From positions 1 to 64,000 of IMG/VR virus record IMGVR_UViG_3300030019_000003: a stretch of 64,000 nt of DNA, one strand, 5' to 3'. Under the pieces are notes generated by a model, which was given only the letters and a program-made list of their open reading frames with translations, was not told the DNA's origin and did not search any database. Shown here piece after piece: positions 1-64,000 of this stretch. The translations under genes and the position numbers were made by a program. Numbering within the stretch: the first letter of the stretch is position 1; each line of letters starts with the position of its first letter.

Positions 1-352
1 AATCAATACCTTCTGTTATTGAAAAGTAGACATCTCTTATAAGTTTCACAGTAGCTTTAAGACAAGTGTCTCTTTCTTCAAAACTAATAACAAGAGTGTT
101 TAACGATTTAACGATAGAAGCCTGTAAAGCACGCTGACCCATACTGATGGCTTGTTGACGTGTGAACTCTCCATTTAGACCCGTTAGAACGCCTTTAAAC
201 GCTATGTTTAAATCTTCATCTCCAAGCAAATGTAACTCGTTAGCCACAGACTCAGGATTATGAGAAAAAGTTTTATAATAAATAATTGTTTTGTTAAGAT
301 TATCGATAGCCTTATTGATGCCAGCTAACATATCTTTATACGTATTCTCCAT
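1..352 (-). CDS. Hypothetical protein, partial (runs off the window start)
   Basis: Hand translation from ATG at 352 (MENTYKDMLAGINKAIDNLNK...ITEGID) is open to base 1; AAGG RBS-like sequence upstream; not in the ORF track because it is truncated. Confidence 0.7.
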   Translation of the reverse strand, partial: MENTYKDMLAGINKAIDNLNKTIIYYKTFSHNPESVANELHLLGDEDLNIAFKGVLTGLNGEFTRQQAISMGQRALQASIVKSLNTLVISFEERDTCLKATVKLIRDVYFSITEGID

Positions 353-393
353 GGTAGACCTTTGTTATTTTTTAATTTATAGCAGTATAACTA

Positions 394-1047
394 CTATTTA
401 AAATGTGACTCTCTATAGGCAGTATTAACATCAAAACTTGGTGTATTACCGAAGCTTGTTCTATCATCTCTATAACGAGATGGATCAAACCTATCTACAG
501 AACGTGATTCACCGCGAACAGGATTAGGTTGTGATAAAGCTGGTCCAGCATTTAAGAAACCACCACCAAATATAAGAGTATTAACATCTGTAGTGGAAGC
601 ATCCTCAACCAGAGTATGTTTACCAACGTTAAACAGTAAGTCTCCAAACTCATCCAGTGCCTTAATATAAGCCACTTCAACAGGTAAACTATGAATACTA
701 CGTGAACCATAGTTCTTATATTTTTCTAAGAGTTCCTGTGTGATAGAGTATATCTTAATTGTAGCTTCTTTAATCTCTTCTTGAGTTCCCCAAAGTGACA
801 TAGTAACACCACCTTCTTTAAACAACTGTATCAGTCTAAAGAACTGCCAACATACTTTAACAGGTTCGTTAAAGTTATTAGCAACGGCTTGACCATTAAC
901 GGTTGATATAGGAGAACCCATGGTTTCAATCTCACGAGTTGATATCGTATAGATATAAGGTATTCTTATTTTAAATCGTGTATAATTAAGAAACTTTATT
1001 TCTTGTGTCAACTCGAGTATGGCTTTTTCTACTTTTAAATCAGCCAT
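394..1047 (-). CDS. Conserved phiKZ-like hypothetical/virion-region protein (gp100 position by synteny)
   Basis: 217-aa ORF tightly packed behind the 442-aa gene; position in the gp84-gp101-like block. Confidence 0.5.
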   Translation of the reverse strand: MADLKVEKAILELTQEIKFLNYTRFKIRIPYIYTISTREIETMGSPISTVNGQAVANNFNEPVKVCWQFFRLIQLFKEGGVTMSLWGTQEEIKEATIKIYSITQELLEKYKNYGSRSIHSLPVEVAYIKALDEFGDLLFNVGKHTLVEDASTTDVNTLIFGGGFLNAGPALSQPNPVRGESRSVDRFDPSRYRDDRTSFGNTPSFDVNTAYRESHFK

Positions 1048-1048
1048 A

Positions 1049-2377
1049 TCAATACCTTCTAAATGTTTTTAATAAGGCATCTTTAATAAGAGTTATCACG
1101 ATTGGAATGTAATAATACTGTTCCATAGTAGTCCATCTAGGATAATCTTCTATAAGCTTATCAATGCTTGTGATATCAAATTTCCTATTGTTAAGAAAAT
1201 CAATAACCATTGCCTCTAAAAGAGTATAGGAAGTGACGTTACCAGAATAAAAATTATTCGATAGGACATAACTTAAATCATTAATATCTTTAGCAGGTAG
1301 TATTCGTTTAGTAACATCCACTGCCAGCTCATTAACAACAGGTGGTACAGGTTTAATATAGTCGCCAATATGATTAACAATATAGTCTATATTAAGATAT
1401 TGAACACTACGTGTCAATGGGTCCATATAAACAGAGCTAGCATACATAAAGCCTATGTTCTTATCACATAGTTTTAAAAGATTAATATCTCTAGCAGCTA
1501 GGACATCCCAAAAGGTATAACGTATTGTATCATCCGCTACAGTGTTAAGACGTGTTACTTTCATTAATCCAGGATTATCAATACTGTTTATGATCTTAAA
1601 CAAATACTCTGTTAAAAAGGTATCGGTATAAACAACACCTGTGGTAGGTGGTGCAAATACTCTAGCTCTAGGGTGTAAGAAGCTACGCAGATAGTAATCT
1701 ACTAAGGTAGGAATAGCTTCTCTTAACTCGATCTTCCTAACAAATTCTTGTTTTGTAAGAACAGGTGATGACATTTCTGTTAAGTAGCTAGCATCATAAA
1801 CTTCTTCTTTTACAGTTTTCATAATGAGATCATTATACGTAGTTGTATCTTGATCTACAAACATAGCAAATTTAAAAGTTACTGTGTATACTTCACGATT
1901 GTTATAATGTTTCTGTACAACATTGGTAACATCAAATTTTGCTTCACGTCCTAAACCTGTAAACATGATACAAACATCGCCATGGGTAGGTGATATACCT
2001 GCATCTATGGTAGCATCAAAAGTAACATTCTCATAAGCATCCTGATTAAAAGGACTATCCATGAATAAGATAAGTTTATCAATTCGGCTGTACTGTCTAA
2101 GAGTTGTCGATACAGATGTATCTGAAATACCGTTAGCATCATTAGGATCAACCAGTTGAAGGAAATAAGTTACTTCTAACTTATAACCTCCAAGTTGATG
2201 CATAATACTATCAATAGAGTGATCACGAGAATATACGGTAGATATGCCTGTAACATCTTCTCCTGGAAAGTATTTTTCATGGGTATCTATATCTTCAGGA
2301 TTCTTAGGTAATACTGATTCAGCCTCATCAGCTTCGTCGAAAAACATAGAAGTAGGCTGTACTGGAGTATAACTCAT
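1049..2377 (-). CDS. Putative virion structural protein (phiKZ gp98-gp101 block)
   Basis: 442-aa ORF with ATGA-type overlap to the upstream gene; size and synteny match the phiKZ structural block. Confidence 0.5.
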   Translation of the reverse strand: MSYTPVQPTSMFFDEADEAESVLPKNPEDIDTHEKYFPGEDVTGISTVYSRDHSIDSIMHQLGGYKLEVTYFLQLVDPNDANGISDTSVSTTLRQYSRIDKLILFMDSPFNQDAYENVTFDATIDAGISPTHGDVCIMFTGLGREAKFDVTNVVQKHYNNREVYTVTFKFAMFVDQDTTTYNDLIMKTVKEEVYDASYLTEMSSPVLTKQEFVRKIELREAIPTLVDYYLRSFLHPRARVFAPPTTGVVYTDTFLTEYLFKIINSIDNPGLMKVTRLNTVADDTIRYTFWDVLAARDINLLKLCDKNIGFMYASSVYMDPLTRSVQYLNIDYIVNHIGDYIKPVPPVVNELAVDVTKRILPAKDINDLSYVLSNNFYSGNVTSYTLLEAMVIDFLNNRKFDITSIDKLIEDYPRWTTMEQYYYIPIVITLIKDALLKTFRRY

Positions 2378-3960
2378 GTTTCATCCTTCAATTGTTTAAA
2401 CGCATATACAGTAGTACCATATATTTGTTTTGTTTTGAATTTGCTAAAAGCCCATTCAAAAAGTTTAAAGATAACCTGATCTGGTTTTGTACGGTCATCT
2501 ATAATAGACTTAATAGCATCATCAGGTATATTTAAGATTGCTATTAGTACTTGTGTTAATGAGTCATCTTTAGTACTATGAACATCCATAAGATTGAGTA
2601 TGTCATCTCCAAAGTATTTTTTAATACGATTCCTAGCTTCATCGGTTAAAGCATCCAGATCCGTAACTATGGAGAATGAGAGATGGTATAAACCTTCTAC
2701 GGCTAATGGCTTATCACTATAGATATTACCTAATTCATCCATAGATAATACTATACTTCTATCAGGTTTAAAATTCTTGAATATCTCAATACTAATAAGA
2801 CCTCTATTAACAGAGCTAATATAAAATCTTTCAGAAGCTATAAGATAATTAACAATACTATCTCTTAAGGCTACTGTCTTACTCGGTAAGTTCTTAATAC
2901 TCCCTAATAGTGTACCACCAGGTGATACTTTAAGAAGTACTGTTAAAAATCTTATATAGGTAGATTGTGACACCGGTAATGTTGCTGGATCATACTCTGG
3001 TAATGTTATGTATGTTTTATCAGTTGGATAAAAAATCTTATTATACGGAAGACCTGATCTGTAAAGAGAATCATATCCTGGATTAAATTTAGACTTACTG
3101 GATATTAACCAATCACGTCTTTCGTTAATAAAAGTTCTGAATTTCTTTTTGATAAGAGTATTGTAAATAAGAATAGGGTATTTAGACATAACCGCAATAG
3201 GTTTAGAATAGGTAAAGATATAATTAAACTCTATAAACCACATACCCTTGTCACCATCTTCTTCTACTTCTATCGAAGAAATATCACCATCATAATGTCC
3301 TTCAACATACTCTTGTATCATATGGATAACCAAGTCATACTTTTGGATAACGTTATCTTTAGGTATAACAAGATCCAATCTATCGTCAAATCCTGCTTTA
3401 CAATACTCTTCAAAACTAACAGGAGCTGTAAAACGTAGATTCTTTAAAGTATTAATATGGTCTAAGAATTCTATCGTTACATTAGGTAATACATAATGAT
3501 AAGGTAAAGCGTGTATATTATTAGCAGTACCTAGTGCATTCATATTGCGAATACGGTTAGCTATCTTATTAACAGCACTTCTAGATTTGTTATAATACTT
3601 AAATCCTAAGGTACACGTGTGATCTATCTCAACAGGATAAATAGTTGTTAATATGCTATTATCTTTAAAGATAGGTGACTTATTTGTATATAAGGCTGTT
3701 AGTGCTAAATCATTACCCTCCACATTCTTCTCATCGAAGGTAACGTCAACCAGTTCAACTACTGGACCGTTAAGTCCAGCAATTGTTCCATCTTTATTTT
3801 TCTTTTTTAAAGTAGTGTTCGGATCTTTCCGGATAGGTACATCGTGAGAAATACTGTAGGATCTTAATAGATCTTTAGTAACAGTAATAAAAACACTGTT
3901 AGTAACTGTTTCAGTTATACCATCCAGCTCCACTTGTGTGCTAATCATTTTTATAAACAC
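2374..3960 (-). CDS. Putative virion structural protein (phiKZ gp98-gp101 block)
   Basis: 528-aa ORF in an operon of structural genes; synteny. Confidence 0.5.
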   Translation of the reverse strand: MFIKMISTQVELDGITETVTNSVFITVTKDLLRSYSISHDVPIRKDPNTTLKKKNKDGTIAGLNGPVVELVDVTFDEKNVEGNDLALTALYTNKSPIFKDNSILTTIYPVEIDHTCTLGFKYYNKSRSAVNKIANRIRNMNALGTANNIHALPYHYVLPNVTIEFLDHINTLKNLRFTAPVSFEEYCKAGFDDRLDLVIPKDNVIQKYDLVIHMIQEYVEGHYDGDISSIEVEEDGDKGMWFIEFNYIFTYSKPIAVMSKYPILIYNTLIKKKFRTFINERRDWLISSKSKFNPGYDSLYRSGLPYNKIFYPTDKTYITLPEYDPATLPVSQSTYIRFLTVLLKVSPGGTLLGSIKNLPSKTVALRDSIVNYLIASERFYISSVNRGLISIEIFKNFKPDRSIVLSMDELGNIYSDKPLAVEGLYHLSFSIVTDLDALTDEARNRIKKYFGDDILNLMDVHSTKDDSLTQVLIAILNIPDDAIKSIIDDRTKPDQVIFKLFEWAFSKFKTKQIYGTTVYAFKQLKDET

Positions 3961-4465
3961 CGTATCCTACGTTACGGATAGCAACAAGTATTTCTACTAC
4001 TTCTCTAATAGAGTATTTAGCAAAAAGAATAAAGAGTTCATCTACGAACATTAAAGTACTGATGTTACCTGTAATGATATTACGAATAGGTTGACTAAAC
4101 GCACTATCTTGTTTACGTAAAGCAACATGTCCTGTAAAACGAATCTGAGAGTCACTTGTGATACCAAGTATGATATCTTTTAACAAGATAGCTGTTGTAG
4201 GATTGACAGTTTCACCATCTATTACTAACTTTTTAATAAAGCTTGTAATAGACCCTAATTGACTATCATACCTATCGATTCTAAAAGCCATCTTAAAAGC
4301 TTGTTTAACTTTCATTACATTTCCAGCAAAATCTTTCTCAAGCATATTTGCTAACATTAATGTTTCTAATTCATTAATAAGTGTGATTGTTTTTTCATTG
4401 CCGCCTAAGATAGTTTCTACTTTAACAGTATTTCCGTCACTATCTTTAATACTAAACGTTGTCAT
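3941..4465 (-). CDS. Hypothetical protein, likely virion-associated
   Basis: 174-aa ORF with AAGGA RBS, overlapping the next structural gene. Confidence 0.5.
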   Translation of the reverse strand: MTTFSIKDSDGNTVKVETILGGNEKTITLINELETLMLANMLEKDFAGNVMKVKQAFKMAFRIDRYDSQLGSITSFIKKLVIDGETVNPTTAILLKDIILGITSDSQIRFTGHVALRKQDSAFSQPIRNIITGNISTLMFVDELFILFAKYSIREVVEILVAIRNVGYGVYKND

Positions 4466-4570
4466 GGTAGTCCTTATGTAAGTATATAGCTAAAACTATA
4501 CCTCAATAGGTAAAGATGTAGCTATACCTTGGTATGATTATGATTCATAAAAACAACTGAGCACAAAAAC

Positions 4571-4602
4571 TAGAACACTACTGGTTTCCCAGTAGTGTTC
4601 TA
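4571..4602 (-). terminator. Rho-independent terminator after the 449-aa head protein gene
   Basis: 14-bp stem TAGAACACTACTGG / CCAGTAGTGTTCTA, GAAA loop on the minus strand, followed by a T run on the minus strand. Confidence 0.8.
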
Positions 4603-4625
4603 AGTATAATGTACTTAAAAGATTA

Positions 4626-5975
4626 TTAAGCTTTAGGAGCTTCACCGGCGCCAGCAGCAGGCTCAGTTTTAGCAGGCTCACCGCCGGCTTTTTTAAGAGC
4701 AGCAGAAGCGTAGCTAATAAGATTACGGTTAGCGTAGACCAAACCGTTGATAGATTGAACAGCAACACCTGTAGCGTATGTATTAGCAAGTTTGCTTGCA
4801 GCCTTAGAAGCAGCAGCTTTTTCTTTATCGCCTTCAACAACACTTGCAGCAACTTTTGCATTGTCACTAACAATACCTTCACCAACTTTTCTAATCTCAT
4901 CCGCAAATGCTTTTGTTTTACCGATAACAGCTTTAGCCTCAGTAAGAATAGCAATGACACCAGCTTTGTTAGGGAACACCACTTTAAACGCTTCAACAGT
5001 CTCAGTTTTAAATGTTACTTTAGTTGCATTTCCAGCAGGAGCATCTGGGTTATCACCCAATAAAAGACCTGATAGAGTCATACCGTTAAAAGTAATAGGT
5101 AAATACGCACCTGTAAGTTCTTGGTCAATAGCACCAGGATTCTTAGTAAGATATTCTGATACTGCTTTAACCGTAGGATCAGCTATTTTTTCAAGAGCAC
5201 TAGCAGCAGAAGACATATTACCTGTGGCAACGTCACCTGTAGCTTTACCAATAGCTTTAAACACATAACCACTTGTAGCAGCACCTAGGTATGCTTTAAC
5301 ATGACTTGCGCCAGCATCAACTGTACCACCGCCAAGAATTGCGAGAACAGGGAATTGTTTAGCCCATTTTTTAGACTCATCTTCAGACCAAGTAGCATCA
5401 GCAGCAAATGTCATTTTGTTAGCTTTCTCAAGAAGACCTGTAACAGCTTTAACATCAGTGTTGAACGCAACAAGGATTTTACTCATAAGATCTTTGATTT
5501 TAAGCATAAGAGATGCAAAAAGTTTTTTAATGGTATCAACCATTGCTTTAGCAACTTCTTTAAAACCCTCAGTTGAAATTTTATATGCTGTAGCAGGACC
5601 AGTTTCAATCGTACCATAGTCTTCTTTAGCAATAACGTGATCAGACACAGAACGTCTACCATTAAGACCAGCAAATTCAACAAGAGCTCTTAGTTGTTCA
5701 GTTGCGACTGCAGCTTCAACTGGAGTAATAGGCTCACCTGATTCAATTTTCTCAGTTTGCTCTTCTGCTTGATCGTCAGCTTGCTCTTGAACCTCTTCTG
5801 CTTCTTCAATACCAGCAGCATCGTCTTCAGCATCATCAAATGCTTCAGCCATTTCATCTTCAGCTTCAGTTGCTTCAACAAGTTGTTCTGGCTCTAATGG
5901 AGTCTCTTCTACGATAGGATCTGCACATTCAGCGTCTTCTCTACCTAAAATACGTTGTAGTCTATTGCTCTTCAT
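4626..5975 (-). CDS. Abundant head-internal (inner body/ejection) protein, phiKZ gp93-like paralog family
   Basis: Very acidic N-terminal propeptide, candidate prohead-protease site ISTE|GF, then the family helix KAMVDTIKKLFASLMLKIKDL; Ala/Lys-rich mature part. Confidence 0.7.
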   Translation of the reverse strand: MKSNRLQRILGREDAECADPIVEETPLEPEQLVEATEAEDEMAEAFDDAEDDAAGIEEAEEVQEQADDQAEEQTEKIESGEPITPVEAAVATEQLRALVEFAGLNGRRSVSDHVIAKEDYGTIETGPATAYKISTEGFKEVAKAMVDTIKKLFASLMLKIKDLMSKILVAFNTDVKAVTGLLEKANKMTFAADATWSEDESKKWAKQFPVLAILGGGTVDAGASHVKAYLGAATSGYVFKAIGKATGDVATGNMSSAASALEKIADPTVKAVSEYLTKNPGAIDQELTGAYLPITFNGMTLSGLLLGDNPDAPAGNATKVTFKTETVEAFKVVFPNKAGVIAILTEAKAVIGKTKAFADEIRKVGEGIVSDNAKVAASVVEGDKEKAAASKAASKLANTYATGVAVQSINGLVYANRNLISYASAALKKAGGEPAKTEPAAGAGEAPKA

Positions 5976-6034
5976 TTTAACACCTTTTTTATTTGTTTTT
6001 TTTTTATTAATTTTTTTGCAAAAAAATCTGCATG

Positions 6035-6919
6035 TTATTTATTACGAAGTTTAGAGATTTTATACTCTAGCTCTGTAATTTCATCCTCATAGATTCCAAT
6101 TTGTTTTTGGAGTTCGTCCGTAGGAGCTTTATCTTGTTGTTGCTGTAATTCAAGAACTCTTAATGCGATTAAATCTCTTTTACGCTTTAAGTCTTCCATG
6201 TTACTTATATCCTTATCTACCAGCCACATGCCTATATGGTAGAGAGGATTTCCTATGAACCCATGAGTACTAGGAAGCATAGGTGTTTTCTCAGCACCTA
6301 AGGCAAACGCTAATACATCACTTTCGTTCTTACTTACATCTAGACTAACAGTGGTCATGGTAGAAATTTCTTCAAGCAATGACTCAAATCGTTTCCAATC
6401 ACCATATGTTTTATAGAGCTCTCCAAATGTACTGATATTATTCTTAATATCTTCGATACGTATCTTAGGAATGTTGGTGTTATTCGTTCCGATACTTATA
6501 AGATTCAAGAGATCAAGAATATACACACCCATACTACCAAGGTCACTTACTAATCTTACGATAGCAGCGTCTTTAGCACGTATAGATCTATCTGTTGAGA
6601 CAGAAGCTAGTTCCTTCTCAACTAAAGTCAATAGTTGTCTTTTATACCTAAGTATATTTTCAAACGTTGTCTTTAGTTTTGTTAGAACTGACTTTGAATC
6701 TTTAGGCGAGATATCACACGCCGTTGCCAATGCAGTTATCAAAGTACTATTCTTAATACTTGCAAGAGTGACCGCTGATAAGAGCGTATCAATACTTGGC
6801 AACACATTAGTTTCGTAGTTGGCCATAACACTTTCAAGTGTCTTGGCGACGTCATCTTTTTTAATCGTGTGATATCCATTGCTAAAAAATGAAATAATGC
6901 TGTTAATAAAATTGTTCAT
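6035..6919 (-). CDS. Major head-internal protein, phiKZ gp90-like
   Basis: C-terminal GFIGNPLYHIGMW motif followed by a coiled coil (…IYEDEITELEYKISKL), as recalled for gp90 homologs; directly downstream of the gp89-like gene. Confidence 0.65.
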   Translation of the reverse strand: MNNFINSIISFFSNGYHTIKKDDVAKTLESVMANYETNVLPSIDTLLSAVTLASIKNSTLITALATACDISPKDSKSVLTKLKTTFENILRYKRQLLTLVEKELASVSTDRSIRAKDAAIVRLVSDLGSMGVYILDLLNLISIGTNNTNIPKIRIEDIKNNISTFGELYKTYGDWKRFESLLEEISTMTTVSLDVSKNESDVLAFALGAEKTPMLPSTHGFIGNPLYHIGMWLVDKDISNMEDLKRKRDLIALRVLELQQQQDKAPTDELQKQIGIYEDEITELEYKISKLRNK

Positions 6920-6930
6920 TGCTTCCTCCG

Positions 6931-8136
6931 CTAAAATACTGGGGGCTTATTGCCCAACAGCGCTCTGACTATTTCACTTAGATCTACTTGACTATCTTTT
7001 CTTTTACCAAGACTTTTAAGGCTAAACATAGACTCACCTGGAAGGTCCTTAAGGAAAAGATGTCCACGCTCCCAATCATTATCAATGATAGTACAGCTCA
7101 TTCCTAAAAGTTGCTCAAGCATCTCTTGTCTTGCGCGCTCATTTTTAAGAATGTCTCCGTTAACTTGTTTTTTAAACATAAGTAACTCATCTGAGTTAAG
7201 AATGTACATTTGATAATATTTTTCAAAACCAACTGTCTTATCATACGTGATCTTAGAGTTAGCAGATATAACCCTATTGTTAATAGCGTCCAATAGTCCA
7301 GCTTTATCTTTAAACTTATTTTCTTTGTACTCTTTTATAAGATCAGAGGCAGTAAGTAATTCTCTCCAGCTAACGACACCTGCTTTATGATCAAGCCAAC
7401 GCATAGCAAGAGTTTTCTCAGCACTGTTAGGTTTCATAATAAGCAAGATATTATCAGGGCTGGCAAATCTAACATCAGCGCGAATCATCAGTGGTAGAAT
7501 AATGTTATAGTCAGATGGCTTATCACCGATTTTAATTTTAATCGTGGTAGCAATATTTAAATTTCTGTAAACGATAACCGAATTATTAGAGGCCCCGTCT
7601 TTACCAAACTCAGTTGGTTTCACAGCAGCATAGGCTTTGACGTTACCATTTTTAGTAGTATCGTCTTCAATAGCGATATCCAATGATTCATTACTAAAGA
7701 GTTCTCTAATATAGTCTTTCTCGTAAGATTCTGAAGATCCTTTTAAGAAATTTAAAGAATTAAGACCACCCTTAATAAGGCTTCCGTTTCCTGTACCTAG
7801 GATATCAACTGTCGTTAGTACATCTTTACCGAACATGGTTCTTAATGTTTCAAATGACTGCATATAGAATGCCGCAAAGACATCCATATTCAAATCAATG
7901 ACCTTATCTATATTTTGTGTATTGCGTAAAGATTCAGATACGACGATCATAGGTTGTATCATGAATTTTGATGCTAACTTAGTGGTAGAACCATTCATAA
8001 TCAGCAGTTGTGAATCAGTAGCGCCGAACTCATTAATAACGGCTGCACCTATTTCGCCATAGCTGTCATACTGTTTAGAGGTAACCGTGCTGATAATGCG
8101 GCTGATAATACTTAGACCTACAGCGACTCCATACAT
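6931..8136 (-). CDS. Head-internal protein, phiKZ gp89-like
   Basis: RWLDHKAGVVSWRELLTASDLIKEYK motif and synteny; start moved from 8172 to ATG 8136 because of the AAGGAG RBS; internal S/A-x-E sites (FSNE|S, IAIE|D). Confidence 0.65.
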   Translation of the reverse strand: MYGVAVGLSIISRIISTVTSKQYDSYGEIGAAVINEFGATDSQLLIMNGSTTKLASKFMIQPMIVVSESLRNTQNIDKVIDLNMDVFAAFYMQSFETLRTMFGKDVLTTVDILGTGNGSLIKGGLNSLNFLKGSSESYEKDYIRELFSNESLDIAIEDDTTKNGNVKAYAAVKPTEFGKDGASNNSVIVYRNLNIATTIKIKIGDKPSDYNIILPLMIRADVRFASPDNILLIMKPNSAEKTLAMRWLDHKAGVVSWRELLTASDLIKEYKENKFKDKAGLLDAINNRVISANSKITYDKTVGFEKYYQMYILNSDELLMFKKQVNGDILKNERARQEMLEQLLGMSCTIIDNDWERGHLFLKDLPGESMFSLKSLGKRKDSQVDLSEIVRALLGNKPPVF

Positions 8137-8225
8137 TTTCTTCTCCTTATAAATACTATACTTATCATACAAAATAGTATTAATACCTAACGAAGAGGTT
8201 AAATGATTAAAAATAAGGATGAAAT

Positions 8226-9266
8226 ATGGCTAATGACATTATGAAAGATGTAACTACCATAGATGGTTTTCTACAGAAAACACAACCTATGGGTAGCCAG
8301 GCTAAGGCTATTTCTAATAATATATGGGGATTAAATCACCAAGGAGCTCCAGCCTTTGTTCCTAATAGTAAAGACGTCTATGGTTTAGCTTTGTTCACAA
8401 GACCACAACTTAATCTTAAAACAACGAACTTAAGAAATGATAGAAAGATGTACAGTTTTTTAACAAAACTAACTTCTAAATTATCTTATGCTATCAGAGG
8501 TTGGTTAGATCCAAGATTACACTATAATGAAAATGGTAGTAGCCCGCTAGTAGATTCACAGCAGGCATTTATTTCTATATTAACAAATGATCTTTTATCT
8601 ATGTCTGGGTGGCCTGATGAGGTATTACCAACATTTACTTCTAAAGAAGGAACCCGTAGGGAACAATGGATCATAGGTGATGGTACCGTAGATATTTATG
8701 ATAATTTCAATATAGAAACAACCCATCGTAACACTATTAACGAACCAATCACGGCTATGATTCATATTTGGATACGGTATATCTCTAATGTATTCGAAGG
8801 TATCATGTCACCTTATATGGATTTTATATTAGAAAATGAAATTGATTATAATACACGTATCTATAGGTTGGTTCTAGATGAGTCACGGAGGTATGTTAAA
8901 AAGATAGCCGCAACAGGTGTCAGCTTCCCTGTTAATAATCCGATAGGTAGATTCTTCGATTTTAATGCCAATGTTAAATATTCAGATCAAACTAAGGATA
9001 TGAATATACGTTTCTATAGTATCGGTGCTTTATATCTTGATGATATTCTTATTAAAGAATTTAATGCAGCATCAGGTATCTTTTGTAGTGGTATTCGTGA
9101 CCTTATAGCAAACGGGTCAACTTCATTATGGAAAGTACCAGAGGAATTTAAAATAAGATTAAATAACAGAGGGTATCTATATATTAACCCTAAAACTTAT
9201 GAGTTGGAAATCTATGTTAGTAAAGATTCCCCAGAAGTACAAGCAATCATCTCAGAGATGAGTTAG
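8226..9266 (+). CDS. Virion structural protein, phiKZ gp88-like (tail/baseplate associated, tentative)
   Basis: GLNHQ...PNSKDVYGLALFTRPQLNL motif; divergently transcribed pair with the 955-aa gene, as in the phiKZ gp87/88 inversion. Confidence 0.6.
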   Translation: MANDIMKDVTTIDGFLQKTQPMGSQAKAISNNIWGLNHQGAPAFVPNSKDVYGLALFTRPQLNLKTTNLRNDRKMYSFLTKLTSKLSYAIRGWLDPRLHYNENGSSPLVDSQQAFISILTNDLLSMSGWPDEVLPTFTSKEGTRREQWIIGDGTVDIYDNFNIETTHRNTINEPITAMIHIWIRYISNVFEGIMSPYMDFILENEIDYNTRIYRLVLDESRRYVKKIAATGVSFPVNNPIGRFFDFNANVKYSDQTKDMNIRFYSIGALYLDDILIKEFNAASGIFCSGIRDLIANGSTSLWKVPEEFKIRLNNRGYLYINPKTYELEIYVSKDSPEVQAIISEMS

Positions 9267-9275
9267 AGGTAAAAA

Positions 9276-12143
9276 ATGGCAATAACTATAACTTCAGCCG
9301 ATATGGCTGCAATGATCTATGACCCTACACGGGTTATTAAAACAGTGATAGCAGGGATACAGAGTGATGGCGGCATCAATATTACTAACGCTACTAATCC
9401 TTTTACGATGCTTATTGAAACAGCAGCTACAACCTCTAATGGGTCTACAATATCTGTTAAAAATGACATTAGAAAAATACTACCAAGTTTAGCAGAAACA
9501 GTTGACCAATTATACACACATCTTACAGATGATACATTAGCAAATATGTTTTCAGTTCCTTCAAAAACAAGTATGTTTTTTTATGTCAATACGATGGATC
9601 TGAAACAGTCTGGTTATAGATCTCCTGGCGCTAACTATGTCGAGATGACGATACCTGCTAATACGTACATCACTATTATGAAACAAACTATCGTAACCTT
9701 ACTTAATGATATTGTTGTTAGACTTTATGACGATAATAATATTGTTATTGAGCAGCAAGCTAACAATAGCGATATTGCTATTAATGATATAGGTCTCTTA
9801 ACCTACGATATCTATAACGATGAAGAGGCTGTAAGCTGGATCGTATTCATTACGAATGTTAAACAGGTTAAGGTAACAACATTATCACCTGCTATTAGTG
9901 CAGATGAAGGTGTGAGTGTTACTGTTGATACAACTGATGCTTATTTCTATTGTGAAGTATCCTATGCTAATAACAGTACAAACAATGAGTACATTAGAAT
10001 ACCTATAACACATGCTGAAGAGTTTATAGATCCTACTACCCCTATGGCGTATGTTCAATTAGGTACTAATATGGTGACTGTTAAAATACCGGATGTTTAT
10101 ACAGTAACAGGCATGATAAGCGGAACTTTAAAAATAAATGTATATGAAACAAAAGGTGGGCTATATTTACCTATTAACAAATATCAATTTGCAGATTTTG
10201 TATTAACAAAAGGTGATGCTGGCTCATCATTATCTAAAGCAGCTTGTAAAAATATTGCTCTTCTCGCTAATGCAGGAACACCTATAAGTGGTGGTAGTGA
10301 TGGATTAACATTATCAGAATTAAGGGACAGTATTATTAATAGCACCACAGGTGATATTGACATACCTACTTCTGATTTACAGGTAAGCAGGCTAGGTAGC
10401 ATGGACGGCTATTATGTCTACCTTGCTAAAGATATTATTGGCGATAGAATTTATGTTGCTACTAAAAATCTACCTACTGTAGATAGTACACTTGTAAAGT
10501 GTAAACAAGATGTTCTGTTTAATACAGCAAGTGTCATTCTTAGTGAAGTAAGTGATAATGAAGCTGTTACTATTATGGAAGATTATTTTATTATTAAATC
10601 TGGAACATTGTTCAAGGTTAACAATGGTGTTGTCTCCATACTTACAAACTCAGAGGTTAGTTATTTAACAACTCTTTCCGATGCAGAGAAGATAACGTAT
10701 CTTAAAGCTAATAAGTTTTATTATACCCCTTACCAGTATATTATTAGTAGCGTTAATGGTAATACAGATATGCGCGTTTATAGTTTGGATAATCCTAGTA
10801 TAGCAGGTTTTAGAATTATGTCTCAGAACCCAAGTATGTCTCAAAACGTTAATACTTCTAAATACGTGTTGTCTAGGACAACTACAGGATATAAATTATC
10901 TATTAGTCTAAAAACAGATAGTAATTTTGATGCTCTTGATAAGAATTATGTTAACGTACAATTAGCAATACCTTTAAAAGGTGGCGAAGTAAATGTCTAT
11001 ATTAATGGCAGTTATGATGTTGTTAATGATGTTTATCATTTCCCTATTGAAAGTTCAATGTATGTTGATGCCGACGATTATCTAACAGTTGTTAATGGAC
11101 TATCAACATTAACAAGTAAAACAGTGTCGTTAAGTAGCGATTGTTATTTATACGTTTATACCACAGATGCTACTATTACTGATCCTACTAAGTTCTTAGT
11201 CGGTGAGGTTTACAGAGAAAATGGTTCACGTACTCACGTAGTCTTCTCTAAAGAAAAGATATCATTACAGTTTGGTAAACATGTCGAGAACTTATGGAAT
11301 AGAGTTTACAATACCTATACTGGAAGAAAATATAAAACATACGCGTTTGATTATCCTAAACGTTATACCGAAGATGTTTATGTTACTAATGCCAATGGCA
11401 GTATTTATACAAGTTCAACCGTTAACGGTGAAACAGTATTGGTTAAAAATCTTCTTTATAGCAAAGGTGATATTGTTGTTGACGAAAATGGTAATACTGT
11501 CTATGAACATAAAGTAGGCGATACAATATTGGATGGTAATAACAATCCTATCGTAGATGTTTATTCTGGTATACAACGTTTTATAGATATTATCATGCTA
11601 GAGTATGAATTCAAAGTAGCTAATTCTTCACCGTATGTTGAATATCTATCAACCTGCTTAGATATATTGGATATGTATATCTTTACAGATATGGTAGGTT
11701 ATAATAAAACATTTATAGATCAGACTCAACTGGTTTATAAGTCTTTGAAAAGTTGTTTGGATGTTACCCTTACGAATACAAGTTTAACCTATAACGTGGG
11801 TTATCTTATATCACCTACAGTAACACTGTATTTAAATACATCTGAGTCTCCAACCTCTGTAGAGTTAAATAACTATAGAGATACTGTTGGTAAGATTATT
11901 GATGGTTATTTAGATAAAAGTGTTATTTATCTAAGTGATATTAAAAATGATATTATTGCTAAACTTGGTTCTAATGTACTAAGTGTAAAAATAGCAGGAA
12001 TGGATACCTCTAATAACTCAGAGGTTATTACCGTTGGTAAGTCTTCTAATAAGTTAGTATTAAGTAAGCTCCTTGAGTTTAGTGCTACTAATGATTTAGA
12101 AGTAAAATACGATATAAATATTGTAGCGATTAATCTTGCATAG
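9276..12143 (+). CDS. Large virion structural protein, phiKZ gp87-like (putative baseplate component)
   Basis: 955 aa, N-terminal ATNPFTMLIE motif, GAGG RBS, synteny. Confidence 0.6.
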   Translation: MAITITSADMAAMIYDPTRVIKTVIAGIQSDGGINITNATNPFTMLIETAATTSNGSTISVKNDIRKILPSLAETVDQLYTHLTDDTLANMFSVPSKTSMFFYVNTMDLKQSGYRSPGANYVEMTIPANTYITIMKQTIVTLLNDIVVRLYDDNNIVIEQQANNSDIAINDIGLLTYDIYNDEEAVSWIVFITNVKQVKVTTLSPAISADEGVSVTVDTTDAYFYCEVSYANNSTNNEYIRIPITHAEEFIDPTTPMAYVQLGTNMVTVKIPDVYTVTGMISGTLKINVYETKGGLYLPINKYQFADFVLTKGDAGSSLSKAACKNIALLANAGTPISGGSDGLTLSELRDSIINSTTGDIDIPTSDLQVSRLGSMDGYYVYLAKDIIGDRIYVATKNLPTVDSTLVKCKQDVLFNTASVILSEVSDNEAVTIMEDYFIIKSGTLFKVNNGVVSILTNSEVSYLTTLSDAEKITYLKANKFYYTPYQYIISSVNGNTDMRVYSLDNPSIAGFRIMSQNPSMSQNVNTSKYVLSRTTTGYKLSISLKTDSNFDALDKNYVNVQLAIPLKGGEVNVYINGSYDVVNDVYHFPIESSMYVDADDYLTVVNGLSTLTSKTVSLSSDCYLYVYTTDATITDPTKFLVGEVYRENGSRTHVVFSKEKISLQFGKHVENLWNRVYNTYTGRKYKTYAFDYPKRYTEDVYVTNANGSIYTSSTVNGETVLVKNLLYSKGDIVVDENGNTVYEHKVGDTILDGNNNPIVDVYSGIQRFIDIIMLEYEFKVANSSPYVEYLSTCLDILDMYIFTDMVGYNKTFIDQTQLVYKSLKSCLDVTLTNTSLTYNVGYLISPTVTLYLNTSESPTSVELNNYRDTVGKIIDGYLDKSVIYLSDIKNDIIAKLGSNVLSVKIAGMDTSNNSEVITVGKSSNKLVLSKLLEFSATNDLEVKYDINIVAINLA

Positions 12144-12171
12144 CTATAGCCCTTTCGGGCTATAGCTATGC
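12138..12171. terminator. Bidirectional hairpin terminator between convergent genes
   Basis: 15-bp stem GCATAGCTATAGCCC-TTTC-GGGCTATAGCTATGC overlapping the stop of the 955-aa gene. Confidence 0.75.
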
Positions 12172-12173
12172 TA

Positions 12174-13094
12174 TTAACACAATGATCTAAACATTCTTAG
12201 AATAGTAAGTGACTCGAAGTCATTCTTTAGTACATTTGTAATGTTACTGAGTGTTGTATAACCCGTTTTAGTTTTAGCTGCTGCTGACTCGGGAGCCCAA
12301 TAGTACATACCGTTATCAACATAGTTTAAAGGTATGCCGTCACCGTATCCAGTAGATCCTAATGCATCGGGATTAGCCGATACATAACAACGATTTAATA
12401 ACTCAATAATTGTTGGTAGATTAGAAATGATCTGTTGCATGTCACAAAGTGTGAACTCCTTTTTACAATAAAGTTCACCTCTACTAATAGCCCCTATAAA
12501 GCCTTCAGTATCTAACAATGATCCTAACAACGTAGGCATGTTAGTAATTGTATTGGAAGACTGGAGGATCATTTCGCTAAACCATTCATAGATAGCATCA
12601 TAGGCATGCATACCTTTTGAAGTTGTACCGCACAAACTAAGAACAAAATCTTTATGATTTTCAAAGACGTCAAAGATACCTTTTTCTTTAGCAATATCTA
12701 TAAGGGTGTTTTCTAAGAAGTATGATGTATACTTAATGTCAACCATTCTAGATAATGTCTCAGGTTTTATCTCAAGAAGTTGTTTAAATAAATAGATATA
12801 ATCTCCCAAGTATTTATTATAAGTAGTAGCTAAGTTAACAGCATCATTAGCGGTAATAAGATCTGTTATCTTACATGTATCTCTTGCTTCTTTTAAGATC
12901 TCCATAACTCTTGCGTAGTTGGTGCTAGTACCAAACTCTGTTAATCGTGCTGTACTTACTTTATCAGTGACAATATTAACACCGATAGACTCTTCAAGAC
13001 TCTGTACAAGATTCTTAGAGACTAACTTAGTAGCCTCTAGATCATCAATGTAGCTTTCCAGTGTGAATTTTTGATGTTGTGTCAATTCAAACAT
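12174..13094 (-). CDS. Putative head protein (phiKZ gp86 position)
   Basis: 306 aa; QSLE|ES candidate cleavage site; synteny. Confidence 0.45.
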   Translation of the reverse strand: MFELTQHQKFTLESYIDDLEATKLVSKNLVQSLEESIGVNIVTDKVSTARLTEFGTSTNYARVMEILKEARDTCKITDLITANDAVNLATTYNKYLGDYIYLFKQLLEIKPETLSRMVDIKYTSYFLENTLIDIAKEKGIFDVFENHKDFVLSLCGTTSKGMHAYDAIYEWFSEMILQSSNTITNMPTLLGSLLDTEGFIGAISRGELYCKKEFTLCDMQQIISNLPTIIELLNRCYVSANPDALGSTGYGDGIPLNYVDNGMYYWAPESAAAKTKTGYTTLSNITNVLKNDFESLTILRMFRSLC

Positions 13095-13097
13095 AGG

Positions 13098-13553
13098 TTA
13101 TTCTTCATAGTTTGCTTTAATAAGTTCTTTAAATACATTTGAAATAATAACATATGTATCTGAAAACTCATTAAAATTTGCATTGATCATAGCGATCTCA
13201 GCTGGCGCATAATACTTAGTAAGTCCTACGTAATCTTCAAAAGAACCTGCTCCTAAAATACTGGTAGTCATGCCATTTTTGATTTCAATTTTAAACTCAA
13301 CTGCTTTGCGCAATTTGCTTTGAAAGAAATCTCTATCAATAACAGCTAGTTCATTAAGAGAATCTACTACACGTAGAATGTCCACCATAACACCATCCGT
13401 AGTTTCTTTATTAAGAACTTCAACATAAACATCTGCAATAGCTGCTGCTGTTGCTGTGTATACTACATCTTTATTACCAGCTACAGCTGCTGTTAACTTT
13501 TTCCTAAGAGTACTAAAACGTACGTCTCTTGGGTCTAGGTATCCTATAATCAT
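13098..13553 (-). CDS. Hypothetical protein (phiKZ gp85 position)
   Basis: 151-aa ORF coupled to the upstream gene by a 4-bp overlap. Confidence 0.45.
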   Translation of the reverse strand: MIIGYLDPRDVRFSTLRKKLTAAVAGNKDVVYTATAAAIADVYVEVLNKETTDGVMVDILRVVDSLNELAVIDRDFFQSKLRKAVEFKIEIKNGMTTSILGAGSFEDYVGLTKYYAPAEIAMINANFNEFSDTYVIISNVFKELIKANYEE

Positions 13554-14998
13554 GACTTAACTCCCATTGTTTTAAATTTTAAACTTGATATATAAAGTGG
13601 ATTTTCCATTAGATTTTCTATGGCCTCTTCTATTCTTTTAGCCTCAAAACCATTTCTAGCAGACTCGCTAAATTTAAGATAAAGCTTTTCAAAAAAGTTA
13701 AGGTCATCAATTGGCATTTCTTCTACTAAACGAGCTATCTTATTATAATTATCGAGATAAGCTTTAGCTGTATCTTTATCTAAGTTTAATAAGCGTACTT
13801 GCCTAACAAGATCATTTCTTAAACGAGCTATACGTTGTCTACCGGTATCGTATGTCTGAAAGGTTGAAAGTTGTTTTGATGTACTGCTAACATTACTAAG
13901 CTCGCCTAAAACCGTCATGATAAAAGCAAAAGAAAATAATATAACACCACCACCTGTAGCAGCCAATATAGAAAATCCCGATACGAGCATCAGAACAAAT
14001 CCGTATACGCCAACAAAAGATGACATTATCTTAATATTTTCCATAGGATCATAGACACCATAGTAGATAGCTGCTAATTTTTGATATTTAACAAGTCCTG
14101 ATGATAGCGCACCACCTAGTCCGAATCTGCTTGCAAATTGATCTGCTAATTGTTCGCAATCTGTTGTAACATGATTGCTCAACCCAAAACCATATCCACT
14201 TACATAAATTTCATTAACAGCTGCTAAGAAGACAGTATTAATGTTTTTATCTTTTAATTCAGAACCTGATTTCTTAAATGTCTTTTCATAAGCTAATAAC
14301 AACGATTCTTTAGCATCTTTATTTTGTTTAATAACAGAGTCGCCAATACTTTCTAAAAGAACAGTTGTATTGTAGATAGTTCTATAACTAGCTTCAATAG
14401 TTGTCCACGCATGACCCATCTCATGTATAAAGGTAGCGGCTATCTCTTCAGATGTCTTTTTAACTTCATTAATATAAAACGCTAAGTCGCCTGTAACATA
14501 AACTTTATATTCCTCAGGTAGGTTTTTCATCACAGCATTTTTTCTATCAATAAGAATACCATCTGTATTAAGGGCCTTATTCATTCCTTCTAATGACTTC
14601 ATCATCTTGTACCACATAACGTTATCAGAAGTAGTAGGATTCTTACTAAAGTAAACCTGCATGTCTTTATACCAATCATTAACATCGCCATCAATGATAT
14701 TAAAACGTGGAGGTGGTAATGTAACCACACCAAAGTTATAATATTCATCTGCCAGTTTAATATAGGGTCGTATCCCGATTCGTTTTTTAGTCATATCCTC
14801 AATATCTTCTAGAAGTTTAACATTATCAGGAGATTTTAAAAACCCGGCATTGGTAACATAACCATTATTAATAAAGGCGTTACGTATTTCGTCAAATTTA
14901 GCGATCAGGTCTTTAGTAAATTTATCATTAACCTGTGGATCGATCATTTCGAGTGATAATGTTTCAGAAATAGTTCTTAATCTTTTACTTGTAAGCAT
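13550..14998 (-). CDS. Virion protein with zincin HExxH metallopeptidase motif and transmembrane segment(s), phiKZ gp84-like
   Basis: IAATFIHEMGHAW, downstream EQLADQFASRFGLG (third ligand Glu), hydrophobic stretch FVGVYGFVLMLV...FAFIMTVL, N-terminal LSLE|M site. Confidence 0.65.
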   Translation of the reverse strand: MLTSKRLRTISETLSLEMIDPQVNDKFTKDLIAKFDEIRNAFINNGYVTNAGFLKSPDNVKLLEDIEDMTKKRIGIRPYIKLADEYYNFGVVTLPPPRFNIIDGDVNDWYKDMQVYFSKNPTTSDNVMWYKMMKSLEGMNKALNTDGILIDRKNAVMKNLPEEYKVYVTGDLAFYINEVKKTSEEIAATFIHEMGHAWTTIEASYRTIYNTTVLLESIGDSVIKQNKDAKESLLLAYEKTFKKSGSELKDKNINTVFLAAVNEIYVSGYGFGLSNHVTTDCEQLADQFASRFGLGGALSSGLVKYQKLAAIYYGVYDPMENIKIMSSFVGVYGFVLMLVSGFSILAATGGGVILFSFAFIMTVLGELSNVSSTSKQLSTFQTYDTGRQRIARLRNDLVRQVRLLNLDKDTAKAYLDNYNKIARLVEEMPIDDLNFFEKLYLKFSESARNGFEAKRIEEAIENLMENPLYISSLKFKTMGVKS

Positions 14999-15041
14999 GC
15001 TTTTCTCCGTGGTTATATGTCATTCAATGCACGTAAAAAGG

Positions 15042-15071
15042 TAGAGGTTAGTGGATATCCACTAACCTCTA
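15042..15071. terminator. Perfect 30-bp palindrome, probable terminator
   Basis: TAGAGGTTAGTGGATATCCACTAACCTCTA immediately after the stop of the 830-aa gene. Confidence 0.7.
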
Positions 15072-15076
15072 TTGTT

Positions 15077-17569
15077 CTACATGTACACACTATGTGTCAT
15101 ATCTAGATTCATGACATTTGTATATTCAGCTGCATTAACAGTATCTGCAACTAACTTATCACTACGTGTTACCCATAAGGTATCATAATAGAAAGAGGTA
15201 GTGATGTATTTATCTTCCCAGATAAGTGTTCCTGTATCTTCCATACTGGTACCTTCAACAATAATCTTAGTATACTGATAAGGGTCAAAGATAGTCACTG
15301 TTTCATACATAGGAACAATTAATATATTCTCAGGTTCAGCATAGGTTGCGACCATAGAAGAGTTACCAATAATGACGACCTCTGAATATTTCTTAGAAGA
15401 AATAATATCAGTACCAATCGTGTCATCTCTAGTAACCAATAGTGTTTTATAGTTATATTCTATCGTCTCTTCATCTTGTACCCAACGTAGGATACCAGTA
15501 TCAGCTTCTGTTGTACCAAGAATAGTGATAGAGTCGTATAACCAAGGTTCTTCAACGGTAATGATCTCTTTATAGCCAATAACAAGATCTTTAATATTAG
15601 AAGTAATAACCGTATTAGTATCGATAGCAGCTTCACCCATAGTATCACTGATGTATCTATAAACAACTTGTGGATCAAGTTCTCTATTAGAGATACGAAG
15701 AATATCACCACTACGTAACACTAGGCTATTTCTATAAACAAGGTTATCTGGCATATCATTGTTGTTAATAGTAATACTACTATCAGCAGTGTTAATAACA
15801 AAAGTACGCTGGTCACCTACGCTAACATAATCTGGAACCGCGTTAAACACAACAATCTTACCATCTCTTCTTAAGAAGGATTGAAAACGATACATTGTAT
15901 AAGGTAGTGCTGATATATCACCTATCTTACTAAATGTTTTACTAATAGTATTGAAAACATAGATGTTGTGATTTGTACGAAATGTTTTAATACCATCATA
16001 TTCAGTACTAATGCCAGTCCCGCCTGTACCACCAATAACAACGAGATTATTGTTTCGTGTTATAGCTAAAGAGACATTTTCTATAGCTGTGAATGGAAGA
16101 TCGGCTACCTTATCACGTGTGAATGTTGTTGTATTAAATTTGTATAATGCTAAGGGTTGTTCAGCTCCATTTGCATCAATAGACTTTGCTGGAATGTAAT
16201 AAACATTGTCATCTCTATCTACAACAGCAGAACCTGATAAAGCTGTACTGTAAAGTTCATCTTTATTAACAAGTTTTCCTAACAAGGTTACCTTATTAGA
16301 AGAAGCATTATAGCTATAGACATTAAACACGGAATAAGCTTCATCACCACCAGCGTTATCATAACAGTAGTTTACTGTAAACTTACCAGAATGCATAGGT
16401 AGCACATTAAGATAAGGAATACCAATGTTACTGTCATTTGCTGTTTCAATATCTACAAGCTTACCAATCTCTACTAACTTATCACCATAGATTCTATATC
16501 TAAAAAGAGATTTTGAATCATGCTTACTAAGAATAATAGCCCCATTATAAAACTCACTTGTAGCCTGAACAGTTTGACCGTTCAATAAGAGTTCTTGAGT
16601 ATAATCAAACTTACCAAGATAGTTTAGATTGTCTTTAGGAAGAACTAAAAAGTTTTCTTCAAGTACGTTGGTAGAAACAAGCCTGTAAGGCGTAACGTAA
16701 GAATTCTTTAGTTTTATTCTAGCATAAACAGTGTAGGTATCATAAGGTGTTAATTCACCAATGGCAACACTCGGAACAACTGTTTTTTGGTTCATACCTT
16801 GTGCTACGATATTACCATATCTATCTTTAACAATAATATCAATCGTATCAAACATAGCTGTATAAAGCATCAATTTAAAATAGAGTAACCTGTTTGTTAC
16901 CATGGCACCTATCTGTTTGATATCATAAAGTTTAGCTTCTTTAATATGAAGTGTAAAGTTTAATTTACCTTTTAAAGAAACACCACCTGTCTCGGTAGTA
17001 TGAATAGCAGATAAGATATAGTTCTTATCAGCATCTAGGATCTTACTATTAAATTTAAAAGAGAGTAAGTTAGTCTCATCTCTATCTCTAAAGATAATAA
17101 TGTTACCATCAGTATCCGTTATAGCCCAGCTGGTTGATTTATGAGAACCTATACCAGCGTACATCTTAAAGTCAGAGGTTCTTGCTTCAAAGTTAAAAGT
17201 ACCATCCATAAGTGGAGATCTAGTAAGAATAACAGTTGGTGTTGAGACAATAATATCTGAAAGAGTGAATCCTTCTTGATCTGATCTGAAACTAACAAAT
17301 CTACTAAAGTTATCATCTGTTACTTCACCAGTAACAGTATCTTTAAAATGATAACGTGTTCTAGCATAGATGACGTCACCTAGTTTAAGATCTAATTCTA
17401 CTCTAGAAATCAAAAGATTAACAGTATCCCTATCAGTAAGATGTAATATAGTAGTATCATCATTAACAACAGGTTTATTCCTAATCTCGTAGGAAGTTGC
17501 ATAATGTATCTTGGTAGAATCTGCATCCAAGATAGGAGCATCTATTTTTAGCGTTATAAGTTTAATCAT
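15077..17569 (-). CDS. Putative tail/virion appendage protein: Ig/Fn3-like domains + Kelch-like beta-propeller + two C-terminal repeats
   Basis: H-x-x-T-S-[W/Y] Ig-like modules, propeller-like repeats (LVVIGGTGG, GKIVVFN); clear paralog of 19807-21993. Confidence 0.55.
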   Translation of the reverse strand: MIKLITLKIDAPILDADSTKIHYATSYEIRNKPVVNDDTTILHLTDRDTVNLLISRVELDLKLGDVIYARTRYHFKDTVTGEVTDDNFSRFVSFRSDQEGFTLSDIIVSTPTVILTRSPLMDGTFNFEARTSDFKMYAGIGSHKSTSWAITDTDGNIIIFRDRDETNLLSFKFNSKILDADKNYILSAIHTTETGGVSLKGKLNFTLHIKEAKLYDIKQIGAMVTNRLLYFKLMLYTAMFDTIDIIVKDRYGNIVAQGMNQKTVVPSVAIGELTPYDTYTVYARIKLKNSYVTPYRLVSTNVLEENFLVLPKDNLNYLGKFDYTQELLLNGQTVQATSEFYNGAIILSKHDSKSLFRYRIYGDKLVEIGKLVDIETANDSNIGIPYLNVLPMHSGKFTVNYCYDNAGGDEAYSVFNVYSYNASSNKVTLLGKLVNKDELYSTALSGSAVVDRDDNVYYIPAKSIDANGAEQPLALYKFNTTTFTRDKVADLPFTAIENVSLAITRNNNLVVIGGTGGTGISTEYDGIKTFRTNHNIYVFNTISKTFSKIGDISALPYTMYRFQSFLRRDGKIVVFNAVPDYVSVGDQRTFVINTADSSITINNNDMPDNLVYRNSLVLRSGDILRISNRELDPQVVYRYISDTMGEAAIDTNTVITSNIKDLVIGYKEIITVEEPWLYDSITILGTTEADTGILRWVQDEETIEYNYKTLLVTRDDTIGTDIISSKKYSEVVIIGNSSMVATYAEPENILIVPMYETVTIFDPYQYTKIIVEGTSMEDTGTLIWEDKYITTSFYYDTLWVTRSDKLVADTVNAAEYTNVMNLDMTHSVYM

Positions 17570-17579
17570 AATTTTTTCC

Positions 17580-17981
17580 TTAAATCATTCCGATTGCTAT
17601 TGATGTTGTATAGATAGTGTCTTCACCGTCTTCGGTAATGATGACGTCTTGAATATTTTGATTCTTAGTATCTAAAATAAACCAATCTGATTCATTATCG
17701 TCTACAAAAACCTTAACCCTTGAATAGAGAGAATTTAGATCGGCATAATAACCAGAGCCATCCTGTTTTGGTAGCATACTATACCATATTGCTACTATAG
17801 GTTTTCCTGTTGCAGGAATAGGATAGTTAATAGCATCAAGAACAGGTTGTTTATTTTTATAGGTAGAGTCTATAAGTTTTGTAAATGCGGCATCTTCGGC
17901 AATTTCAACGCTGATAGCGTTAGGGTAACCACCTGTACCAACGTCGATAACGTCATTTATAATAATGTGTGCCATTAGCAA
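17580..17981 (-). CDS. Small Ig-like-domain protein related to the N-terminal module of the neighbouring appendage proteins
   Basis: AISVEIAEDAAFTKLIDS resembles SWQLSTFPDF / SWMIAKDIGFNHTILE modules in nearby genes. Confidence 0.45.
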   Translation of the reverse strand: MLMAHIIINDVIDVGTGGYPNAISVEIAEDAAFTKLIDSTYKNKQPVLDAINYPIPATGKPIVAIWYSMLPKQDGSGYYADLNSLYSRVKVFVDDNESDWFILDTKNQNIQDVIITEDGEDTIYTTSIAIGMI

Positions 17982-18064
17982 CCCTTTAATAGTGTGTCTT
18001 CAAGAAAAGTCCAAATTACAAGCTTTTTGATTAAATGAAAGATTAAAAAAACAAGGAATATCTT

Positions 18065-19777
18065 ATGATAAAGAAATATAAAACCGGTGACTTAGTGTTT
18101 AATTCAAACATAACAATAGCACCCATACCCGTACAAAAACTTACTCAATTTAAGATTGCCTTTGTTTCTGCTATAGAAAAATATAACAAAGAAAATGTAA
18201 ATGATACCATATCTTATAACATAAACACTAAAAGTATTAGTCTGTTATATACAAAATGGGAGTACGATATAGAAAAATCCATAAAAAACTATTTTCTAAA
18301 TAATTTACAAAATCTATTTGAAATTTCTGATATAGAATATGCCGGTGAGAATGAAATAGTGTTATTTAAAAAGTCTAAAGATAGCGTATATGACGTATAT
18401 CTACATATTGATAGCCAAACAGATTTACTTAAATTAACATTTATCACTAGTGGAAGTGCCCTAAAGAGTTTACTACTGGATATGTTTCCGGACGATAGTG
18501 ATGATTTTATAGATAACTATAACATCTTAGATAGTTTAAAAATTATGTATACTAATAATGAATTAGTTTTTTCAAGTGAGGATATAAATATGGGAAAAAA
18601 TAAAACAGTTTCTAAAGAAAATACAGATCAAAACGAGAATAACGAAGAAGCTCTAGAAGACGGAGATGCGATATCACAACATGTGGTTACTTTTGACGAA
18701 TTATCAAAGTATAATGGAACAGGTAAAACAGATGATTCGAATGTTGGTATCTCTAAAGAAGAACTTTTCTCTTATGATGAACTTATTCGTAAGAACAGGA
18801 TGGCTATGATGTCGCCTGCACATACTACTATCGGCTCTGCTATTAATTTTGATAAACTTGAAAAAGAGTTAACAAAGTATATCACCAGTACCAATAATAG
18901 AATGCTAGGTTATGAGTTTATTTCAGGACCAGATAGAGATGATAAAGAAACCAATAATCGTCTAGTTATTATTACGGGTTGTGATGATGATGAAAAAGCG
19001 TTACCTATTTTTGACCACCCTGTCATCGCACACGATCTTAAAAAGAACGTTTATGTTTGTGTTGATGTCAGAAAGTATATTAAGACTATTACTGACCAAC
19101 CTACAGATATCTTACCACTTGCTAAAGATACTGGTGCGGTTACGTTTATTATCTTAAGAGGTCTTATCACTTTAGACTATATCTTTGGTGTTCAACATTA
19201 TATTGGTAATAATAAAACGATAGCAGCTGCCTATGGTATGTTCATAGCTGCGCTTATTAATACTATTATACCTTTGAATCCTGTTGAATCTATGAATGTC
19301 GAAATTGTAGCTGCCTATTTTGGAACTATTATGTTTTATAAAGATAGTGAAATTGAAGATAGCTACAGTAATATTATCGGCAGATTAAGTACAACAGATT
19401 TTCCAGCTAAGATAACAGCATCTTATGTTGAAGAAATACTAGGTAAGATTGATATTTATGGTAGAAACTTAGAAGCTTTAGTTACTAACATTAAAGCAGT
19501 TCTTAATAGTGGTAAAGAATCTCTTGTAGATAGAGCTTCACTGCTAGCTAAATTATCATCATTATGGTATGGACCAGGTGAGAACATGGCCATGGGTATA
19601 GGTTTGGAAAATGGACCTACCTGGGTAGCTTTAATGTATGGTTCTTTAGTAGACAAGAACTTTAAGAAATCTAGACTAGGTGGAATGCTGGATAAATTCA
19701 GTAGATATATTAAACCTCTTGAATTTGATAAATTCATAAATCAATACATCGAACAACATAAACATGAAGAACTATGA
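18065..19777 (+). CDS. Conserved phiKZ-like hypothetical protein with a long N-terminal extension
   Basis: 570-aa ORF; the C-terminal ~320 aa (MMSPAHTT…PIFDHPV…VCVDVRKY) resembles a conserved phiKZ-family protein; internal RBS+ATG at 18590 and 18806. Confidence 0.5.
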   Translation: MIKKYKTGDLVFNSNITIAPIPVQKLTQFKIAFVSAIEKYNKENVNDTISYNINTKSISLLYTKWEYDIEKSIKNYFLNNLQNLFEISDIEYAGENEIVLFKKSKDSVYDVYLHIDSQTDLLKLTFITSGSALKSLLLDMFPDDSDDFIDNYNILDSLKIMYTNNELVFSSEDINMGKNKTVSKENTDQNENNEEALEDGDAISQHVVTFDELSKYNGTGKTDDSNVGISKEELFSYDELIRKNRMAMMSPAHTTIGSAINFDKLEKELTKYITSTNNRMLGYEFISGPDRDDKETNNRLVIITGCDDDEKALPIFDHPVIAHDLKKNVYVCVDVRKYIKTITDQPTDILPLAKDTGAVTFIILRGLITLDYIFGVQHYIGNNKTIAAAYGMFIAALINTIIPLNPVESMNVEIVAAYFGTIMFYKDSEIEDSYSNIIGRLSTTDFPAKITASYVEEILGKIDIYGRNLEALVTNIKAVLNSGKESLVDRASLLAKLSSLWYGPGENMAMGIGLENGPTWVALMYGSLVDKNFKKSRLGGMLDKFSRYIKPLEFDKFINQYIEQHKHEEL

Positions 19778-19797
19778 CCCTAGGGTCATAGTTCTTC
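19766..19797. terminator. Perfect 32-bp palindrome between convergent genes
   Basis: GAAGAACTATGACCCTAGGGTCATAGTTCTTC followed by Ts. Confidence 0.75.
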
Positions 19798-19806
19798 TTT
19801 TTAGTC

Positions 19807-21993
19807 TTAAAGTGTAATGGTTAGCTCTGCATTATAAAGTTTATAGACATCTGAATACCCGCCAGCGTTAAAATCAGCAGAAGATATTGTTGTATCCCTA
19901 GTGATAATATAGTCAGCACTTGTAAAGGTTTTAACAGCATCGTTATACTGCCAGTTAAGTACACCTGTTCCATTAATGGTAACAGATTCATATAGCTGTA
20001 AATCTTCTACATCAATAACTTCACCGTTATTAACAACCAAATTGATAACCGGTGTTAATGGATTAGGATTAGATACTAAATCATTCTCAGTTTTAGTATT
20101 ACTAATATAAGTATACACAAACTGAGGATCTTTAGTATTTGTACTAATACGAATAAAGTCACCTGAATTCAAAGGTATCGTTGTTCTGTACGGTAGAATA
20201 TCAATGGTATGATCGTTAAGCTCTACAGTAACTGTTTTAAGATCTAGATCAATTACATATGATTTTTGATCACCTTGTGAAAGTCCAGTACGGGTAGCGT
20301 TAAACAATACAACTTTACCATCACGACGTAGATAACCTTGGAAGTTATAAATCTCGATAGGTAAGGTATCTGGTAATGAAAGCAATAGAGAAAATGATGA
20401 CGTTGCCGTATCATAAAGATAGATATCGTTATTAGTTCTAGACCAAGCAAAATATCCATTAACAACTGTAGATGATTGCGTACCACCGAGTACTAAAAAC
20501 TTAGTAGCGCTATAAGGAACTAGCGTAACATGTTTATAAGCCTCAAATGGTAAATCCTGTGATGTAAGAGTTCCTGTTGCCATATCAAGTTTTTGTAGAC
20601 TTAATTTAACATAAGCCTCGTTTTCATCAACAGCAGCCGCAGGTACAAAATACACACCACCACCAAAGATACTTACAAGTGAAGAAGAAACTGCAGATGA
20701 TAACCAGAACTGATCAAAGCTGTATTCATTTACTTTTGTAAGTGTTTTAGAAGCACTGTTATAACTAAATTCTATAAACACACTGTGTTGATCTTCTAGT
20801 GTAGCCGTATTAGCACCATAGTTAACTAATAGATTACCATTGTACAACGGAATCAATGTGAAATATTGTAAAACAATATGGGAATCTAGACCTAGATCAA
20901 AAATAGGACCTTCTTCAACAAGCGCGTCATTAACGTAGGTATAACGAAATAGTTTACTACTATTTGCTTTACCAAGAATAATACTACCGTCTCCTAGTTG
21001 ATAAGAAGATTGTGCTGTGATACCATTAAGACTAATATTACCAGCATAACTGTATTTACCAAGATAAACCATTGATTTGTCAATATTGATAATATTGAAC
21101 CCGCTTACGGTTGCAGAATAAATAAGTGTATATGCAGTAGTACTACCATCTTTAAAGTTTAATTTACATTGAACTGTAACAGGAACATTACCTGTATTTT
21201 CAGGAAGTGTAATAGAAGGTGTAATTGTTTTTTGACCTTTTACTTCTGCAAGTTTAGTGCCTGTTATTGTTGACAATAATAGATCATAAGACTCAAAGTT
21301 AGTGGTCAATGGTAATACTTTAAAGAAAGCTTTCTGTGTCTCTTGTAGACCTGCAGGAAGCTGAGCTACTTTAAAATAAACACCATTCATAATTTGTGTA
21401 TCGAAAACACTCAATCCTGTACCACTAACATTGCCATTAGCATCAATATACTTAGCAGAAACTGTATAAGAATGATCGTCCTCTAAATAGCTAACAGGGA
21501 CGCTAACGCTTGTTAATTCAGTAGAACTAACTTTTGAAAATACTTCTGTATCTAATTTGTCACCTACACGCCACTCTGTTTTATCATGTGAACCTGTGCC
21601 AGAATAATAGCTAATAGGAGGAATACTAATAACCAATGCGCCGTTAGTATCAGCGGCATAGTCTAATGTTTTAGTACAAACAGGTGTTTCAATAAGAACA
21701 CGATCAATCATAGGTTGTGTTGTATCAGCAGCACGCTTGATAGTATCTGACCAACCTGAAGTAGTACCATCGCTATAGAATAAAGCATATCTAAAATAAA
21801 CAGCGTTATCTCTTACATTATCGATATCTAAGGTAATAGTTGTTTTATTATCCTTATCAAAAAGACTTGTTTTACCAACAAATGACTTATGAGAAAAGTC
21901 AGGAAATGTTGATAACTGCCAACTGGTTGCTTCGTGTGTTTCACCCGTAGGTGGCGTTACGGTTATACCGCTTAAATCTAAACTAACGTTCAT
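19807..21993 (-). CDS. Putative tail/virion appendage protein: Ig/Fn3-like + Kelch-like beta-propeller
   Basis: Paralog of 15077-17569 (HEATSWQL, HDKTEWRV, FLVLGGT, YLRRDGKVVLFN). Confidence 0.55.
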   Translation of the reverse strand: MNVSLDLSGITVTPPTGETHEATSWQLSTFPDFSHKSFVGKTSLFDKDNKTTITLDIDNVRDNAVYFRYALFYSDGTTSGWSDTIKRAADTTQPMIDRVLIETPVCTKTLDYAADTNGALVISIPPISYYSGTGSHDKTEWRVGDKLDTEVFSKVSSTELTSVSVPVSYLEDDHSYTVSAKYIDANGNVSGTGLSVFDTQIMNGVYFKVAQLPAGLQETQKAFFKVLPLTTNFESYDLLLSTITGTKLAEVKGQKTITPSITLPENTGNVPVTVQCKLNFKDGSTTAYTLIYSATVSGFNIINIDKSMVYLGKYSYAGNISLNGITAQSSYQLGDGSIILGKANSSKLFRYTYVNDALVEEGPIFDLGLDSHIVLQYFTLIPLYNGNLLVNYGANTATLEDQHSVFIEFSYNSASKTLTKVNEYSFDQFWLSSAVSSSLVSIFGGGVYFVPAAAVDENEAYVKLSLQKLDMATGTLTSQDLPFEAYKHVTLVPYSATKFLVLGGTQSSTVVNGYFAWSRTNNDIYLYDTATSSFSLLLSLPDTLPIEIYNFQGYLRRDGKVVLFNATRTGLSQGDQKSYVIDLDLKTVTVELNDHTIDILPYRTTIPLNSGDFIRISTNTKDPQFVYTYISNTKTENDLVSNPNPLTPVINLVVNNGEVIDVEDLQLYESVTINGTGVLNWQYNDAVKTFTSADYIITRDTTISSADFNAGGYSDVYKLYNAELTITL

Positions 21994-22103
21994 AGTTACT
22001 CCTAGTGGTTTTAACTCACCTATTTAACAACGGGTTCGTTACATTTTTTTATAACCTTGTCATAATCTTTAGTCATGAAATCTAATTTTTTATAAGAAAA
22101 TAG

Positions 22104-22136
22104 CTATAGGATGATCCTTAAAGGATCATCCTATAG
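22104..22136. terminator. Inverted repeat / terminator after the 452-aa head protein gene
   Basis: CTATAGGATGATCCTT-A-AAGGATCATCCTATAG. Confidence 0.7.
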
Positions 22137-22138
22137 TA

Positions 22139-23497
22139 TTACGCTTTTGGATACATTTTGTTAGCAATATCAAAAATCAATGTACCTGAATCAAGATGTG
22201 ATTTCTTAAGATGAAGAAGAGATCTTATAACGCCTTCAACCCAATAATTTCTACAATTATTCCAGTTAGCAGCGGCAGGGCCATTGATAATTGAACCCAT
22301 TAGATTTCCAGACATTAAACTGTTTTTAACATTATTGTACATAGTCTCTCTGAATTTCTTCCAATACTCTGCTTTACCAACTTCAGCAAGTTTAATACCC
22401 TTAGGAGCTAAGTCGATGCCGGCTTTTAAAAGTTTAACAATGTCTTGTTGTTTTAACATAGGCGTTTCTTTTTTAGCATACATTTCAGATGGAACAGTAT
22501 AATAGTCATTTCTACAATCTGTTTCAGATGCATTTTGATACACTGAAGTGATGTTAAATTTATGTCCTATAAATTCACTAACAACGGCTGCCTTTGTGTC
22601 TCTATTTAACCATTTTCGTATTTCAGGTAACGTAAATTTGTCAACAACATCTATAGATGGTTTAAACACAGGAATTTCTTTAGCATCTTCCCATCCAACA
22701 GACAATGCCTCAACGACATATTTACAACCGTCTGTAAATAACTTTTTCTCAACAATAAGGTTATACGCCATGTTAATTTGTGTAATAACAGAGTTAACAT
22801 CAAAATTTTGATTACCCATTGCGTAATAAATAGCGAGTTTTTTAGAAACAGCTGTGTTAACAGGATTGTAACTACTAGATGGTTTTCTAGCGCCAGATTC
22901 AATCTCTGCTAAGATATCTTTAAGTTTCTTCTCGTTAAAAGAACGTAATATTTTTGCAGTAGCGTCAAGGTCACTAAACGTTGCTGTTAGACCTTCCCAA
23001 CCATTTTTAAAACTTTTAGTAATACGAGCTAAAAGACCTTGTCTTCCACCATCAAGAGCCTCAATTGCTAATGTTACACCATCGGCACTTTCAAAACTTA
23101 AAGATTCAAATGCCGGGGCGTAATTATACCCTAAATCAGATGACATTGTCATAAAGGATTCTATACTAACGGCTAAATGTTCTTTTGAGAACTTACCAGC
23201 TTTTAATAGCTCAGCGTCTACATTCATACTCGTTTGGAGTTTATTACCAATAGCGCTTAGCCGTACTAGCTCTTGAAGAGCCTCTTGTGCTACTTCTACT
23301 TCTTCATCGAACTTCTCTTGTAACTCATCCTCAGATGCATCTGGTTCAACACCTTCAACACCTTCTAAAACGGCACTTACTTCTTCAGGGTTTTCGGTAT
23401 CGATAATCTCGGTATCAGGAACAAGTCCATCTCCTCCCTCGTCTTCTTTGCATCCATCCAATTTTTCTAAACTTAAACGCTTGCTTCGCATATTCAT
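22139..23497 (-). CDS. Head-internal protein paralog (gp93-like family)
   Basis: Acidic propeptide with multiple candidate sites (VSIE|S, LSFE|S, LAIE|A) followed by an amphipathic helix (LLARITKSFKNGWE). Confidence 0.65.
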   Translation of the reverse strand: MNMRSKRLSLEKLDGCKEDEGGDGLVPDTEIIDTENPEEVSAVLEGVEGVEPDASEDELQEKFDEEVEVAQEALQELVRLSAIGNKLQTSMNVDAELLKAGKFSKEHLAVSIESFMTMSSDLGYNYAPAFESLSFESADGVTLAIEALDGGRQGLLARITKSFKNGWEGLTATFSDLDATAKILRSFNEKKLKDILAEIESGARKPSSSYNPVNTAVSKKLAIYYAMGNQNFDVNSVITQINMAYNLIVEKKLFTDGCKYVVEALSVGWEDAKEIPVFKPSIDVVDKFTLPEIRKWLNRDTKAAVVSEFIGHKFNITSVYQNASETDCRNDYYTVPSEMYAKKETPMLKQQDIVKLLKAGIDLAPKGIKLAEVGKAEYWKKFRETMYNNVKNSLMSGNLMGSIINGPAAANWNNCRNYWVEGVIRSLLHLKKSHLDSGTLIFDIANKMYPKA

Positions 23498-23563
23498 CCT
23501 TTATATGTATAATTTCATAAAAACATAAAACGGCATTCTTTAGTCTCCACTTTTTTATAACCG

Positions 23564-23571
23564 TATATTAT
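23564..23571 (+). promoter_or_regulatory. Candidate early (virion-RNAP) promoter motif TATATTAT
   Basis: Resembles the phiKZ early consensus TATTAC; ~27 nt upstream of the ATG; similar motifs precede the 27072 and 29715 genes. Confidence 0.35.
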
Positions 23572-23598
23572 AAAAGTAACAAACACAAGGAGTATCCT

Positions 23599-24021
23599 AT
23601 GCTAAAAGAAGAAGAGAGACATTCCGATATCTATATTGATGTCTGCTTTAAAGAGGAAGACTATGAACATGTTATCAAAGTCTTGAAAGATGTTTATATC
23701 AAAATGTTATTAGGTATTAAAGAAGTTGCTGTAACAGGTGACTATTCCTATTTACAACGTGTCGTTACAGATCTTAAATCTAGAAAGATGACATGCGGTG
23801 CGTTATCTAAGATAGCGTTTAAATTGTTCTACAGTGATTCTGAGTGTATCCTTAACATAGGTAGAGAGTGTATCACTAGTAAGCCCTATGCTGTATTAAT
23901 GGTAGATGAGATTGAGAACCTTATTAACAGATTCCAAGAAGAAAAAGTAGTATATTCATTTCAACACGATGCCTATTATGTTATAAACGACTGTTCCGGA
24001 TTACACAAAAAAGAATTATAA
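23599..24021 (+). CDS. Hypothetical protein (probably early)
   Basis: 140-aa ORF with CAAGGAG RBS. Confidence 0.6.
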   Translation: MLKEEERHSDIYIDVCFKEEDYEHVIKVLKDVYIKMLLGIKEVAVTGDYSYLQRVVTDLKSRKMTCGALSKIAFKLFYSDSECILNIGRECITSKPYAVLMVDEIENLINRFQEEKVVYSFQHDAYYVINDCSGLHKKEL

Positions 24022-24040
24022 AAAACCAAAAGGATATAAA

Positions 24041-24718
24041 ATGTTAGAAAAAGACAATGCTAAAATAACTAAAATAAAAGATGTTGTTACAGCATATACA
24101 AAATTATGTACCGCTTGTATTCAGGCTATCAACACTAGCGATGCCATCGTTGTTAAATTAACGATTAAAGATCTTAAAGAACAATCTGATATTAACCCTG
24201 AGGTTAACTATACGCCGTTCTTTATCAATGGCGAGGGTTGGATCAAAATGATCAACCATGTTATCAAAAATACCAACACTCGTGACGCTAAGATCACAGC
24301 AAGAGAAATGTTTGAAACCTATATTAGCGTGGTTGAAGCTGATCTAGAAAAATACATCATGGCAGACTGTGATCCTGAAATAGGTATCACTTTCTATAAT
24401 GCGGATAATGATGTAATTACAACAGATCTCGAGAAAGAAATTGAAGCCATTACCAATGAACCAATTGGTGAACAGATCGACGCTATGTATAACGAACATG
24501 TTAAGAATGAAAAAGCTCCTACTGAAAATGAAGAGCAGGAACAGCCTAAAACAGAATCTACTAAAGAGAGTACTTCTTACGAGTCAACCTTCTTAAAAAA
24601 TGTTGGTATCGGATTCGCTATTTGCGCAGGTGCTGTTGCTATTGGATTTGCTGTTGTAAAGTTAATTGCAGCTATTAAAGATGCGAGTGAAGGCGATATT
24701 GTTATTCTTGATGAGTAA
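24041..24718 (+). CDS. Hypothetical protein with a C-terminal transmembrane helix
   Basis: 225 aa; acidic linker then VGIGFAICAGAVAIGFAVVKLIAAI. Confidence 0.6.
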   Translation: MLEKDNAKITKIKDVVTAYTKLCTACIQAINTSDAIVVKLTIKDLKEQSDINPEVNYTPFFINGEGWIKMINHVIKNTNTRDAKITAREMFETYISVVEADLEKYIMADCDPEIGITFYNADNDVITTDLEKEIEAITNEPIGEQIDAMYNEHVKNEKAPTENEEQEQPKTESTKESTSYESTFLKNVGIGFAICAGAVAIGFAVVKLIAAIKDASEGDIVILDE

Positions 24719-24720
24719 AA

Positions 24721-24753
24721 CTAGAGAGTGCTGGCTTATGCCGCACTCTCTAG
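24721..24753. terminator. Hairpin between convergent genes overlapping the polymerase stop codon
   Basis: CTAGAGAGTGC(T)GGC-TTAT-GCCGCACTCTCTAG. Confidence 0.6.
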
Positions 24754-25090
24754 TGTTTCTTTTTCTTTTTCTATCAGATACATAACACGTTTATTCAATT
24801 CAGGAAGCTGCGGAAAGTTCATCATATTAGTAGTATATTCAATCGTGTTTACTTTACCAAAAAGAATATTCATATTTTGGTTTTTAAAATCATTCTTGTC
24901 AACACCATCGATATCAACGATCTCTCTTGTAGTTGTTTCCTTACTAACATTAGCCGATTGTCCATCGCTTGGGTAGCCACTGACCTGATCGACATCCAAA
25001 ACGTGCCCGCGCACATTGGTCATTAACCCAGTACCCTCATTAATAACTTCCATACCCTTATTAGTAACCAGATGGCTCTCTAATATTGCT
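24736..25090 (-). CDS. Split family-B DNA polymerase subunit (phiKZ gp82-like), exon 2
   Basis: Carries the motif-A-like HVLDVDQVSGYPS and NVSKETT; joins exon 1 in frame after intron removal (…LDRWIAILESHLVTNKG…). Confidence 0.8.
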
Positions 25091-25584
25091 CGATTTGTTC
25101 AGATAGTTCGTTAAGCTATCCCGCACCATGATGTGCTACGCTATGCCTTTCGTTAAGGTGTACTCTGCACACCGCATAGACCAGACTATATCATTACCCT
25201 CTGCTATCATCTCAGTAGGGTAGAAACTGTTTTGAAGTCACTTGACCTCTACTCCCAATATGGGATAGTCGTTGAACACACTCCACTGCCTAAGCATAGA
25301 GGAGCTTCGCTGCGCCGATTGCCCATTACACTTCCAGTAAGTATATCTATCTACTAGCAATTGATAACATCGCCTAGGTATAGTATATGTGTAGGTGTTA
25401 ACCATCTAAGGTTATATGTTAACGTTTTCACTATTCTTCACAGCATTACCTGTTAAGTTTCACGTTCTATTTATAGACGTGAGTAGTAGTTAACATCTTT
25501 AGGGGTTCCCCGCAATTAAGTATCTTTGCTGTACTAATTTCGTAGTACAGGGACTGCGCTATCGCTTATTAAGCAGCAGCTTTA
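25091..25584 (-). ncRNA. Group I self-splicing intron (IA2-like), 494 nt, no homing endonuclease ORF
   Basis: P AATTGCGGGGAACCCCT, Q AATGGGCAATCGGCGCAGCG, R GTTCAACGACTA, S TGATATAGTCT; P7 GACUA/UAGUC; P7.1 and P7.2 hairpins; 5' exon ends in U pairing with G of GUCC; terminal G at 25091. Confidence 0.9.
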
Positions 25585-26942
25585 ATCCATCGGTCAAGTC
25601 CTAGTATCTTGTCGTCATCAACACGACTAGGTTTAGAACCAAGAACCTTACCTCTATCAAGATAGAAGAAGTGTAACCCATCTACGATACGCTTAGGACC
25701 TGAGTTAAAGACATCAAATGTTGATGATCCAGATAACGTAGGTACGTTCGTAGAAAGATCTTTTGTTTTATTATCCAGTACCAACATAGACAAACAGTCC
25801 CACTGGTTATAGATAACATATTCTAAAGGTTTATTAGCTAACATATAGCGATGCCAATCGATACTATAAAGATTAGCAGTCTCGTCTGATTTAAAGGTTA
25901 ATTTTTTATATTCAACCCCTAACTCATGCTCTAGGATATTTGTTAAACTATACCCTCCTGGAACAGCTTTAGCACCTACACGTACATAGTTATACGACGC
26001 CATAGCATCTATGATATAGAACCTAGAAGCTGAAGTATATCTGTTCCACTTCTCATGTGGATCATAAGGTCTATACTTACCAGATTCTGTTAATTTAGAA
26101 GTAGCCCCATATGTAAGTTTAAAGTATCTTAACTCCTTAGGAAGTGAAGGGTCTGAGAAGATATCTTCATGTTTTACACCCGCCCTATCACATGCTGCCA
26201 TCACATGCTCAATATCATAACTGGCATTCCACATTGCTAATACATCTGGATCCCATTGATGTGCTGTAGCCATGGATTCTTTTACGATATCTATTTCAGT
26301 TTTACAAATAATATATTCGATATCTATACCTTCTGAAAAAGGTGTTTTAGGAATATATTTATCATAAAGATATTGTAACCTTGAAATAATATCACGTTTA
26401 TTATCAAAGAGCCGTTCATGAATATAAGTTTTTATTTTACCTTTCATAGCTACCGTAGCTATGACTATTTCTTCTGTATAGGTATCAACCTCTGTATCAT
26501 AAACACAGATGGACAATGGTGAAATAGCGTCAGGATATTTTACACGATATTGCTCTTTAATCATTGTAGCAGCTCTAACATCAAGCCCGTAAATAAATGG
26601 TGAGTCACAGACATCTCTAATATGAGTTTTACCTACATAGCGTTGTCCTAATCTAGAAGCAACTGATTTACCGAGATCTGTTTCTGTCGATGTGTACTTA
26701 GTAACTTTCTCTAATGATTCTGATTCTTTCTTTTGTTTATGATTTTGAAATGCTGGCTTTGTTATCCAAAAAGGTCTTTGATAGTTTTTAACTACCCTGA
26801 AAAAAGGTTTTACTGTTCCATCGGCATAATGCCACTTCTCTTTTATAAGATGGGTATCATCCCTAAGTCCAGTTACCGCGGGTAAATGTGTTACAAAAAC
26901 ACATTCCTTACCGACAACTACATTATTAGCGGGTTCGGACAT
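25585..26942 (-). CDS. Split family-B DNA polymerase subunit (phiKZ gp82-like, proofreading exonuclease half), exon 1
   Basis: DEDD-type motifs CVYDTEVD, WNASYDIE, YNQWDCL; spliced product is 570 aa. Confidence 0.8.
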
Positions 26943-27014
26943 TGTATTCCCTTCATACTTCGTTTCTAATTAAATTTTGAAAATAGAAAAATTACTCAAT
27001 ATAAAAAATAACGA

Positions 27015-27022
27015 TATATTAC
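27015..27022 (+). promoter_or_regulatory. Candidate early promoter TATATTAC
   Basis: Contains the phiKZ early consensus TATTAC, ~50 nt upstream of the 362-aa gene. Confidence 0.45.
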
Positions 27023-27071
27023 TTAATTGTACCTAAGAGTACAAATCTAAAAAAAATCACAAGGAGTTACC

Positions 27072-28160
27072 ATGTTACCAGATACCATAATGGGTAAAAC
27101 GTCGAAAGACTTACGTATTACAATAGTTCTTTCCGAGGAGTCCAAACAACATCTTTTTAACAAAAAGATGATAAACCCCGAGGGTGTTGTTACTATGTCG
27201 TTTGTAGACTACAGTAATGTAGTAAAACCTCTTCAGAATAAAGTTATAAATAGCACAGCGTTAGTTGGATATGAGATTGAAGGTATATATGCTCAGTCAG
27301 CTCTAAGTAAAGAAATACCGCATGTGGAATTTCATATTGATCTGCAAATAAGTGATGCCTATGAGGGCATTAAAGATTTCACTGTGCGTGAGGTGCGCAC
27401 TAACCTTTTAGGAGACGGTGTTTGTCAAAATCTTCAAATACCCAATGTTATTAAGCCGGCTACAGTACATGCCAATTATTATGACACATGCGTGTTAACA
27501 AAGAATATTTTGATAGGCGCTTTATCAAAATTACAACCCGGACGTAAGATCGGAAATAATATCATAGCTGACTATGTACCTATAGTTCATGGTGATGTAA
27601 GTAATAGGTATGCCAAGGTTCTTTTTATGGTATACACGGACACTTATAGATATTTCACAGTTGTTCATCATATAGATGATGCGCTTGGTATAAGACACAC
27701 TACTGATGTGTATTTAGACTATCTAAAAAAATATCTGACTGGTAGTGATATTTATGAAATTAATTTTACCAACCTCGTCCAGGATATAGACTATAGGTTA
27801 CATGCCATGCTTAAAGTAACTTCAGGGGCTGAACCATCGGAACTGCTAGATGACAGTGAAAAGACTAACGTTTTATGTTTTGAAATTTATTTGGATCATT
27901 ACCGACTAAGTAGGTTAAAAGAGCAAAAGTATGTTACCCCAAAAATATATAACGCTGTTAATAATTTTGGATATTTTAATATCAAAACAACTTATAGTAA
28001 AATGCTGTTAGCCGCGCTTAACAGTTCCTTAAAACAAACTGATAGTGTTGCCAGTAAAAATGCCGAGATTCTAAGTGCTTATGCGCATGTAAAAGATTCC
28101 ATCGGGTTGGATGATTTCATTAAGTACGCGAGAAATGGTTGTGAACAGGGTGTAGAATAA
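27072..28160 (+). CDS. Hypothetical protein (probably early)
   Basis: 362-aa ORF with AAGGAG RBS; no recognisable motif. Confidence 0.65.
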   Translation: MLPDTIMGKTSKDLRITIVLSEESKQHLFNKKMINPEGVVTMSFVDYSNVVKPLQNKVINSTALVGYEIEGIYAQSALSKEIPHVEFHIDLQISDAYEGIKDFTVREVRTNLLGDGVCQNLQIPNVIKPATVHANYYDTCVLTKNILIGALSKLQPGRKIGNNIIADYVPIVHGDVSNRYAKVLFMVYTDTYRYFTVVHHIDDALGIRHTTDVYLDYLKKYLTGSDIYEINFTNLVQDIDYRLHAMLKVTSGAEPSELLDDSEKTNVLCFEIYLDHYRLSRLKEQKYVTPKIYNAVNNFGYFNIKTTYSKMLLAALNSSLKQTDSVASKNAEILSAYAHVKDSIGLDDFIKYARNGCEQGVE

Positions 28161-28166
28161 GATAAA

Positions 28167-28200
28167 CTAAGAGTAACTCACAAGTGTGAGTTACTCTTAG
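28167..28200. terminator. Bidirectional hairpin between convergent genes
   Basis: CTAAGAGTAACTCACA-AG-TGTGAGTTACTCTTAG. Confidence 0.75.
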
Positions 28201-28207
28201 AAGTTAT

Positions 28208-29611
28208 TTATTTTTTACTTTCTGCCTGCCTGTCAAGAGACTTATTAGCCAGTGCAAGAATTCTTAATACGGCCTTGTTTGTATAAATACAAGATAGTAT
28301 AATATCTACAACTAGTTCATTTTTAATACTAATCATTTTTTGAAGTTCTCTAAGCTTACGAGTAGCCTCAGTATCTGTTTTATCGACCTTATTAGCAGCT
28401 TCAAGTTCCTTAAGCACTTTATCAAAATCTGCATCAAGAGGTTCATATTCTTTAAAAATATGTTTCATGGCTTCGCTTGATTTAGAAATAGCGGCGCTCA
28501 TTTTCACAAGCGTACCTAAATCAAATTTGCGTATAAGTTTTATTGTTTCATCTGAACTTTCCATAGCGCCATCTCGTCTGCTATATGTGATATTAGAACC
28601 ATGGTTTTCTACAAGATCAATAACACGGTGTTTACTATAGGTAACCCTCCACGCAATATTTGTTTCTTCGTTCCTGTCAATGGTTATCACGCCAAAATAC
28701 TGACCTTTACACCAGATTAAATATTGTCCTGACCCACTACTATGGGGGTCTATGTCAGGAAGTTTAGGGTCTATATCGCCTTTAACATCTTTAGCGTTAA
28801 TTTTTTTCTGCCCAAATTTATCAAAATTACCACCAATTCTTATGGAGTTAAACCCTTGGAAATCTTTAGTCTCTATACCAATAGCTCTAAGATTATCTAC
28901 TATGTCAATATATTCCTCATAGATATCAAATACGCATTTTGAATTGACAGGATTAAAAAATTCGATCGCGGATACACTTTTATAAATATTTTTTAAGGTA
29001 TTTGTATTTACAAAAATCCCGCCGTTTTTTAAATTAGCGACATAGTCATCACCGACTTCAGAAACAAAATTTTTACCAGTATTTTTTAAATTAAATTCCT
29101 GAAACTTAGCTTTTATTTCATCTTCAATACTTTGAGCTTTTTTAACATCTATTTGAGTAACTATTAATATTTTAGCCCACCACATTTTAATCTTAATGAT
29201 GATAGCTTTGATAAATTCTTTAATGTTGCGAATTATAGTCAACACGGTGTCCCTAAAATCTTCATTAGAAAAACTATCAAAAGATTCAACACTCATGATA
29301 CTTTTCTTAAGCTGACAGCCACTAATGTTACAAGCAGTGATATAACTGATCTTAAGATCATTCATCATCTCTGTTGTTACTTCAGTTCCAGCTGACTCAA
29401 CGATCTCAACATTCGTTATAAGATCATCTACAGCCTCACCAGAGTCATTAACATGCTGTGTCGCAGCTTCAATATCTCGCTCATCTTCAACAGCACTGTC
29501 TTCTTGTTCATCACCCTCTATAACATCTGTTGTTGTTAATGGTTCTAGAATCTCTTCGTCGGCATCTTCTTTGCTAAGGCGATTTAAGACACTAATAAGT
29601 TTACTTTTCAC
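28208..29611 (-). CDS. Head-internal protein paralog (gp93-like family)
   Basis: Start moved to GTG 29611 behind AAGGAG; acidic propeptide, MSVE|S and FSNE|D sites, then IIRNIKEFIKAIIIKIKMWW helix. Confidence 0.65.
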   Translation of the reverse strand: MKSKLISVLNRLSKEDADEEILEPLTTTDVIEGDEQEDSAVEDERDIEAATQHVNDSGEAVDDLITNVEIVESAGTEVTTEMMNDLKISYITACNISGCQLKKSIMSVESFDSFSNEDFRDTVLTIIRNIKEFIKAIIIKIKMWWAKILIVTQIDVKKAQSIEDEIKAKFQEFNLKNTGKNFVSEVGDDYVANLKNGGIFVNTNTLKNIYKSVSAIEFFNPVNSKCVFDIYEEYIDIVDNLRAIGIETKDFQGFNSIRIGGNFDKFGQKKINAKDVKGDIDPKLPDIDPHSSGSGQYLIWCKGQYFGVITIDRNEETNIAWRVTYSKHRVIDLVENHGSNITYSRRDGAMESSDETIKLIRKFDLGTLVKMSAAISKSSEAMKHIFKEYEPLDADFDKVLKELEAANKVDKTDTEATRKLRELQKMISIKNELVVDIILSCIYTNKAVLRILALANKSLDRQAESKK

Positions 29612-29680
29612 ATGTACTCCTTTTTTATTATTACCTATATTCAAAAAAATGCCTTAGAAGATTCTAAAACATCATAATGA

Positions 29681-29688
29681 TACATTAT
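29681..29688 (+). promoter_or_regulatory. Candidate early promoter variant TACATTAT
   Basis: Same position relative to a CAAGGAG RBS as the motifs at 23564 and 27015. Confidence 0.3.
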
Positions 29689-29714
29689 TAAATTAGAAAA
29701 CCAAGGAGTATACA

Positions 29715-30212
29715 ATGAATAATCCACTCGTATTTATATCAACTTTTCTAGGTGAAACTAGAGAACACCAAGCCTCTATAGGTTGGGATACTAAAAGGTT
29801 GATAGAAACTATTTGTGATGAAGTAAGATGTGAGTTAAAACCAAAAGGATTAACTAATCTTACTAAAACCTTTGTTATAGACGAAGAGGTCTATGAACTG
29901 CATTTATTTATCGGTTTAACCGGTGTTAGATTTACACGTATGAATCAATTTGGTGTTGATATTAATAAGGCTATTATATCAACGTATATTACTGTTAACC
30001 CAGAGGACAAAAGACCTGGTATAACATGTCCAAACTTTAATACCGTGGGCATTACTACGTTAGAAGATCTTTTTGATGCACGAAGTGATTGTTGGCATAA
30101 GCTATTAACAAGTTTTAATATCTATATGAGCAACAAGAGACATACGACACCAGAAGGTGGTAAAATAAAATTAAAAAGAAGAGAATCTCTTCTAGTTAAG
30201 ATTCAAAAATAA
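29715..30212 (+). CDS. Hypothetical protein
   Basis: 165-aa ORF with CAAGGAG RBS. Confidence 0.6.
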   Translation: MNNPLVFISTFLGETREHQASIGWDTKRLIETICDEVRCELKPKGLTNLTKTFVIDEEVYELHLFIGLTGVRFTRMNQFGVDINKAIISTYITVNPEDKRPGITCPNFNTVGITTLEDLFDARSDCWHKLLTSFNIYMSNKRHTTPEGGKIKLKRRESLLVKIQK

Positions 30213-30238
30213 AGTGTAAACTGTGCGAGGTATACGAA

Positions 30239-30604
30239 ATGAAATCTAAATATAATAAACGTAGTGTTTGGCTTGTGCCAAAAGACTTCTTAACAGGTAG
30301 GTATCTGCAGCTTAGAATAGTTACTAATACTTTCATCAGGGCACCTAAAATAAGCATTTATAATAAAGAAGGCGAGTTACCCTTCCTTATAACACGCTTT
30401 GCCAGTTATGGTGGTTTAAAGTGCTATAGATCAGCTACTATCTTTATTAATAAATCTTTATTAGATAAAGATGTTATGCTAAGGTTATATGGTGAGAGAG
30501 TTAATACCAAAAGTTATCTGGATCCTGTATCTATCTTTAACGATGATACTTTTGAAGCAGATAAAGCTTATGGTAGGAAACGTAACCTAGTTGCTAAATA
30601 TTAG
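30239..30604 (+). CDS. Hypothetical basic protein
   Basis: 121-aa ORF with GAGG RBS. Confidence 0.55.
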   Translation: MKSKYNKRSVWLVPKDFLTGRYLQLRIVTNTFIRAPKISIYNKEGELPFLITRFASYGGLKCYRSATIFINKSLLDKDVMLRLYGERVNTKSYLDPVSIFNDDTFEADKAYGRKRNLVAKY

Positions 30605-31196
30605 CGAGTTATTAAAAAATAAACATAAGGAAAATCCTATGATCGAAGTTAAAACAATATTCTTGGGTAAAGAAACAACAAAAGAGTTTGAAGACGCGAA
30701 TGCCGTTCTATCCTACTTGTCAAGAAGTAGTAATGAGAAATATGATTCATTCAGTAACATCTTACAGCCTGTTAGTTTAACTAAAAGTTGTATCGGCGGT
30801 ATGATCAATACCAGTGTTGATTTTACACTCTCTTCTGAGTTAAAACAAGTTGGTGAAACCTATGAGGTTGAGATTAGAATTTCTAAAATTGAAGGTCTGA
30901 TCAGAACACCTTGGGGTAATAAACAGTTTACCTATACTGATATTAAACAAAATGTTAAAAGCCCCGTAGAAGCTTTTGAGCTTATCTGCGACTCTATGTA
31001 TCAGAATGTAACAGATAAATCATTAGAGTTGTTCTACTATAGCCGTGGAACAGGTAATGCTGTTAAAGGTATCATGTCTGGTAAGGTACAAGTAGTTAAA
31101 AGCTATTGGTACAGCGTATTATTTAATGCAGGTACAAGAGTACTTAATAAGGTATCCAGCCTTATTAATCAGTTTAGAGAAGTAGCGGGTATATAG
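30591..31196 (+). CDS. Hypothetical protein (true start may be the ATG after AAGGA at about 30638)
   Basis: 201-aa ORF ending at a palindrome. Confidence 0.55.
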   Translation: MLNISELLKNKHKENPMIEVKTIFLGKETTKEFEDANAVLSYLSRSSNEKYDSFSNILQPVSLTKSCIGGMINTSVDFTLSSELKQVGETYEVEIRISKIEGLIRTPWGNKQFTYTDIKQNVKSPVEAFELICDSMYQNVTDKSLELFYYSRGTGNAVKGIMSGKVQVVKSYWYSVLFNAGTRVLNKVSSLINQFREVAGI

Positions 31197-31226
31197 TAAC
31201 AGAGTAGCCTAGGCTACTCTGTTACT
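31195..31226. terminator. Perfect 32-bp palindrome between convergent units
   Basis: AGTAACAGAGTAGCCTAGGCTACTCTGTTACT. Confidence 0.75.
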
Positions 31227-31228
31227 TA

Positions 31229-31402
31229 TTATTTTTTATTTTTTAAAGCATCTTCAATAAGCTTTATTAGATCAGGATATTTTTTAACTCTAGAATCTAA
31301 AAGCTCCTCAAGAGACTGCCAATCTTTATTTTTTATAGCCGTCTCGATAATTTCTTTGTATCCGTCATATTTAACATCATCATCAATTAGTTTTCTAATT
31401 AC
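31229..31402 (-). other. Startless 57-codon -1-frame extension of the 401-aa head protein, reachable through an A10 run / A_AAA_AAG
   Basis: GAA AAA AAA AAG TAA; the -1 frame reads VIRKLIDDDVKYDGYKEIIETAIKNKDWQSLEELLDSRVKKYPDLIKLIEDALKNKK then TAA TAA, right before the terminator. Confidence 0.5.
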
Positions 31403-32604
31403 TTTTTTTTTTCGACAACACTAATTTGTGCTTCTATTAACCAAGCGATATTTTTCATGGTATAAAAATAATTAAGCAAACACCCATTTCCAGCTTTACC
31501 TGTTATGACAATAGACTTGTTTATAACTGATAATGTGCTTTTAATATCGTGACTATCAAATTTTTTACTTAAGCTTTCAGTCATTTTTAAAAGGGCTTTT
31601 CCATCGGCAACATCGTTATCAACGCCACCCTTGTACTTATTAAAATTAGACAACATTTTTTCTAATTCTAAAAGTAGATTGCTAACCTGCTGTTTACTGT
31701 ACCTAGGTAATGGTAATGACTCTTGGCCACTATTTGTAGCTGCGGTATGAAATCCTATTTTACCCGTATCCTCTATAATATATAAACCTGTTAGTTTATT
31801 ATCATGAAACTCTATAGGAATAATAACCACGGATGTATTAGAATTGGGAACTATGCCATCATCCACTAGTGATTGTTTCAATTTACCGGTGATAGTATTT
31901 TTAACATTGTTAAGATGATTATTAAAATAATCAAAAGCTCTTTTAACGTAAAAATTCAATAAGTCACTCTCAGGGACATCTTCTTCTTTAATATGGTACT
32001 CTTTGTCAAACGTATCCTGATTTGTTATACCCCAGGCTATTGAATTATTAAGTTCTCCTATATTTCTAGGAGTTGTCGCTATCTTAATAGCATCTAAAAT
32101 TCTTTCATAACTTAATTGGTTATTTTGAACAAGCCCTGAGAGGCAAATCATTGCAAATTTTCTAGTGAAAGCGGGAGATTCAATACCGCCCTTAGTTTCT
32201 TTAAAATCTGGTAATGTACCTAATGTTGATTTTAACTCAGCTACGTGTTTTTCAAGAAGTTTTGTACCAGTCACAATGCTAACAATGAGACGTTTAATAG
32301 CGGCAATGATACTTTGAAATAACTTATACATATTAGCAATGATCGTATTAATAACATCTTTAAACGATTCTTTACTAAGTTCTTCAAATGTTACTTGTTT
32401 ACCATGAGGTACTGTAATATCTGTAAAAGCTAAAATAGTTCTTAAAGCCTCAGTAGTAATGGTACCATCATCATTAACAACATCCATTACGATATCTGCA
32501 TCGCCCATAACATCAGTAGCCTCGCCAATGAACTCGCTTTCATCATTTATGCCACTCTCGGCATCTTGTAATTCTGATTCTTCCTCAAATGATAAACCTA
32601 ACAT
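31399..32604 (-). CDS. Head-internal protein paralog (gp93-like family)
   Basis: LSFE|E and LSKE|SF sites, IIANMYKLFQSIIAAIKRL helix; similar to the two adjacent genes. Confidence 0.65.
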   Translation of the reverse strand: MLGLSFEEESELQDAESGINDESEFIGEATDVMGDADIVMDVVNDDGTITTEALRTILAFTDITVPHGKQVTFEELSKESFKDVINTIIANMYKLFQSIIAAIKRLIVSIVTGTKLLEKHVAELKSTLGTLPDFKETKGGIESPAFTRKFAMICLSGLVQNNQLSYERILDAIKIATTPRNIGELNNSIAWGITNQDTFDKEYHIKEEDVPESDLLNFYVKRAFDYFNNHLNNVKNTITGKLKQSLVDDGIVPNSNTSVVIIPIEFHDNKLTGLYIIEDTGKIGFHTAATNSGQESLPLPRYSKQQVSNLLLELEKMLSNFNKYKGGVDNDVADGKALLKMTESLSKKFDSHDIKSTLSVINKSIVITGKAGNGCLLNYFYTMKNIAWLIEAQISVVEKKK

Positions 32605-33800
32605 TATCTCTCCTCATCTTGGTCTACAATACTTAGACATAGTTGTCCATAATGTAAAATATTTTTAATCTGCATATAGTAATTTGCCATATCAGAATTA
32701 CCTATTCTTGGTGCCGTTACACTGTACTCTTGTATAAAGTGCATATTGTCGTTGAACATAGTTTGACTTGTGTCTTCATCGTCAATAACACGATCAGCTT
32801 TATTAAAATTAAAGACAATCTTTTTACAGGTTTCAATATCATTATCAACAAGATCTTTAAATCCATCTAGTCTCATACAGAGGCGTTTAGCCATCTTTAG
32901 AACATTTAGTAATGTTGTCCTAGAAGGTAATTCTTTAAAGGCTGTTAATGTATTACTATAGGTTACTGAACCTTTAGTATATTGAAACTTACCTGTTCTA
33001 GCAATGATACCGGCACAACGATTACCATAGTATTCAACTACAATCACATGATCTTTTTCAACGGTACTTTGTATCTGCTCTGGTATATGATCATAAAGGT
33101 ATTTATTTAATACGGCGTTAACACCTAGTCCAGGTTTCATACCTTTAGCAACAGCTTCTGTTGTAAAAACTATCTTATCAAAGTTAATACGTTGTAACCC
33201 GGATTGTATTACGTTGGTCATAGGAGCTGTTAACTTAGGAGATCCTATACTTTGTTCTGCTTTTAATAAGAATTTACAAAGATTCTCATTCGTATCGATA
33301 TTACCACCTGCTCTTATCATCGTTGAGAAATAACGATATACTGAAGTAATGTCCATCTCAGAGAGATATTTATAAAAATGTTCGGTGTTCATCTTTTCAA
33401 GACGTTCTATCATACCTTCTATATTGGATTCTATAATTCCTATAGAATGAACAATACGTGTGAAGAGCTCTTTAAACATGTTCATAACAACGTTAATAGC
33501 ATCACTAATGATCTTACCCGTTCGTTCCAAAATACCATGTCTGTCCTCTTCTAAAGACAGAGTATTATCTTCATGAGTGTATTCCATCTCAGATAGGATT
33601 GCTTTATAAGATTCTAAACCAACAACATGTTCTAAACTGTTAGGTTCGCTCTTATCAATACGATCGACACTCTCTTCAAGCTGACCATAGTTTTCTAACT
33701 CTTTATCAATTTCATCACAAAGAGTATCGATTTTTAATTTCTGTTCTAAGAACTCTTCATGGGCTATAAAAAAGTTATAGTTCTTATCCATTGTAACCAA
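32604..33800 (-). CDS. Head-internal protein paralog (gp93-like family)
   Basis: GLE|SY and LSLE|E sites; shares EYYGxxCxGII and PxxGNxxxxNY motifs with neighbours. Confidence 0.65.
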   Translation of the reverse strand: MVTMDKNYNFFIAHEEFLEQKLKIDTLCDEIDKELENYGQLEESVDRIDKSEPNSLEHVVGLESYKAILSEMEYTHEDNTLSLEEDRHGILERTGKIISDAINVVMNMFKELFTRIVHSIGIIESNIEGMIERLEKMNTEHFYKYLSEMDITSVYRYFSTMIRAGGNIDTNENLCKFLLKAEQSIGSPKLTAPMTNVIQSGLQRINFDKIVFTTEAVAKGMKPGLGVNAVLNKYLYDHIPEQIQSTVEKDHVIVVEYYGNRCAGIIARTGKFQYTKGSVTYSNTLTAFKELPSRTTLLNVLKMAKRLCMRLDGFKDLVDNDIETCKKIVFNFNKADRVIDDEDTSQTMFNDNMHFIQEYSVTAPRIGNSDMANYYMQIKNILHYGQLCLSIVDQDEER

Positions 33801-35052
33801 CCTTTACTGTTTCTGGTTTACTTACGTTATCAAAACACGTACTTGCTAGCCAATACATATTCTTTAAGAAGTTAAAGTAGTTAATGATATTAGCATTTCC
33901 AAGTTTAGGAACAGTTCGAGTATATTGATTAACAATTCTCATACTGTAGTCCAGTTTCTTAACTTCACTATGTTCCATAGCATTGACATTAGTAACCATG
34001 ATATGCGCTAACATAACATCACATAGTATGATACTATTATCTATAGCTTTTTTAAAGTTACTATAGTTTCTATCCATGTTATTAAGATCTCGCATGAAGC
34101 CTCTAAGATGAGTAACTGTAATATCGCTGGTCATCTCTTCTTTACCTGTTTTAGTACAGAATACACCATACAACTCAGTAGCACCAAGATTCTTATATGC
34201 CTCAGTATACTGTATAGCACCATCTCTAACAATGATGCCTTTACAGGTAGTACCATAGTACTCTATACATGCGCTGTGTTTTGTTTCAGCATCATTATAG
34301 CCTTCTAGCATATTGTTAAAGTGCTCTTTCAGTTTTCGACTATTAACACCGCTATTGATCTCATCGATCTCAGTATCGATGATCTCTTGACCATCTTCAT
34401 CCAGTTTATCATAATCCGCGCTATGGGTTACCGTAACATTAATAATATCAACGATACGCTTACCCGCATTAATAGTAATCTTAGGAGAAGATATATCTTC
34501 AAGAACATCATTAATATTACGCATAACGTCTTTAACCGTTAATGTTCTAGTATTGGTCTGTATGATTGTCCCAAAGCGTTTAAACACTTTTAAAGTATCA
34601 CTACTATTAAAATCACTAATAGGATTACTAGCAGGTAACGTCATTATCTTACTACTCAGTCTTTTTATCATTTGACTGTAAATAACAGTACTGTTTGTAA
34701 TATTAATAAATATCTTCTTAATAGCAGCAACAATCTTATTAAAGGTTGCAAGTATGATACCCATTAATGTTTTAAAAGCTTCTTTAAACTTAGTACCTTC
34801 ATCAACACTCTCAACAGAGAGTTCTTCTAACCCTATACTCTCAACACTAAGATTATACGATTCTATAATATACTTTGCAGTAGTAGGTTTATAACTTTCA
34901 CTTGTTACAGCAGTAATACAATCGTTTATGTTATCCTTAGCATCTATCATGTCTGTTAACTCAGTATCAAGATAGTTATACTCTTCTAGGTCATCATGTA
35001 GTTCTTCCAGAGATGCTGTTAGCTCTCTGGTCTCAGCATCGGTTATCGTCAT
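33784..35052 (-). CDS. Head-internal protein paralog (gp93-like family)
   Basis: Start moved to ATG 35052 behind AAGGGAG; LSVE|S repeats; shared motifs with 31399-33800. Confidence 0.65.
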   Translation of the reverse strand: MTITDAETRELTASLEELHDDLEEYNYLDTELTDMIDAKDNINDCITAVTSESYKPTTAKYIIESYNLSVESIGLEELSVESVDEGTKFKEAFKTLMGIILATFNKIVAAIKKIFINITNSTVIYSQMIKRLSSKIMTLPASNPISDFNSSDTLKVFKRFGTIIQTNTRTLTVKDVMRNINDVLEDISSPKITINAGKRIVDIINVTVTHSADYDKLDEDGQEIIDTEIDEINSGVNSRKLKEHFNNMLEGYNDAETKHSACIEYYGTTCKGIIVRDGAIQYTEAYKNLGATELYGVFCTKTGKEEMTSDITVTHLRGFMRDLNNMDRNYSNFKKAIDNSIILCDVMLAHIMVTNVNAMEHSEVKKLDYSMRIVNQYTRTVPKLGNANIINYFNFLKNMYWLASTCFDNVSKPETVKVGYNG

Positions 35053-35478
35053 GGTATCTCCCTTATGGCTCATTCTATCATTGAAGTGTCTCGCCACTAA
35101 CATCCTATTCGCACCTATGGTCTATCTACAACTATACCTTAGAGTATAGTTGTTATTCGTTAATAACTATATTAATATGTATATATTATATATAATAACA
35201 ACTCACACCTAGCACAACCCCCTATCCCCCCATACGTATTATGTTGTTATCATATATAATATTATATCTTTACATCTCTCCCCGGATACTTTCATCACTT
35301 CGTTCTTCAAGTATCCGACCCTCTCTTAATAAAAGTTAAGATACTCATCTAATATAATTTTGTAATTATTATTAAAAACATATTATTCATCTATAAGGGA
35401 GAATAAAATACTGTTGTCTACATATTTAAATAATAATCTAAAAAGAGGTAATCAAATGATTAATCATAAGGGAGTGAT

Positions 35479-37536
35479 ATGAGCAGTTCATCTGTAACTA
35501 ATAACGTTGTATCTAACAGTGATGTAGTTAACGCAGTTCCTGTACGAGAGTTGATGGGGTTTAAACCTGAAGAGTTATTAAAGGGATTACGTAAGAATCT
35601 TGATGTACTCTTTGAGGACAATGTCGTTATAAAGATGCGGTGGGCTGAGGTTGTACTTAACCGGTATGTCTTCATACTTTTAGATTATGCTCCGAATATT
35701 CCTATTCTTAGCAAGTATTGTATTAAGAACTATTATAACAACGGAATTTATACTTCCAAGACTATTAATAAAGTCTTGGAAAAGATATTTGAAAGTATCG
35801 TAAAGAATATCTGTGTTCCGATGGGTAATAGAGATCTTATCCCAGTCTTAGCCAAGACAATTTATCAACTTCATAATCGTATCTATAATGAAGTAGTTTA
35901 TGAGTTATTGGAATACGCTGGATCCGTTGATATCGTTGACTTCTTGGAGATACAAAAAGATCCAAGACTTCTAAAAGCAATACAAAAAGTAGATGAAAAT
36001 AAAGATGCTCGTTCTATTAATGAAGCTTATGATGTACTTGAGACAGTTATTAAAGAAACACCTGATAACATTATCTCTAAAGGGTATATTGGAACAACGT
36101 TTAATCCTAATCAGGTTAAACAACTACTAGGACCACGTGGACATATTACAGAAATCAATAGTGATATTTTCAAATTCCCTGTAGCTTCTTCATTTGTTCT
36201 TGGTATGAACTCTATGACAGATATTGCTATGGAATCAAGAGCAGCCGCTAAAGCATTACACCTATCTTCTACAGCAGTACAACAATCTGAGTATATTGCT
36301 AGAGAGATGCAAATGGTCTCTATGTATATTCAAGGTCTATGGTATGGTGATTGTGGTACTAAGACATATACAGATTGGTACGTTCGTGGTGATGAACCCG
36401 GTGTTAAATCGGATATACCTTCTTTAACAGGTAAATGGTTCTTAAACGATGCAGGTGTTGAGGAATGTATCACATCAGATCATAAGTATTTAGAAGGTAA
36501 AACTATCAAACTACGTATGATTCATAACTGTAGACTTCCTGATAAACGTTGTGTATGTTCTAGATGTTATGGTGAGCTATCATGGTCTATACCTAAGCAT
36601 GCTAATATTGGTCACTATAGTTCAACGTACATAACTCAAAAGTTAACACAGGCTATCTTATCTACGAAGCATCATACTTCTTCTGCTGTATCTTCTACGA
36701 TTGTTCTAGATGACTTGAGTAAACAATATATGGTAGTTAAACAAGGTGCTAGTTATGCATTTAGACCTAATCTATTAGGTAAAGTAAAAACGAAGTACTA
36801 TATGATTGTTACTCAAGCTGAAGCTCCAGGTATTAAAGATTTTGATTATCGTACCAATGTTAATAAACTTAGACCTAATCGTGTAAGTCGTATTCGTAAG
36901 ATCATCTTGATGGAAGAAAGTGAACAAGCTACTAAGTTCATCGATCTTCCGATTAAAGATGGCAATCGTATAGGAAGTTTCACATATAAGTTCTTAGAAC
37001 ATATTCGTGATGTTGGTTATAGTCTTGATAAGAAAAATAGGTTTGTTATTAGTCTTGAAGGTTGGGGGAATAAAACGTTTATTGATTTACCTAACCTAGA
37101 GTTTAATCACCTTGAAATGATCAAGATGATCCGTACAGAGTTAAAGTATATGAAAACAGAAAAAGCAGGATTTAAAGCAGAAACAATTGAATCATTTGTT
37201 GTTAAGCTTAATGATATGCTAAACAGTAAACTAGATGTTCCATTGATTCATACTGAAATTGTTGTTGCAGCGCATACTGTAGCTAATCCAGAAAATAGAA
37301 ATTACGATATGGCTAGAAATAACGCTGAATCAGGGTTAGCTAACTATCGTAACATATTAAGTGGTAGGTCGCTAGGTGCTGGCTATGCTTGGGAACGTGT
37401 TATGGGTATGATGCTTAAAACACCTTTAGGGTATGGTAACCAAAGAACAACAAGTCATCCTATGGATGTATTCATTAGACCTAATGAAGCTATATCTGAA
37501 TATGAACGACGTGGTAAATACTTAGCAAGAAGTTAA
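35479..37536 (+). CDS. Non-virion multisubunit RNA polymerase beta-prime subunit, C-terminal part (phiKZ gp74-like)
   Basis: NQVKQLLGPRG, bridge-helix region SRAAAKAL…SEYIAREMQ, GDCGT, Zn site CRLP…VCSRCYGE, trigger-loop region TQKLTQAILSTKH. Confidence 0.85.
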   Translation: MSSSSVTNNVVSNSDVVNAVPVRELMGFKPEELLKGLRKNLDVLFEDNVVIKMRWAEVVLNRYVFILLDYAPNIPILSKYCIKNYYNNGIYTSKTINKVLEKIFESIVKNICVPMGNRDLIPVLAKTIYQLHNRIYNEVVYELLEYAGSVDIVDFLEIQKDPRLLKAIQKVDENKDARSINEAYDVLETVIKETPDNIISKGYIGTTFNPNQVKQLLGPRGHITEINSDIFKFPVASSFVLGMNSMTDIAMESRAAAKALHLSSTAVQQSEYIAREMQMVSMYIQGLWYGDCGTKTYTDWYVRGDEPGVKSDIPSLTGKWFLNDAGVEECITSDHKYLEGKTIKLRMIHNCRLPDKRCVCSRCYGELSWSIPKHANIGHYSSTYITQKLTQAILSTKHHTSSAVSSTIVLDDLSKQYMVVKQGASYAFRPNLLGKVKTKYYMIVTQAEAPGIKDFDYRTNVNKLRPNRVSRIRKIILMEESEQATKFIDLPIKDGNRIGSFTYKFLEHIRDVGYSLDKKNRFVISLEGWGNKTFIDLPNLEFNHLEMIKMIRTELKYMKTEKAGFKAETIESFVVKLNDMLNSKLDVPLIHTEIVVAAHTVANPENRNYDMARNNAESGLANYRNILSGRSLGAGYAWERVMGMMLKTPLGYGNQRTTSHPMDVFIRPNEAISEYERRGKYLARS

Positions 37537-37550
37537 AGACTTCTTGCACA

Positions 37551-39965
37551 ATGGAGATAACTGTGGAAAAATTGATTATTAATGTGCATAACACTAACTT
37601 TGAAGTTATCGTCAAAGATAGCATCGTGTATAGAGTTATTGATATGCTAAAGAACCGATATACAACCCATAGTTATCTCTATTCTAAGTCTCCCTTTAAA
37701 GGAGCTAGACCAAAGCTAACTATGGTTCCGGATAAGATGTATTTTTCAGAGAACAAAAAAGATAAATCTTATCGTTTTTCTATATCTGTATTAAAAGACT
37801 TTATTATTCTTCTTGGGCAACAACGTATTAGAAAAGAAGATATTGTTGTTAATAAAGATAAAGACTATGAGATAGCTCCTTTAGATGTTAATATTAAAAA
37901 TGGTTATACGCCTAAAGATTACCAGTATCGGTATATTGATGCACTTCTTGGCGAAAAAGCTAAGAAGATAGCATTGATAGATCTTATCATGGGTTATGGT
38001 AAGGCACAACCTTTAGATTCAGGAATACTGATACCAACGGGTTGGACAACAATGGGTAGCATCGAAGTAGGTGAGCCTATTATTAATCCAGATGGCTCTA
38101 TAGGTAAGGTTACAGGTAAATACCCACAAGGTAAGAAAAAAGTTTATAAACTTACTTTTGAAGATGGTAGAACCTGTAGAACATCAGGCGAGCATCTATG
38201 GAAAGTATATACTTCAGAAGATAACGAAATAGGATGTGTTATTGATACCCACAGGTTAATGGAATTAATGTATCGTCCTGAAGGAAGTAGTAGGATCTTT
38301 ATAGATCTTATTGTTCCACATGAGTATCTTCCAGATATCATTGTTAATGAGTCACTTTATGATGTAGGTACTAAGTTTGCTAAAGGCGAACTTGAAGTAT
38401 TTAAAGATGAATATCATAGGTGCAGTTTAAAACAACGTATCGAAATTCTTCAAGGATTATTTTTTAATAAAAAATGGAATTTTAACTTTAACGAGATTGT
38501 GGTAAGGGTTGAAAATATTAAAGTAGCAGAACTCATTGTTGCCTTAAGCAGGTCTATAGGCGATATTGCAGAGTTCACTCTTAACGCAGCTCTTAACTAC
38601 GACTTTGAAGAATACAGTCCCGTTGTTAGGATCTATACTAGTAAACCGTACTGTTATTTTATTAAAGATGATACAACGGATTATGATTTAAAAATTAACA
38701 CGTACTTAAAAGAAATGTTACAGCTAGAAGATTTTAAAATTGAAAACTTTGAAGAGGACCCTATTCGATTAGAGTTGAAGAAAGTAAAAATAGATAGTTA
38801 TGAAGAAACATGCTGTATCTCTGTAGATCATCAAGATCAACTCTATATAACAGATAACTTTGTTGTAACGCATAATACTTTTATTTCAGTCTTTACGATT
38901 GTTAAATTAAATATGCGAACTTTGATCATTATACTTCCAAAGTATATTGATAAATGGATCAACGACTTAAAAGAATATACAGATGTTGATATTAAAAACG
39001 ATGTATATATTGTAAAAGGTGGCGACAGCCTTATTGATCTTATGAGTAAAGATGAGATACCTTATAAATTTATCATTTGCTCAATGCGTACAGTTTCTAA
39101 CTATATCAAAGAGTTTGAAGACGGGAGCACGTTATATCCTGTTAGACCTGAAAACTTTATACGTAAGTTAAAAGTAGGTGTTATACTTAATGATGAAACC
39201 CATCAAGAGTTTCATGCTTTATTTAAAGCAAGTCTATATTTTGATCCTCCTAAACTCATAGGTATGACGGCAACAATAGAAACAAAAGACACGGTGATGG
39301 ATAGGATGTATAAAACATTATTTCCTCCTGATGTTAGAATTTCTAATCTTGTTGAGTACATAAGGTATGTTGATGTTAAAGCAACTGCATATACTATGGA
39401 TTCAACACGTGGTATCAAATGTAGAAGACCTGCCGGTTATAACCATGTTCTTTTTGAGCAAACACTAATGCGTAATAAATTAGCGCTCCGTGAGTATATC
39501 GGCATGATCGTGTATTATATAGAGTTAGATTTTATTAGGCGTAGAAAAGTAGGAGAACGCGCTATTATATTTGCAGCAACTGTAGATTTCTGTAGTATCT
39601 TAACAAACCATCTTAAATCAAGATATCCTAACTTAGATGTTAGGAGATATGTTGAGGATGACCCTCTTGAAAATATACTTGTCGCTGACTTAACATGTAG
39701 CACTGTCATCTCGGCGGGCACAGCTATAGACGTCAAAAAGCTTATTTATGTGCTACAGACAATATGTATTTCAAGCATGCAATCTAACCTACAAGCATTT
39801 GGTAGATTAAGAGATTTAGAAGGATCTGAGAAAGTATTTAGATATTTCTATTCCAGAAATATACCAGATCAATATCGTTTACATATCGATAGAAGAGCTG
39901 CATTGTATAAGTTATCTAAGACTTATGAACATGAAGAGTATCCTCATATCTTAAGAGTAAAATAG
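37551..39965 (+). CDS. SF2 (DEAD/DEAH-like) helicase, phiKZ gp75-like, containing an intein
   Basis: Walker A MGYGK|T split by the intein, Walker B ILNDETHQ, motif III GMTAT, AGTAIDV, motif VI QAFGRLR; follows the gp74-like gene as in phiKZ. Confidence 0.85.
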   Translation: MEITVEKLIINVHNTNFEVIVKDSIVYRVIDMLKNRYTTHSYLYSKSPFKGARPKLTMVPDKMYFSENKKDKSYRFSISVLKDFIILLGQQRIRKEDIVVNKDKDYEIAPLDVNIKNGYTPKDYQYRYIDALLGEKAKKIALIDLIMGYGKAQPLDSGILIPTGWTTMGSIEVGEPIINPDGSIGKVTGKYPQGKKKVYKLTFEDGRTCRTSGEHLWKVYTSEDNEIGCVIDTHRLMELMYRPEGSSRIFIDLIVPHEYLPDIIVNESLYDVGTKFAKGELEVFKDEYHRCSLKQRIEILQGLFFNKKWNFNFNEIVVRVENIKVAELIVALSRSIGDIAEFTLNAALNYDFEEYSPVVRIYTSKPYCYFIKDDTTDYDLKINTYLKEMLQLEDFKIENFEEDPIRLELKKVKIDSYEETCCISVDHQDQLYITDNFVVTHNTFISVFTIVKLNMRTLIIILPKYIDKWINDLKEYTDVDIKNDVYIVKGGDSLIDLMSKDEIPYKFIICSMRTVSNYIKEFEDGSTLYPVRPENFIRKLKVGVILNDETHQEFHALFKASLYFDPPKLIGMTATIETKDTVMDRMYKTLFPPDVRISNLVEYIRYVDVKATAYTMDSTRGIKCRRPAGYNHVLFEQTLMRNKLALREYIGMIVYYIELDFIRRRKVGERAIIFAATVDFCSILTNHLKSRYPNLDVRRYVEDDPLENILVADLTCSTVISAGTAIDVKKLIYVLQTICISSMQSNLQAFGRLRDLEGSEKVFRYFYSRNIPDQYRLHIDRRAALYKLSKTYEHEEYPHILRVK
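38004..38876 (+). mobile_element. Class 3 intein (291 aa) with a degenerate LAGLIDADG endonuclease region
   Basis: Starts AQPLDS, block B SGEHLW (Trp), block F ETCCISV (Cys), block G FVVTHN (Thr), +1 Thr. Confidence 0.9.
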
Positions 39966-39988
39966 TAGGATACTTCTAATCTTTTATA

Positions 39989-40537
39989 ATGATACATTAT
40001 AAAGGTACTAACTTAAAGGAGTATCCTGTGTACTGTAAAGTAAAACGTGTTGTTCTTATTGTAAAAGTAGGTACTGGCATATGTGAGTCAGTTGTGGAAT
40101 TAGATATTCCTGGTAATCATAAAGTTAATCTCGGCTTAATTACCACTAATGGAACAGAGATGCCTGAGAAGATCATCGAGATGTTAACAAGCAGATCTTT
40201 AACAGGTAATGAATTTACTCTTGTTTCTAATTATGGTAATCTAATTCAGGCATTTGTAGATTTAGATCACGATAATCTTATCACTGCAACATCTTCATCA
40301 GGTGTAGTATTGACAACAGATGAAAGTTCTTTTTTAGCTGTACGTAATGATGCTGATTTTGATGGCAAGAGATTACGTTATAACTCAGGATCTTTAGCAG
40401 TTCCTGAGGCAGACGAATTAGAAATTACTATTACTACAAAACCTATTGCGAGTATTATGACAGGTACTTCAACTTTTTCGATCTATAAACTGCGTGATGG
40501 TATGCAAGTTCTTTATACATTTCCAAAATCTGAATAA
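39989..40537 (+). CDS. Hypothetical protein
   Basis: 182-aa ORF ending at a palindrome; beta-rich composition. Confidence 0.55.
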   Translation: MIHYKGTNLKEYPVYCKVKRVVLIVKVGTGICESVVELDIPGNHKVNLGLITTNGTEMPEKIIEMLTSRSLTGNEFTLVSNYGNLIQAFVDLDHDNLITATSSSGVVLTTDESSFLAVRNDADFDGKRLRYNSGSLAVPEADELEITITTKPIASIMTGTSTFSIYKLRDGMQVLYTFPKSE

Positions 40538-40566
40538 GTAACAAGACTCGTACGAGTCTTGTTACT
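40537..40566 (+). terminator. Perfect 30-bp palindrome followed by a T-rich tract
   Basis: AGTAACAAGACTCGTACGAGTCTTGTTACT. Confidence 0.7.
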
Positions 40567-40637
40567 ATCATTCTTTTTTTCTTTTATTTTTGATCAATTT
40601 TTCTAACAGACTTAATTGATATTTAGGCGTTAAAAAT

Positions 40638-41165
40638 ATGGGCAAGTGTGCCGATAGGCGTCTTATAGAGAGAAGGGGTAACATGGAGAATTACGAATCG
40701 GTGATAGAGTCACTTGGTAGAGTTGTGGACAAGCTTGAAAACATGCGAGAAGACTTATACGATATTAACGATTTTCTAGGTGTTGACGAGACCCTTTATA
40801 AGATTGTTAAACTTGAAGATCTTGATAATGAAACAAGAGAAATCATAGTATTACTTTACAGTAAGTTTAAAGCGGATGCGCAGTTATTAAAGAATGATAG
40901 TTATAAATCAACTTCTAAAACAGTTGATAGTCTGTTAGAGTTAACAAAAGCATGTAAGTATATTGCTGAGGCTATTAGCGCAGCAAATGATGCTAAGTCT
41001 AAAAGAGCTGGGTTCTTTGGTAAAATAGGTTTAGTAGGTGGTGTTATTCTTGTAATACTTGTAACATCATTTACTTTATTCAGTCGAGATCACATAGCCG
41101 GGCAGCTAGTGGTAAATTTGTTTTCAGCTATAGGTAGTACTGTTAAATCAATTTTTGGATTATAG
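40638..41165 (+). CDS. Membrane protein with a coiled-coil N-terminus and C-terminal TM helix (holin-like topology, function unknown)
   Basis: IGLVGGVILVILVTSFTLF TM segment plus an amphipathic tail; alternative start ATG 40683 behind AAGGGG. Confidence 0.55.
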   Translation: MGKCADRRLIERRGNMENYESVIESLGRVVDKLENMREDLYDINDFLGVDETLYKIVKLEDLDNETREIIVLLYSKFKADAQLLKNDSYKSTSKTVDSLLELTKACKYIAEAISAANDAKSKRAGFFGKIGLVGGVILVILVTSFTLFSRDHIAGQLVVNLFSAIGSTVKSIFGL

Positions 41166-41174
41166 GATCAACGT

Positions 41175-41864
41175 ATGAAAGATATTATTAAAAGAGTATT
41201 ATATCTCGTGATTACGAACATGATACGTATTATTAAGAAAGTATCAAAGCAACCCATCACTGGGACTAATGCCTGTGATGTTCCTGATACCACACAACGT
41301 AATCATACCCGAGATGAACTATTAGGGATGTTTGATTTTAGTAAAGTCCCAGAAGTTAAGACTGGAGAAGGTACGGGTCCTAATTTACTTATAGTAGATG
41401 ACATACCCGAAACAATGTACCTGATGAAGTCTACAAGTAATGAATTAAGAAGAAGACACACTCATGATTTTTTTACTGACTTTGCGGTAACACCTATCCT
41501 TATGATAGGGTGTGGTTTTACCACCTATAAATATGTTATGACACCGGGAGTTAAAATAGATTATGCGCTATTAGATATCTCTATAGCTACTAGAGCTAGT
41601 GTACAGAAAATAGATATTCTGGAACTAGACGGTATTGATATTGCAGATATCATTCTTAAGAAGAATCCTGAGGCTAAAGTACGTTTCTTTACAGCTCATA
41701 CTTTGGGTAGAGATGACAAGCGTATGGATGGTTATTATAAAAAATGTAAGGCTCTATTAGGTACAGATCTATTAGATATGACTATCTTTAAAAATAGTGA
41801 TAGATTCGATAGTCTTAACACATTTCTTTATGGTGCTGAAGAGGTTACTGACAATGAGCGGTAA
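41175..41864 (+). CDS. Single-domain response regulator (receiver domain) with an N-terminal extension
   Basis: LLIVDD acidic pocket, YALLDISI phospho-acceptor Asp, LDGIDIA, RFFTAH Thr, IFK Lys; no output domain. Confidence 0.8.
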   Translation: MKDIIKRVLYLVITNMIRIIKKVSKQPITGTNACDVPDTTQRNHTRDELLGMFDFSKVPEVKTGEGTGPNLLIVDDIPETMYLMKSTSNELRRRHTHDFFTDFAVTPILMIGCGFTTYKYVMTPGVKIDYALLDISIATRASVQKIDILELDGIDIADIILKKNPEAKVRFFTAHTLGRDDKRMDGYYKKCKALLGTDLLDMTIFKNSDRFDSLNTFLYGAEEVTDNER

Positions 41865-43284
41865 TCTTAGAATGCTTATTAATGGCACTGATGTTAAGAA
41901 TAGCATCATGTCAAGTATATTGGTAAGCGTAGGGGTAAGTTTAATGTTTATTATATCCATCGTCTATATGTACGATGGAGTTGTAAATGATTACAAGAAT
42001 CGTTTAAAGAGTGTTGCCTATACTGAAGGTATAGACATCAGCTTAATGTGTAACATAGTCTCTTGCAAGTATGCTACGGTTAATATCCATGGTGACACCA
42101 AGACTTATGTTAACAATAATAGTATACTGGAACCTGCTAAGATTGCAGTATCGGATAAACCTCATTTTTATTTTAAACATATTACAGATGATGGTTTAAC
42201 AAATGTTATTTATACCGATGGTGTTACTAAAATTATTTATACGTTTTATATCGATGACTATATCTATTATGATATGGCTTATGCTATTATTCGTAATATT
42301 TTTTTAGTATTAACTATCATGTTGTTTATAGGTTTTATTAACATTGCAAGTAAGCGTAATAAACTTGCAGCGCAAGATGTTAAGACCTTTAAAGATACTA
42401 CAAGAGCGGAGTTTAGACACAACCTGATGGAGTCTCTAAATCATGAATTAAGATTACCTGTCGAAATAGTTAAAGCGTTGCTACGCGAAATGTTTATTAT
42501 GCTATACCCATGTCAATATACTGAAACAGGAATATGTGAATATCAAGATGATACTCCTGTTACTGAAAGTTGCTCTGGATGTAAATACGCACATTCTAAA
42601 AGGGCTGTTGATAAAATAGCTATCGATTACTATCATAAGATGTTATCTCAGACGGATAGAATAGATGCTATTATGAACATATTAGCCGATGGTAAAGAGA
42701 TTAAGTATTCTAATGGAACAGTAAGTATACATGCTATATTACAAAATGTTATGAGCACGTTAAACACATTTACATATCCAAAGTTAGGATGTACCTTTAT
42801 TAATGATGATTTGTTTTTAAATTATGCTACAGGCGGTACTCTTCATAATGGAGATACACAAGGGTTATTTAATATTATGATTAACAATAGTATTGAAGCT
42901 AAAGCCAGTAACATGACATTTAAAGCAGAGAAAGTAGAAAATGGATTTTTAACAATGTATATTACTGATGATGGTCGTGGTATACGAGATCTTTTGGATA
43001 AAATATCCAAAGATGATAAGGTATTCATGTACGGATACTCTAACAAAGATATTTATGGTAATGGATTACGTGCTGTAGGATTCTTAGAAAGAATCATCGT
43101 TAGATGGAATCTTGTGGAAGAGGGTAACTCACCAAGGGGTGTAGGTCTTTCGCATAATAAAGGGTTGCTCAGTGCCACTGGTGGCGGTATTTTTATACAC
43201 GATACGAGTCCTTCAGGTACAACGTTTAAAATTGTTTTACCGGTTAAGGAGAAAAGAAATGGAGAAAAAACTACTAAACTGTAG
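41854..43284 (+). CDS. Membrane-bound sensor histidine kinase
   Basis: Two TM helices flanking a periplasmic domain; H-box LNHELRLP, N-box NIMINNSIEA, G1 ITDDGRGI, F-box FMYGYSNK, G2 RGVGLS, SGTTFKIVLP; start moved to ATG 41854 (GAGG RBS). Confidence 0.88.
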   Translation: MSGNLRMLINGTDVKNSIMSSILVSVGVSLMFIISIVYMYDGVVNDYKNRLKSVAYTEGIDISLMCNIVSCKYATVNIHGDTKTYVNNNSILEPAKIAVSDKPHFYFKHITDDGLTNVIYTDGVTKIIYTFYIDDYIYYDMAYAIIRNIFLVLTIMLFIGFINIASKRNKLAAQDVKTFKDTTRAEFRHNLMESLNHELRLPVEIVKALLREMFIMLYPCQYTETGICEYQDDTPVTESCSGCKYAHSKRAVDKIAIDYYHKMLSQTDRIDAIMNILADGKEIKYSNGTVSIHAILQNVMSTLNTFTYPKLGCTFINDDLFLNYATGGTLHNGDTQGLFNIMINNSIEAKASNMTFKAEKVENGFLTMYITDDGRGIRDLLDKISKDDKVFMYGYSNKDIYGNGLRAVGFLERIIVRWNLVEEGNSPRGVGLSHNKGLLSATGGGIFIHDTSPSGTTFKIVLPVKEKRNGEKTTKL

Positions 43285-43552
43285 TTTATTTATCATATTG
43301 CTTATGACCATTACATTGAACTCCGGTCAAATGGCTGAGCAAAGTAAATGTCTCATACTGCTTGATAGATACGGCATACGCCCTGATTTAAAATCTAACT
43401 CAGGCTGGGCTAGGGTGTGTAATAATGATAAACTAGATTTATATACCTCTAACGGCTTGAGTACTACTGAAAAAGAGGCTATTTGTAAATGCCTTGTATT
43501 CGGAGTAAAAGACAGATCAATTGAAGTTTTCAAGGACGGCAAAAATGAGTAG
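43259..43552 (+). CDS. Small secreted/periplasmic Cys-containing protein
   Basis: Start moved to ATG 43259 behind AAGGAG; signal-like MEKKLLNCSLFIILLMTITLNS; four Cys in the mature part. Confidence 0.6.
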   Translation: MEKKLLNCSLFIILLMTITLNSGQMAEQSKCLILLDRYGIRPDLKSNSGWARVCNNDKLDLYTSNGLSTTEKEAICKCLVFGVKDRSIEVFKDGKNE

Positions 43553-44789
43553 AGTATTAGTACTACTAATAATACTTATGCAAATGGTATATGCCGATGT
43601 AACTTATAAGAATTCTGGTAGTTTAGATTACAGTCTAACTAACATGAACAATAAGAATGTCAACATGGTTGATGTGATTATTAATAATGATTTTTACATC
43701 GGTGATAATACTAAAATAGTGTTCTCACCAGGGGTTCTTACAGATGACAGAGGTACTTATAATAGTATCGTCAAAAGTAATGTTAACAAAATATCGGAAG
43801 TTTATATTAATGAACTTTATGTAAGCTATCTTTTAACCGATAACTTAAGTATAGCCGTAGGTGTATTCCCCTTTAGAAAGGGTGCGTTTTATGAATACGG
43901 ATTTAATGGATATAGAGCAGGAAATGGTTTATATAGTATAACGGATAATGTGTTACAAGGATTTGTAGTTTCATACACATTAGCAGATACTGTATTTCAA
44001 ATAGGAACTGTTTCCTATCAAAAGTTTTTTAAATCGTCACATGATTATGATGAAAAAGCTAGTCCTATAACCTATGATAGTTATAAAGGTAGCGGGATGG
44101 ATTACTTTGCTATTAAACAGAATCTAGGTAAATGGTATCTAGATCTTGAAGTAGCAAATGTTTATCAGTATATGAATACTGTAGATGTTATTGATAGTAA
44201 TGTATACTCTTTAGGAGTATCGTATGATGAATCGGTAACAACAGGCAGAACCTATTATGCTATAGCATCATGGAGCCAGAGTAAAGGTGACACGGGATCA
44301 CTAGCCTATACCTATGATTATTCATATGGTGTGTATAGTCCTATGTACAAACCAGATCCAGATGGAGGACAACCTGAACCACCTAATGGTTCACAACCTT
44401 TTCATAATGATTCTGCTCAGTATGATAGTTTTAAGACATCAGGTTATTTTGCTCTGATAGGTGTTAAACAAGAGATTGATAACGTTATATTTGGAAAAGA
44501 TCTTGTTTTATCGGCAGAGTATGCCTATCGATCTGGCGGTTATCATAGTTTATTAGCAGGAAGACCTTTATCACCTCATGCTTATGCAGATATAGGTAAT
44601 TTTTATAATTTATCTGCAGGTGTTAGGATCGATAAAAATAATATGATTAAACTACGGTACTATATGTATGATACGAATGGGGCGAGTACAAAATACGGGT
44701 TTACACCTGTTACAACAGACGCCACTAATGTTAATGGTGCGTTAACTCGTTATCAAGCTATCATACTACAATGGTATTATGACTTTTAA
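43545..44789 (+). CDS. Outer-membrane beta-barrel protein (porin-like)
   Basis: Signal peptide MSRVLVLLIILMQMVYA|D, alternating aromatic beta-strands, C-terminal AIILQWYYDF with terminal Phe (BAM signal). Confidence 0.75.
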   Translation: MSRVLVLLIILMQMVYADVTYKNSGSLDYSLTNMNNKNVNMVDVIINNDFYIGDNTKIVFSPGVLTDDRGTYNSIVKSNVNKISEVYINELYVSYLLTDNLSIAVGVFPFRKGAFYEYGFNGYRAGNGLYSITDNVLQGFVVSYTLADTVFQIGTVSYQKFFKSSHDYDEKASPITYDSYKGSGMDYFAIKQNLGKWYLDLEVANVYQYMNTVDVIDSNVYSLGVSYDESVTTGRTYYAIASWSQSKGDTGSLAYTYDYSYGVYSPMYKPDPDGGQPEPPNGSQPFHNDSAQYDSFKTSGYFALIGVKQEIDNVIFGKDLVLSAEYAYRSGGYHSLLAGRPLSPHAYADIGNFYNLSAGVRIDKNNMIKLRYYMYDTNGASTKYGFTPVTTDATNVNGALTRYQAIILQWYYDF

Positions 44790-44820
44790 GAGGATTATAT
44801 TTTTTATATAAGGAAAAAAC

Positions 44821-47073
44821 ATGGGTAATATAATGACACTACTTGATAATGTCACAGGTAAAACAATTAATGTGAATGTAGGTAGCGACAGCATACAGGA
44901 AGACGCCAATATTATATTTGGTGGCAATGGCGGTACTGTATTAACCTATGAAGAAATGAATGACCCTAGCAATATACCTGATGGCTTTAAAGCAGGTTTA
45001 AAAACATATTTTGATACTTTGTACTCTGCAGGTAGTGGTGGTTCTGGTACTATTACAGGCTCTTCAACAGCTCCTATTTTAACAGGTCCTAATGTTGGTA
45101 ATGAGACGGCAACAATTACTATAAGTGTTGATAACTACGATCCTTCAAGTATTTATACTTTTGATGTATCTGGTGGTAGTTTTTCAAGAGTAGCAGGTGT
45201 TGTTACGTGGATACTTCCACAAGTAACAGATTCAGCCGCACACAAGCTTACTGTAACTGTAACCAATCCTGGTAAAACAGTAACATCAGTATATCACTCT
45301 GTAAATGTTTTTAATATTAACGCGACTGTCGACTCTATGGTTGTTTACCAGGATACGACTATGGCACAGTTTAGTAATTTATATAATGCTAGTATTGTTA
45401 ATAGTAAGCTATTAGCAACAGACGATACTGTGTTATCAGTAGGAAATAATAAGGTTATCGCCGTAGCTGTTATGGAGAAAGGTGACAATATTTATGTTGA
45501 TGGTAATGTGTATAATGTGGACACGTTAACAACAATGTCACCTATCACTAATGGTGCTTATTTATTATCTACAACTAACAGTGTTCCGTTTTTGACTGCT
45601 GCGAATAGTAGTCCTACTATTGGAACTGCTATAGGTAGTGGCAATTGGTCTACATACTACCAACCCTATACAGTATTTGGAACACCACAATATGGTGTAT
45701 GGGCAGATACTAAGTTAACAAATGCGTGGGTAGGATTTACATTTCTAACTGCTAAAGTTATTAACAAGTACCTTATTAAAGGTTTTAAATTGGTAGGTGG
45801 CAGTGGTGTTACAGCTACATGTGCTCCTAAAAGTTGGATGTTACAGGGTAGTAATGATGGTACAAATTGGGCTACACTAGATACTGTTTTAAACCAGCCA
45901 ACATGGAATGATGATGAGGTTAGAATATTCGTATGCGAAAATGGTGTAGCGTACACAAGTTACAGAATTTTCATTACTGCTAATCAAGGTAACACAACTG
46001 TAAGCGGTCTTAGTAATCTTTCATTCGTAGAGGCAGTAGGCTCAGTAACGTTAGTAACCGGAACAACACCAACTCTACCACAGTTTATTACATCTGCTAA
46101 ATTATTAACAAAATATGGTGAGAGTGCCGTTATAACACAAGATACCTATGAAACAGATTTTACAGGGTTAACAGCTATAGAAGCTATTTATGAACAATAC
46201 AATATTGTGTCAGATTCAACTACAGTAACTTCCGCACCTACGGGAAATGTTATCTTAGGGGATACTGTTATTTTTGGAAATACTACAGATGGTGAAAGAT
46301 CATTAACTGTTAATAGCTCTAACTATAGTAATAATATCTTGGATATTTCATCTTTAGGTTTTACAGTTGTACCGACGTATGGGTATAGAAAAGATTCAGT
46401 TTTAAAAATAAATATAGGTGATAATGTATTATTATCAGATACTAGAACAGATGTTATTTTATCAACTCCTATGTTTGTTTCGGATGGTAGCAAGAATACA
46501 TCTGTTGTAAACGCTGTCCCAGTTTTATCAAGTGCAAGTGCTGCTGTATTATTAGGAGCCGTTTATGGTGGGTATACAGGTTGGTATGCCTTTGACTCAG
46601 GTCTTGTTGATACGGTACAGACATGTTTATTAAATGTTACCGCTACAGTACCATCGTGGTTAGGTTACGACTTTACTAGAAAGATCATTATTAATAAGTA
46701 TGGTATTAATTCTAGAGTGAACTGGAGTGGTCCAGGAACATGGAAGTTACAAGCATCTAATGATAATGTTACGTTTATAGACTTAGACACGCAGACAGGT
46801 ATCACTTGGACAACAACTGCTACTACAAAATGGTTTACATTTAACAATGCCGTTGCTTACAGATATTATAGAATATATGTAACAGCCCCTGTTAACTATA
46901 TCGATATTACAGAGTTAATATTTGTAGAGAACAATTCTACTAAGATGCGGATTAAAACTGATTATAGCGATATCATCACTGGTAATTCAGCTAGAACGTT
47001 AAAGTTCAAAGTTAAGTTAAATAAGATTGGTGATGCACTAGCAAAATTAACAGCAACTATACAAAAACTATAA
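44821..47073 (+). CDS. Tail fibre/receptor-binding protein with two discoidin (F5/8 type C) domains
   Basis: APKSWMLQGSNDGTNWATLD…YTSYRIFIT and PGTWKLQASNDNVTFIDLD…YRYYRIYVT; followed by a tail-assembly-type gene. Confidence 0.75.
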   Translation: MGNIMTLLDNVTGKTINVNVGSDSIQEDANIIFGGNGGTVLTYEEMNDPSNIPDGFKAGLKTYFDTLYSAGSGGSGTITGSSTAPILTGPNVGNETATITISVDNYDPSSIYTFDVSGGSFSRVAGVVTWILPQVTDSAAHKLTVTVTNPGKTVTSVYHSVNVFNINATVDSMVVYQDTTMAQFSNLYNASIVNSKLLATDDTVLSVGNNKVIAVAVMEKGDNIYVDGNVYNVDTLTTMSPITNGAYLLSTTNSVPFLTAANSSPTIGTAIGSGNWSTYYQPYTVFGTPQYGVWADTKLTNAWVGFTFLTAKVINKYLIKGFKLVGGSGVTATCAPKSWMLQGSNDGTNWATLDTVLNQPTWNDDEVRIFVCENGVAYTSYRIFITANQGNTTVSGLSNLSFVEAVGSVTLVTGTTPTLPQFITSAKLLTKYGESAVITQDTYETDFTGLTAIEAIYEQYNIVSDSTTVTSAPTGNVILGDTVIFGNTTDGERSLTVNSSNYSNNILDISSLGFTVVPTYGYRKDSVLKINIGDNVLLSDTRTDVILSTPMFVSDGSKNTSVVNAVPVLSSASAAVLLGAVYGGYTGWYAFDSGLVDTVQTCLLNVTATVPSWLGYDFTRKIIINKYGINSRVNWSGPGTWKLQASNDNVTFIDLDTQTGITWTTTATTKWFTFNNAVAYRYYRIYVTAPVNYIDITELIFVENNSTKMRIKTDYSDIITGNSARTLKFKVKLNKIGDALAKLTATIQKL

Positions 47074-47079
47074 GGAAGT

Positions 47080-47412
47080 ATGATGCAAATTATAGAAACA
47101 TTAAAACAAACAGGTGCCTTTATTAGAAAAGTTTATCAGGAGATTCCTGATACCTATAGTAGTACTAAAGGTAAACGTATGCTAGACGTTAGCCGTATTA
47201 AGGTCACTATTACTATTGATGGTCAAGAGATAGCATTTGATGGTGATGAGCGATCTCAAGATAGGCTTAATCGGGCTTATACAGTAGCTAAAGGTAAGAA
47301 TAAACTTGCTAAATGGAAAACCTACGACAATGCTGATGTTATGCTAACAGCTGATCAAATACTTGATATACTTGATGCAGCCGGAATGGAACAAACTAGT
47401 TTATGGTTTTAA
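47080..47412 (+). CDS. DUF4376-like phage tail-associated small protein
   Basis: IDGQEIAFDGDERSQDRL…WKTYDNADVMLTADQI…LW pattern. Confidence 0.65.
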   Translation: MMQIIETLKQTGAFIRKVYQEIPDTYSSTKGKRMLDVSRIKVTITIDGQEIAFDGDERSQDRLNRAYTVAKGKNKLAKWKTYDNADVMLTADQILDILDAAGMEQTSLWF

Positions 47413-47513
47413 CATACTGCCCAGTATAGTTAGTATATAAAAATTATTATCATACTTATGGTCTAAAAGCCATAAGTATGAATTTTAAATAAAAAAGAGA
47501 GAGAGGAATAATA

Positions 47514-49886
47514 ATGAATAATGTTATGACACTAACAGACCCTATTACCAATAACAATATAAACATTAGTGTAGAGGGTGATAGTATCGTGAAGAGTGTA
47601 GATATTGTTTTTGGAAAAGATGGTGGTAAGGTTATAACTTTTGAAGAGTTATCCGATCCAGCAAAATTGCCAGCTGAATTCTTAGCAGCGGTCAGTGGTA
47701 CTGATGCCGATGGTGTGATTTCTATATTTACAAACGCTACAAGTGATAATGTAATAGCTGATACAGATAAGATACCATTTGTAAATGTTGGTGATGGTAC
47801 TAATGAGAGTATTAACAATATACCATTTGGAAGTTTTAAAACAGAATTAAAAACATATTTTGATACGCAGTATGCCGGTAAAAATGCTGATGGTACCACA
47901 GTAGGTTCATCTGCTGCCCCAGTGATATCAGGACCAGATATTGGTAATGAAACAGCTACTATTGTGCTAACCGTTGACAATTACAATACGAGTAGCATTT
48001 ATACTTTTGATGTAAGTGGTGGTAGTTTCTCTAGATCAGGTGGCGTAGTAACCTGGTTATTACCACAAGTAACAGATTCAACAGCGCATAAGTTAACGGT
48101 GACAGTTACTGATGCTGGTAAGACTCCTACGACTGTTTTTCATTCTGTTAACGTTTTTAATATTAACACTACAGTAGACTCTATGGTACTTTATGAAGGA
48201 AGCACATTAAGCGAGTTTAGCAATTTATACAACATGAGTGTTGTAGCTAGTCGACTACTAGCTACAGGTGATACTATTTTAACTGTTGCTAATAATAAAA
48301 TAGCTACAATTCCAACAATGGAAAGTGGCGATAAGATTTTAGTAGACGGCATAACATATGAAATATCATCTTTTGCCCTTGGTGAAGATGGCGCTAGTAA
48401 TACCTCTTTATTAAGCGCAGTGCCGGTATTAACAAGTAACACTAGTAGCACACTAGGTACAGCTATTTGTAGCAATGCTTACTCTGGTCATGCGGCATTT
48501 AATAGTTTTAATATGGGTAATATAGCTAATAGCTGGATAACGAATAGTTTTGCGGGAACCGACTATTTGGGATTTAATTTTATAGCACCCATAGTTATTA
48601 ACAAGTACACTATGATTGGAAATGGGTATGATAAGGTTTCATCTCCTAAAAGTTGGATATTACAAGCATCTAATGATGGCACAACCTGGGTAAATTTAGA
48701 TACTAGACTTAATCAACCAGTGTGGGTTAATTCAGAGTCAAGAACATACACATTTCTAAACTCAGTACCTTATAAAATTTATAGGGTATACATTACAGCT
48801 AATCAAGGTGGCGTATACGCTCAAATAGGTTACCTATCGTTAATACAGCAAGGTACCGTGATTTCAGCGACATTACCAGTATTACCACAATTTATTACAG
48901 CTGCAAAGTTATTAACTAAATTCGCAGAAACTAATACTATTACACAAGATACATATGAAACAGATTTTACAGGTGTATCAGGGTTGACTGCTGTGTATGA
49001 GCAATACAATTTAATAACAGCTGGTGCAACAGTAACCTCTATTCCAACAGTATCTGCCAATGTGGGCGATATAATTATACTTGGAAATAGCGCAGATGGT
49101 GTTAAAACACTAGAACTTACAACTAGTAATTATACTAATGGCGTTATTGATATTTCATCTTTAGGATTCGCAACTGTACCAACATACGGTTATCGCAAAG
49201 ATGCAAAATTACAAGTTGGGATAGGTAGTAATTCATTTGTAGCAGATAATAGAGTAGATACGATATTATCTTCACCTCTTTTTATAGGTGATGGTGCACA
49301 AAACACATCAACAATTAACGCAATACCATTATTAACAACGGATACCCCAGCTTTAACCAATAGTGCCCTGTACAATGCTACCTACCCAGCATGGCATATT
49401 GCAGATGGTGTACTAGTAGACACTGCGTCAACATGTTTAATACAAGTAGCTGCTGGTGCCCCAGCGTGGTTAAAATATGATTTTAGTAGGCCTATCGTTA
49501 TTAATAAATATGGTATTAATTCTAGAGTAAACTGGTCTGCGCCTACAGCATGGACACTACAAGCATCTGATGATAATATCAATTTTGTTATATTAGACAC
49601 TAGAGTAAATATTGTTTATACCGCAACCGCTGAGACTAAATGGTTTACGTTTAATAACGCAAAAGGTTATAGGTATTATAAACTTGTTATTACGGCGCCT
49701 ATAGCTTCTTATGTGGATATTACAGAATTAATTCTTGTAGAGAATAACTCTTCTAAGATGCAAATTAAGACTGTCTATGACGATATCATTACAGGTAACT
49801 CTGCTAGAACACTTAAGTTTCGTGTTAAACTTAATCAAATCGGAGATGCTGTAGAGAAGATTTCTGGAACAATAGAAAAGTTATAA
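47514..49886 (+). CDS. Tail fibre/receptor-binding protein with two discoidin domains, paralog of 44821-47073
   Basis: SPKSWILQASNDGTTWVNLD and APTAWTLQASDDNINFVILD; long shared segments with the 750-aa gene. Confidence 0.75.
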   Translation: MNNVMTLTDPITNNNINISVEGDSIVKSVDIVFGKDGGKVITFEELSDPAKLPAEFLAAVSGTDADGVISIFTNATSDNVIADTDKIPFVNVGDGTNESINNIPFGSFKTELKTYFDTQYAGKNADGTTVGSSAAPVISGPDIGNETATIVLTVDNYNTSSIYTFDVSGGSFSRSGGVVTWLLPQVTDSTAHKLTVTVTDAGKTPTTVFHSVNVFNINTTVDSMVLYEGSTLSEFSNLYNMSVVASRLLATGDTILTVANNKIATIPTMESGDKILVDGITYEISSFALGEDGASNTSLLSAVPVLTSNTSSTLGTAICSNAYSGHAAFNSFNMGNIANSWITNSFAGTDYLGFNFIAPIVINKYTMIGNGYDKVSSPKSWILQASNDGTTWVNLDTRLNQPVWVNSESRTYTFLNSVPYKIYRVYITANQGGVYAQIGYLSLIQQGTVISATLPVLPQFITAAKLLTKFAETNTITQDTYETDFTGVSGLTAVYEQYNLITAGATVTSIPTVSANVGDIIILGNSADGVKTLELTTSNYTNGVIDISSLGFATVPTYGYRKDAKLQVGIGSNSFVADNRVDTILSSPLFIGDGAQNTSTINAIPLLTTDTPALTNSALYNATYPAWHIADGVLVDTASTCLIQVAAGAPAWLKYDFSRPIVINKYGINSRVNWSAPTAWTLQASDDNINFVILDTRVNIVYTATAETKWFTFNNAKGYRYYKLVITAPIASYVDITELILVENNSSKMQIKTVYDDIITGNSARTLKFRVKLNQIGDAVEKISGTIEKL

Positions 49887-49898
49887 TAAAACTTTTAT

Positions 49899-49928
49899 AG
49901 AACATATGAGGCATGCCTCATATGTTCT
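49899..49928 (+). terminator. Perfect 30-bp palindrome after a tail fibre gene
   Basis: AGAACATATGAGGCATGCCTCATATGTTCT. Confidence 0.7.
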
Positions 49929-49981
49929 TGAATTGTTCATCTCGTTTTTATTGATATTTAATCTATTTAGTAGGAGTAATC

Positions 49982-50968
49982 ATGCCAGTCGTAAGTGTTT
50001 CGTTCCACGATAAAACAAGCAGAAAAATATTAACTTTAAAATCTAAGAATACGGTTTTAACAGAGGACGTGGTGTTATATTTTAATAACATTGGAGGGAC
50101 ACTCATAACGTATGAAGAGTTACAGAATCCTGATAGCTTACCAGCTGAATTTATAGCAGCCTGTAAAGGTGATGAGGGTAGAGGTATTAGCTCTATTGAT
50201 TTTGATTCAACAACCGATGTTTCTGGTAAAGCAGGCATACCTGGCGCTACAGATACCTATCGTATTAAATACAGTGATGGTAACTTTTCATTCTATAGCC
50301 TCTATAACGGGCTAAGAGTAAGTGATACGATGACAGTAGCACAAATAAACGCAGCTATTGCTTCTGCTATTGATATTGTGGTAGGCGGGGCACCTACACT
50401 TATGGATACTCTAAAAGAATTAGCCGATATGTTTGGGGATGATCCTAACGCATTTAATGCCTTAGTAGCTACAGTTGGTAAAAAAGCGGATCTAACTACA
50501 GTACAAGCTATAAGAGATACATTACAAACTAACATTGATAAAAAAGCAGATACCTCGGCTGTTAATGCACTTGTTAACAATTTAAACAATGCTGATATTG
50601 CTTTACAAAATAATATTAATGCGTTATCCAATAGTACTGCTGCCTCTGTTGCTAAATTATCCATGTTGCCGCAACTTTATAAAATAGCTGATTATCAATT
50701 AGCTTCAGGAGACCAAGCGTGTTCTGTAGATAGTGCTGCTAACATTTATATACCAACTGATGCTGCTGTTGCTTTACCAGTAGGAACTGTTATCGGGTTT
50801 ACCAATATGTCAGGTGGAACAACATATGTAGTTCCTCAAGCTGGTGTAACTTTAATATTATCAGGTACAACAAGTACTGGTAATAGAACATTAAAAACAT
50901 GGGCTACAGGTACATTCCATAAAGTAGGCGCTAACGTCTGGATCATTTCTGGCTCAGGTGTGCTATAA
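49982..50968 (+). CDS. Short tail fibre protein
   Basis: Common phage fibre motif VVGGAPTLMDTLKELADMFGDDPN, a coiled coil, and a small C-terminal beta domain ending WIISGSGV. Confidence 0.7.
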   Translation: MPVVSVSFHDKTSRKILTLKSKNTVLTEDVVLYFNNIGGTLITYEELQNPDSLPAEFIAACKGDEGRGISSIDFDSTTDVSGKAGIPGATDTYRIKYSDGNFSFYSLYNGLRVSDTMTVAQINAAIASAIDIVVGGAPTLMDTLKELADMFGDDPNAFNALVATVGKKADLTTVQAIRDTLQTNIDKKADTSAVNALVNNLNNADIALQNNINALSNSTAASVAKLSMLPQLYKIADYQLASGDQACSVDSAANIYIPTDAAVALPVGTVIGFTNMSGGTTYVVPQAGVTLILSGTTSTGNRTLKTWATGTFHKVGANVWIISGSGVL

Positions 50969-50999
50969 TGAAACATGTAAAAAATGATGAGGAGAATCT

Positions 51000-51902
51000 A
51001 TGAAAGTTCTTATTTATAAGAATAATAAACTAACTGTTGTTAACGATAATAAATCTGTATTTGAGATTACAGCAGAAAAGCCAGCGTACCTAACAGCAGA
51101 TGAAATTCATTACGATGTTTTTGTAAAAACGATTACTACTAATGGTGTGACGACAGATATGACAGAAAATGAAATGGCTGTCGCTGAGGCATTTATTACC
51201 AGTTATTCTTTTACAGTGGCTGCTGCTGATATAACTCCTGATAATAAAGTTTATTGTATCAATACTTATGGTGACTATATAGGATTTAAAGTACTCACTG
51301 CTAATGAAGTAGCTGTTGCAAGTATGCCACCACAAGATGGTAAACATTATTTTTGGGATGGTACAGATTGGAAACTAGCTATGGCTGTAAATGCATCAGG
51401 CACGTTAGCAGGTTTAGGTATAGTGGCTACTGGTACACAATTTTATATCGACGCCTCATTAGTGACTACAACTGGTTTAACAGCAGCCCAGACTTATGAT
51501 ATTGCAACTAAAACTATCGTCACAAACATGAGTGTAGCTAGAACAACTATTCTAAAATACATCCAACGCAGCATGTTTAACATTTATAATGACAATGTTG
51601 GTATATTGGGGATAAATGAAGTTAGCTCATTCACAACACAGGCTGCTGAAGCCAATGCCTGGAAAGCTGACAATACGTCTTTAACTCCATTTATAGACGT
51701 ATTGCTAATTAGACGTAGACAGAATGAAACTAAAGAAGAGTTGGTAAATAAGATTATTGCCAAGTCATCAGTTTACACACCGGTATCTGCTGGCATTACA
51801 GGTGATTTTCAATATTATAAAAAACGTATTGAAGATGCTACAGATTTACCTAGCTTAATAGTAATTCGTGATGAGTGGGATAAACTAGTGGAGGTAGCCT
51901 AA
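51000..51902 (+). CDS. Tail fibre assembly/chaperone-like protein
   Basis: PPQDGKHYFWDGTDWK and C-terminal EVSSFTTQAAEANAWKADNTSLTPFIDVLL…ETKEELVNKII; paralog of 56741-57688. Confidence 0.6.
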   Translation: MKVLIYKNNKLTVVNDNKSVFEITAEKPAYLTADEIHYDVFVKTITTNGVTTDMTENEMAVAEAFITSYSFTVAAADITPDNKVYCINTYGDYIGFKVLTANEVAVASMPPQDGKHYFWDGTDWKLAMAVNASGTLAGLGIVATGTQFYIDASLVTTTGLTAAQTYDIATKTIVTNMSVARTTILKYIQRSMFNIYNDNVGILGINEVSSFTTQAAEANAWKADNTSLTPFIDVLLIRRRQNETKEELVNKIIAKSSVYTPVSAGITGDFQYYKKRIEDATDLPSLIVIRDEWDKLVEVA

Positions 51903-52612
51903 TGTCTGGAATACTTGCTGACCTTGCCGGAAGTTCCGGCGGTATACCTACCTATACATTTACAAGTAACTATGACTGGGGTGATTTCAATCTTGCTACA
52001 GTATTTGATGCGCTAACGGTTGCTAATAGTAATAAATTCATAATCAACATACCTGCTGGTATTACAGTGTCAGGTGGTGGTGGCTCAGGTGTTCTTTCTG
52101 CTTTTAACTTTTCATATACTGAAGGTAAAACTATCACCATTAATAATGCTGGGGTTATTGCAGCCGGTAAGGGACAAGTTATTAACCAATATTTACGCGG
52201 AACACTTGGTAGCTATAACAACTATCAGTATGGTCCTTTTAATTGCTGGGGCGCTATGGCTAACCCTAATGGCGGATATGGTGGGTGTAGCGGTAATGGA
52301 TACTATATGATAGCAGATTCTGGACGGGCTTATGCTATTTGTGGAAATAAAGAGGTATATGCTGCGATGTCGTGGTCTTGGACTGATAATTCATCCATGC
52401 CGTCAATGCCTGCTAGTGGGTGCACTGGAATCTGGGGGTGGACATTGGTACAGGTTACAGGTGGCGAGGTGGTGAGTGACATTATCACAGGAAATAATAC
52501 TGTTAATGTTGGCGGCGCCAGGTATAATGGGTCTACCAGTGCTAATAATTATTATGAGTCTAATGAAAGTGCCAGATGTGATTGCGACTGTTGCGATTAT
52601 ACCAGCGGGTAA
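51902..52612 (+). CDS. Gly-rich gp38-like tail-tip adhesin with a Cys-rich C-terminus
   Basis: FNLATVF…IINIPAGITVSGGGG…TITINNAGVIAAGKG resembles T2/S16 gp38-type adhesins; ends RCDCDCCDYTSG. Confidence 0.55.
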   Translation: MSGILADLAGSSGGIPTYTFTSNYDWGDFNLATVFDALTVANSNKFIINIPAGITVSGGGGSGVLSAFNFSYTEGKTITINNAGVIAAGKGQVINQYLRGTLGSYNNYQYGPFNCWGAMANPNGGYGGCSGNGYYMIADSGRAYAICGNKEVYAAMSWSWTDNSSMPSMPASGCTGIWGWTLVQVTGGEVVSDIITGNNTVNVGGARYNGSTSANNYYESNESARCDCDCCDYTSG

Positions 52613-52638
52613 TTCTAAATAAATAATTTAAACATAAT

Positions 52639-52666
52639 AGCGTCAGGGAGTATACTCCCTGACGCT
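52639..52666 (+). terminator. Perfect 28-bp palindrome
   Basis: AGCGTCAGGGAGTATACTCCCTGACGCT. Confidence 0.65.
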
Positions 52667-52692
52667 GTAATAAGAAATTCAAAGGATGATTT

Positions 52693-53715
52693 ATGGAGGA
52701 GATTAAGACACCTACTGGTGGGACGGTTGTTATGTTAGTAGATACTTTTTGTGCAACAGGATGTAGCTATTGTCATTTAGCTACTAGAGAGAAAAACCCT
52801 GCTAGTTATGGTTATGAAAAATTGAATAATCTAATGAAATATATTAGACCAAAGTCTATTACGGTATATGCAGGGGATACATTTTATAATCACGATAACA
52901 TTAAGAAAGCCTATGAGTATGCGTTGTCTATACCTTCAGTACTTAAGGTCCAGTCTGTATCAGAAATTCAAAAGCTCTACAGGGATTTTGATATTAGAAC
53001 AGAAATTTTCGATATGTGCCTTTCTAGAGGTAAAAACTGTGGTGTGGAATTTAGTTTAGATCTGGCTGGTACTAAATCTGGAAACTATGTAGATTTATTA
53101 AATGCTTTTTATGCTGAAACGGGTACACCGATTTCTTTCACATGTGTTCTAACAATGGAACAAGTTTTGACACCAGATATTGATATTATTATTAAAGAGT
53201 ATATGAACACTTATAAAGGATTAAATTTTCTAGGCACTGTAGGGATTGCTCTAGATTATAATTCTGCTTTAACAAGGAGTTCTGATTATAACACCATTTT
53301 AAATCAGGTTGAGAAAGTATTTGCAGCTTTTTATGGGTCAGTCGATATTATGTCTTTTAAAGGTTTAAGACCGCAATTACTAAGTCAACGAGGATGTTTA
53401 TCTAGGCAAGCTCAAACATTAGTTAAATACGATGGTATGCTGTCAACATGTGGTAAAGTAAGACCTGATTTAGATATAACACCAATTTCTGCTTTAGATA
53501 TGTCAAGAGAGAATTATGAGACGTTTTATGACTCTAAATTAGTATTCCAAAAAGAAGTTAACTTTGATATCTGTGAAACGTGTGAAGCAAAGAATATTTG
53601 TGTTAGGTGTCCTAAGTTTATATTGCAGTCTAAGAATTTTGATGGTACCGCGGATACGTGTATGTTTTACAAATCAATGGTCGCTGTTGCAAAGAGACGC
53701 GGCATACTACTTTAA
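52693..53715 (+). CDS. Radical SAM enzyme with a SPASM-type auxiliary Fe-S domain
   Basis: CATGCSYC (CxxxCxxC); C-terminal RGC…DGMLSTC…CETCEAKNICVRC…TC. Confidence 0.85.
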   Translation: MEEIKTPTGGTVVMLVDTFCATGCSYCHLATREKNPASYGYEKLNNLMKYIRPKSITVYAGDTFYNHDNIKKAYEYALSIPSVLKVQSVSEIQKLYRDFDIRTEIFDMCLSRGKNCGVEFSLDLAGTKSGNYVDLLNAFYAETGTPISFTCVLTMEQVLTPDIDIIIKEYMNTYKGLNFLGTVGIALDYNSALTRSSDYNTILNQVEKVFAAFYGSVDIMSFKGLRPQLLSQRGCLSRQAQTLVKYDGMLSTCGKVRPDLDITPISALDMSRENYETFYDSKLVFQKEVNFDICETCEAKNICVRCPKFILQSKNFDGTADTCMFYKSMVAVAKRRGILL

Positions 53716-53738
53716 ACTGGTTAAGGGAGGGAGTTTAA

Positions 53739-54707
53739 ATGTACGATAAATGGGAAAATACCTTAAGGTATATGTTTAATGCCGCACAAGATAATAGTGC
53801 TCAATTTAAGTTAGCTAGGTTATTACATTTGAAATTAGCAGAGCATACCCTAGATAGAACAGGGACAACAGAGACTGAAAAAGACTATGTTATATGCAGC
53901 CCTATTTCAGAAGTATCTCTTAATCCAATTCCACTATCGGATATAATGGTAACTAGAGGATTAGAAATAATGAAAGACGAAACTAGAGATATTTATCTCA
54001 TGTGGAGTGGTGGCATGGATTCAACAGGAGCCTTTTATGCCTTATTGAATACTGGAAAACATTTTAATGTTATTTTTAATTCAAAATCTGTTAATGAGTA
54101 TGCTGATTTAGGTAACAAATTAATTAATGGTTATTTTGAAAATGTTACTACTATGTACAATCCTAAGAAATTTGATCTTCCTGAGTTTATAGCGAGTCAT
54201 CCTAATGCTACTATAGTAACAGGTGAACTTGGTGATCAAACCTTTGGTAGTGACAGTATGTTTAAATATTATCCTGAAGAAAGAAAACTAAATGTTCTAA
54301 CCGCTGTTGAAAATGAACTTTTAGATAAAGATGTTTTTGAATACACGGCACCCAAGGTTATGCTAGCTCTTGGATTACAAGATTTTAGTAATACAACTCT
54401 GGCAGCTTATTTGTGGGCATTAAACTTTATTTTTAAATATCAAAATGTACAGTTACGTTTTGGATATCTTAACATAATGACAAATGATCCATCTGGCAAA
54501 AATAACGGGCTACATTTCTACGACACAAAAGAATTTAATAGCTATGCTATGCTTAATTATAAAAATAATGCCAATTTTGAGAAAGATACTGATTACAAGA
54601 TGCCGTTAAAAGAATATATCTTTAGTCAAAACAATGATGCCGTCTACCGCGATACCAAAATTAAATTAGGTTCACTACGCTATACTGACTATAGTATAAG
54701 GAAATAG
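53739..54707 (+). CDS. Asparagine-synthetase-like PP-loop ATP pyrophosphatase (synthetase domain only)
   Basis: YLMWSGGMDST PP-loop and VTGELGDQTFG (AsnB-type SGEGADExFG); no N-terminal Ntn glutaminase domain. Confidence 0.7.
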   Translation: MYDKWENTLRYMFNAAQDNSAQFKLARLLHLKLAEHTLDRTGTTETEKDYVICSPISEVSLNPIPLSDIMVTRGLEIMKDETRDIYLMWSGGMDSTGAFYALLNTGKHFNVIFNSKSVNEYADLGNKLINGYFENVTTMYNPKKFDLPEFIASHPNATIVTGELGDQTFGSDSMFKYYPEERKLNVLTAVENELLDKDVFEYTAPKVMLALGLQDFSNTTLAAYLWALNFIFKYQNVQLRFGYLNIMTNDPSGKNNGLHFYDTKEFNSYAMLNYKNNANFEKDTDYKMPLKEYIFSQNNDAVYRDTKIKLGSLRYTDYSIRK

Positions 54708-54709
54708 AC

Positions 54710-55444
54710 ATGATTCAGAATATACCATCTGAATTTATTTTATCGGATCCTAGAAAAGATAGAGGTAATGCTAAATTAACCACACATAGTTTAATGGCTC
54801 GTTGGGAGGGGTTCACAAATAATATAAATCTTAAAGATAAGGTAATTCTTGATTTAGGTTGCGCTAACGCTGCTTTCGGTTATTTATCACTTGAGGCTGG
54901 CTGCAAGAATTATACTGGTGTTGAGGTTCAAAATGAATACTATAATACTGGTACGCACCTATTAAAAAAATACTACCCTGCGGGAAAATGGTCTATTAAA
55001 AAAACGGATATTACATCTTTTTTTAATACGCAACAGGGTGAATATGATATAGTTTTTGCCTGTGGTGTGATATACGGGGTATTTGATATAATAAGCTTAC
55101 TTAAAAACTTATTTAAAGTTACAAAAGAAACCCTAATAATAGAAAGCGTGAACCCACTTTCTGAAATAGATAGCCCGGCTATTGAGGTAACCTATGCAAC
55201 TATGGTAGATCACACGGATATTTTATACCCACTCCATGGTATTGGTTTTTTACCTAATTTTAAAGCACTAGCTTTAATTTCAGCTGTTTTTGGATTTGAA
55301 GCAGAGCTTATTGATTTATATCTACCAGAATATAATCAGATTCGCCGTAAGAAAAACAAAAGATATTTTTGTAAGTTTACTAATAAAAAACACCAAACAG
55401 CATGCGCACTAGAGACAATGATAATAAATAGGGGGAAAGAGTGA
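54710..55444 (+). CDS. Class I SAM-dependent methyltransferase
   Basis: KVILDLGCANA motif I, YTGVEV, YDIVFACGVIY. Confidence 0.8.
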   Translation: MIQNIPSEFILSDPRKDRGNAKLTTHSLMARWEGFTNNINLKDKVILDLGCANAAFGYLSLEAGCKNYTGVEVQNEYYNTGTHLLKKYYPAGKWSIKKTDITSFFNTQQGEYDIVFACGVIYGVFDIISLLKNLFKVTKETLIIESVNPLSEIDSPAIEVTYATMVDHTDILYPLHGIGFLPNFKALALISAVFGFEAELIDLYLPEYNQIRRKKNKRYFCKFTNKKHQTACALETMIINRGKE

Positions 55445-56721
55445 ATATAGAGAAATTCTTAGTTGCAAACAGAACATTAACATTCTTGTTAACATCCATT
55501 TCTATTGCATCTGCGTGGATATGGGCACCTGCATTATTTGTGTCTGCAACGGTAGCCTATAAATGGGGACTAGAAGGGTTATTGTGGTTTCTTATACCTA
55601 ACGTTTTAACATTAGTATTATTTGCTTTTGTTGGAAAAGTTCTAAGAGATAAGGATGAACGTGGGTATACCCTTTCGCAGTATATAAAAGAAAGAACCTC
55701 AAACAGATTACAGTATTTTTATATATTTGAATTACTGCTAATATCGGTATGCTGTATCGCAGTTCAACTGATTGCGGGTGGTAAACTACTATCTGGATTA
55801 TTACCTGTACTAAGTTATTTTGAATGGGTTGCAGTTCTTGGTGGCGTACCTGCTTTATATACTTTCTTTTATGGGATTAAGTCATCTGTTCTTATGGATA
55901 TTATACATTACACACTAATGTTCATATGCCTGGTAGGGATTACATTATTTTTAATATTTAGTAAACATTTAAGCAGTATACCTTTTACAGGTGTTGTTAA
56001 TACATCCAGTCTTAGTATCGCTTTAAGTTTTGGAATACCTACTGCTATAGGGCTATTAGCCGGAGCATTTGGTTCACAGGACTTTTATCAGCGTGCGTAT
56101 GCCGTTGTTAAAGAAGATGTTTTTAAATCCTATCTTGCTGGAGCAGGATTATTTATAGTCATACCTATCATGGTATCATTATTAGGCTTTACAGCTATTA
56201 ACGAAGGTTTTACTATTAAAGATATTGGTATGGTTAACTTTGAAACACTAGGATTTTTAAATATACCTTTAGCATCAACAGCACTAGCTATTGCCATTCT
56301 CTGTGGATTAACGTCGACTATTGATTCTTCTCAAACTTCGGTATCGGCTATATTCGGAAATGATATTTCAAAAATATTTTACGGTGACAGCAAGGTTTGG
56401 TTAGCAAGACTGGGTATTATCATAGTTACGGTGTTAGCTATCATTATTGCTAATACGGGTATTACTATTTTACAACTGTTCTTAACTTATGGTGCTATAA
56501 GATCATCGGTATTCTTAGTCTCATTGATGGCGGTATTAACAGATAGGATACTAAATAGCAACGCTGTTGTATACTCATTATTAGCTGTTGTTTTAATATT
56601 AGTACCTATTAATATTTATGCTATCCTAAATAAGATAGAAATACTACAGACAACGATGGCTATTTTGATTGTTGGCATACCAGGTATTGTTACCTATATA
56701 ACAAGTAAACAAAAAATATAA
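55441..56721 (+). CDS. Sodium:solute symporter (SSS) family transporter
   Basis: About 12 hydrophobic helices; SIASAWIWAPAL, GYTLSQYIKERT, GIKSSVLMDIIH, QDFYQRAYA, GLTSTIDS motifs. Confidence 0.85.
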   Translation: MNIEKFLVANRTLTFLLTSISIASAWIWAPALFVSATVAYKWGLEGLLWFLIPNVLTLVLFAFVGKVLRDKDERGYTLSQYIKERTSNRLQYFYIFELLLISVCCIAVQLIAGGKLLSGLLPVLSYFEWVAVLGGVPALYTFFYGIKSSVLMDIIHYTLMFICLVGITLFLIFSKHLSSIPFTGVVNTSSLSIALSFGIPTAIGLLAGAFGSQDFYQRAYAVVKEDVFKSYLAGAGLFIVIPIMVSLLGFTAINEGFTIKDIGMVNFETLGFLNIPLASTALAIAILCGLTSTIDSSQTSVSAIFGNDISKIFYGDSKVWLARLGIIIVTVLAIIIANTGITILQLFLTYGAIRSSVFLVSLMAVLTDRILNSNAVVYSLLAVVLILVPINIYAILNKIEILQTTMAILIVGIPGIVTYITSKQKI

Positions 56722-56740
56722 ATTAAGATAGGATTACATC

Positions 56741-57688
56741 ATGGCTATAAAAGTACTTATATACGAAAATGGCTTACTTACAGTAACACGTGACTACAGA
56801 AGTGCTGTTAGGATACCAGCAGAAAAACCTAATTTTATTATTGGTGACAGATTTTATTACAGTTCTGAAAAGAAAAGTATCGTTGAAGACTGGAATAATA
56901 CAGCTGAGCTAACAGAGTGTGAAATAAACGCTGCAGAAGAGTTTATCAATAGTTATGTTTTCGCTCCTATTGTTACTATCCCTACTACGATGCCGATGAG
57001 CGACATTAAGGAGCTTGTATTGGTAGATAGCAAGGGTGCCTATAAAGGTACCAGTTTTGCTAATCCTGGGCTTATAGTTGTTCCATTGATGCCTACAGAT
57101 CCTAATAAGTATTATTGGGATTTTGAAACAAATAACTGGATAGAAGGATATACTATAGTAACTGAAACAGGGATGCTAGTAGGAAGCACTATTCTCACAG
57201 GGGAGACCTATTCTTATATACCCGCTTCGTTAGTAGATAAAAATCTGTGTTCTATGTGCCAAGTCTATGATGCCACTCTTAAGAGAGTAGTCATTGACAT
57301 CGCTAAGTATAAGATGAAAGCTTATAAAACAGTATCCGAGGCTATGAGTAAAGCCATTGATACACGTTTAGATAAACCTGGTAAATATGAGGTAGTATCA
57401 TTCTTTGTACAAGTGGCTGAAGCTAAATCTTATTTAACCTTTAAAGATTTTCCAACACCTTATTTAAGTACGTTATTAGCTAGAAGAAAACGTATAATAG
57501 AGGGTAGACCTGAAACCATGGATGATCTTGTTGATAAGATCATTAAGAAGTCAATTCCGTTTGAAATATTTCATGCTGGTGTACTTGGTGAATACCACAG
57601 GCTAAAAGATCTTATTGATAATGCCGAGACGGTAGAAGAGATAGATGCCATAACAGAGACAATGGATTTTTTAGAAAACAAAGAATAA
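56741..57688 (+). CDS. Tail fibre assembly/chaperone-like protein, paralog of 51000-51902
   Basis: KVLIYENGLLTV N-terminus, EVVSFFVQVAEAKSY…TPYLSTLLARR…ETMDDLVDKII C-terminus. Confidence 0.6.
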   Translation: MAIKVLIYENGLLTVTRDYRSAVRIPAEKPNFIIGDRFYYSSEKKSIVEDWNNTAELTECEINAAEEFINSYVFAPIVTIPTTMPMSDIKELVLVDSKGAYKGTSFANPGLIVVPLMPTDPNKYYWDFETNNWIEGYTIVTETGMLVGSTILTGETYSYIPASLVDKNLCSMCQVYDATLKRVVIDIAKYKMKAYKTVSEAMSKAIDTRLDKPGKYEVVSFFVQVAEAKSYLTFKDFPTPYLSTLLARRKRIIEGRPETMDDLVDKIIKKSIPFEIFHAGVLGEYHRLKDLIDNAETVEEIDAITETMDFLENKE

Positions 57689-57693
57689 TTAAA

Positions 57694-57729
57694 CTTAACA
57701 AGAAACACGTAATCGTGTTTCTTGTTAAG
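57694..57729 (+). terminator. 16-bp stem hairpin
   Basis: CTTAACAAGAAACACG-TAAT-CGTGTTTCTTGTTAAG. Confidence 0.65.
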
Positions 57730-57782
57730 ACTGTTTTCTATGATTAAACGCGGTTTAATAAGACTTTTATTAGGAGAAATCA

Positions 57783-60734
57783 ATGGCGTCATGTACTTTA
57801 ACCGATGAAAAAACCGGCAGTGAAATAAATCTAGAGATGAATGGCCTAACACTGCAAGACAGTGTTTTTTTATTGCCAGTGGTATCTGGACAGATTGCCA
57901 GAGAAGAAGATTATGAAAATGTTGTAAAAAAATATTCAGCTATCCTTAATAAACAAGCATTCTGTATACATACACCTACCATACTTATACCTGAAGATGG
58001 TGCGAAAGATGTTTATGGTGTATTCATGTCAAGTCCATTTTCAACTATCAGTAGTTATAATGGAGAACACCTTGCTTCACAATGGCAGATCGGTATTGAT
58101 TCTACTTTTACTAATAACCTTTATGACTCAGGTGTTAGTACCGACAACTTAACCTCTTGTCTTTTTAACCCTATATTATTTTCAACTACTCATTATGTAA
58201 GGGTACGTTATTTCTCTGCTGAATTTATAAGCAATTGGTCATCAGTAGTCACTTTTGAGAGTAAAGCAACATTGGTTAAAGCTCCAGAGGTTACTACGAA
58301 TGAATCTGCTACAGGAACTTCTTTAACACCTACATTTACAACTAGTGCGTTCTCTGTTCTTAATGGTACAGATACTTTACTAAGTGTAAGCTGGATGATA
58401 GCTAAAGATATCGGGTTCAACCATACTATCCTAGAAAAAACTATCACAGATAACCCAACTATTTTAACACTTGATACACCTTTAGAGATAGGTGTAACCT
58501 ACTTTATTAAAGCACGATTTAACGGTCAGGCATTTACAAGTCCATGGGGCACAGCGTTAATGTTTAAAACAGTAAGTAATACTGAGAAACCTATCTTAAC
58601 AGGTTCATTAGGTATTGTAGAGAATACAACTACAACTGTTAATGTTAGTAACTATAAACCATCTCAAACATATACTTATAGTGTATCACTCGGTGGATGT
58701 ACTTTTTTAGATGGTATCGTAACGTGGAAATTACCACGTGTTAATGGTGATACTGTAGCTGCATTAACAATGACTGCTACGGATACTGTTAATGGTTTAA
58801 ATACCAGTGAAGTAACAGTATTTGCTATTACGGTACTAGATACACCTATGCTAGCAGATAATGTCATTACCTATAATGATACGACAATAGCAGCATCATT
58901 CTTAAATACTAATTTAGAAACAGATAGTAATGAACTTCAACCTGTGTTAGGAGATATTCATGATCTTTATAACAAAAATACTTTAGATAAGATATATGTT
59001 AACACACTTATGTATAACCCTAAATCTGGTGATGTTTTAAAATCTGATAAAGGTGAACTATTTACAGTGGGTAGTATTGGTAATGATGCTGTAGTACCTA
59101 TGATAGGTATTAAAGTTATATCAGGCGGTCTTAGACATTATGCTTGTATAAAAGAAGATGGTTATGTCTATACTGTTGGTGACAATACCTATGGTCAATT
59201 AGGTTTAGGTAACAATGATAATAGTATGGCATGGGTTAATACCGGTATCAAAGCTATACACGTGGTATGCGGATCTTATAGTACTTTTATTATAACTGAA
59301 AATAATGAACTGTTTGCTACAGGTTTAGGAACATCAGGTGAATTCGGTAGTGCTTCTGAAATACGTAACACTTTCTTAACATGTAACATTAATGTTAAAG
59401 CAGTTGATATTAGCGATCGTACTACTGTGATTATTGATCTAAATGATAATGCTATGATTACGGGTAAAAACACTTATGGTCAATGCTCTGATGGTAGTGT
59501 TGTGACACGCTACAGTTGGAATAACACTAATATCAAAGCTAGTAAAGTATTTGCAGGGTTACATAATATAGGCTGTATTGATTCTACGGGTATAACTTAT
59601 ACTGCGGGTAGGAATGATTATAATCAATGTGGTTATGCTAACAATGGTGAAGATACCAGTGTAAAAGCTTTAAATCCTTTAGATGTAACATGTGATACAT
59701 TAGCATTTGGAGACGCGCATCTTGTTATTAAGAAACCGGATAGTACTATATGGGGTATTGGTAGAAATGACCTAGGTCAAGTAGGTTTAAAACATTATGA
59801 TGTTGTAGACGTATTAACACAAACTACTTATACCGCAGCAAGTATTTTTTCAAGAGGAAACTATTCTGCTTTATTAACAAGTGATGGTAAAATTCTAACT
59901 ACAGGTTTCTCTGGTAACGGTGAGACAGGTAAGAATAGTGTTAACAATACAAATGATTACTCGATGGTTCTATCAGGTGCTGTTGCGCTTGCTGGAGGGT
60001 ATTACGGTATACTTATGTTAACATCAACCGGAACACTTTATATAACGGGTAAGAATGATTTAGGTCAATTAGGTGTTAATAGTAAGAATACGGTAATGTA
60101 CCTTATTCCTACTTTGTCATTAATGCAAAAGATCTTTACAAATGTAAATACTAAACCCAATACATGGATAACACCGTTAGGGTCACCTTTAGCATCTCCT
60201 GCTTTAAAAGTGTATATACAAAAGCATTACGGCATTTCATTACCTGTTACACAAGAGGCAGGCGAGAATAACTTCGCGCAGGTATATACATCTTATACAA
60301 CTGAAAGAGTGGTAGACGTGTTAAATCATGATAAGCTTAATGCCCCAGATAGACTCTATATTGATAATAGATTATTAGATAGTGCTATTGGGATGTGGTT
60401 TATTACAGATTATGGCCAAATATTCTATGCTAAAAATGTTGGTACAGATGATGCGGTCATTAGCGTATATTTGGATAAGGAATATTTTGTAACCTATTAT
60501 ATTATTCCTGATAGAGAACTTGCTAAGATACCTTTAGCTGTTTATTCTATTACAACGGTTAGCTACAACGAAGCAACTCCTGCTCCGATAGATGCTACCT
60601 ATTTAAATAATGTACTAGTGGTAACCTATGATATTGCAGATATTACACCAACACAGGTTGTTACAACCACAGTGGTTATTCCTTCTAGCAATATACTAAC
60701 AAGCCTTACAGAGTATTTATACAAATTGAAATAA
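57783..60734 (+). CDS. Large tail appendage protein: Fn3/Ig-like modules + RCC1-like beta-propeller
   Basis: Repeats such as VYTVGDNTYGQLGLG, TGKNTYGQC, AGRNDYNQCG, GRNDLGQVG, TGKNDLGQLG. Confidence 0.75.
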   Translation: MASCTLTDEKTGSEINLEMNGLTLQDSVFLLPVVSGQIAREEDYENVVKKYSAILNKQAFCIHTPTILIPEDGAKDVYGVFMSSPFSTISSYNGEHLASQWQIGIDSTFTNNLYDSGVSTDNLTSCLFNPILFSTTHYVRVRYFSAEFISNWSSVVTFESKATLVKAPEVTTNESATGTSLTPTFTTSAFSVLNGTDTLLSVSWMIAKDIGFNHTILEKTITDNPTILTLDTPLEIGVTYFIKARFNGQAFTSPWGTALMFKTVSNTEKPILTGSLGIVENTTTTVNVSNYKPSQTYTYSVSLGGCTFLDGIVTWKLPRVNGDTVAALTMTATDTVNGLNTSEVTVFAITVLDTPMLADNVITYNDTTIAASFLNTNLETDSNELQPVLGDIHDLYNKNTLDKIYVNTLMYNPKSGDVLKSDKGELFTVGSIGNDAVVPMIGIKVISGGLRHYACIKEDGYVYTVGDNTYGQLGLGNNDNSMAWVNTGIKAIHVVCGSYSTFIITENNELFATGLGTSGEFGSASEIRNTFLTCNINVKAVDISDRTTVIIDLNDNAMITGKNTYGQCSDGSVVTRYSWNNTNIKASKVFAGLHNIGCIDSTGITYTAGRNDYNQCGYANNGEDTSVKALNPLDVTCDTLAFGDAHLVIKKPDSTIWGIGRNDLGQVGLKHYDVVDVLTQTTYTAASIFSRGNYSALLTSDGKILTTGFSGNGETGKNSVNNTNDYSMVLSGAVALAGGYYGILMLTSTGTLYITGKNDLGQLGVNSKNTVMYLIPTLSLMQKIFTNVNTKPNTWITPLGSPLASPALKVYIQKHYGISLPVTQEAGENNFAQVYTSYTTERVVDVLNHDKLNAPDRLYIDNRLLDSAIGMWFITDYGQIFYAKNVGTDDAVISVYLDKEYFVTYYIIPDRELAKIPLAVYSITTVSYNEATPAPIDATYLNNVLVVTYDIADITPTQVVTTTVVIPSSNILTSLTEYLYKLK

Positions 60735-60743
60735 GGACAAGAC

Positions 60744-63700
60744 GTGAATTCTATTTTAGATAAAATAAAACCTATCATTAGTTTATATCATATTTCTAAA
60801 AAGTTTATGATAAGGGTGTTCTTAACAGATCATCCTACTACTGATATAACCATAACCTTTCCAAGAGAAGATGGAACATTGTTAACAGTAGATGAATTAG
60901 ATACTACTATATTAACAACAGCAGAAATTGCCTCTAATAATATACTTGCTATCGTAAAACCGGCTATTACTTTTCCAGTTAATGGGGCAACAGGTTTCTA
61001 CGGTACTGTTATAGCAACGCCTTACCAGTATAATGGAAACTTTATAGGTGAACATACTGGAACAGATTGGGAGTTTTCTACAGTAGCTGATTTCTCTGTA
61101 AAAGAAACAGCTATTAAGAATGATATGATAAACCTAACAAGTTATCCTATTGATCCTAACCTAACAGATACTCTTTATTATGCTAGAGTTAGATACCGAA
61201 GCGGTACTATCGTTAGTCAGTATTCAGATGTCATTAGTTTTACAACACCTTCTGGATATGCCGTTAAGCCTACAATTTCTGTTAAAAATGATAGATTTAA
61301 AACATCTTTGTTACCTAATCTAGCATTAACAGATCTTAAGATCATTGGTGATAACGATACTATTACTAAAGTAGATTGGGAGGTAAGCGCTAATCTTAAC
61401 TTCACCGATATCAAATTCAGTTCTTATAACGATACTGTGAATCTTACAGGTATCACCGTATCAAGTGGTGTAGCGGTAGGTAACACTTATTTTGCTAGAG
61501 CTAGACAATATGGTGATAAGTATGAAACTAGTTGGTCTGAGCCAACGAGCTTTACAGCGGGTACACAAACTACTGATCCTATATTAGTAGGTGATACAGA
61601 AGCCTATGAAAGAGGCACACTAACTGTTACTATTTCTAACTATGATAGTAACTGTTCATATACCATTACTAATAATGGTGGTAGTGTTACTCGTAGCGAT
61701 GATGTTCTAACATGGGTGCTACCAGGTGTTGTTACAGATCAAGATTATTTTTTAAGTGTTACAGCCAAAGATCTTTTAGGTGGTTTACCTGTAAGTAATA
61801 GTGTTAAACATACTGTTACAGTTATGAATATTGCAACAGGTTATGACCAGATGCTATCGTATAACCCAACTACGATTCCGTTATCTTTTAAAGATACCTC
61901 TTTGAATCTTGTAAATGGTGTATCTGAAAATAGACCTTTCAATCTACATGATAAAAGTATTGCTAGTAGAGTAGATAAGATAGCGATTAATAACTATTAC
62001 TATACACCAGTAGTAGGCGATAAACTCTATACCGATACAGCTGAAGAATTTGAAGTAAAATCGTTTACAGCAAATGTCACTGTTGATCTTACAAATGTAA
62101 TATCCGGGGCATGTGGTTCTGATTATACAATGTTATTAAAAAGTAATGGTGACCTGTATGCAGCTGGATCTAACATGTATGGTCAATTAGGTTTACCCGA
62201 TACTATTGCTGGAGTAGAATATTTTACATTAGTAACAACGGGTGTTAAACAAGTAAGCGCTGGTCTCTATCATACTGTTATTGTTAAAAATGATGGTAAG
62301 GTTTATGTTACAGGAAGAAATAACTTTGGGCAACTAGGGTTAGGAGATAATGTAGATAGGCACGGTTTTACAGAATTGAGTATTGGTAGCTTACTTACAG
62401 TATTTGCTTTTGATAATCAAATAGCTGTATTAAGAACAACAGGTACCGTTGCAACATGTGGGTATAACATGGGTGGCGAGTGTGGTGTAGGTGACCTTAG
62501 TAACAAGATGGCTCTTACGGAAACAAACCTAACAGGTATTACCTTTATTGTTGTAACAGGTAGTGGTATAGCATGTCTTGATGCTGCTGGTAATGGATAT
62601 GTTACTGGATTAAACACACAGGGTATGTTAGGTACTGGAAATACTACTCCAACAACTACTTTTATTAAAACAAGTACTACAGGTTTATTAAACTTAAGCA
62701 TAGGCTATACTCATGGGTTGTTTGTAAAAGCAGATGGTACAGTAGTAGTTGTAGGTTCAAATACTTATGGACAAATTGGTCAAGGCGTGTTACCTAGTTC
62801 AAGTGCGCTATTAACATTACCTATTACTAATATTAAAAAAGCATTTGCCCCTAGATGGAGTAGTTTACTATTAGCTAATGACGGTAGTGTATATGCAGCT
62901 GGATTTAATAACTTTGGTCAAACTGGCCTAGAAGTTACAACTGCTAATATTACAGCATTTACATTAACAGGATATAAAGCTTCTGATATCATAGCTGGTC
63001 CAAACCATACATTAGTTATTAAAGCAGACGGGTCAATACTTTTATTTGGACTAAATGCAAGTAACCAACTTGGTTTTAAATCAAGAGATATTAACAAGAT
63101 TTATATTAACACACCAAGTTTGTATTATCCGGATATGTATGTTACACCTGTTACTAACTTGGGACATGTACCTATTGGTGTACATCGTAAAGATGTTACT
63201 ATTATAGCAGAGCCAGTTGTTCAAAATACAGGTGATTCTGATTTTTCAGCTGTTAATGATTGTGTTATTTCAGAGTCTACTCGTAATGTGATAGACAGTA
63301 CATTACAATCAACGGCTAATAAGCTTTACATCAATAACCAGTATGTTGACTTAAAACTAGGTCAGCAACTTATAACTGAGAATAACGAAATTATTACCAT
63401 AGGTAATATTGGTAGTGATGGTTCTGATACTGCTATATCTGGTATCAAAAGTATTATAGGTGCTACTTCAGGTGTGTTTGCTATTAAAGAAAACTCTGAG
63501 CTTTGGTATATAGGTTTAAACATCTACGGTGAAGCTGGTGTTGGCCATAATAGTAATCTAACGGAATGGGCCTATTGTGGTATTAAAGTTAGTTCAATTG
63601 CTACAGGTAAAGGATTTACATTAGCCATTAGAGATACTGATGGAATGGTTCTTAGTGCAGGTATTAATGTTTATGGCCAATTAGGACTAGGTACCGTTAC

Positions 63701-64000
63701 TGATACTAATATCTGGAAAGAATCTAATTTTTATGCAACTCGTGTAGCTGCTGGTAATAACCATGCTTTAGCACTAGATCTACAAGGATTACTTTATGCT
63801 GTAGGTTTAAATAATCATGGACAACTTGGTATTAACTCATCTACTATTCTTAATAAGACCGTGTGGACAGCTTGTGTTCTTCCTCCTACTGTTTATACTG
63901 TAGCTGCTAGAATCTATTGTGGCGGTGATAGTTCTTACGTTATTAGAACAGATAGTGTGTTATATTCAGCCGGTAGAAATGATTATGGTCAATTAGGTAT
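60744..64000 (+). CDS. Very large tail appendage protein with Fn3/Ig-like modules and at least two RCC1-like propellers, partial (runs off the window end)
   Basis: GTG start behind AAGGA; frame checked by hand at several points (HTGTDWEFS, AAGSNMYGQLG, final YSAGRNDYGQLG); missing from the ORF track because no stop lies in the window. Confidence 0.75.
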   Translation, partial: MNSILDKIKPIISLYHISKKFMIRVFLTDHPTTDITITFPREDGTLLTVDELDTTILTTAEIASNNILAIVKPAITFPVNGATGFYGTVIATPYQYNGNFIGEHTGTDWEFSTVADFSVKETAIKNDMINLTSYPIDPNLTDTLYYARVRYRSGTIVSQYSDVISFTTPSGYAVKPTISVKNDRFKTSLLPNLALTDLKIIGDNDTITKVDWEVSANLNFTDIKFSSYNDTVNLTGITVSSGVAVGNTYFARARQYGDKYETSWSEPTSFTAGTQTTDPILVGDTEAYERGTLTVTISNYDSNCSYTITNNGGSVTRSDDVLTWVLPGVVTDQDYFLSVTAKDLLGGLPVSNSVKHTVTVMNIATGYDQMLSYNPTTIPLSFKDTSLNLVNGVSENRPFNLHDKSIASRVDKIAINNYYYTPVVGDKLYTDTAEEFEVKSFTANVTVDLTNVISGACGSDYTMLLKSNGDLYAAGSNMYGQLGLPDTIAGVEYFTLVTTGVKQVSAGLYHTVIVKNDGKVYVTGRNNFGQLGLGDNVDRHGFTELSIGSLLTVFAFDNQIAVLRTTGTVATCGYNMGGECGVGDLSNKMALTETNLTGITFIVVTGSGIACLDAAGNGYVTGLNTQGMLGTGNTTPTTTFIKTSTTGLLNLSIGYTHGLFVKADGTVVVVGSNTYGQIGQGVLPSSSALLTLPITNIKKAFAPRWSSLLLANDGSVYAAGFNNFGQTGLEVTTANITAFTLTGYKASDIIAGPNHTLVIKADGSILLFGLNASNQLGFKSRDINKIYINTPSLYYPDMYVTPVTNLGHVPIGVHRKDVTIIAEPVVQNTGDSDFSAVNDCVISESTRNVIDSTLQSTANKLYINNQYVDLKLGQQLITENNEIITIGNIGSDGSDTAISGIKSIIGATSGVFAIKENSELWYIGLNIYGEAGVGHNSNLTEWAYCGIKVSSIATGKGFTLAIRDTDGMVLSAGINVYGQLGLGTVTDTNIWKESNFYATRVAAGNNHALALDLQGLLYAVGLNNHGQLGINSSTILNKTVWTACVLPPTVYTVAARIYCGGDSSYVIRTDSVLYSAGRNDYGQLG

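What the first reader, a model, noticed from the sequence alone, without database searches (positions are those of the whole stretch)
51902..56721. Phage tail-locus RiPP-like tailoring cassette: radical SAM/SPASM + AsnB-like ligase + methyltransferase + Na+/solute symporter beside a Cys-tailed adhesin
Seen in sequence: in the middle of the tail-fibre genes sit four tightly packed genes, a CxxxCxxC radical SAM with a SPASM-type Cys array, a glutaminase-less asparagine-synthetase-like PP-loop enzyme, a class I methyltransferase and a full SSS transporter. Immediately upstream is a gp38-like adhesin ending RCDCDCCDYTSG, with 8 Cys in 236 aa while the neighbouring fibres are Cys-poor. Established: SPASM radical SAMs typically crosslink or modify Cys-containing peptides and proteins (sactipeptide/ranthipeptide maturases, anaerobic sulfatase maturases); AsnB-like domains form amide bonds (lasso cyclases); SSS proteins import small solutes. 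Inference: the phage may chemically mature its receptor-binding tip (thioether crosslinks, amidation, methylation) using an imported substrate, which would be a post-translational modification system for a virion protein. Caveat: a 28-bp palindrome separates the adhesin from the enzyme genes, so co-transcription is not assured.
Basis: partly seen in the sequence, partly recalled or inferred. Interest (0 to 1): 0.88.

Follow-up and report, generated by a model that had tools for sequence, protein, structure and literature searches.

The report
Radical-SAM tailoring of phage adhesin tail
An uncultured jumbo phage encodes, among its tail-fibre genes, a glycine-rich tip protein ending in a short cysteine-rich tail; in every related phage found, this protein lies next to a rare radical-SAM enzyme, which suggests that the enzyme chemically matures a phage host-recognition protein, something not previously described.

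Summary
Comparative genomics splits the "cassette" into two modules.

**Module 1: Cys-tailed protein plus radical SAM enzyme.**
- It consists of the 236-aa Gly-rich protein (tail RCDCDCCDYTSG) and a very rare, divergent radical SAM/SPASM enzyme. Only 14 relatives at E<=1e-10 were found among 1.84 billion representative proteins.
- In 8 distinct loci with a readable neighbour, 7 carry a Cys-dense (CxCxC-type) C-terminus.
- Eleven homologous Gly-rich proteins from loci without this enzyme have no C-terminal Cys (Fisher p = 1.6e-4).
- In two loci the Cys motif is fused directly to a self-cleaving Hint domain, so the motif is meant to be the mature C-terminus.

**Module 2: AsnB-like PP-loop enzyme, methyltransferase and SSS transporter.**
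- The AsnB-like family is widespread in uncultured phages (at least 79 contigs, 39 lineages).
- It usually pairs with a cupin (21 lineages), an SSS transporter (9) or a DctP solute-binding protein (4).
- A Gly-rich gp38-like gene lies just upstream in 12 lineages, and one member is fused to a tail-assembly-chaperone domain.

**Verdict:** enzyme-substrate coupling of the radical SAM enzyme and the Cys tail is well supported. The chemistry (thioether cross-links?), virion location and the role of the imported solute remain inferences. I found no published description.

The parts
51000..51902 (+). 300-aa phrog_2618-type protein. It is a paralogue of 56741-57688, and its family is a conserved neighbour of the radical SAM/Cys-tail pair. 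A possible role as fibre assembly factor or fibre part is an inference.
   Evidence: phrog_2618 E 2.5e-15. It shares 31% identity with the 315-aa paralogue, E 6e-38. Homologues lie next to the radical SAM enzyme in L008, L009, L014, L015, L018 and L021.
51902..52612 (+). 236-aa Gly-rich protein, the putative substrate. Its N-terminal domain belongs to a superfamily that includes gp38-like tail-fibre adhesin candidates.
   Evidence: Translation. 43% identity over 101 aa to the L009 225-aa protein, E 3e-16. hhalign of A3 against c38 gives 96.3% probability, E 1.7e-9; c38 against the GP38-like c12 gives 99.4%. No Pfam or PHROG hit of its own. The AF2 model is poor, pLDDT 44.
52574..52609 (+). C-terminal Cys-dense tail RCDCDCCDYTSG (residues 225-236), the proposed modification site.
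   Evidence: It is the only CxCxC-bearing segment among 245 in the window. Equivalent tails occur in L009, L012, L015/16, L008, L014 and L021.
52639..52666 (.). Perfect 28-nt palindrome (12-bp stem, 4-nt loop) between the substrate gene and the enzyme genes. It may act as an attenuator or mRNA-stabilising hairpin that sets the substrate:enzyme ratio (inference).
   Evidence: RNA fold -26.8 kcal/mol, z -6.6. No T-run on the + strand. It is not conserved in the related loci, where the gaps are 6-29 bases.
52693..53715 (+). 340-aa divergent radical SAM enzyme with a full SPASM domain and no N-terminal RRE domain.
   Evidence: Ten invariant Cys in 12 members. The family is rare: 25 hits at E<=1e-3 and 14 at E<=1e-10 among 1.84e9 representatives.
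53739..54707 (+). 322-aa AsnB-like PP-loop ATP pyrophosphatase (synthetase domain only). It belongs to a family widespread in uncultured phages.
   Evidence: SGGMDS and TGELGDQTFGS motifs, invariant in A1. Fold matches. At least 79 IMG/VR loci. Homologue in L021, E 5e-23.
54710..55444 (+). 244-aa class I SAM-dependent methyltransferase with weak CmoB-like similarity.
   Evidence: PF13847 28.1 bits (cut-off 27), and PF08003 24.5 bits, also above its 23.8 cut-off. TIGR00452 36.5 bits, far below its cut-off of 275. Homologues lie beside the AsnB-like gene in L003 and L033.
55441..56721 (+). 426-aa sodium:solute symporter family transporter with a GTG start that overlaps the methyltransferase stop.
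   Evidence: PF00474 61.7 bits. phrog_20720 E 3e-70. About 11 hydrophobic spans. It is adjacent to the AsnB-like gene in 9 of 39 lineages.
56741..57688 (+). 315-aa phrog_2618-type paralogue that closes the cassette.

Best explanation
The region is a composite maturation cassette for a tail-fibre tip protein. It is made of two modules of separate evolutionary origin.

**Module 1**
- The 236-aa Gly-rich protein is the substrate of the adjacent radical SAM/SPASM enzyme.
- The enzyme acts on the very C-terminal Cys-dense tail (CxCxCC...). The most likely chemistry is radical H-abstraction, with Cys sulfur joined to a carbon of a neighbouring Asp, Asn, Ser, Thr or Tyr residue.
- This would form thioether staples of the sactionine or ranthionine kind, within one chain or between chains of the fibre tip.
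- The enzyme has no RRE leader-binding domain. It therefore works like the protein-directed SPASM maturases (anaerobic sulfatase maturase, QhpD) rather than like leader-dependent RiPP maturases.
- The strong hairpin after the substrate gene would let the structural protein be made in excess over the enzymes.

**Module 2**
- The AsnB-like enzyme adenylates a carboxylate and forms an amide.
- Its recurrent partners are solute-uptake proteins (SSS transporter or TRAP DctP, both typically carboxylate importers), a cupin, and here a methyltransferase.
- Its recurrent neighbours are Gly-rich gp38-like genes and tail-assembly chaperones.
- It therefore probably decorates or ligates the adhesin, or makes a small molecule used at the fibre tip, from an imported solute.

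**What is shown and what is inferred**
- Shown: gene content, motifs, fold class, and the co-occurrence statistics.
- Inferred: the substrate relationship, the chemistry, the virion location, and any role of the imported solute.
For: **Coupling of the radical SAM enzyme and the Cys tail**
- The radical SAM family is very rare.
- In all 9 distinct loci read, it lies within 0-2 genes of a Gly-rich or Cys-tailed protein gene: the window, L009, L012, L015/16, L008, L014, L018-20, L021/22 and L108.
- In 7 of the 8 loci with a readable C-terminus, 4-5 of the last 13 residues are Cys. This compares with 0 of 11 distinct homologous Gly-rich proteins in loci lacking the enzyme (Fisher p 1.6e-4, or 4.7e-3 by lineage).
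- Background CxCxC outside this protein family is 1 of 982 ORF-sized segments across all loci read.

**The motif is meant to be the free C-terminus**
- In L008 and L014 the motif is followed directly by a Hint autoprocessing domain. That domain starts at the last Cys and has TxxH 58 residues later.

**RiPP-like elaboration in relatives**
- L009 has a second, anSME-like SPASM enzyme plus ThiF.
- L008 has a second SPASM enzyme.
- L012 and L017 have tandem paralogues.
- L021 has five radical SAM genes beside a 16-Cys heptad-repeat tail.

**Enzyme integrity**
- All 3+7 cluster Cys are invariant.

**Tail-locus context**
-.

**Module 2**
- AsnB-like fold.
- Partners across 39 lineages: cupin 21, SSS transporter 9, DctP 4, Gly-rich ORF upstream 12.
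- Fusion to Pfam Phage_tail_APC, E 1e-12, in L063.
- Co-occurrence with the radical SAM/Cys-tail pair in the distant locus L021.
Against: **General limits**
- No experiment and no structure of the substrate are available (AF2 pLDDT 44).
- All relatives come from uncultured assemblies.
- Virion location is inferred only from synteny and a transitive profile link to GP38-like proteins. The Pfam GP38 hit on those proteins is itself just below its cut-off.

**Against module 1**
- L018 keeps the enzyme but has only one Cys in its tail.
- Alternating CxC motifs are also classic metal-binding motifs.
- The radical SAM enzyme matches no characterised thioether maturase at family cut-off.
- The profile finds nothing in the PDB by sequence.

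**Against module 2 acting on the adhesin**
- Two thirds of the lineages show no Gly-rich gene upstream.
- One large lineage sits between replication genes (DnaB, MazG).
- Bacterial homologues sit beside an Asp/Glu racemase, MatE and DctM.
- An SSS transporter homologue in another phage sits beside PAPS-reductase-like and ParB-like genes.
Confidence: 0.55

Rival explanations
1. The Cys tail is a metal- or iron-sulfur-binding motif. It would be analogous to the His-x-His iron sites of the T4 long-fibre tip, or to metallothionein CxC motifs. It is not covalently cross-linked. The radical SAM/SPASM protein either helps load the metal or cluster, or performs a different radical reaction: epimerisation, C-methylation, formylglycine formation, or a three-residue cyclophane at the Tyr that follows the Cys run.
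For: - Alternating CxCxC, and the heptad CTCNCNY repeated four times in L021, resemble metal-binding repeats.
- A Tyr lies in or beside the tail in the window and in L021.
- Weak N-terminal similarity to cyclophane-forming AmcB, and SPASM-region similarity to the anaerobic sulfatase maturase.
Against: - The exclusive co-occurrence with a radical SAM enzyme argues for covalent chemistry on the tail.
- The sulfatase-maturase substrate motif (C/S-x-P/A-x-R, from established knowledge) is absent from the tails.
- No SPASM enzyme is known to act as a metal chaperone (own knowledge).
Confidence: 0.2
2. Only the radical SAM enzyme is tied to the Gly-rich protein. The AsnB-like enzyme, methyltransferase and SSS transporter form an auxiliary metabolic module that imports a carboxylate solute and converts it (amidation, methylation) for the infected cell. 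This module would have landed in the recombination-prone tail-fibre region by chance.
For: - The AsnB-like family occurs with the radical SAM enzyme in only 2 of 39 lineages.
- It pairs with transport proteins in 13 lineages.
- One lineage lies among replication genes.
- Bacterial homologues lie beside an Asp/Glu racemase, DctM and MatE.
Against: - Gly-rich adhesin-like genes lie immediately upstream in 12 lineages, representing at least four unrelated Gly-rich families (A3, c38/c12, c19, Gly_rich_2).
- One member is fused to a tail-assembly-chaperone domain.
- DUF4376 or tail-fibre PHROG proteins sit between the adhesin and the enzyme in several loci.
Confidence: 0.35
3. The 236-aa Gly-rich protein is not a virion part. 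It would be a phage-encoded, RiPP-like secreted or lysis-released product (a bacteriocin-like protein or host-surface effector) matured by the cassette.
For: - The protein itself has no structural-protein HMM hit.
- Gly-rich, C-terminally modified bacteriocins exist (own knowledge).
- ThiF and multiple radical SAM genes in relatives resemble natural-product clusters.
Against: - The gene always lies directly after long fibre genes and beside phrog_2618, DUF4376 or chaperone-type genes, on the late-gene strand.
- There is a profile link to GP38-like host-specificity proteins.
- No signal peptide or export genes were seen in the sequence; no signal-peptide predictor was run.
Confidence: 0.1
4. 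The enzymes modify DNA or nucleotides. This would be a QueC/QueE-like deazaguanine or other base-hypermodification pathway, with nothing to do with proteins.
For: - A PHROG 'QueC-like' hit covers the PP-loop only, residues 77-115.
- QueE is a radical SAM enzyme (own knowledge).
- An SSS transporter homologue elsewhere lies beside PAPS-reductase-like and ParB-like genes.
Against: - No QueC, QueE, QueD, FolE or transglycosylase family hit at any threshold.
- The radical SAM enzyme carries a SPASM domain, which QueE lacks.
- The PP-loop enzyme's fold is AsnB-like.
- Synteny is with fibre genes and Cys-tailed proteins.
Confidence: 0.03

Closest known systems
Thioether-forming radical SAM/SPASM maturases of Cys-rich peptides (SCIFF and ranthipeptide maturases such as PapB and CteB; sactipeptide maturases)
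   Same: - CX3CX2C plus a seven-Cys SPASM domain.
- The gene lies next to a precursor whose C-terminal part is dense in Cys interleaved with Asp, Asn, Ser or Thr. Freyrasin links Cys to Asp beta-carbons (own knowledge).
- Weak HMM similarity to PapB.
   Different: - No RRE leader-binding domain.
- The substrate is a folded protein of about 220-390 aa in a tail-fibre locus, not a short leader-core peptide.
- Family cut-offs are not met: at most 19.8 bits against 340.
- The system is phage-encoded.
Protein-directed SPASM maturases: QhpD (thioether links in the QhpC subunit) and the anaerobic sulfatase maturase (anSME)
   Same: - They act on proteins without an RRE.
- The cluster motif lies within about 30 residues of the N-terminus, and the overall size (about 340-370 aa) is similar to anSME.
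- QhpD joins Cys to Asp or Glu carbons (own knowledge).
- There are weak SPASM-region hits to anSME and QhpD.
   Different: - Scores are far below the cut-offs.
- The sulfatase motif is absent.
- There is no quinohemoprotein context.
Asparagine synthetase B-like amide-forming enzymes lacking glutaminase activity (lasso peptide cyclases, beta-lactam synthetase, carbapenam synthetase)
   Same: - PP-loop SGGxDS plus a downstream acidic G-E-x-G-D-Q-x-F-G motif.
- Best fold matches.
- No glutaminase domain.
   Different: - Pfam Asn_synthase does not hit.
- TM-score to PDB members is only about 0.4.
- Partners are a cupin, an SSS transporter or DctP, with tail-fibre genes nearby, not a leader peptidase or a beta-lactam pathway.
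T2/T6/S16-type gp38 tail-fibre adhesins (Gly-rich motifs forming a polyglycine-II sandwich)
   Same: - A small Gly-rich protein encoded just after the distal fibre genes.
- The related c12 family hits Pfam GP38 (E 4e-5) and a 'host specificity' PHROG.
- The profile chain A3-c38-c12 links them.
   Different: - The window protein itself does not hit GP38.
- Homology is confined to the N-terminal ~110 residues.
- gp38 has no Cys tail and no known enzymatic maturation (own knowledge).
C-terminal Hint/hedgehog-type autoprocessing domains
   Same: In L008 and L014 a Hint domain with Cys1 and TxxH follows the Cys motif and ends the protein, with no C-extein.
   Different: It is present only in relatives, not in the window. 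Its product (a free acid, a thioester transfer or a cycle) is unknown.

Membership tests
Radical SAM superfamily | CX3CX2C motif binding the SAM-cleaving [4Fe-4S] cluster | tested here: met
   C20, C24 and C27 are invariant in 12 family members.
Radical SAM superfamily | Pfam PF04055 score at or above the gathering threshold | tested here: not met
   21.2 bits against a cut-off of 29.5, E 3.5e-4. The family is highly divergent.
SPASM-domain radical SAM enzymes | C-terminal seven-Cys array (CX9-15GX4C ... CX2CX5CX3C ... C) for two auxiliary clusters | tested here: met
   C235-x12-G-x4-C253, C294-x2-C297-x5-C303-x2-C306 and C323 are all invariant. One spacing is x2 instead of x3. TIGR04085 scores 16.8 bits for the window protein, but 27.6 (cut-off 27) for P0014 and P0023.
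Leader-dependent RiPP maturases | RRE (PqqD-like) peptide-recognition domain | tested here: not met
   Only 19 residues precede the cluster motif, and there is no PqqD or RRE hit in Pfam or NCBIfam.
SCIFF/ranthipeptide maturases (TIGR03974, PapB NF047865) | Family HMM at or above the curated cut-off | tested here: not met
   The best PapB score in the family is 19.8 bits against 340. There is no SCIFF-maturase hit.
SCIFF/ranthipeptide maturases | Thioether links demonstrated in the product | not testable with these tools
   This needs mass spectrometry or NMR of the co-expressed substrate.
Anaerobic sulfatase maturase | Family HMM at cut-off, and the C/S-x-P/A-x-R motif in the substrate | tested here: not met
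   At most 17.6 bits against 349. The motif is absent from all tails.
Asparagine synthetase B-like synthetase domain | PP-loop SGGxDS ATP pyrophosphatase motif | tested here: met
   S90-G-G-M-D-S95 is invariant in 11 sequences.
Asparagine synthetase B-like synthetase domain | Pfam Asn_synthase (PF00733) hit | tested here: not met
   No Pfam family at E<=0.01.
Asparagine synthetase B-like synthetase domain | Fold similarity to AsnB-family structures | tested here: met
   BFVD proteins named 'Asparagine synthase' match at TMq 0.65-0.71, E 9e-13 to 1.7e-9. The top PDB hits are AsnB, beta-lactam synthetase and carbapenam synthetase, but weakly (E 3e-3, TMq about 0.4).
Asparagine synthetase B (glutamine-hydrolysing) | N-terminal Ntn glutaminase domain | tested here: not met
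   The protein is 322 aa with about 80 residues before the PP-loop and no GATase hit.
QueC (7-cyano-7-deazaguanine synthase) | Full-length family HMM match | tested here: not met
   Only a 39-residue PP-loop match to phrog_1550. No NCBIfam or Pfam QueC hit.
Class I SAM-dependent methyltransferase | Rossmann-fold methyltransferase HMM at cut-off, and a Gly-rich motif I | tested here: met
   PF13847 28.1 bits (cut-off 27). Motif VILDLGCANAAFG.
CmoB (carboxy-SAM-dependent tRNA modification) | Equivalog HMM at cut-off | tested here: not met
   TIGR00452 36.5 bits against 275. This is a resemblance only.
Sodium:solute symporter family | PF00474 at or above the gathering threshold, and a multi-span membrane topology | tested here: met
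   61.7 bits against 22.8, covering profile positions 1-399 of 406. About 11 hydrophobic spans. The substrate is not predictable.
gp38 tail-fibre adhesin (PF05268) | Family HMM match | tested here: inconclusive
   There is no hit for the window protein. The related c12 family scores 23.9 bits against 25. The profile chain is A3-c38 at 96% probability and c38-c12 at 99%.
Virion structural protein | Presence in purified particles | not testable with these tools
   The phage is uncultured. Only synteny with tail genes is available.

The most novel reading that the evidence does not exclude
Phages run RiPP-style enzymology on their own receptor-binding proteins, in two ways:
- A dedicated radical SAM/SPASM maturase staples, or otherwise radically rewrites, the Cys-dense C-terminal tip of a gp38-superfamily adhesin.
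- A widespread, so far unnamed AsnB-like 'adhesin ligase' family (at least 39 lineages of uncultured phages) uses a solute imported by a phage-encoded SSS or TRAP component to decorate fibre tips.

Host recognition would then depend partly on enzymatically installed, non-genetically-templated chemistry.
Probability: 0.3. Interest if true: 0.9.

Novelty: new variant of a known kind. Interest (0 to 1): 0.78.

Why it matters
**What would be new**
- Known covalent changes to phage virion proteins are mostly autocatalytic cross-links, proteolysis, glycosylation or methylation.
- An enzyme-installed radical cross-link at the receptor-binding tip would be a new layer of host-range and stability determination.
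- It would also extend RiPP-type maturases to large structural proteins of viruses.

**What it would offer in practice**
- A short C-terminal tag plus a compact, leader-independent maturase, which is potentially useful for stapling proteins.

**The second module**
- A widespread but unannotated AsnB-like enzyme family sits at tail-fibre loci of uncultured phages and is linked to phage-encoded solute uptake.
- This raises a directly testable question: do phages import metabolites to finish their adsorption apparatus?

Tried and rejected
**Searches of cultured-phage records**
- Megablast of the region against GenBank phages gave no match.
- tblastn against GenBank phages gave no match for the radical SAM enzyme, the AsnB-like enzyme (three different family members), the 236-aa protein or the L021 Cys-repeat protein. 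No cultured relative could therefore be named.

**Searches for relatives of the substrate and the radical SAM enzyme**
- The word-indexed protein search with the 236-aa protein found only itself. Homologues were found instead by reading the neighbours of the radical SAM homologues.
- IMG/VR and JGI metagenome scans with the radical SAM profile found only the window's own contig.
- The radical SAM profile finds nothing in the PDB by sequence.

**Structure prediction**
- The AF2 model of the 236-aa protein was too poor to search with (pLDDT 44).

**Profile comparisons that gave nothing**
- A3 against Pfam-type Gly_rich_2 proteins showed no relation.
- The phrog_2618 family against DUF4376 proteins was not significant.

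**Searches that could not be run**
So 'Cys tail without the enzyme' could not be searched for collection-wide.

**Readings rejected**
- The QueC/QueE DNA-modification reading was rejected.
- The hairpin as a conserved feature of the system was rejected, because it is absent from the related loci.

**Literature**
- Six full-text searches found no description of radical SAM enzymes coupled to phage tail proteins. The jumbo-phage survey PMC7824862 does not mention them.

Full report
**Source and setting.** The window is the first 64 kb of IMG/VR contig IMGVR_UViG_3300030019_000003 (252 kb), and window coordinates equal contig coordinates. It belongs to a distant phiKZ-like jumbo phage. A virion-type RNA polymerase beta-like gene at 35479-37536 hits phrog_3015 (E 1e-136). 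It is about 30% identical to those of Burkholderia phage FLC9 and Ralstonia phage RP12. The finding lies in a + strand late block. The 750-aa and 790-aa proteins upstream hit the tail PHROG 17517. The 328-aa protein hits several tail-fibre PHROGs. The 983-aa protein downstream carries RCC1-type repeats, as do fibre-cluster proteins in the related loci L008 and L014. The region has no near-identical DNA in GenBank phages.

**Checking the observation.** Every element is present as described.
- The five ORFs are tightly packed, with gaps of 80, 23, 2 and -4 bases.
- The 236-aa protein ends RCDCDCCDYTSG and has 8 Cys and 15.7% Gly. The six tail-region proteins upstream have 0-0.6% Cys.
- CxCxC occurs in only one of 245 ORF-sized segments of the window, namely this one.
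- The 340-aa protein has CX3CX2C at residues 20-27 and a complete seven-Cys SPASM array. All ten Cys are invariant across 12 family members. The generic HMM scores are below their cut-offs; two homologues reach the SPASM cut-off.
- The 322-aa protein has an invariant SGGxDS PP-loop and a TGE(L/I)GDQxFGS motif.
- Its AF2 model (pLDDT 84.7) matches viral proteins named 'Asparagine synthase' (TMq 0.65-0.71, E down to 9e-13). In the PDB it matches AsnB, beta-lactam synthetase and carbapenam synthetase best, though weakly. It has no glutaminase domain.
- The 244-aa protein is a class I methyltransferase with a weak CmoB-like flavour.
- The 426-aa protein is a sodium:solute symporter family member with about 11 hydrophobic spans.
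- The 28-nt palindrome at 52639-52666 is perfect and folds to -26.8 kcal/mol (z -6.6). It has no T-run on the coding strand.

**The radical SAM enzyme and the Cys tail are a conserved pair.** The radical SAM family is very rare. A profile search of 1.84 billion representative proteins gave 25 hits at E<=1e-3 and 14 at E<=1e-10. I read every context I could reach.

| Locus | Arrangement | Tail |
|---|---|---|
| L009 | Mtd_N fibre gene, 225-aa Gly-rich protein, radical SAM homologue, phrog_2618-type protein, second (anSME-like) SPASM enzyme, ThiF | ...GCGNCCNCSNCSG |
| L012 | upstream ORF, two tandem radical SAM paralogues | ...TCACNCDCSGCSG |
| L015/L016 | phrog_2618-type protein, 218-aa Gly-rich protein, radical SAM | ...GCNCDCNCTGN |
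| L008, L014 | fibre genes, 384/387-aa Gly-rich protein with Hint fusion, 255-aa protein, radical SAM, phrog_2618-type protein | ...SCNCSCC / ...VCNCDCSCC |
| L021/L022 | four other radical SAM genes, 143-aa protein, phrog_2618-type protein, methyltransferase-like protein, radical SAM homologue, AsnB-like homologue | heptad CTCNCNY repeated four times (16 Cys) |
| L018-20 | 221-aa Gly-rich protein, phrog_2618-type protein, radical SAM | one Cys only (the exception) |
| L108 | fibre gene, radical SAM, then a Gly-rich gene cut by the contig end | unreadable |

- The L009 protein is 43% identical to the window protein over 101 residues (E 3e-16).
- In L008 and L014 the Cys motif is followed immediately by a Hint domain. 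Its first residue is the last Cys, and TxxH lies 58 residues later.
- The AsnB-like homologue in L021 matches the window enzyme at E 5e-23.

The control comes from homologous Gly-rich proteins that lack the enzyme. In the loci fetched through the AsnB-like enzyme, two Gly-rich families share the N-terminal domain of the window protein's family. hhalign of A3 against c38 gives 96.3% probability (E 1.7e-9), and c38 against c12 gives 99.4%. None of their 11 distinct sequences has a single Cys in the last 13 residues, and none of those loci encodes the radical SAM enzyme. The counts are 7 of 8 against 0 of 11 (Fisher p = 1.6e-4), or 4.7e-3 when collapsed conservatively to lineages. I regard functional coupling of the enzyme and the tail as well supported. 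The Hint fusions add that the motif is meant to sit at the mature C-terminus.

**What the enzyme probably does.**
- It has the two auxiliary-cluster sites typical of SPASM enzymes that cross-link or oxidise peptide and protein substrates. It lacks an RRE domain.
- In architecture it therefore resembles protein-directed maturases such as the anaerobic sulfatase maturase and QhpD. The only weak family similarities are to those, to PapB and to AmcB.
- From established knowledge, Cys interleaved with Asp, Asn, Ser or Thr is what ranthipeptide, QhpC and sactipeptide substrates look like.
- The leading reading is therefore thioether stapling of the tip, within a chain or between chains of a fibre. 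This chemistry is an inference.
- Metal binding by CxC repeats, a Tyr-centred cyclophane, or another radical reaction are not excluded.
- The hairpin after the substrate gene fits a high-substrate, low-enzyme expression ratio. It is not conserved in the relatives, so I give it little weight.

**The AsnB-like enzyme, methyltransferase and SSS transporter are a separate module.**
- The AsnB-like family has 10 close relatives in the large protein collection, at least 79 IMG/VR loci and 6 bacterial MAG loci. It has no tblastn match in GenBank phage records.
- I surveyed 81 loci, which collapse to 39 lineages at 60% identity. The partners within three ORFs were a cupin in 21 lineages, an SSS transporter in 9, and a TRAP-type DctP solute-binding protein in 4.
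- A Gly-rich ORF lies upstream in 12 lineages, and the radical SAM enzyme in only 2: the window and L021.

Links to fibres are recurrent but not universal.
- The enzyme follows GP38-like proteins in one group (Pfam GP38 E 4e-5, phrog_2056 'host specificity').
- It follows c38-type Gly-rich proteins plus a small protein in another group.
- It follows Gly_rich_2 proteins in L003 and L013.
- It follows a Gly-rich protein plus a DUF4376 or tail-fibre-PHROG protein in a fourth group.
- In L063 it is fused to a Phage_tail_APC chaperone domain (E 1e-12).

Against a fibre role:
- A large T4-like lineage places DctP and two AsnB-like genes after DnaB and MazG.
- Bacterial homologues sit beside an Asp/Glu racemase, MatE or DctM.
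- An SSS transporter homologue in a human-gut phage sits beside PAPS-reductase-like and ParB-like genes.

Both SSS transporters and TRAP binding proteins typically handle carboxylates, and AsnB-like enzymes adenylate carboxylates (established knowledge). A coherent but unproven model is that an imported carboxylate is activated and amide-linked, either to the adhesin or to a small acceptor.

**Comparison with known systems and novelty.**
- Each enzyme belongs to a known superfamily, but none meets the cut-off of a characterised family (see the membership table).
- The system works like a RiPP or protein maturation cluster. Its substrate, however, is a gp38-superfamily tail protein of a phage.
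- Six full-text searches and a targeted look in the main jumbo-phage comparative survey found no description of such a pairing.
- I classify it as a new variant of a known kind.

**Confidence**

| Claim | Confidence |
|---|---|
| Radical SAM enzyme and Cys tail are functionally coupled | about 0.8 |
| The Gly-rich protein is a fibre-tip component | about 0.6 |
| The chemistry is thioether formation | about 0.4 |
| The AsnB-like, methyltransferase and SSS transporter module acts on the same protein | about 0.35-0.4 |
| The composite best explanation as stated | 0.55 |

**Limits.**
- All relatives come from short uncultured assemblies.
- A collection-wide search for Cys tails without the enzyme could not be run.

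Noticed in passing
window 35479-37536 and the whole window: The contig is a distant phiKZ-like jumbo phage. Its RNA polymerase beta-like gene is about 30% identical to those of Burkholderia phage FLC9 and Ralstonia phage RP12. There is no tRNA gene in the 64 kb.
   Followed up: partly
window 44821-47073 / 47514-49886 and 51000-51902 / 56741-57688: Two pairs of paralogous tail-region genes. The second pair (phrog_2618, 31% identity) brackets the cassette, as if the cassette had been inserted into, or had arisen with, a tandem duplication.
   Followed up: partly
window 57694-57729: A second perfect hairpin (16-bp stem, 4-nt loop) lies just after the 315-aa gene. It was scored as terminator-like on both strands.
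   Followed up: no
L008 8105-9259; L014 3677-4840: The Gly-rich protein is fused to a C-terminal Hint autoprocessing domain. That domain begins exactly at the last Cys of the CxCxCC motif and has no C-extein. The cleaved product would end in the Cys motif, possibly as a thioester.
   Followed up: partly
L021 117-10689 (also L022): This phage locus holds five radical SAM genes, a 143-aa protein whose tail is the heptad CTCNCNY repeated four times, a methyltransferase-like gene, an AsnB-like gene and a DctP gene. The Cys repeat hits phrog_26958 (unknown function), so cultured phages may carry similar repeats.
   Followed up: partly
L009 6469-8242: A second, anSME-like SPASM radical SAM enzyme and a ThiF-type adenylating enzyme follow the core pair. 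Three of the Cys-tailed proteins end in Ser-Gly, which may matter for C-terminal activation.
   Followed up: no
L063 7395-8996: An AsnB-like enzyme is fused to a Phage_tail_APC (tail assembly chaperone) domain and is followed by an SSS transporter.
   Followed up: partly
L024-L101 (IMG/VR loci): The AsnB-like family is common in uncultured phages. It usually pairs with a ~205-aa cupin, yet it has no tblastn match in GenBank phage records and no PHROG of its own. In some loci a P4H-like 2OG oxygenase and a DUF5675 protein also lie nearby.
   Followed up: partly
L001 (MT836198) 7912-11820: In this human-gut phage contig, the homologous SSS transporter (31% identity) lies beside two PAPS_reduct-domain genes and a ParB-like gene. 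The transporter recurs next to adenine-nucleotide-hydrolase-type enzymes in different contexts.
   Followed up: partly
L004-L007, L102-L107: Bacterial homologues of the AsnB-like enzyme fall into two groups. Some lie beside an Asp/Glu racemase (with a fused FIST domain in one locus), MatE or DctM. Others (L102, L104) lie beside the same cupin as in phages and may be prophages.
   Followed up: no
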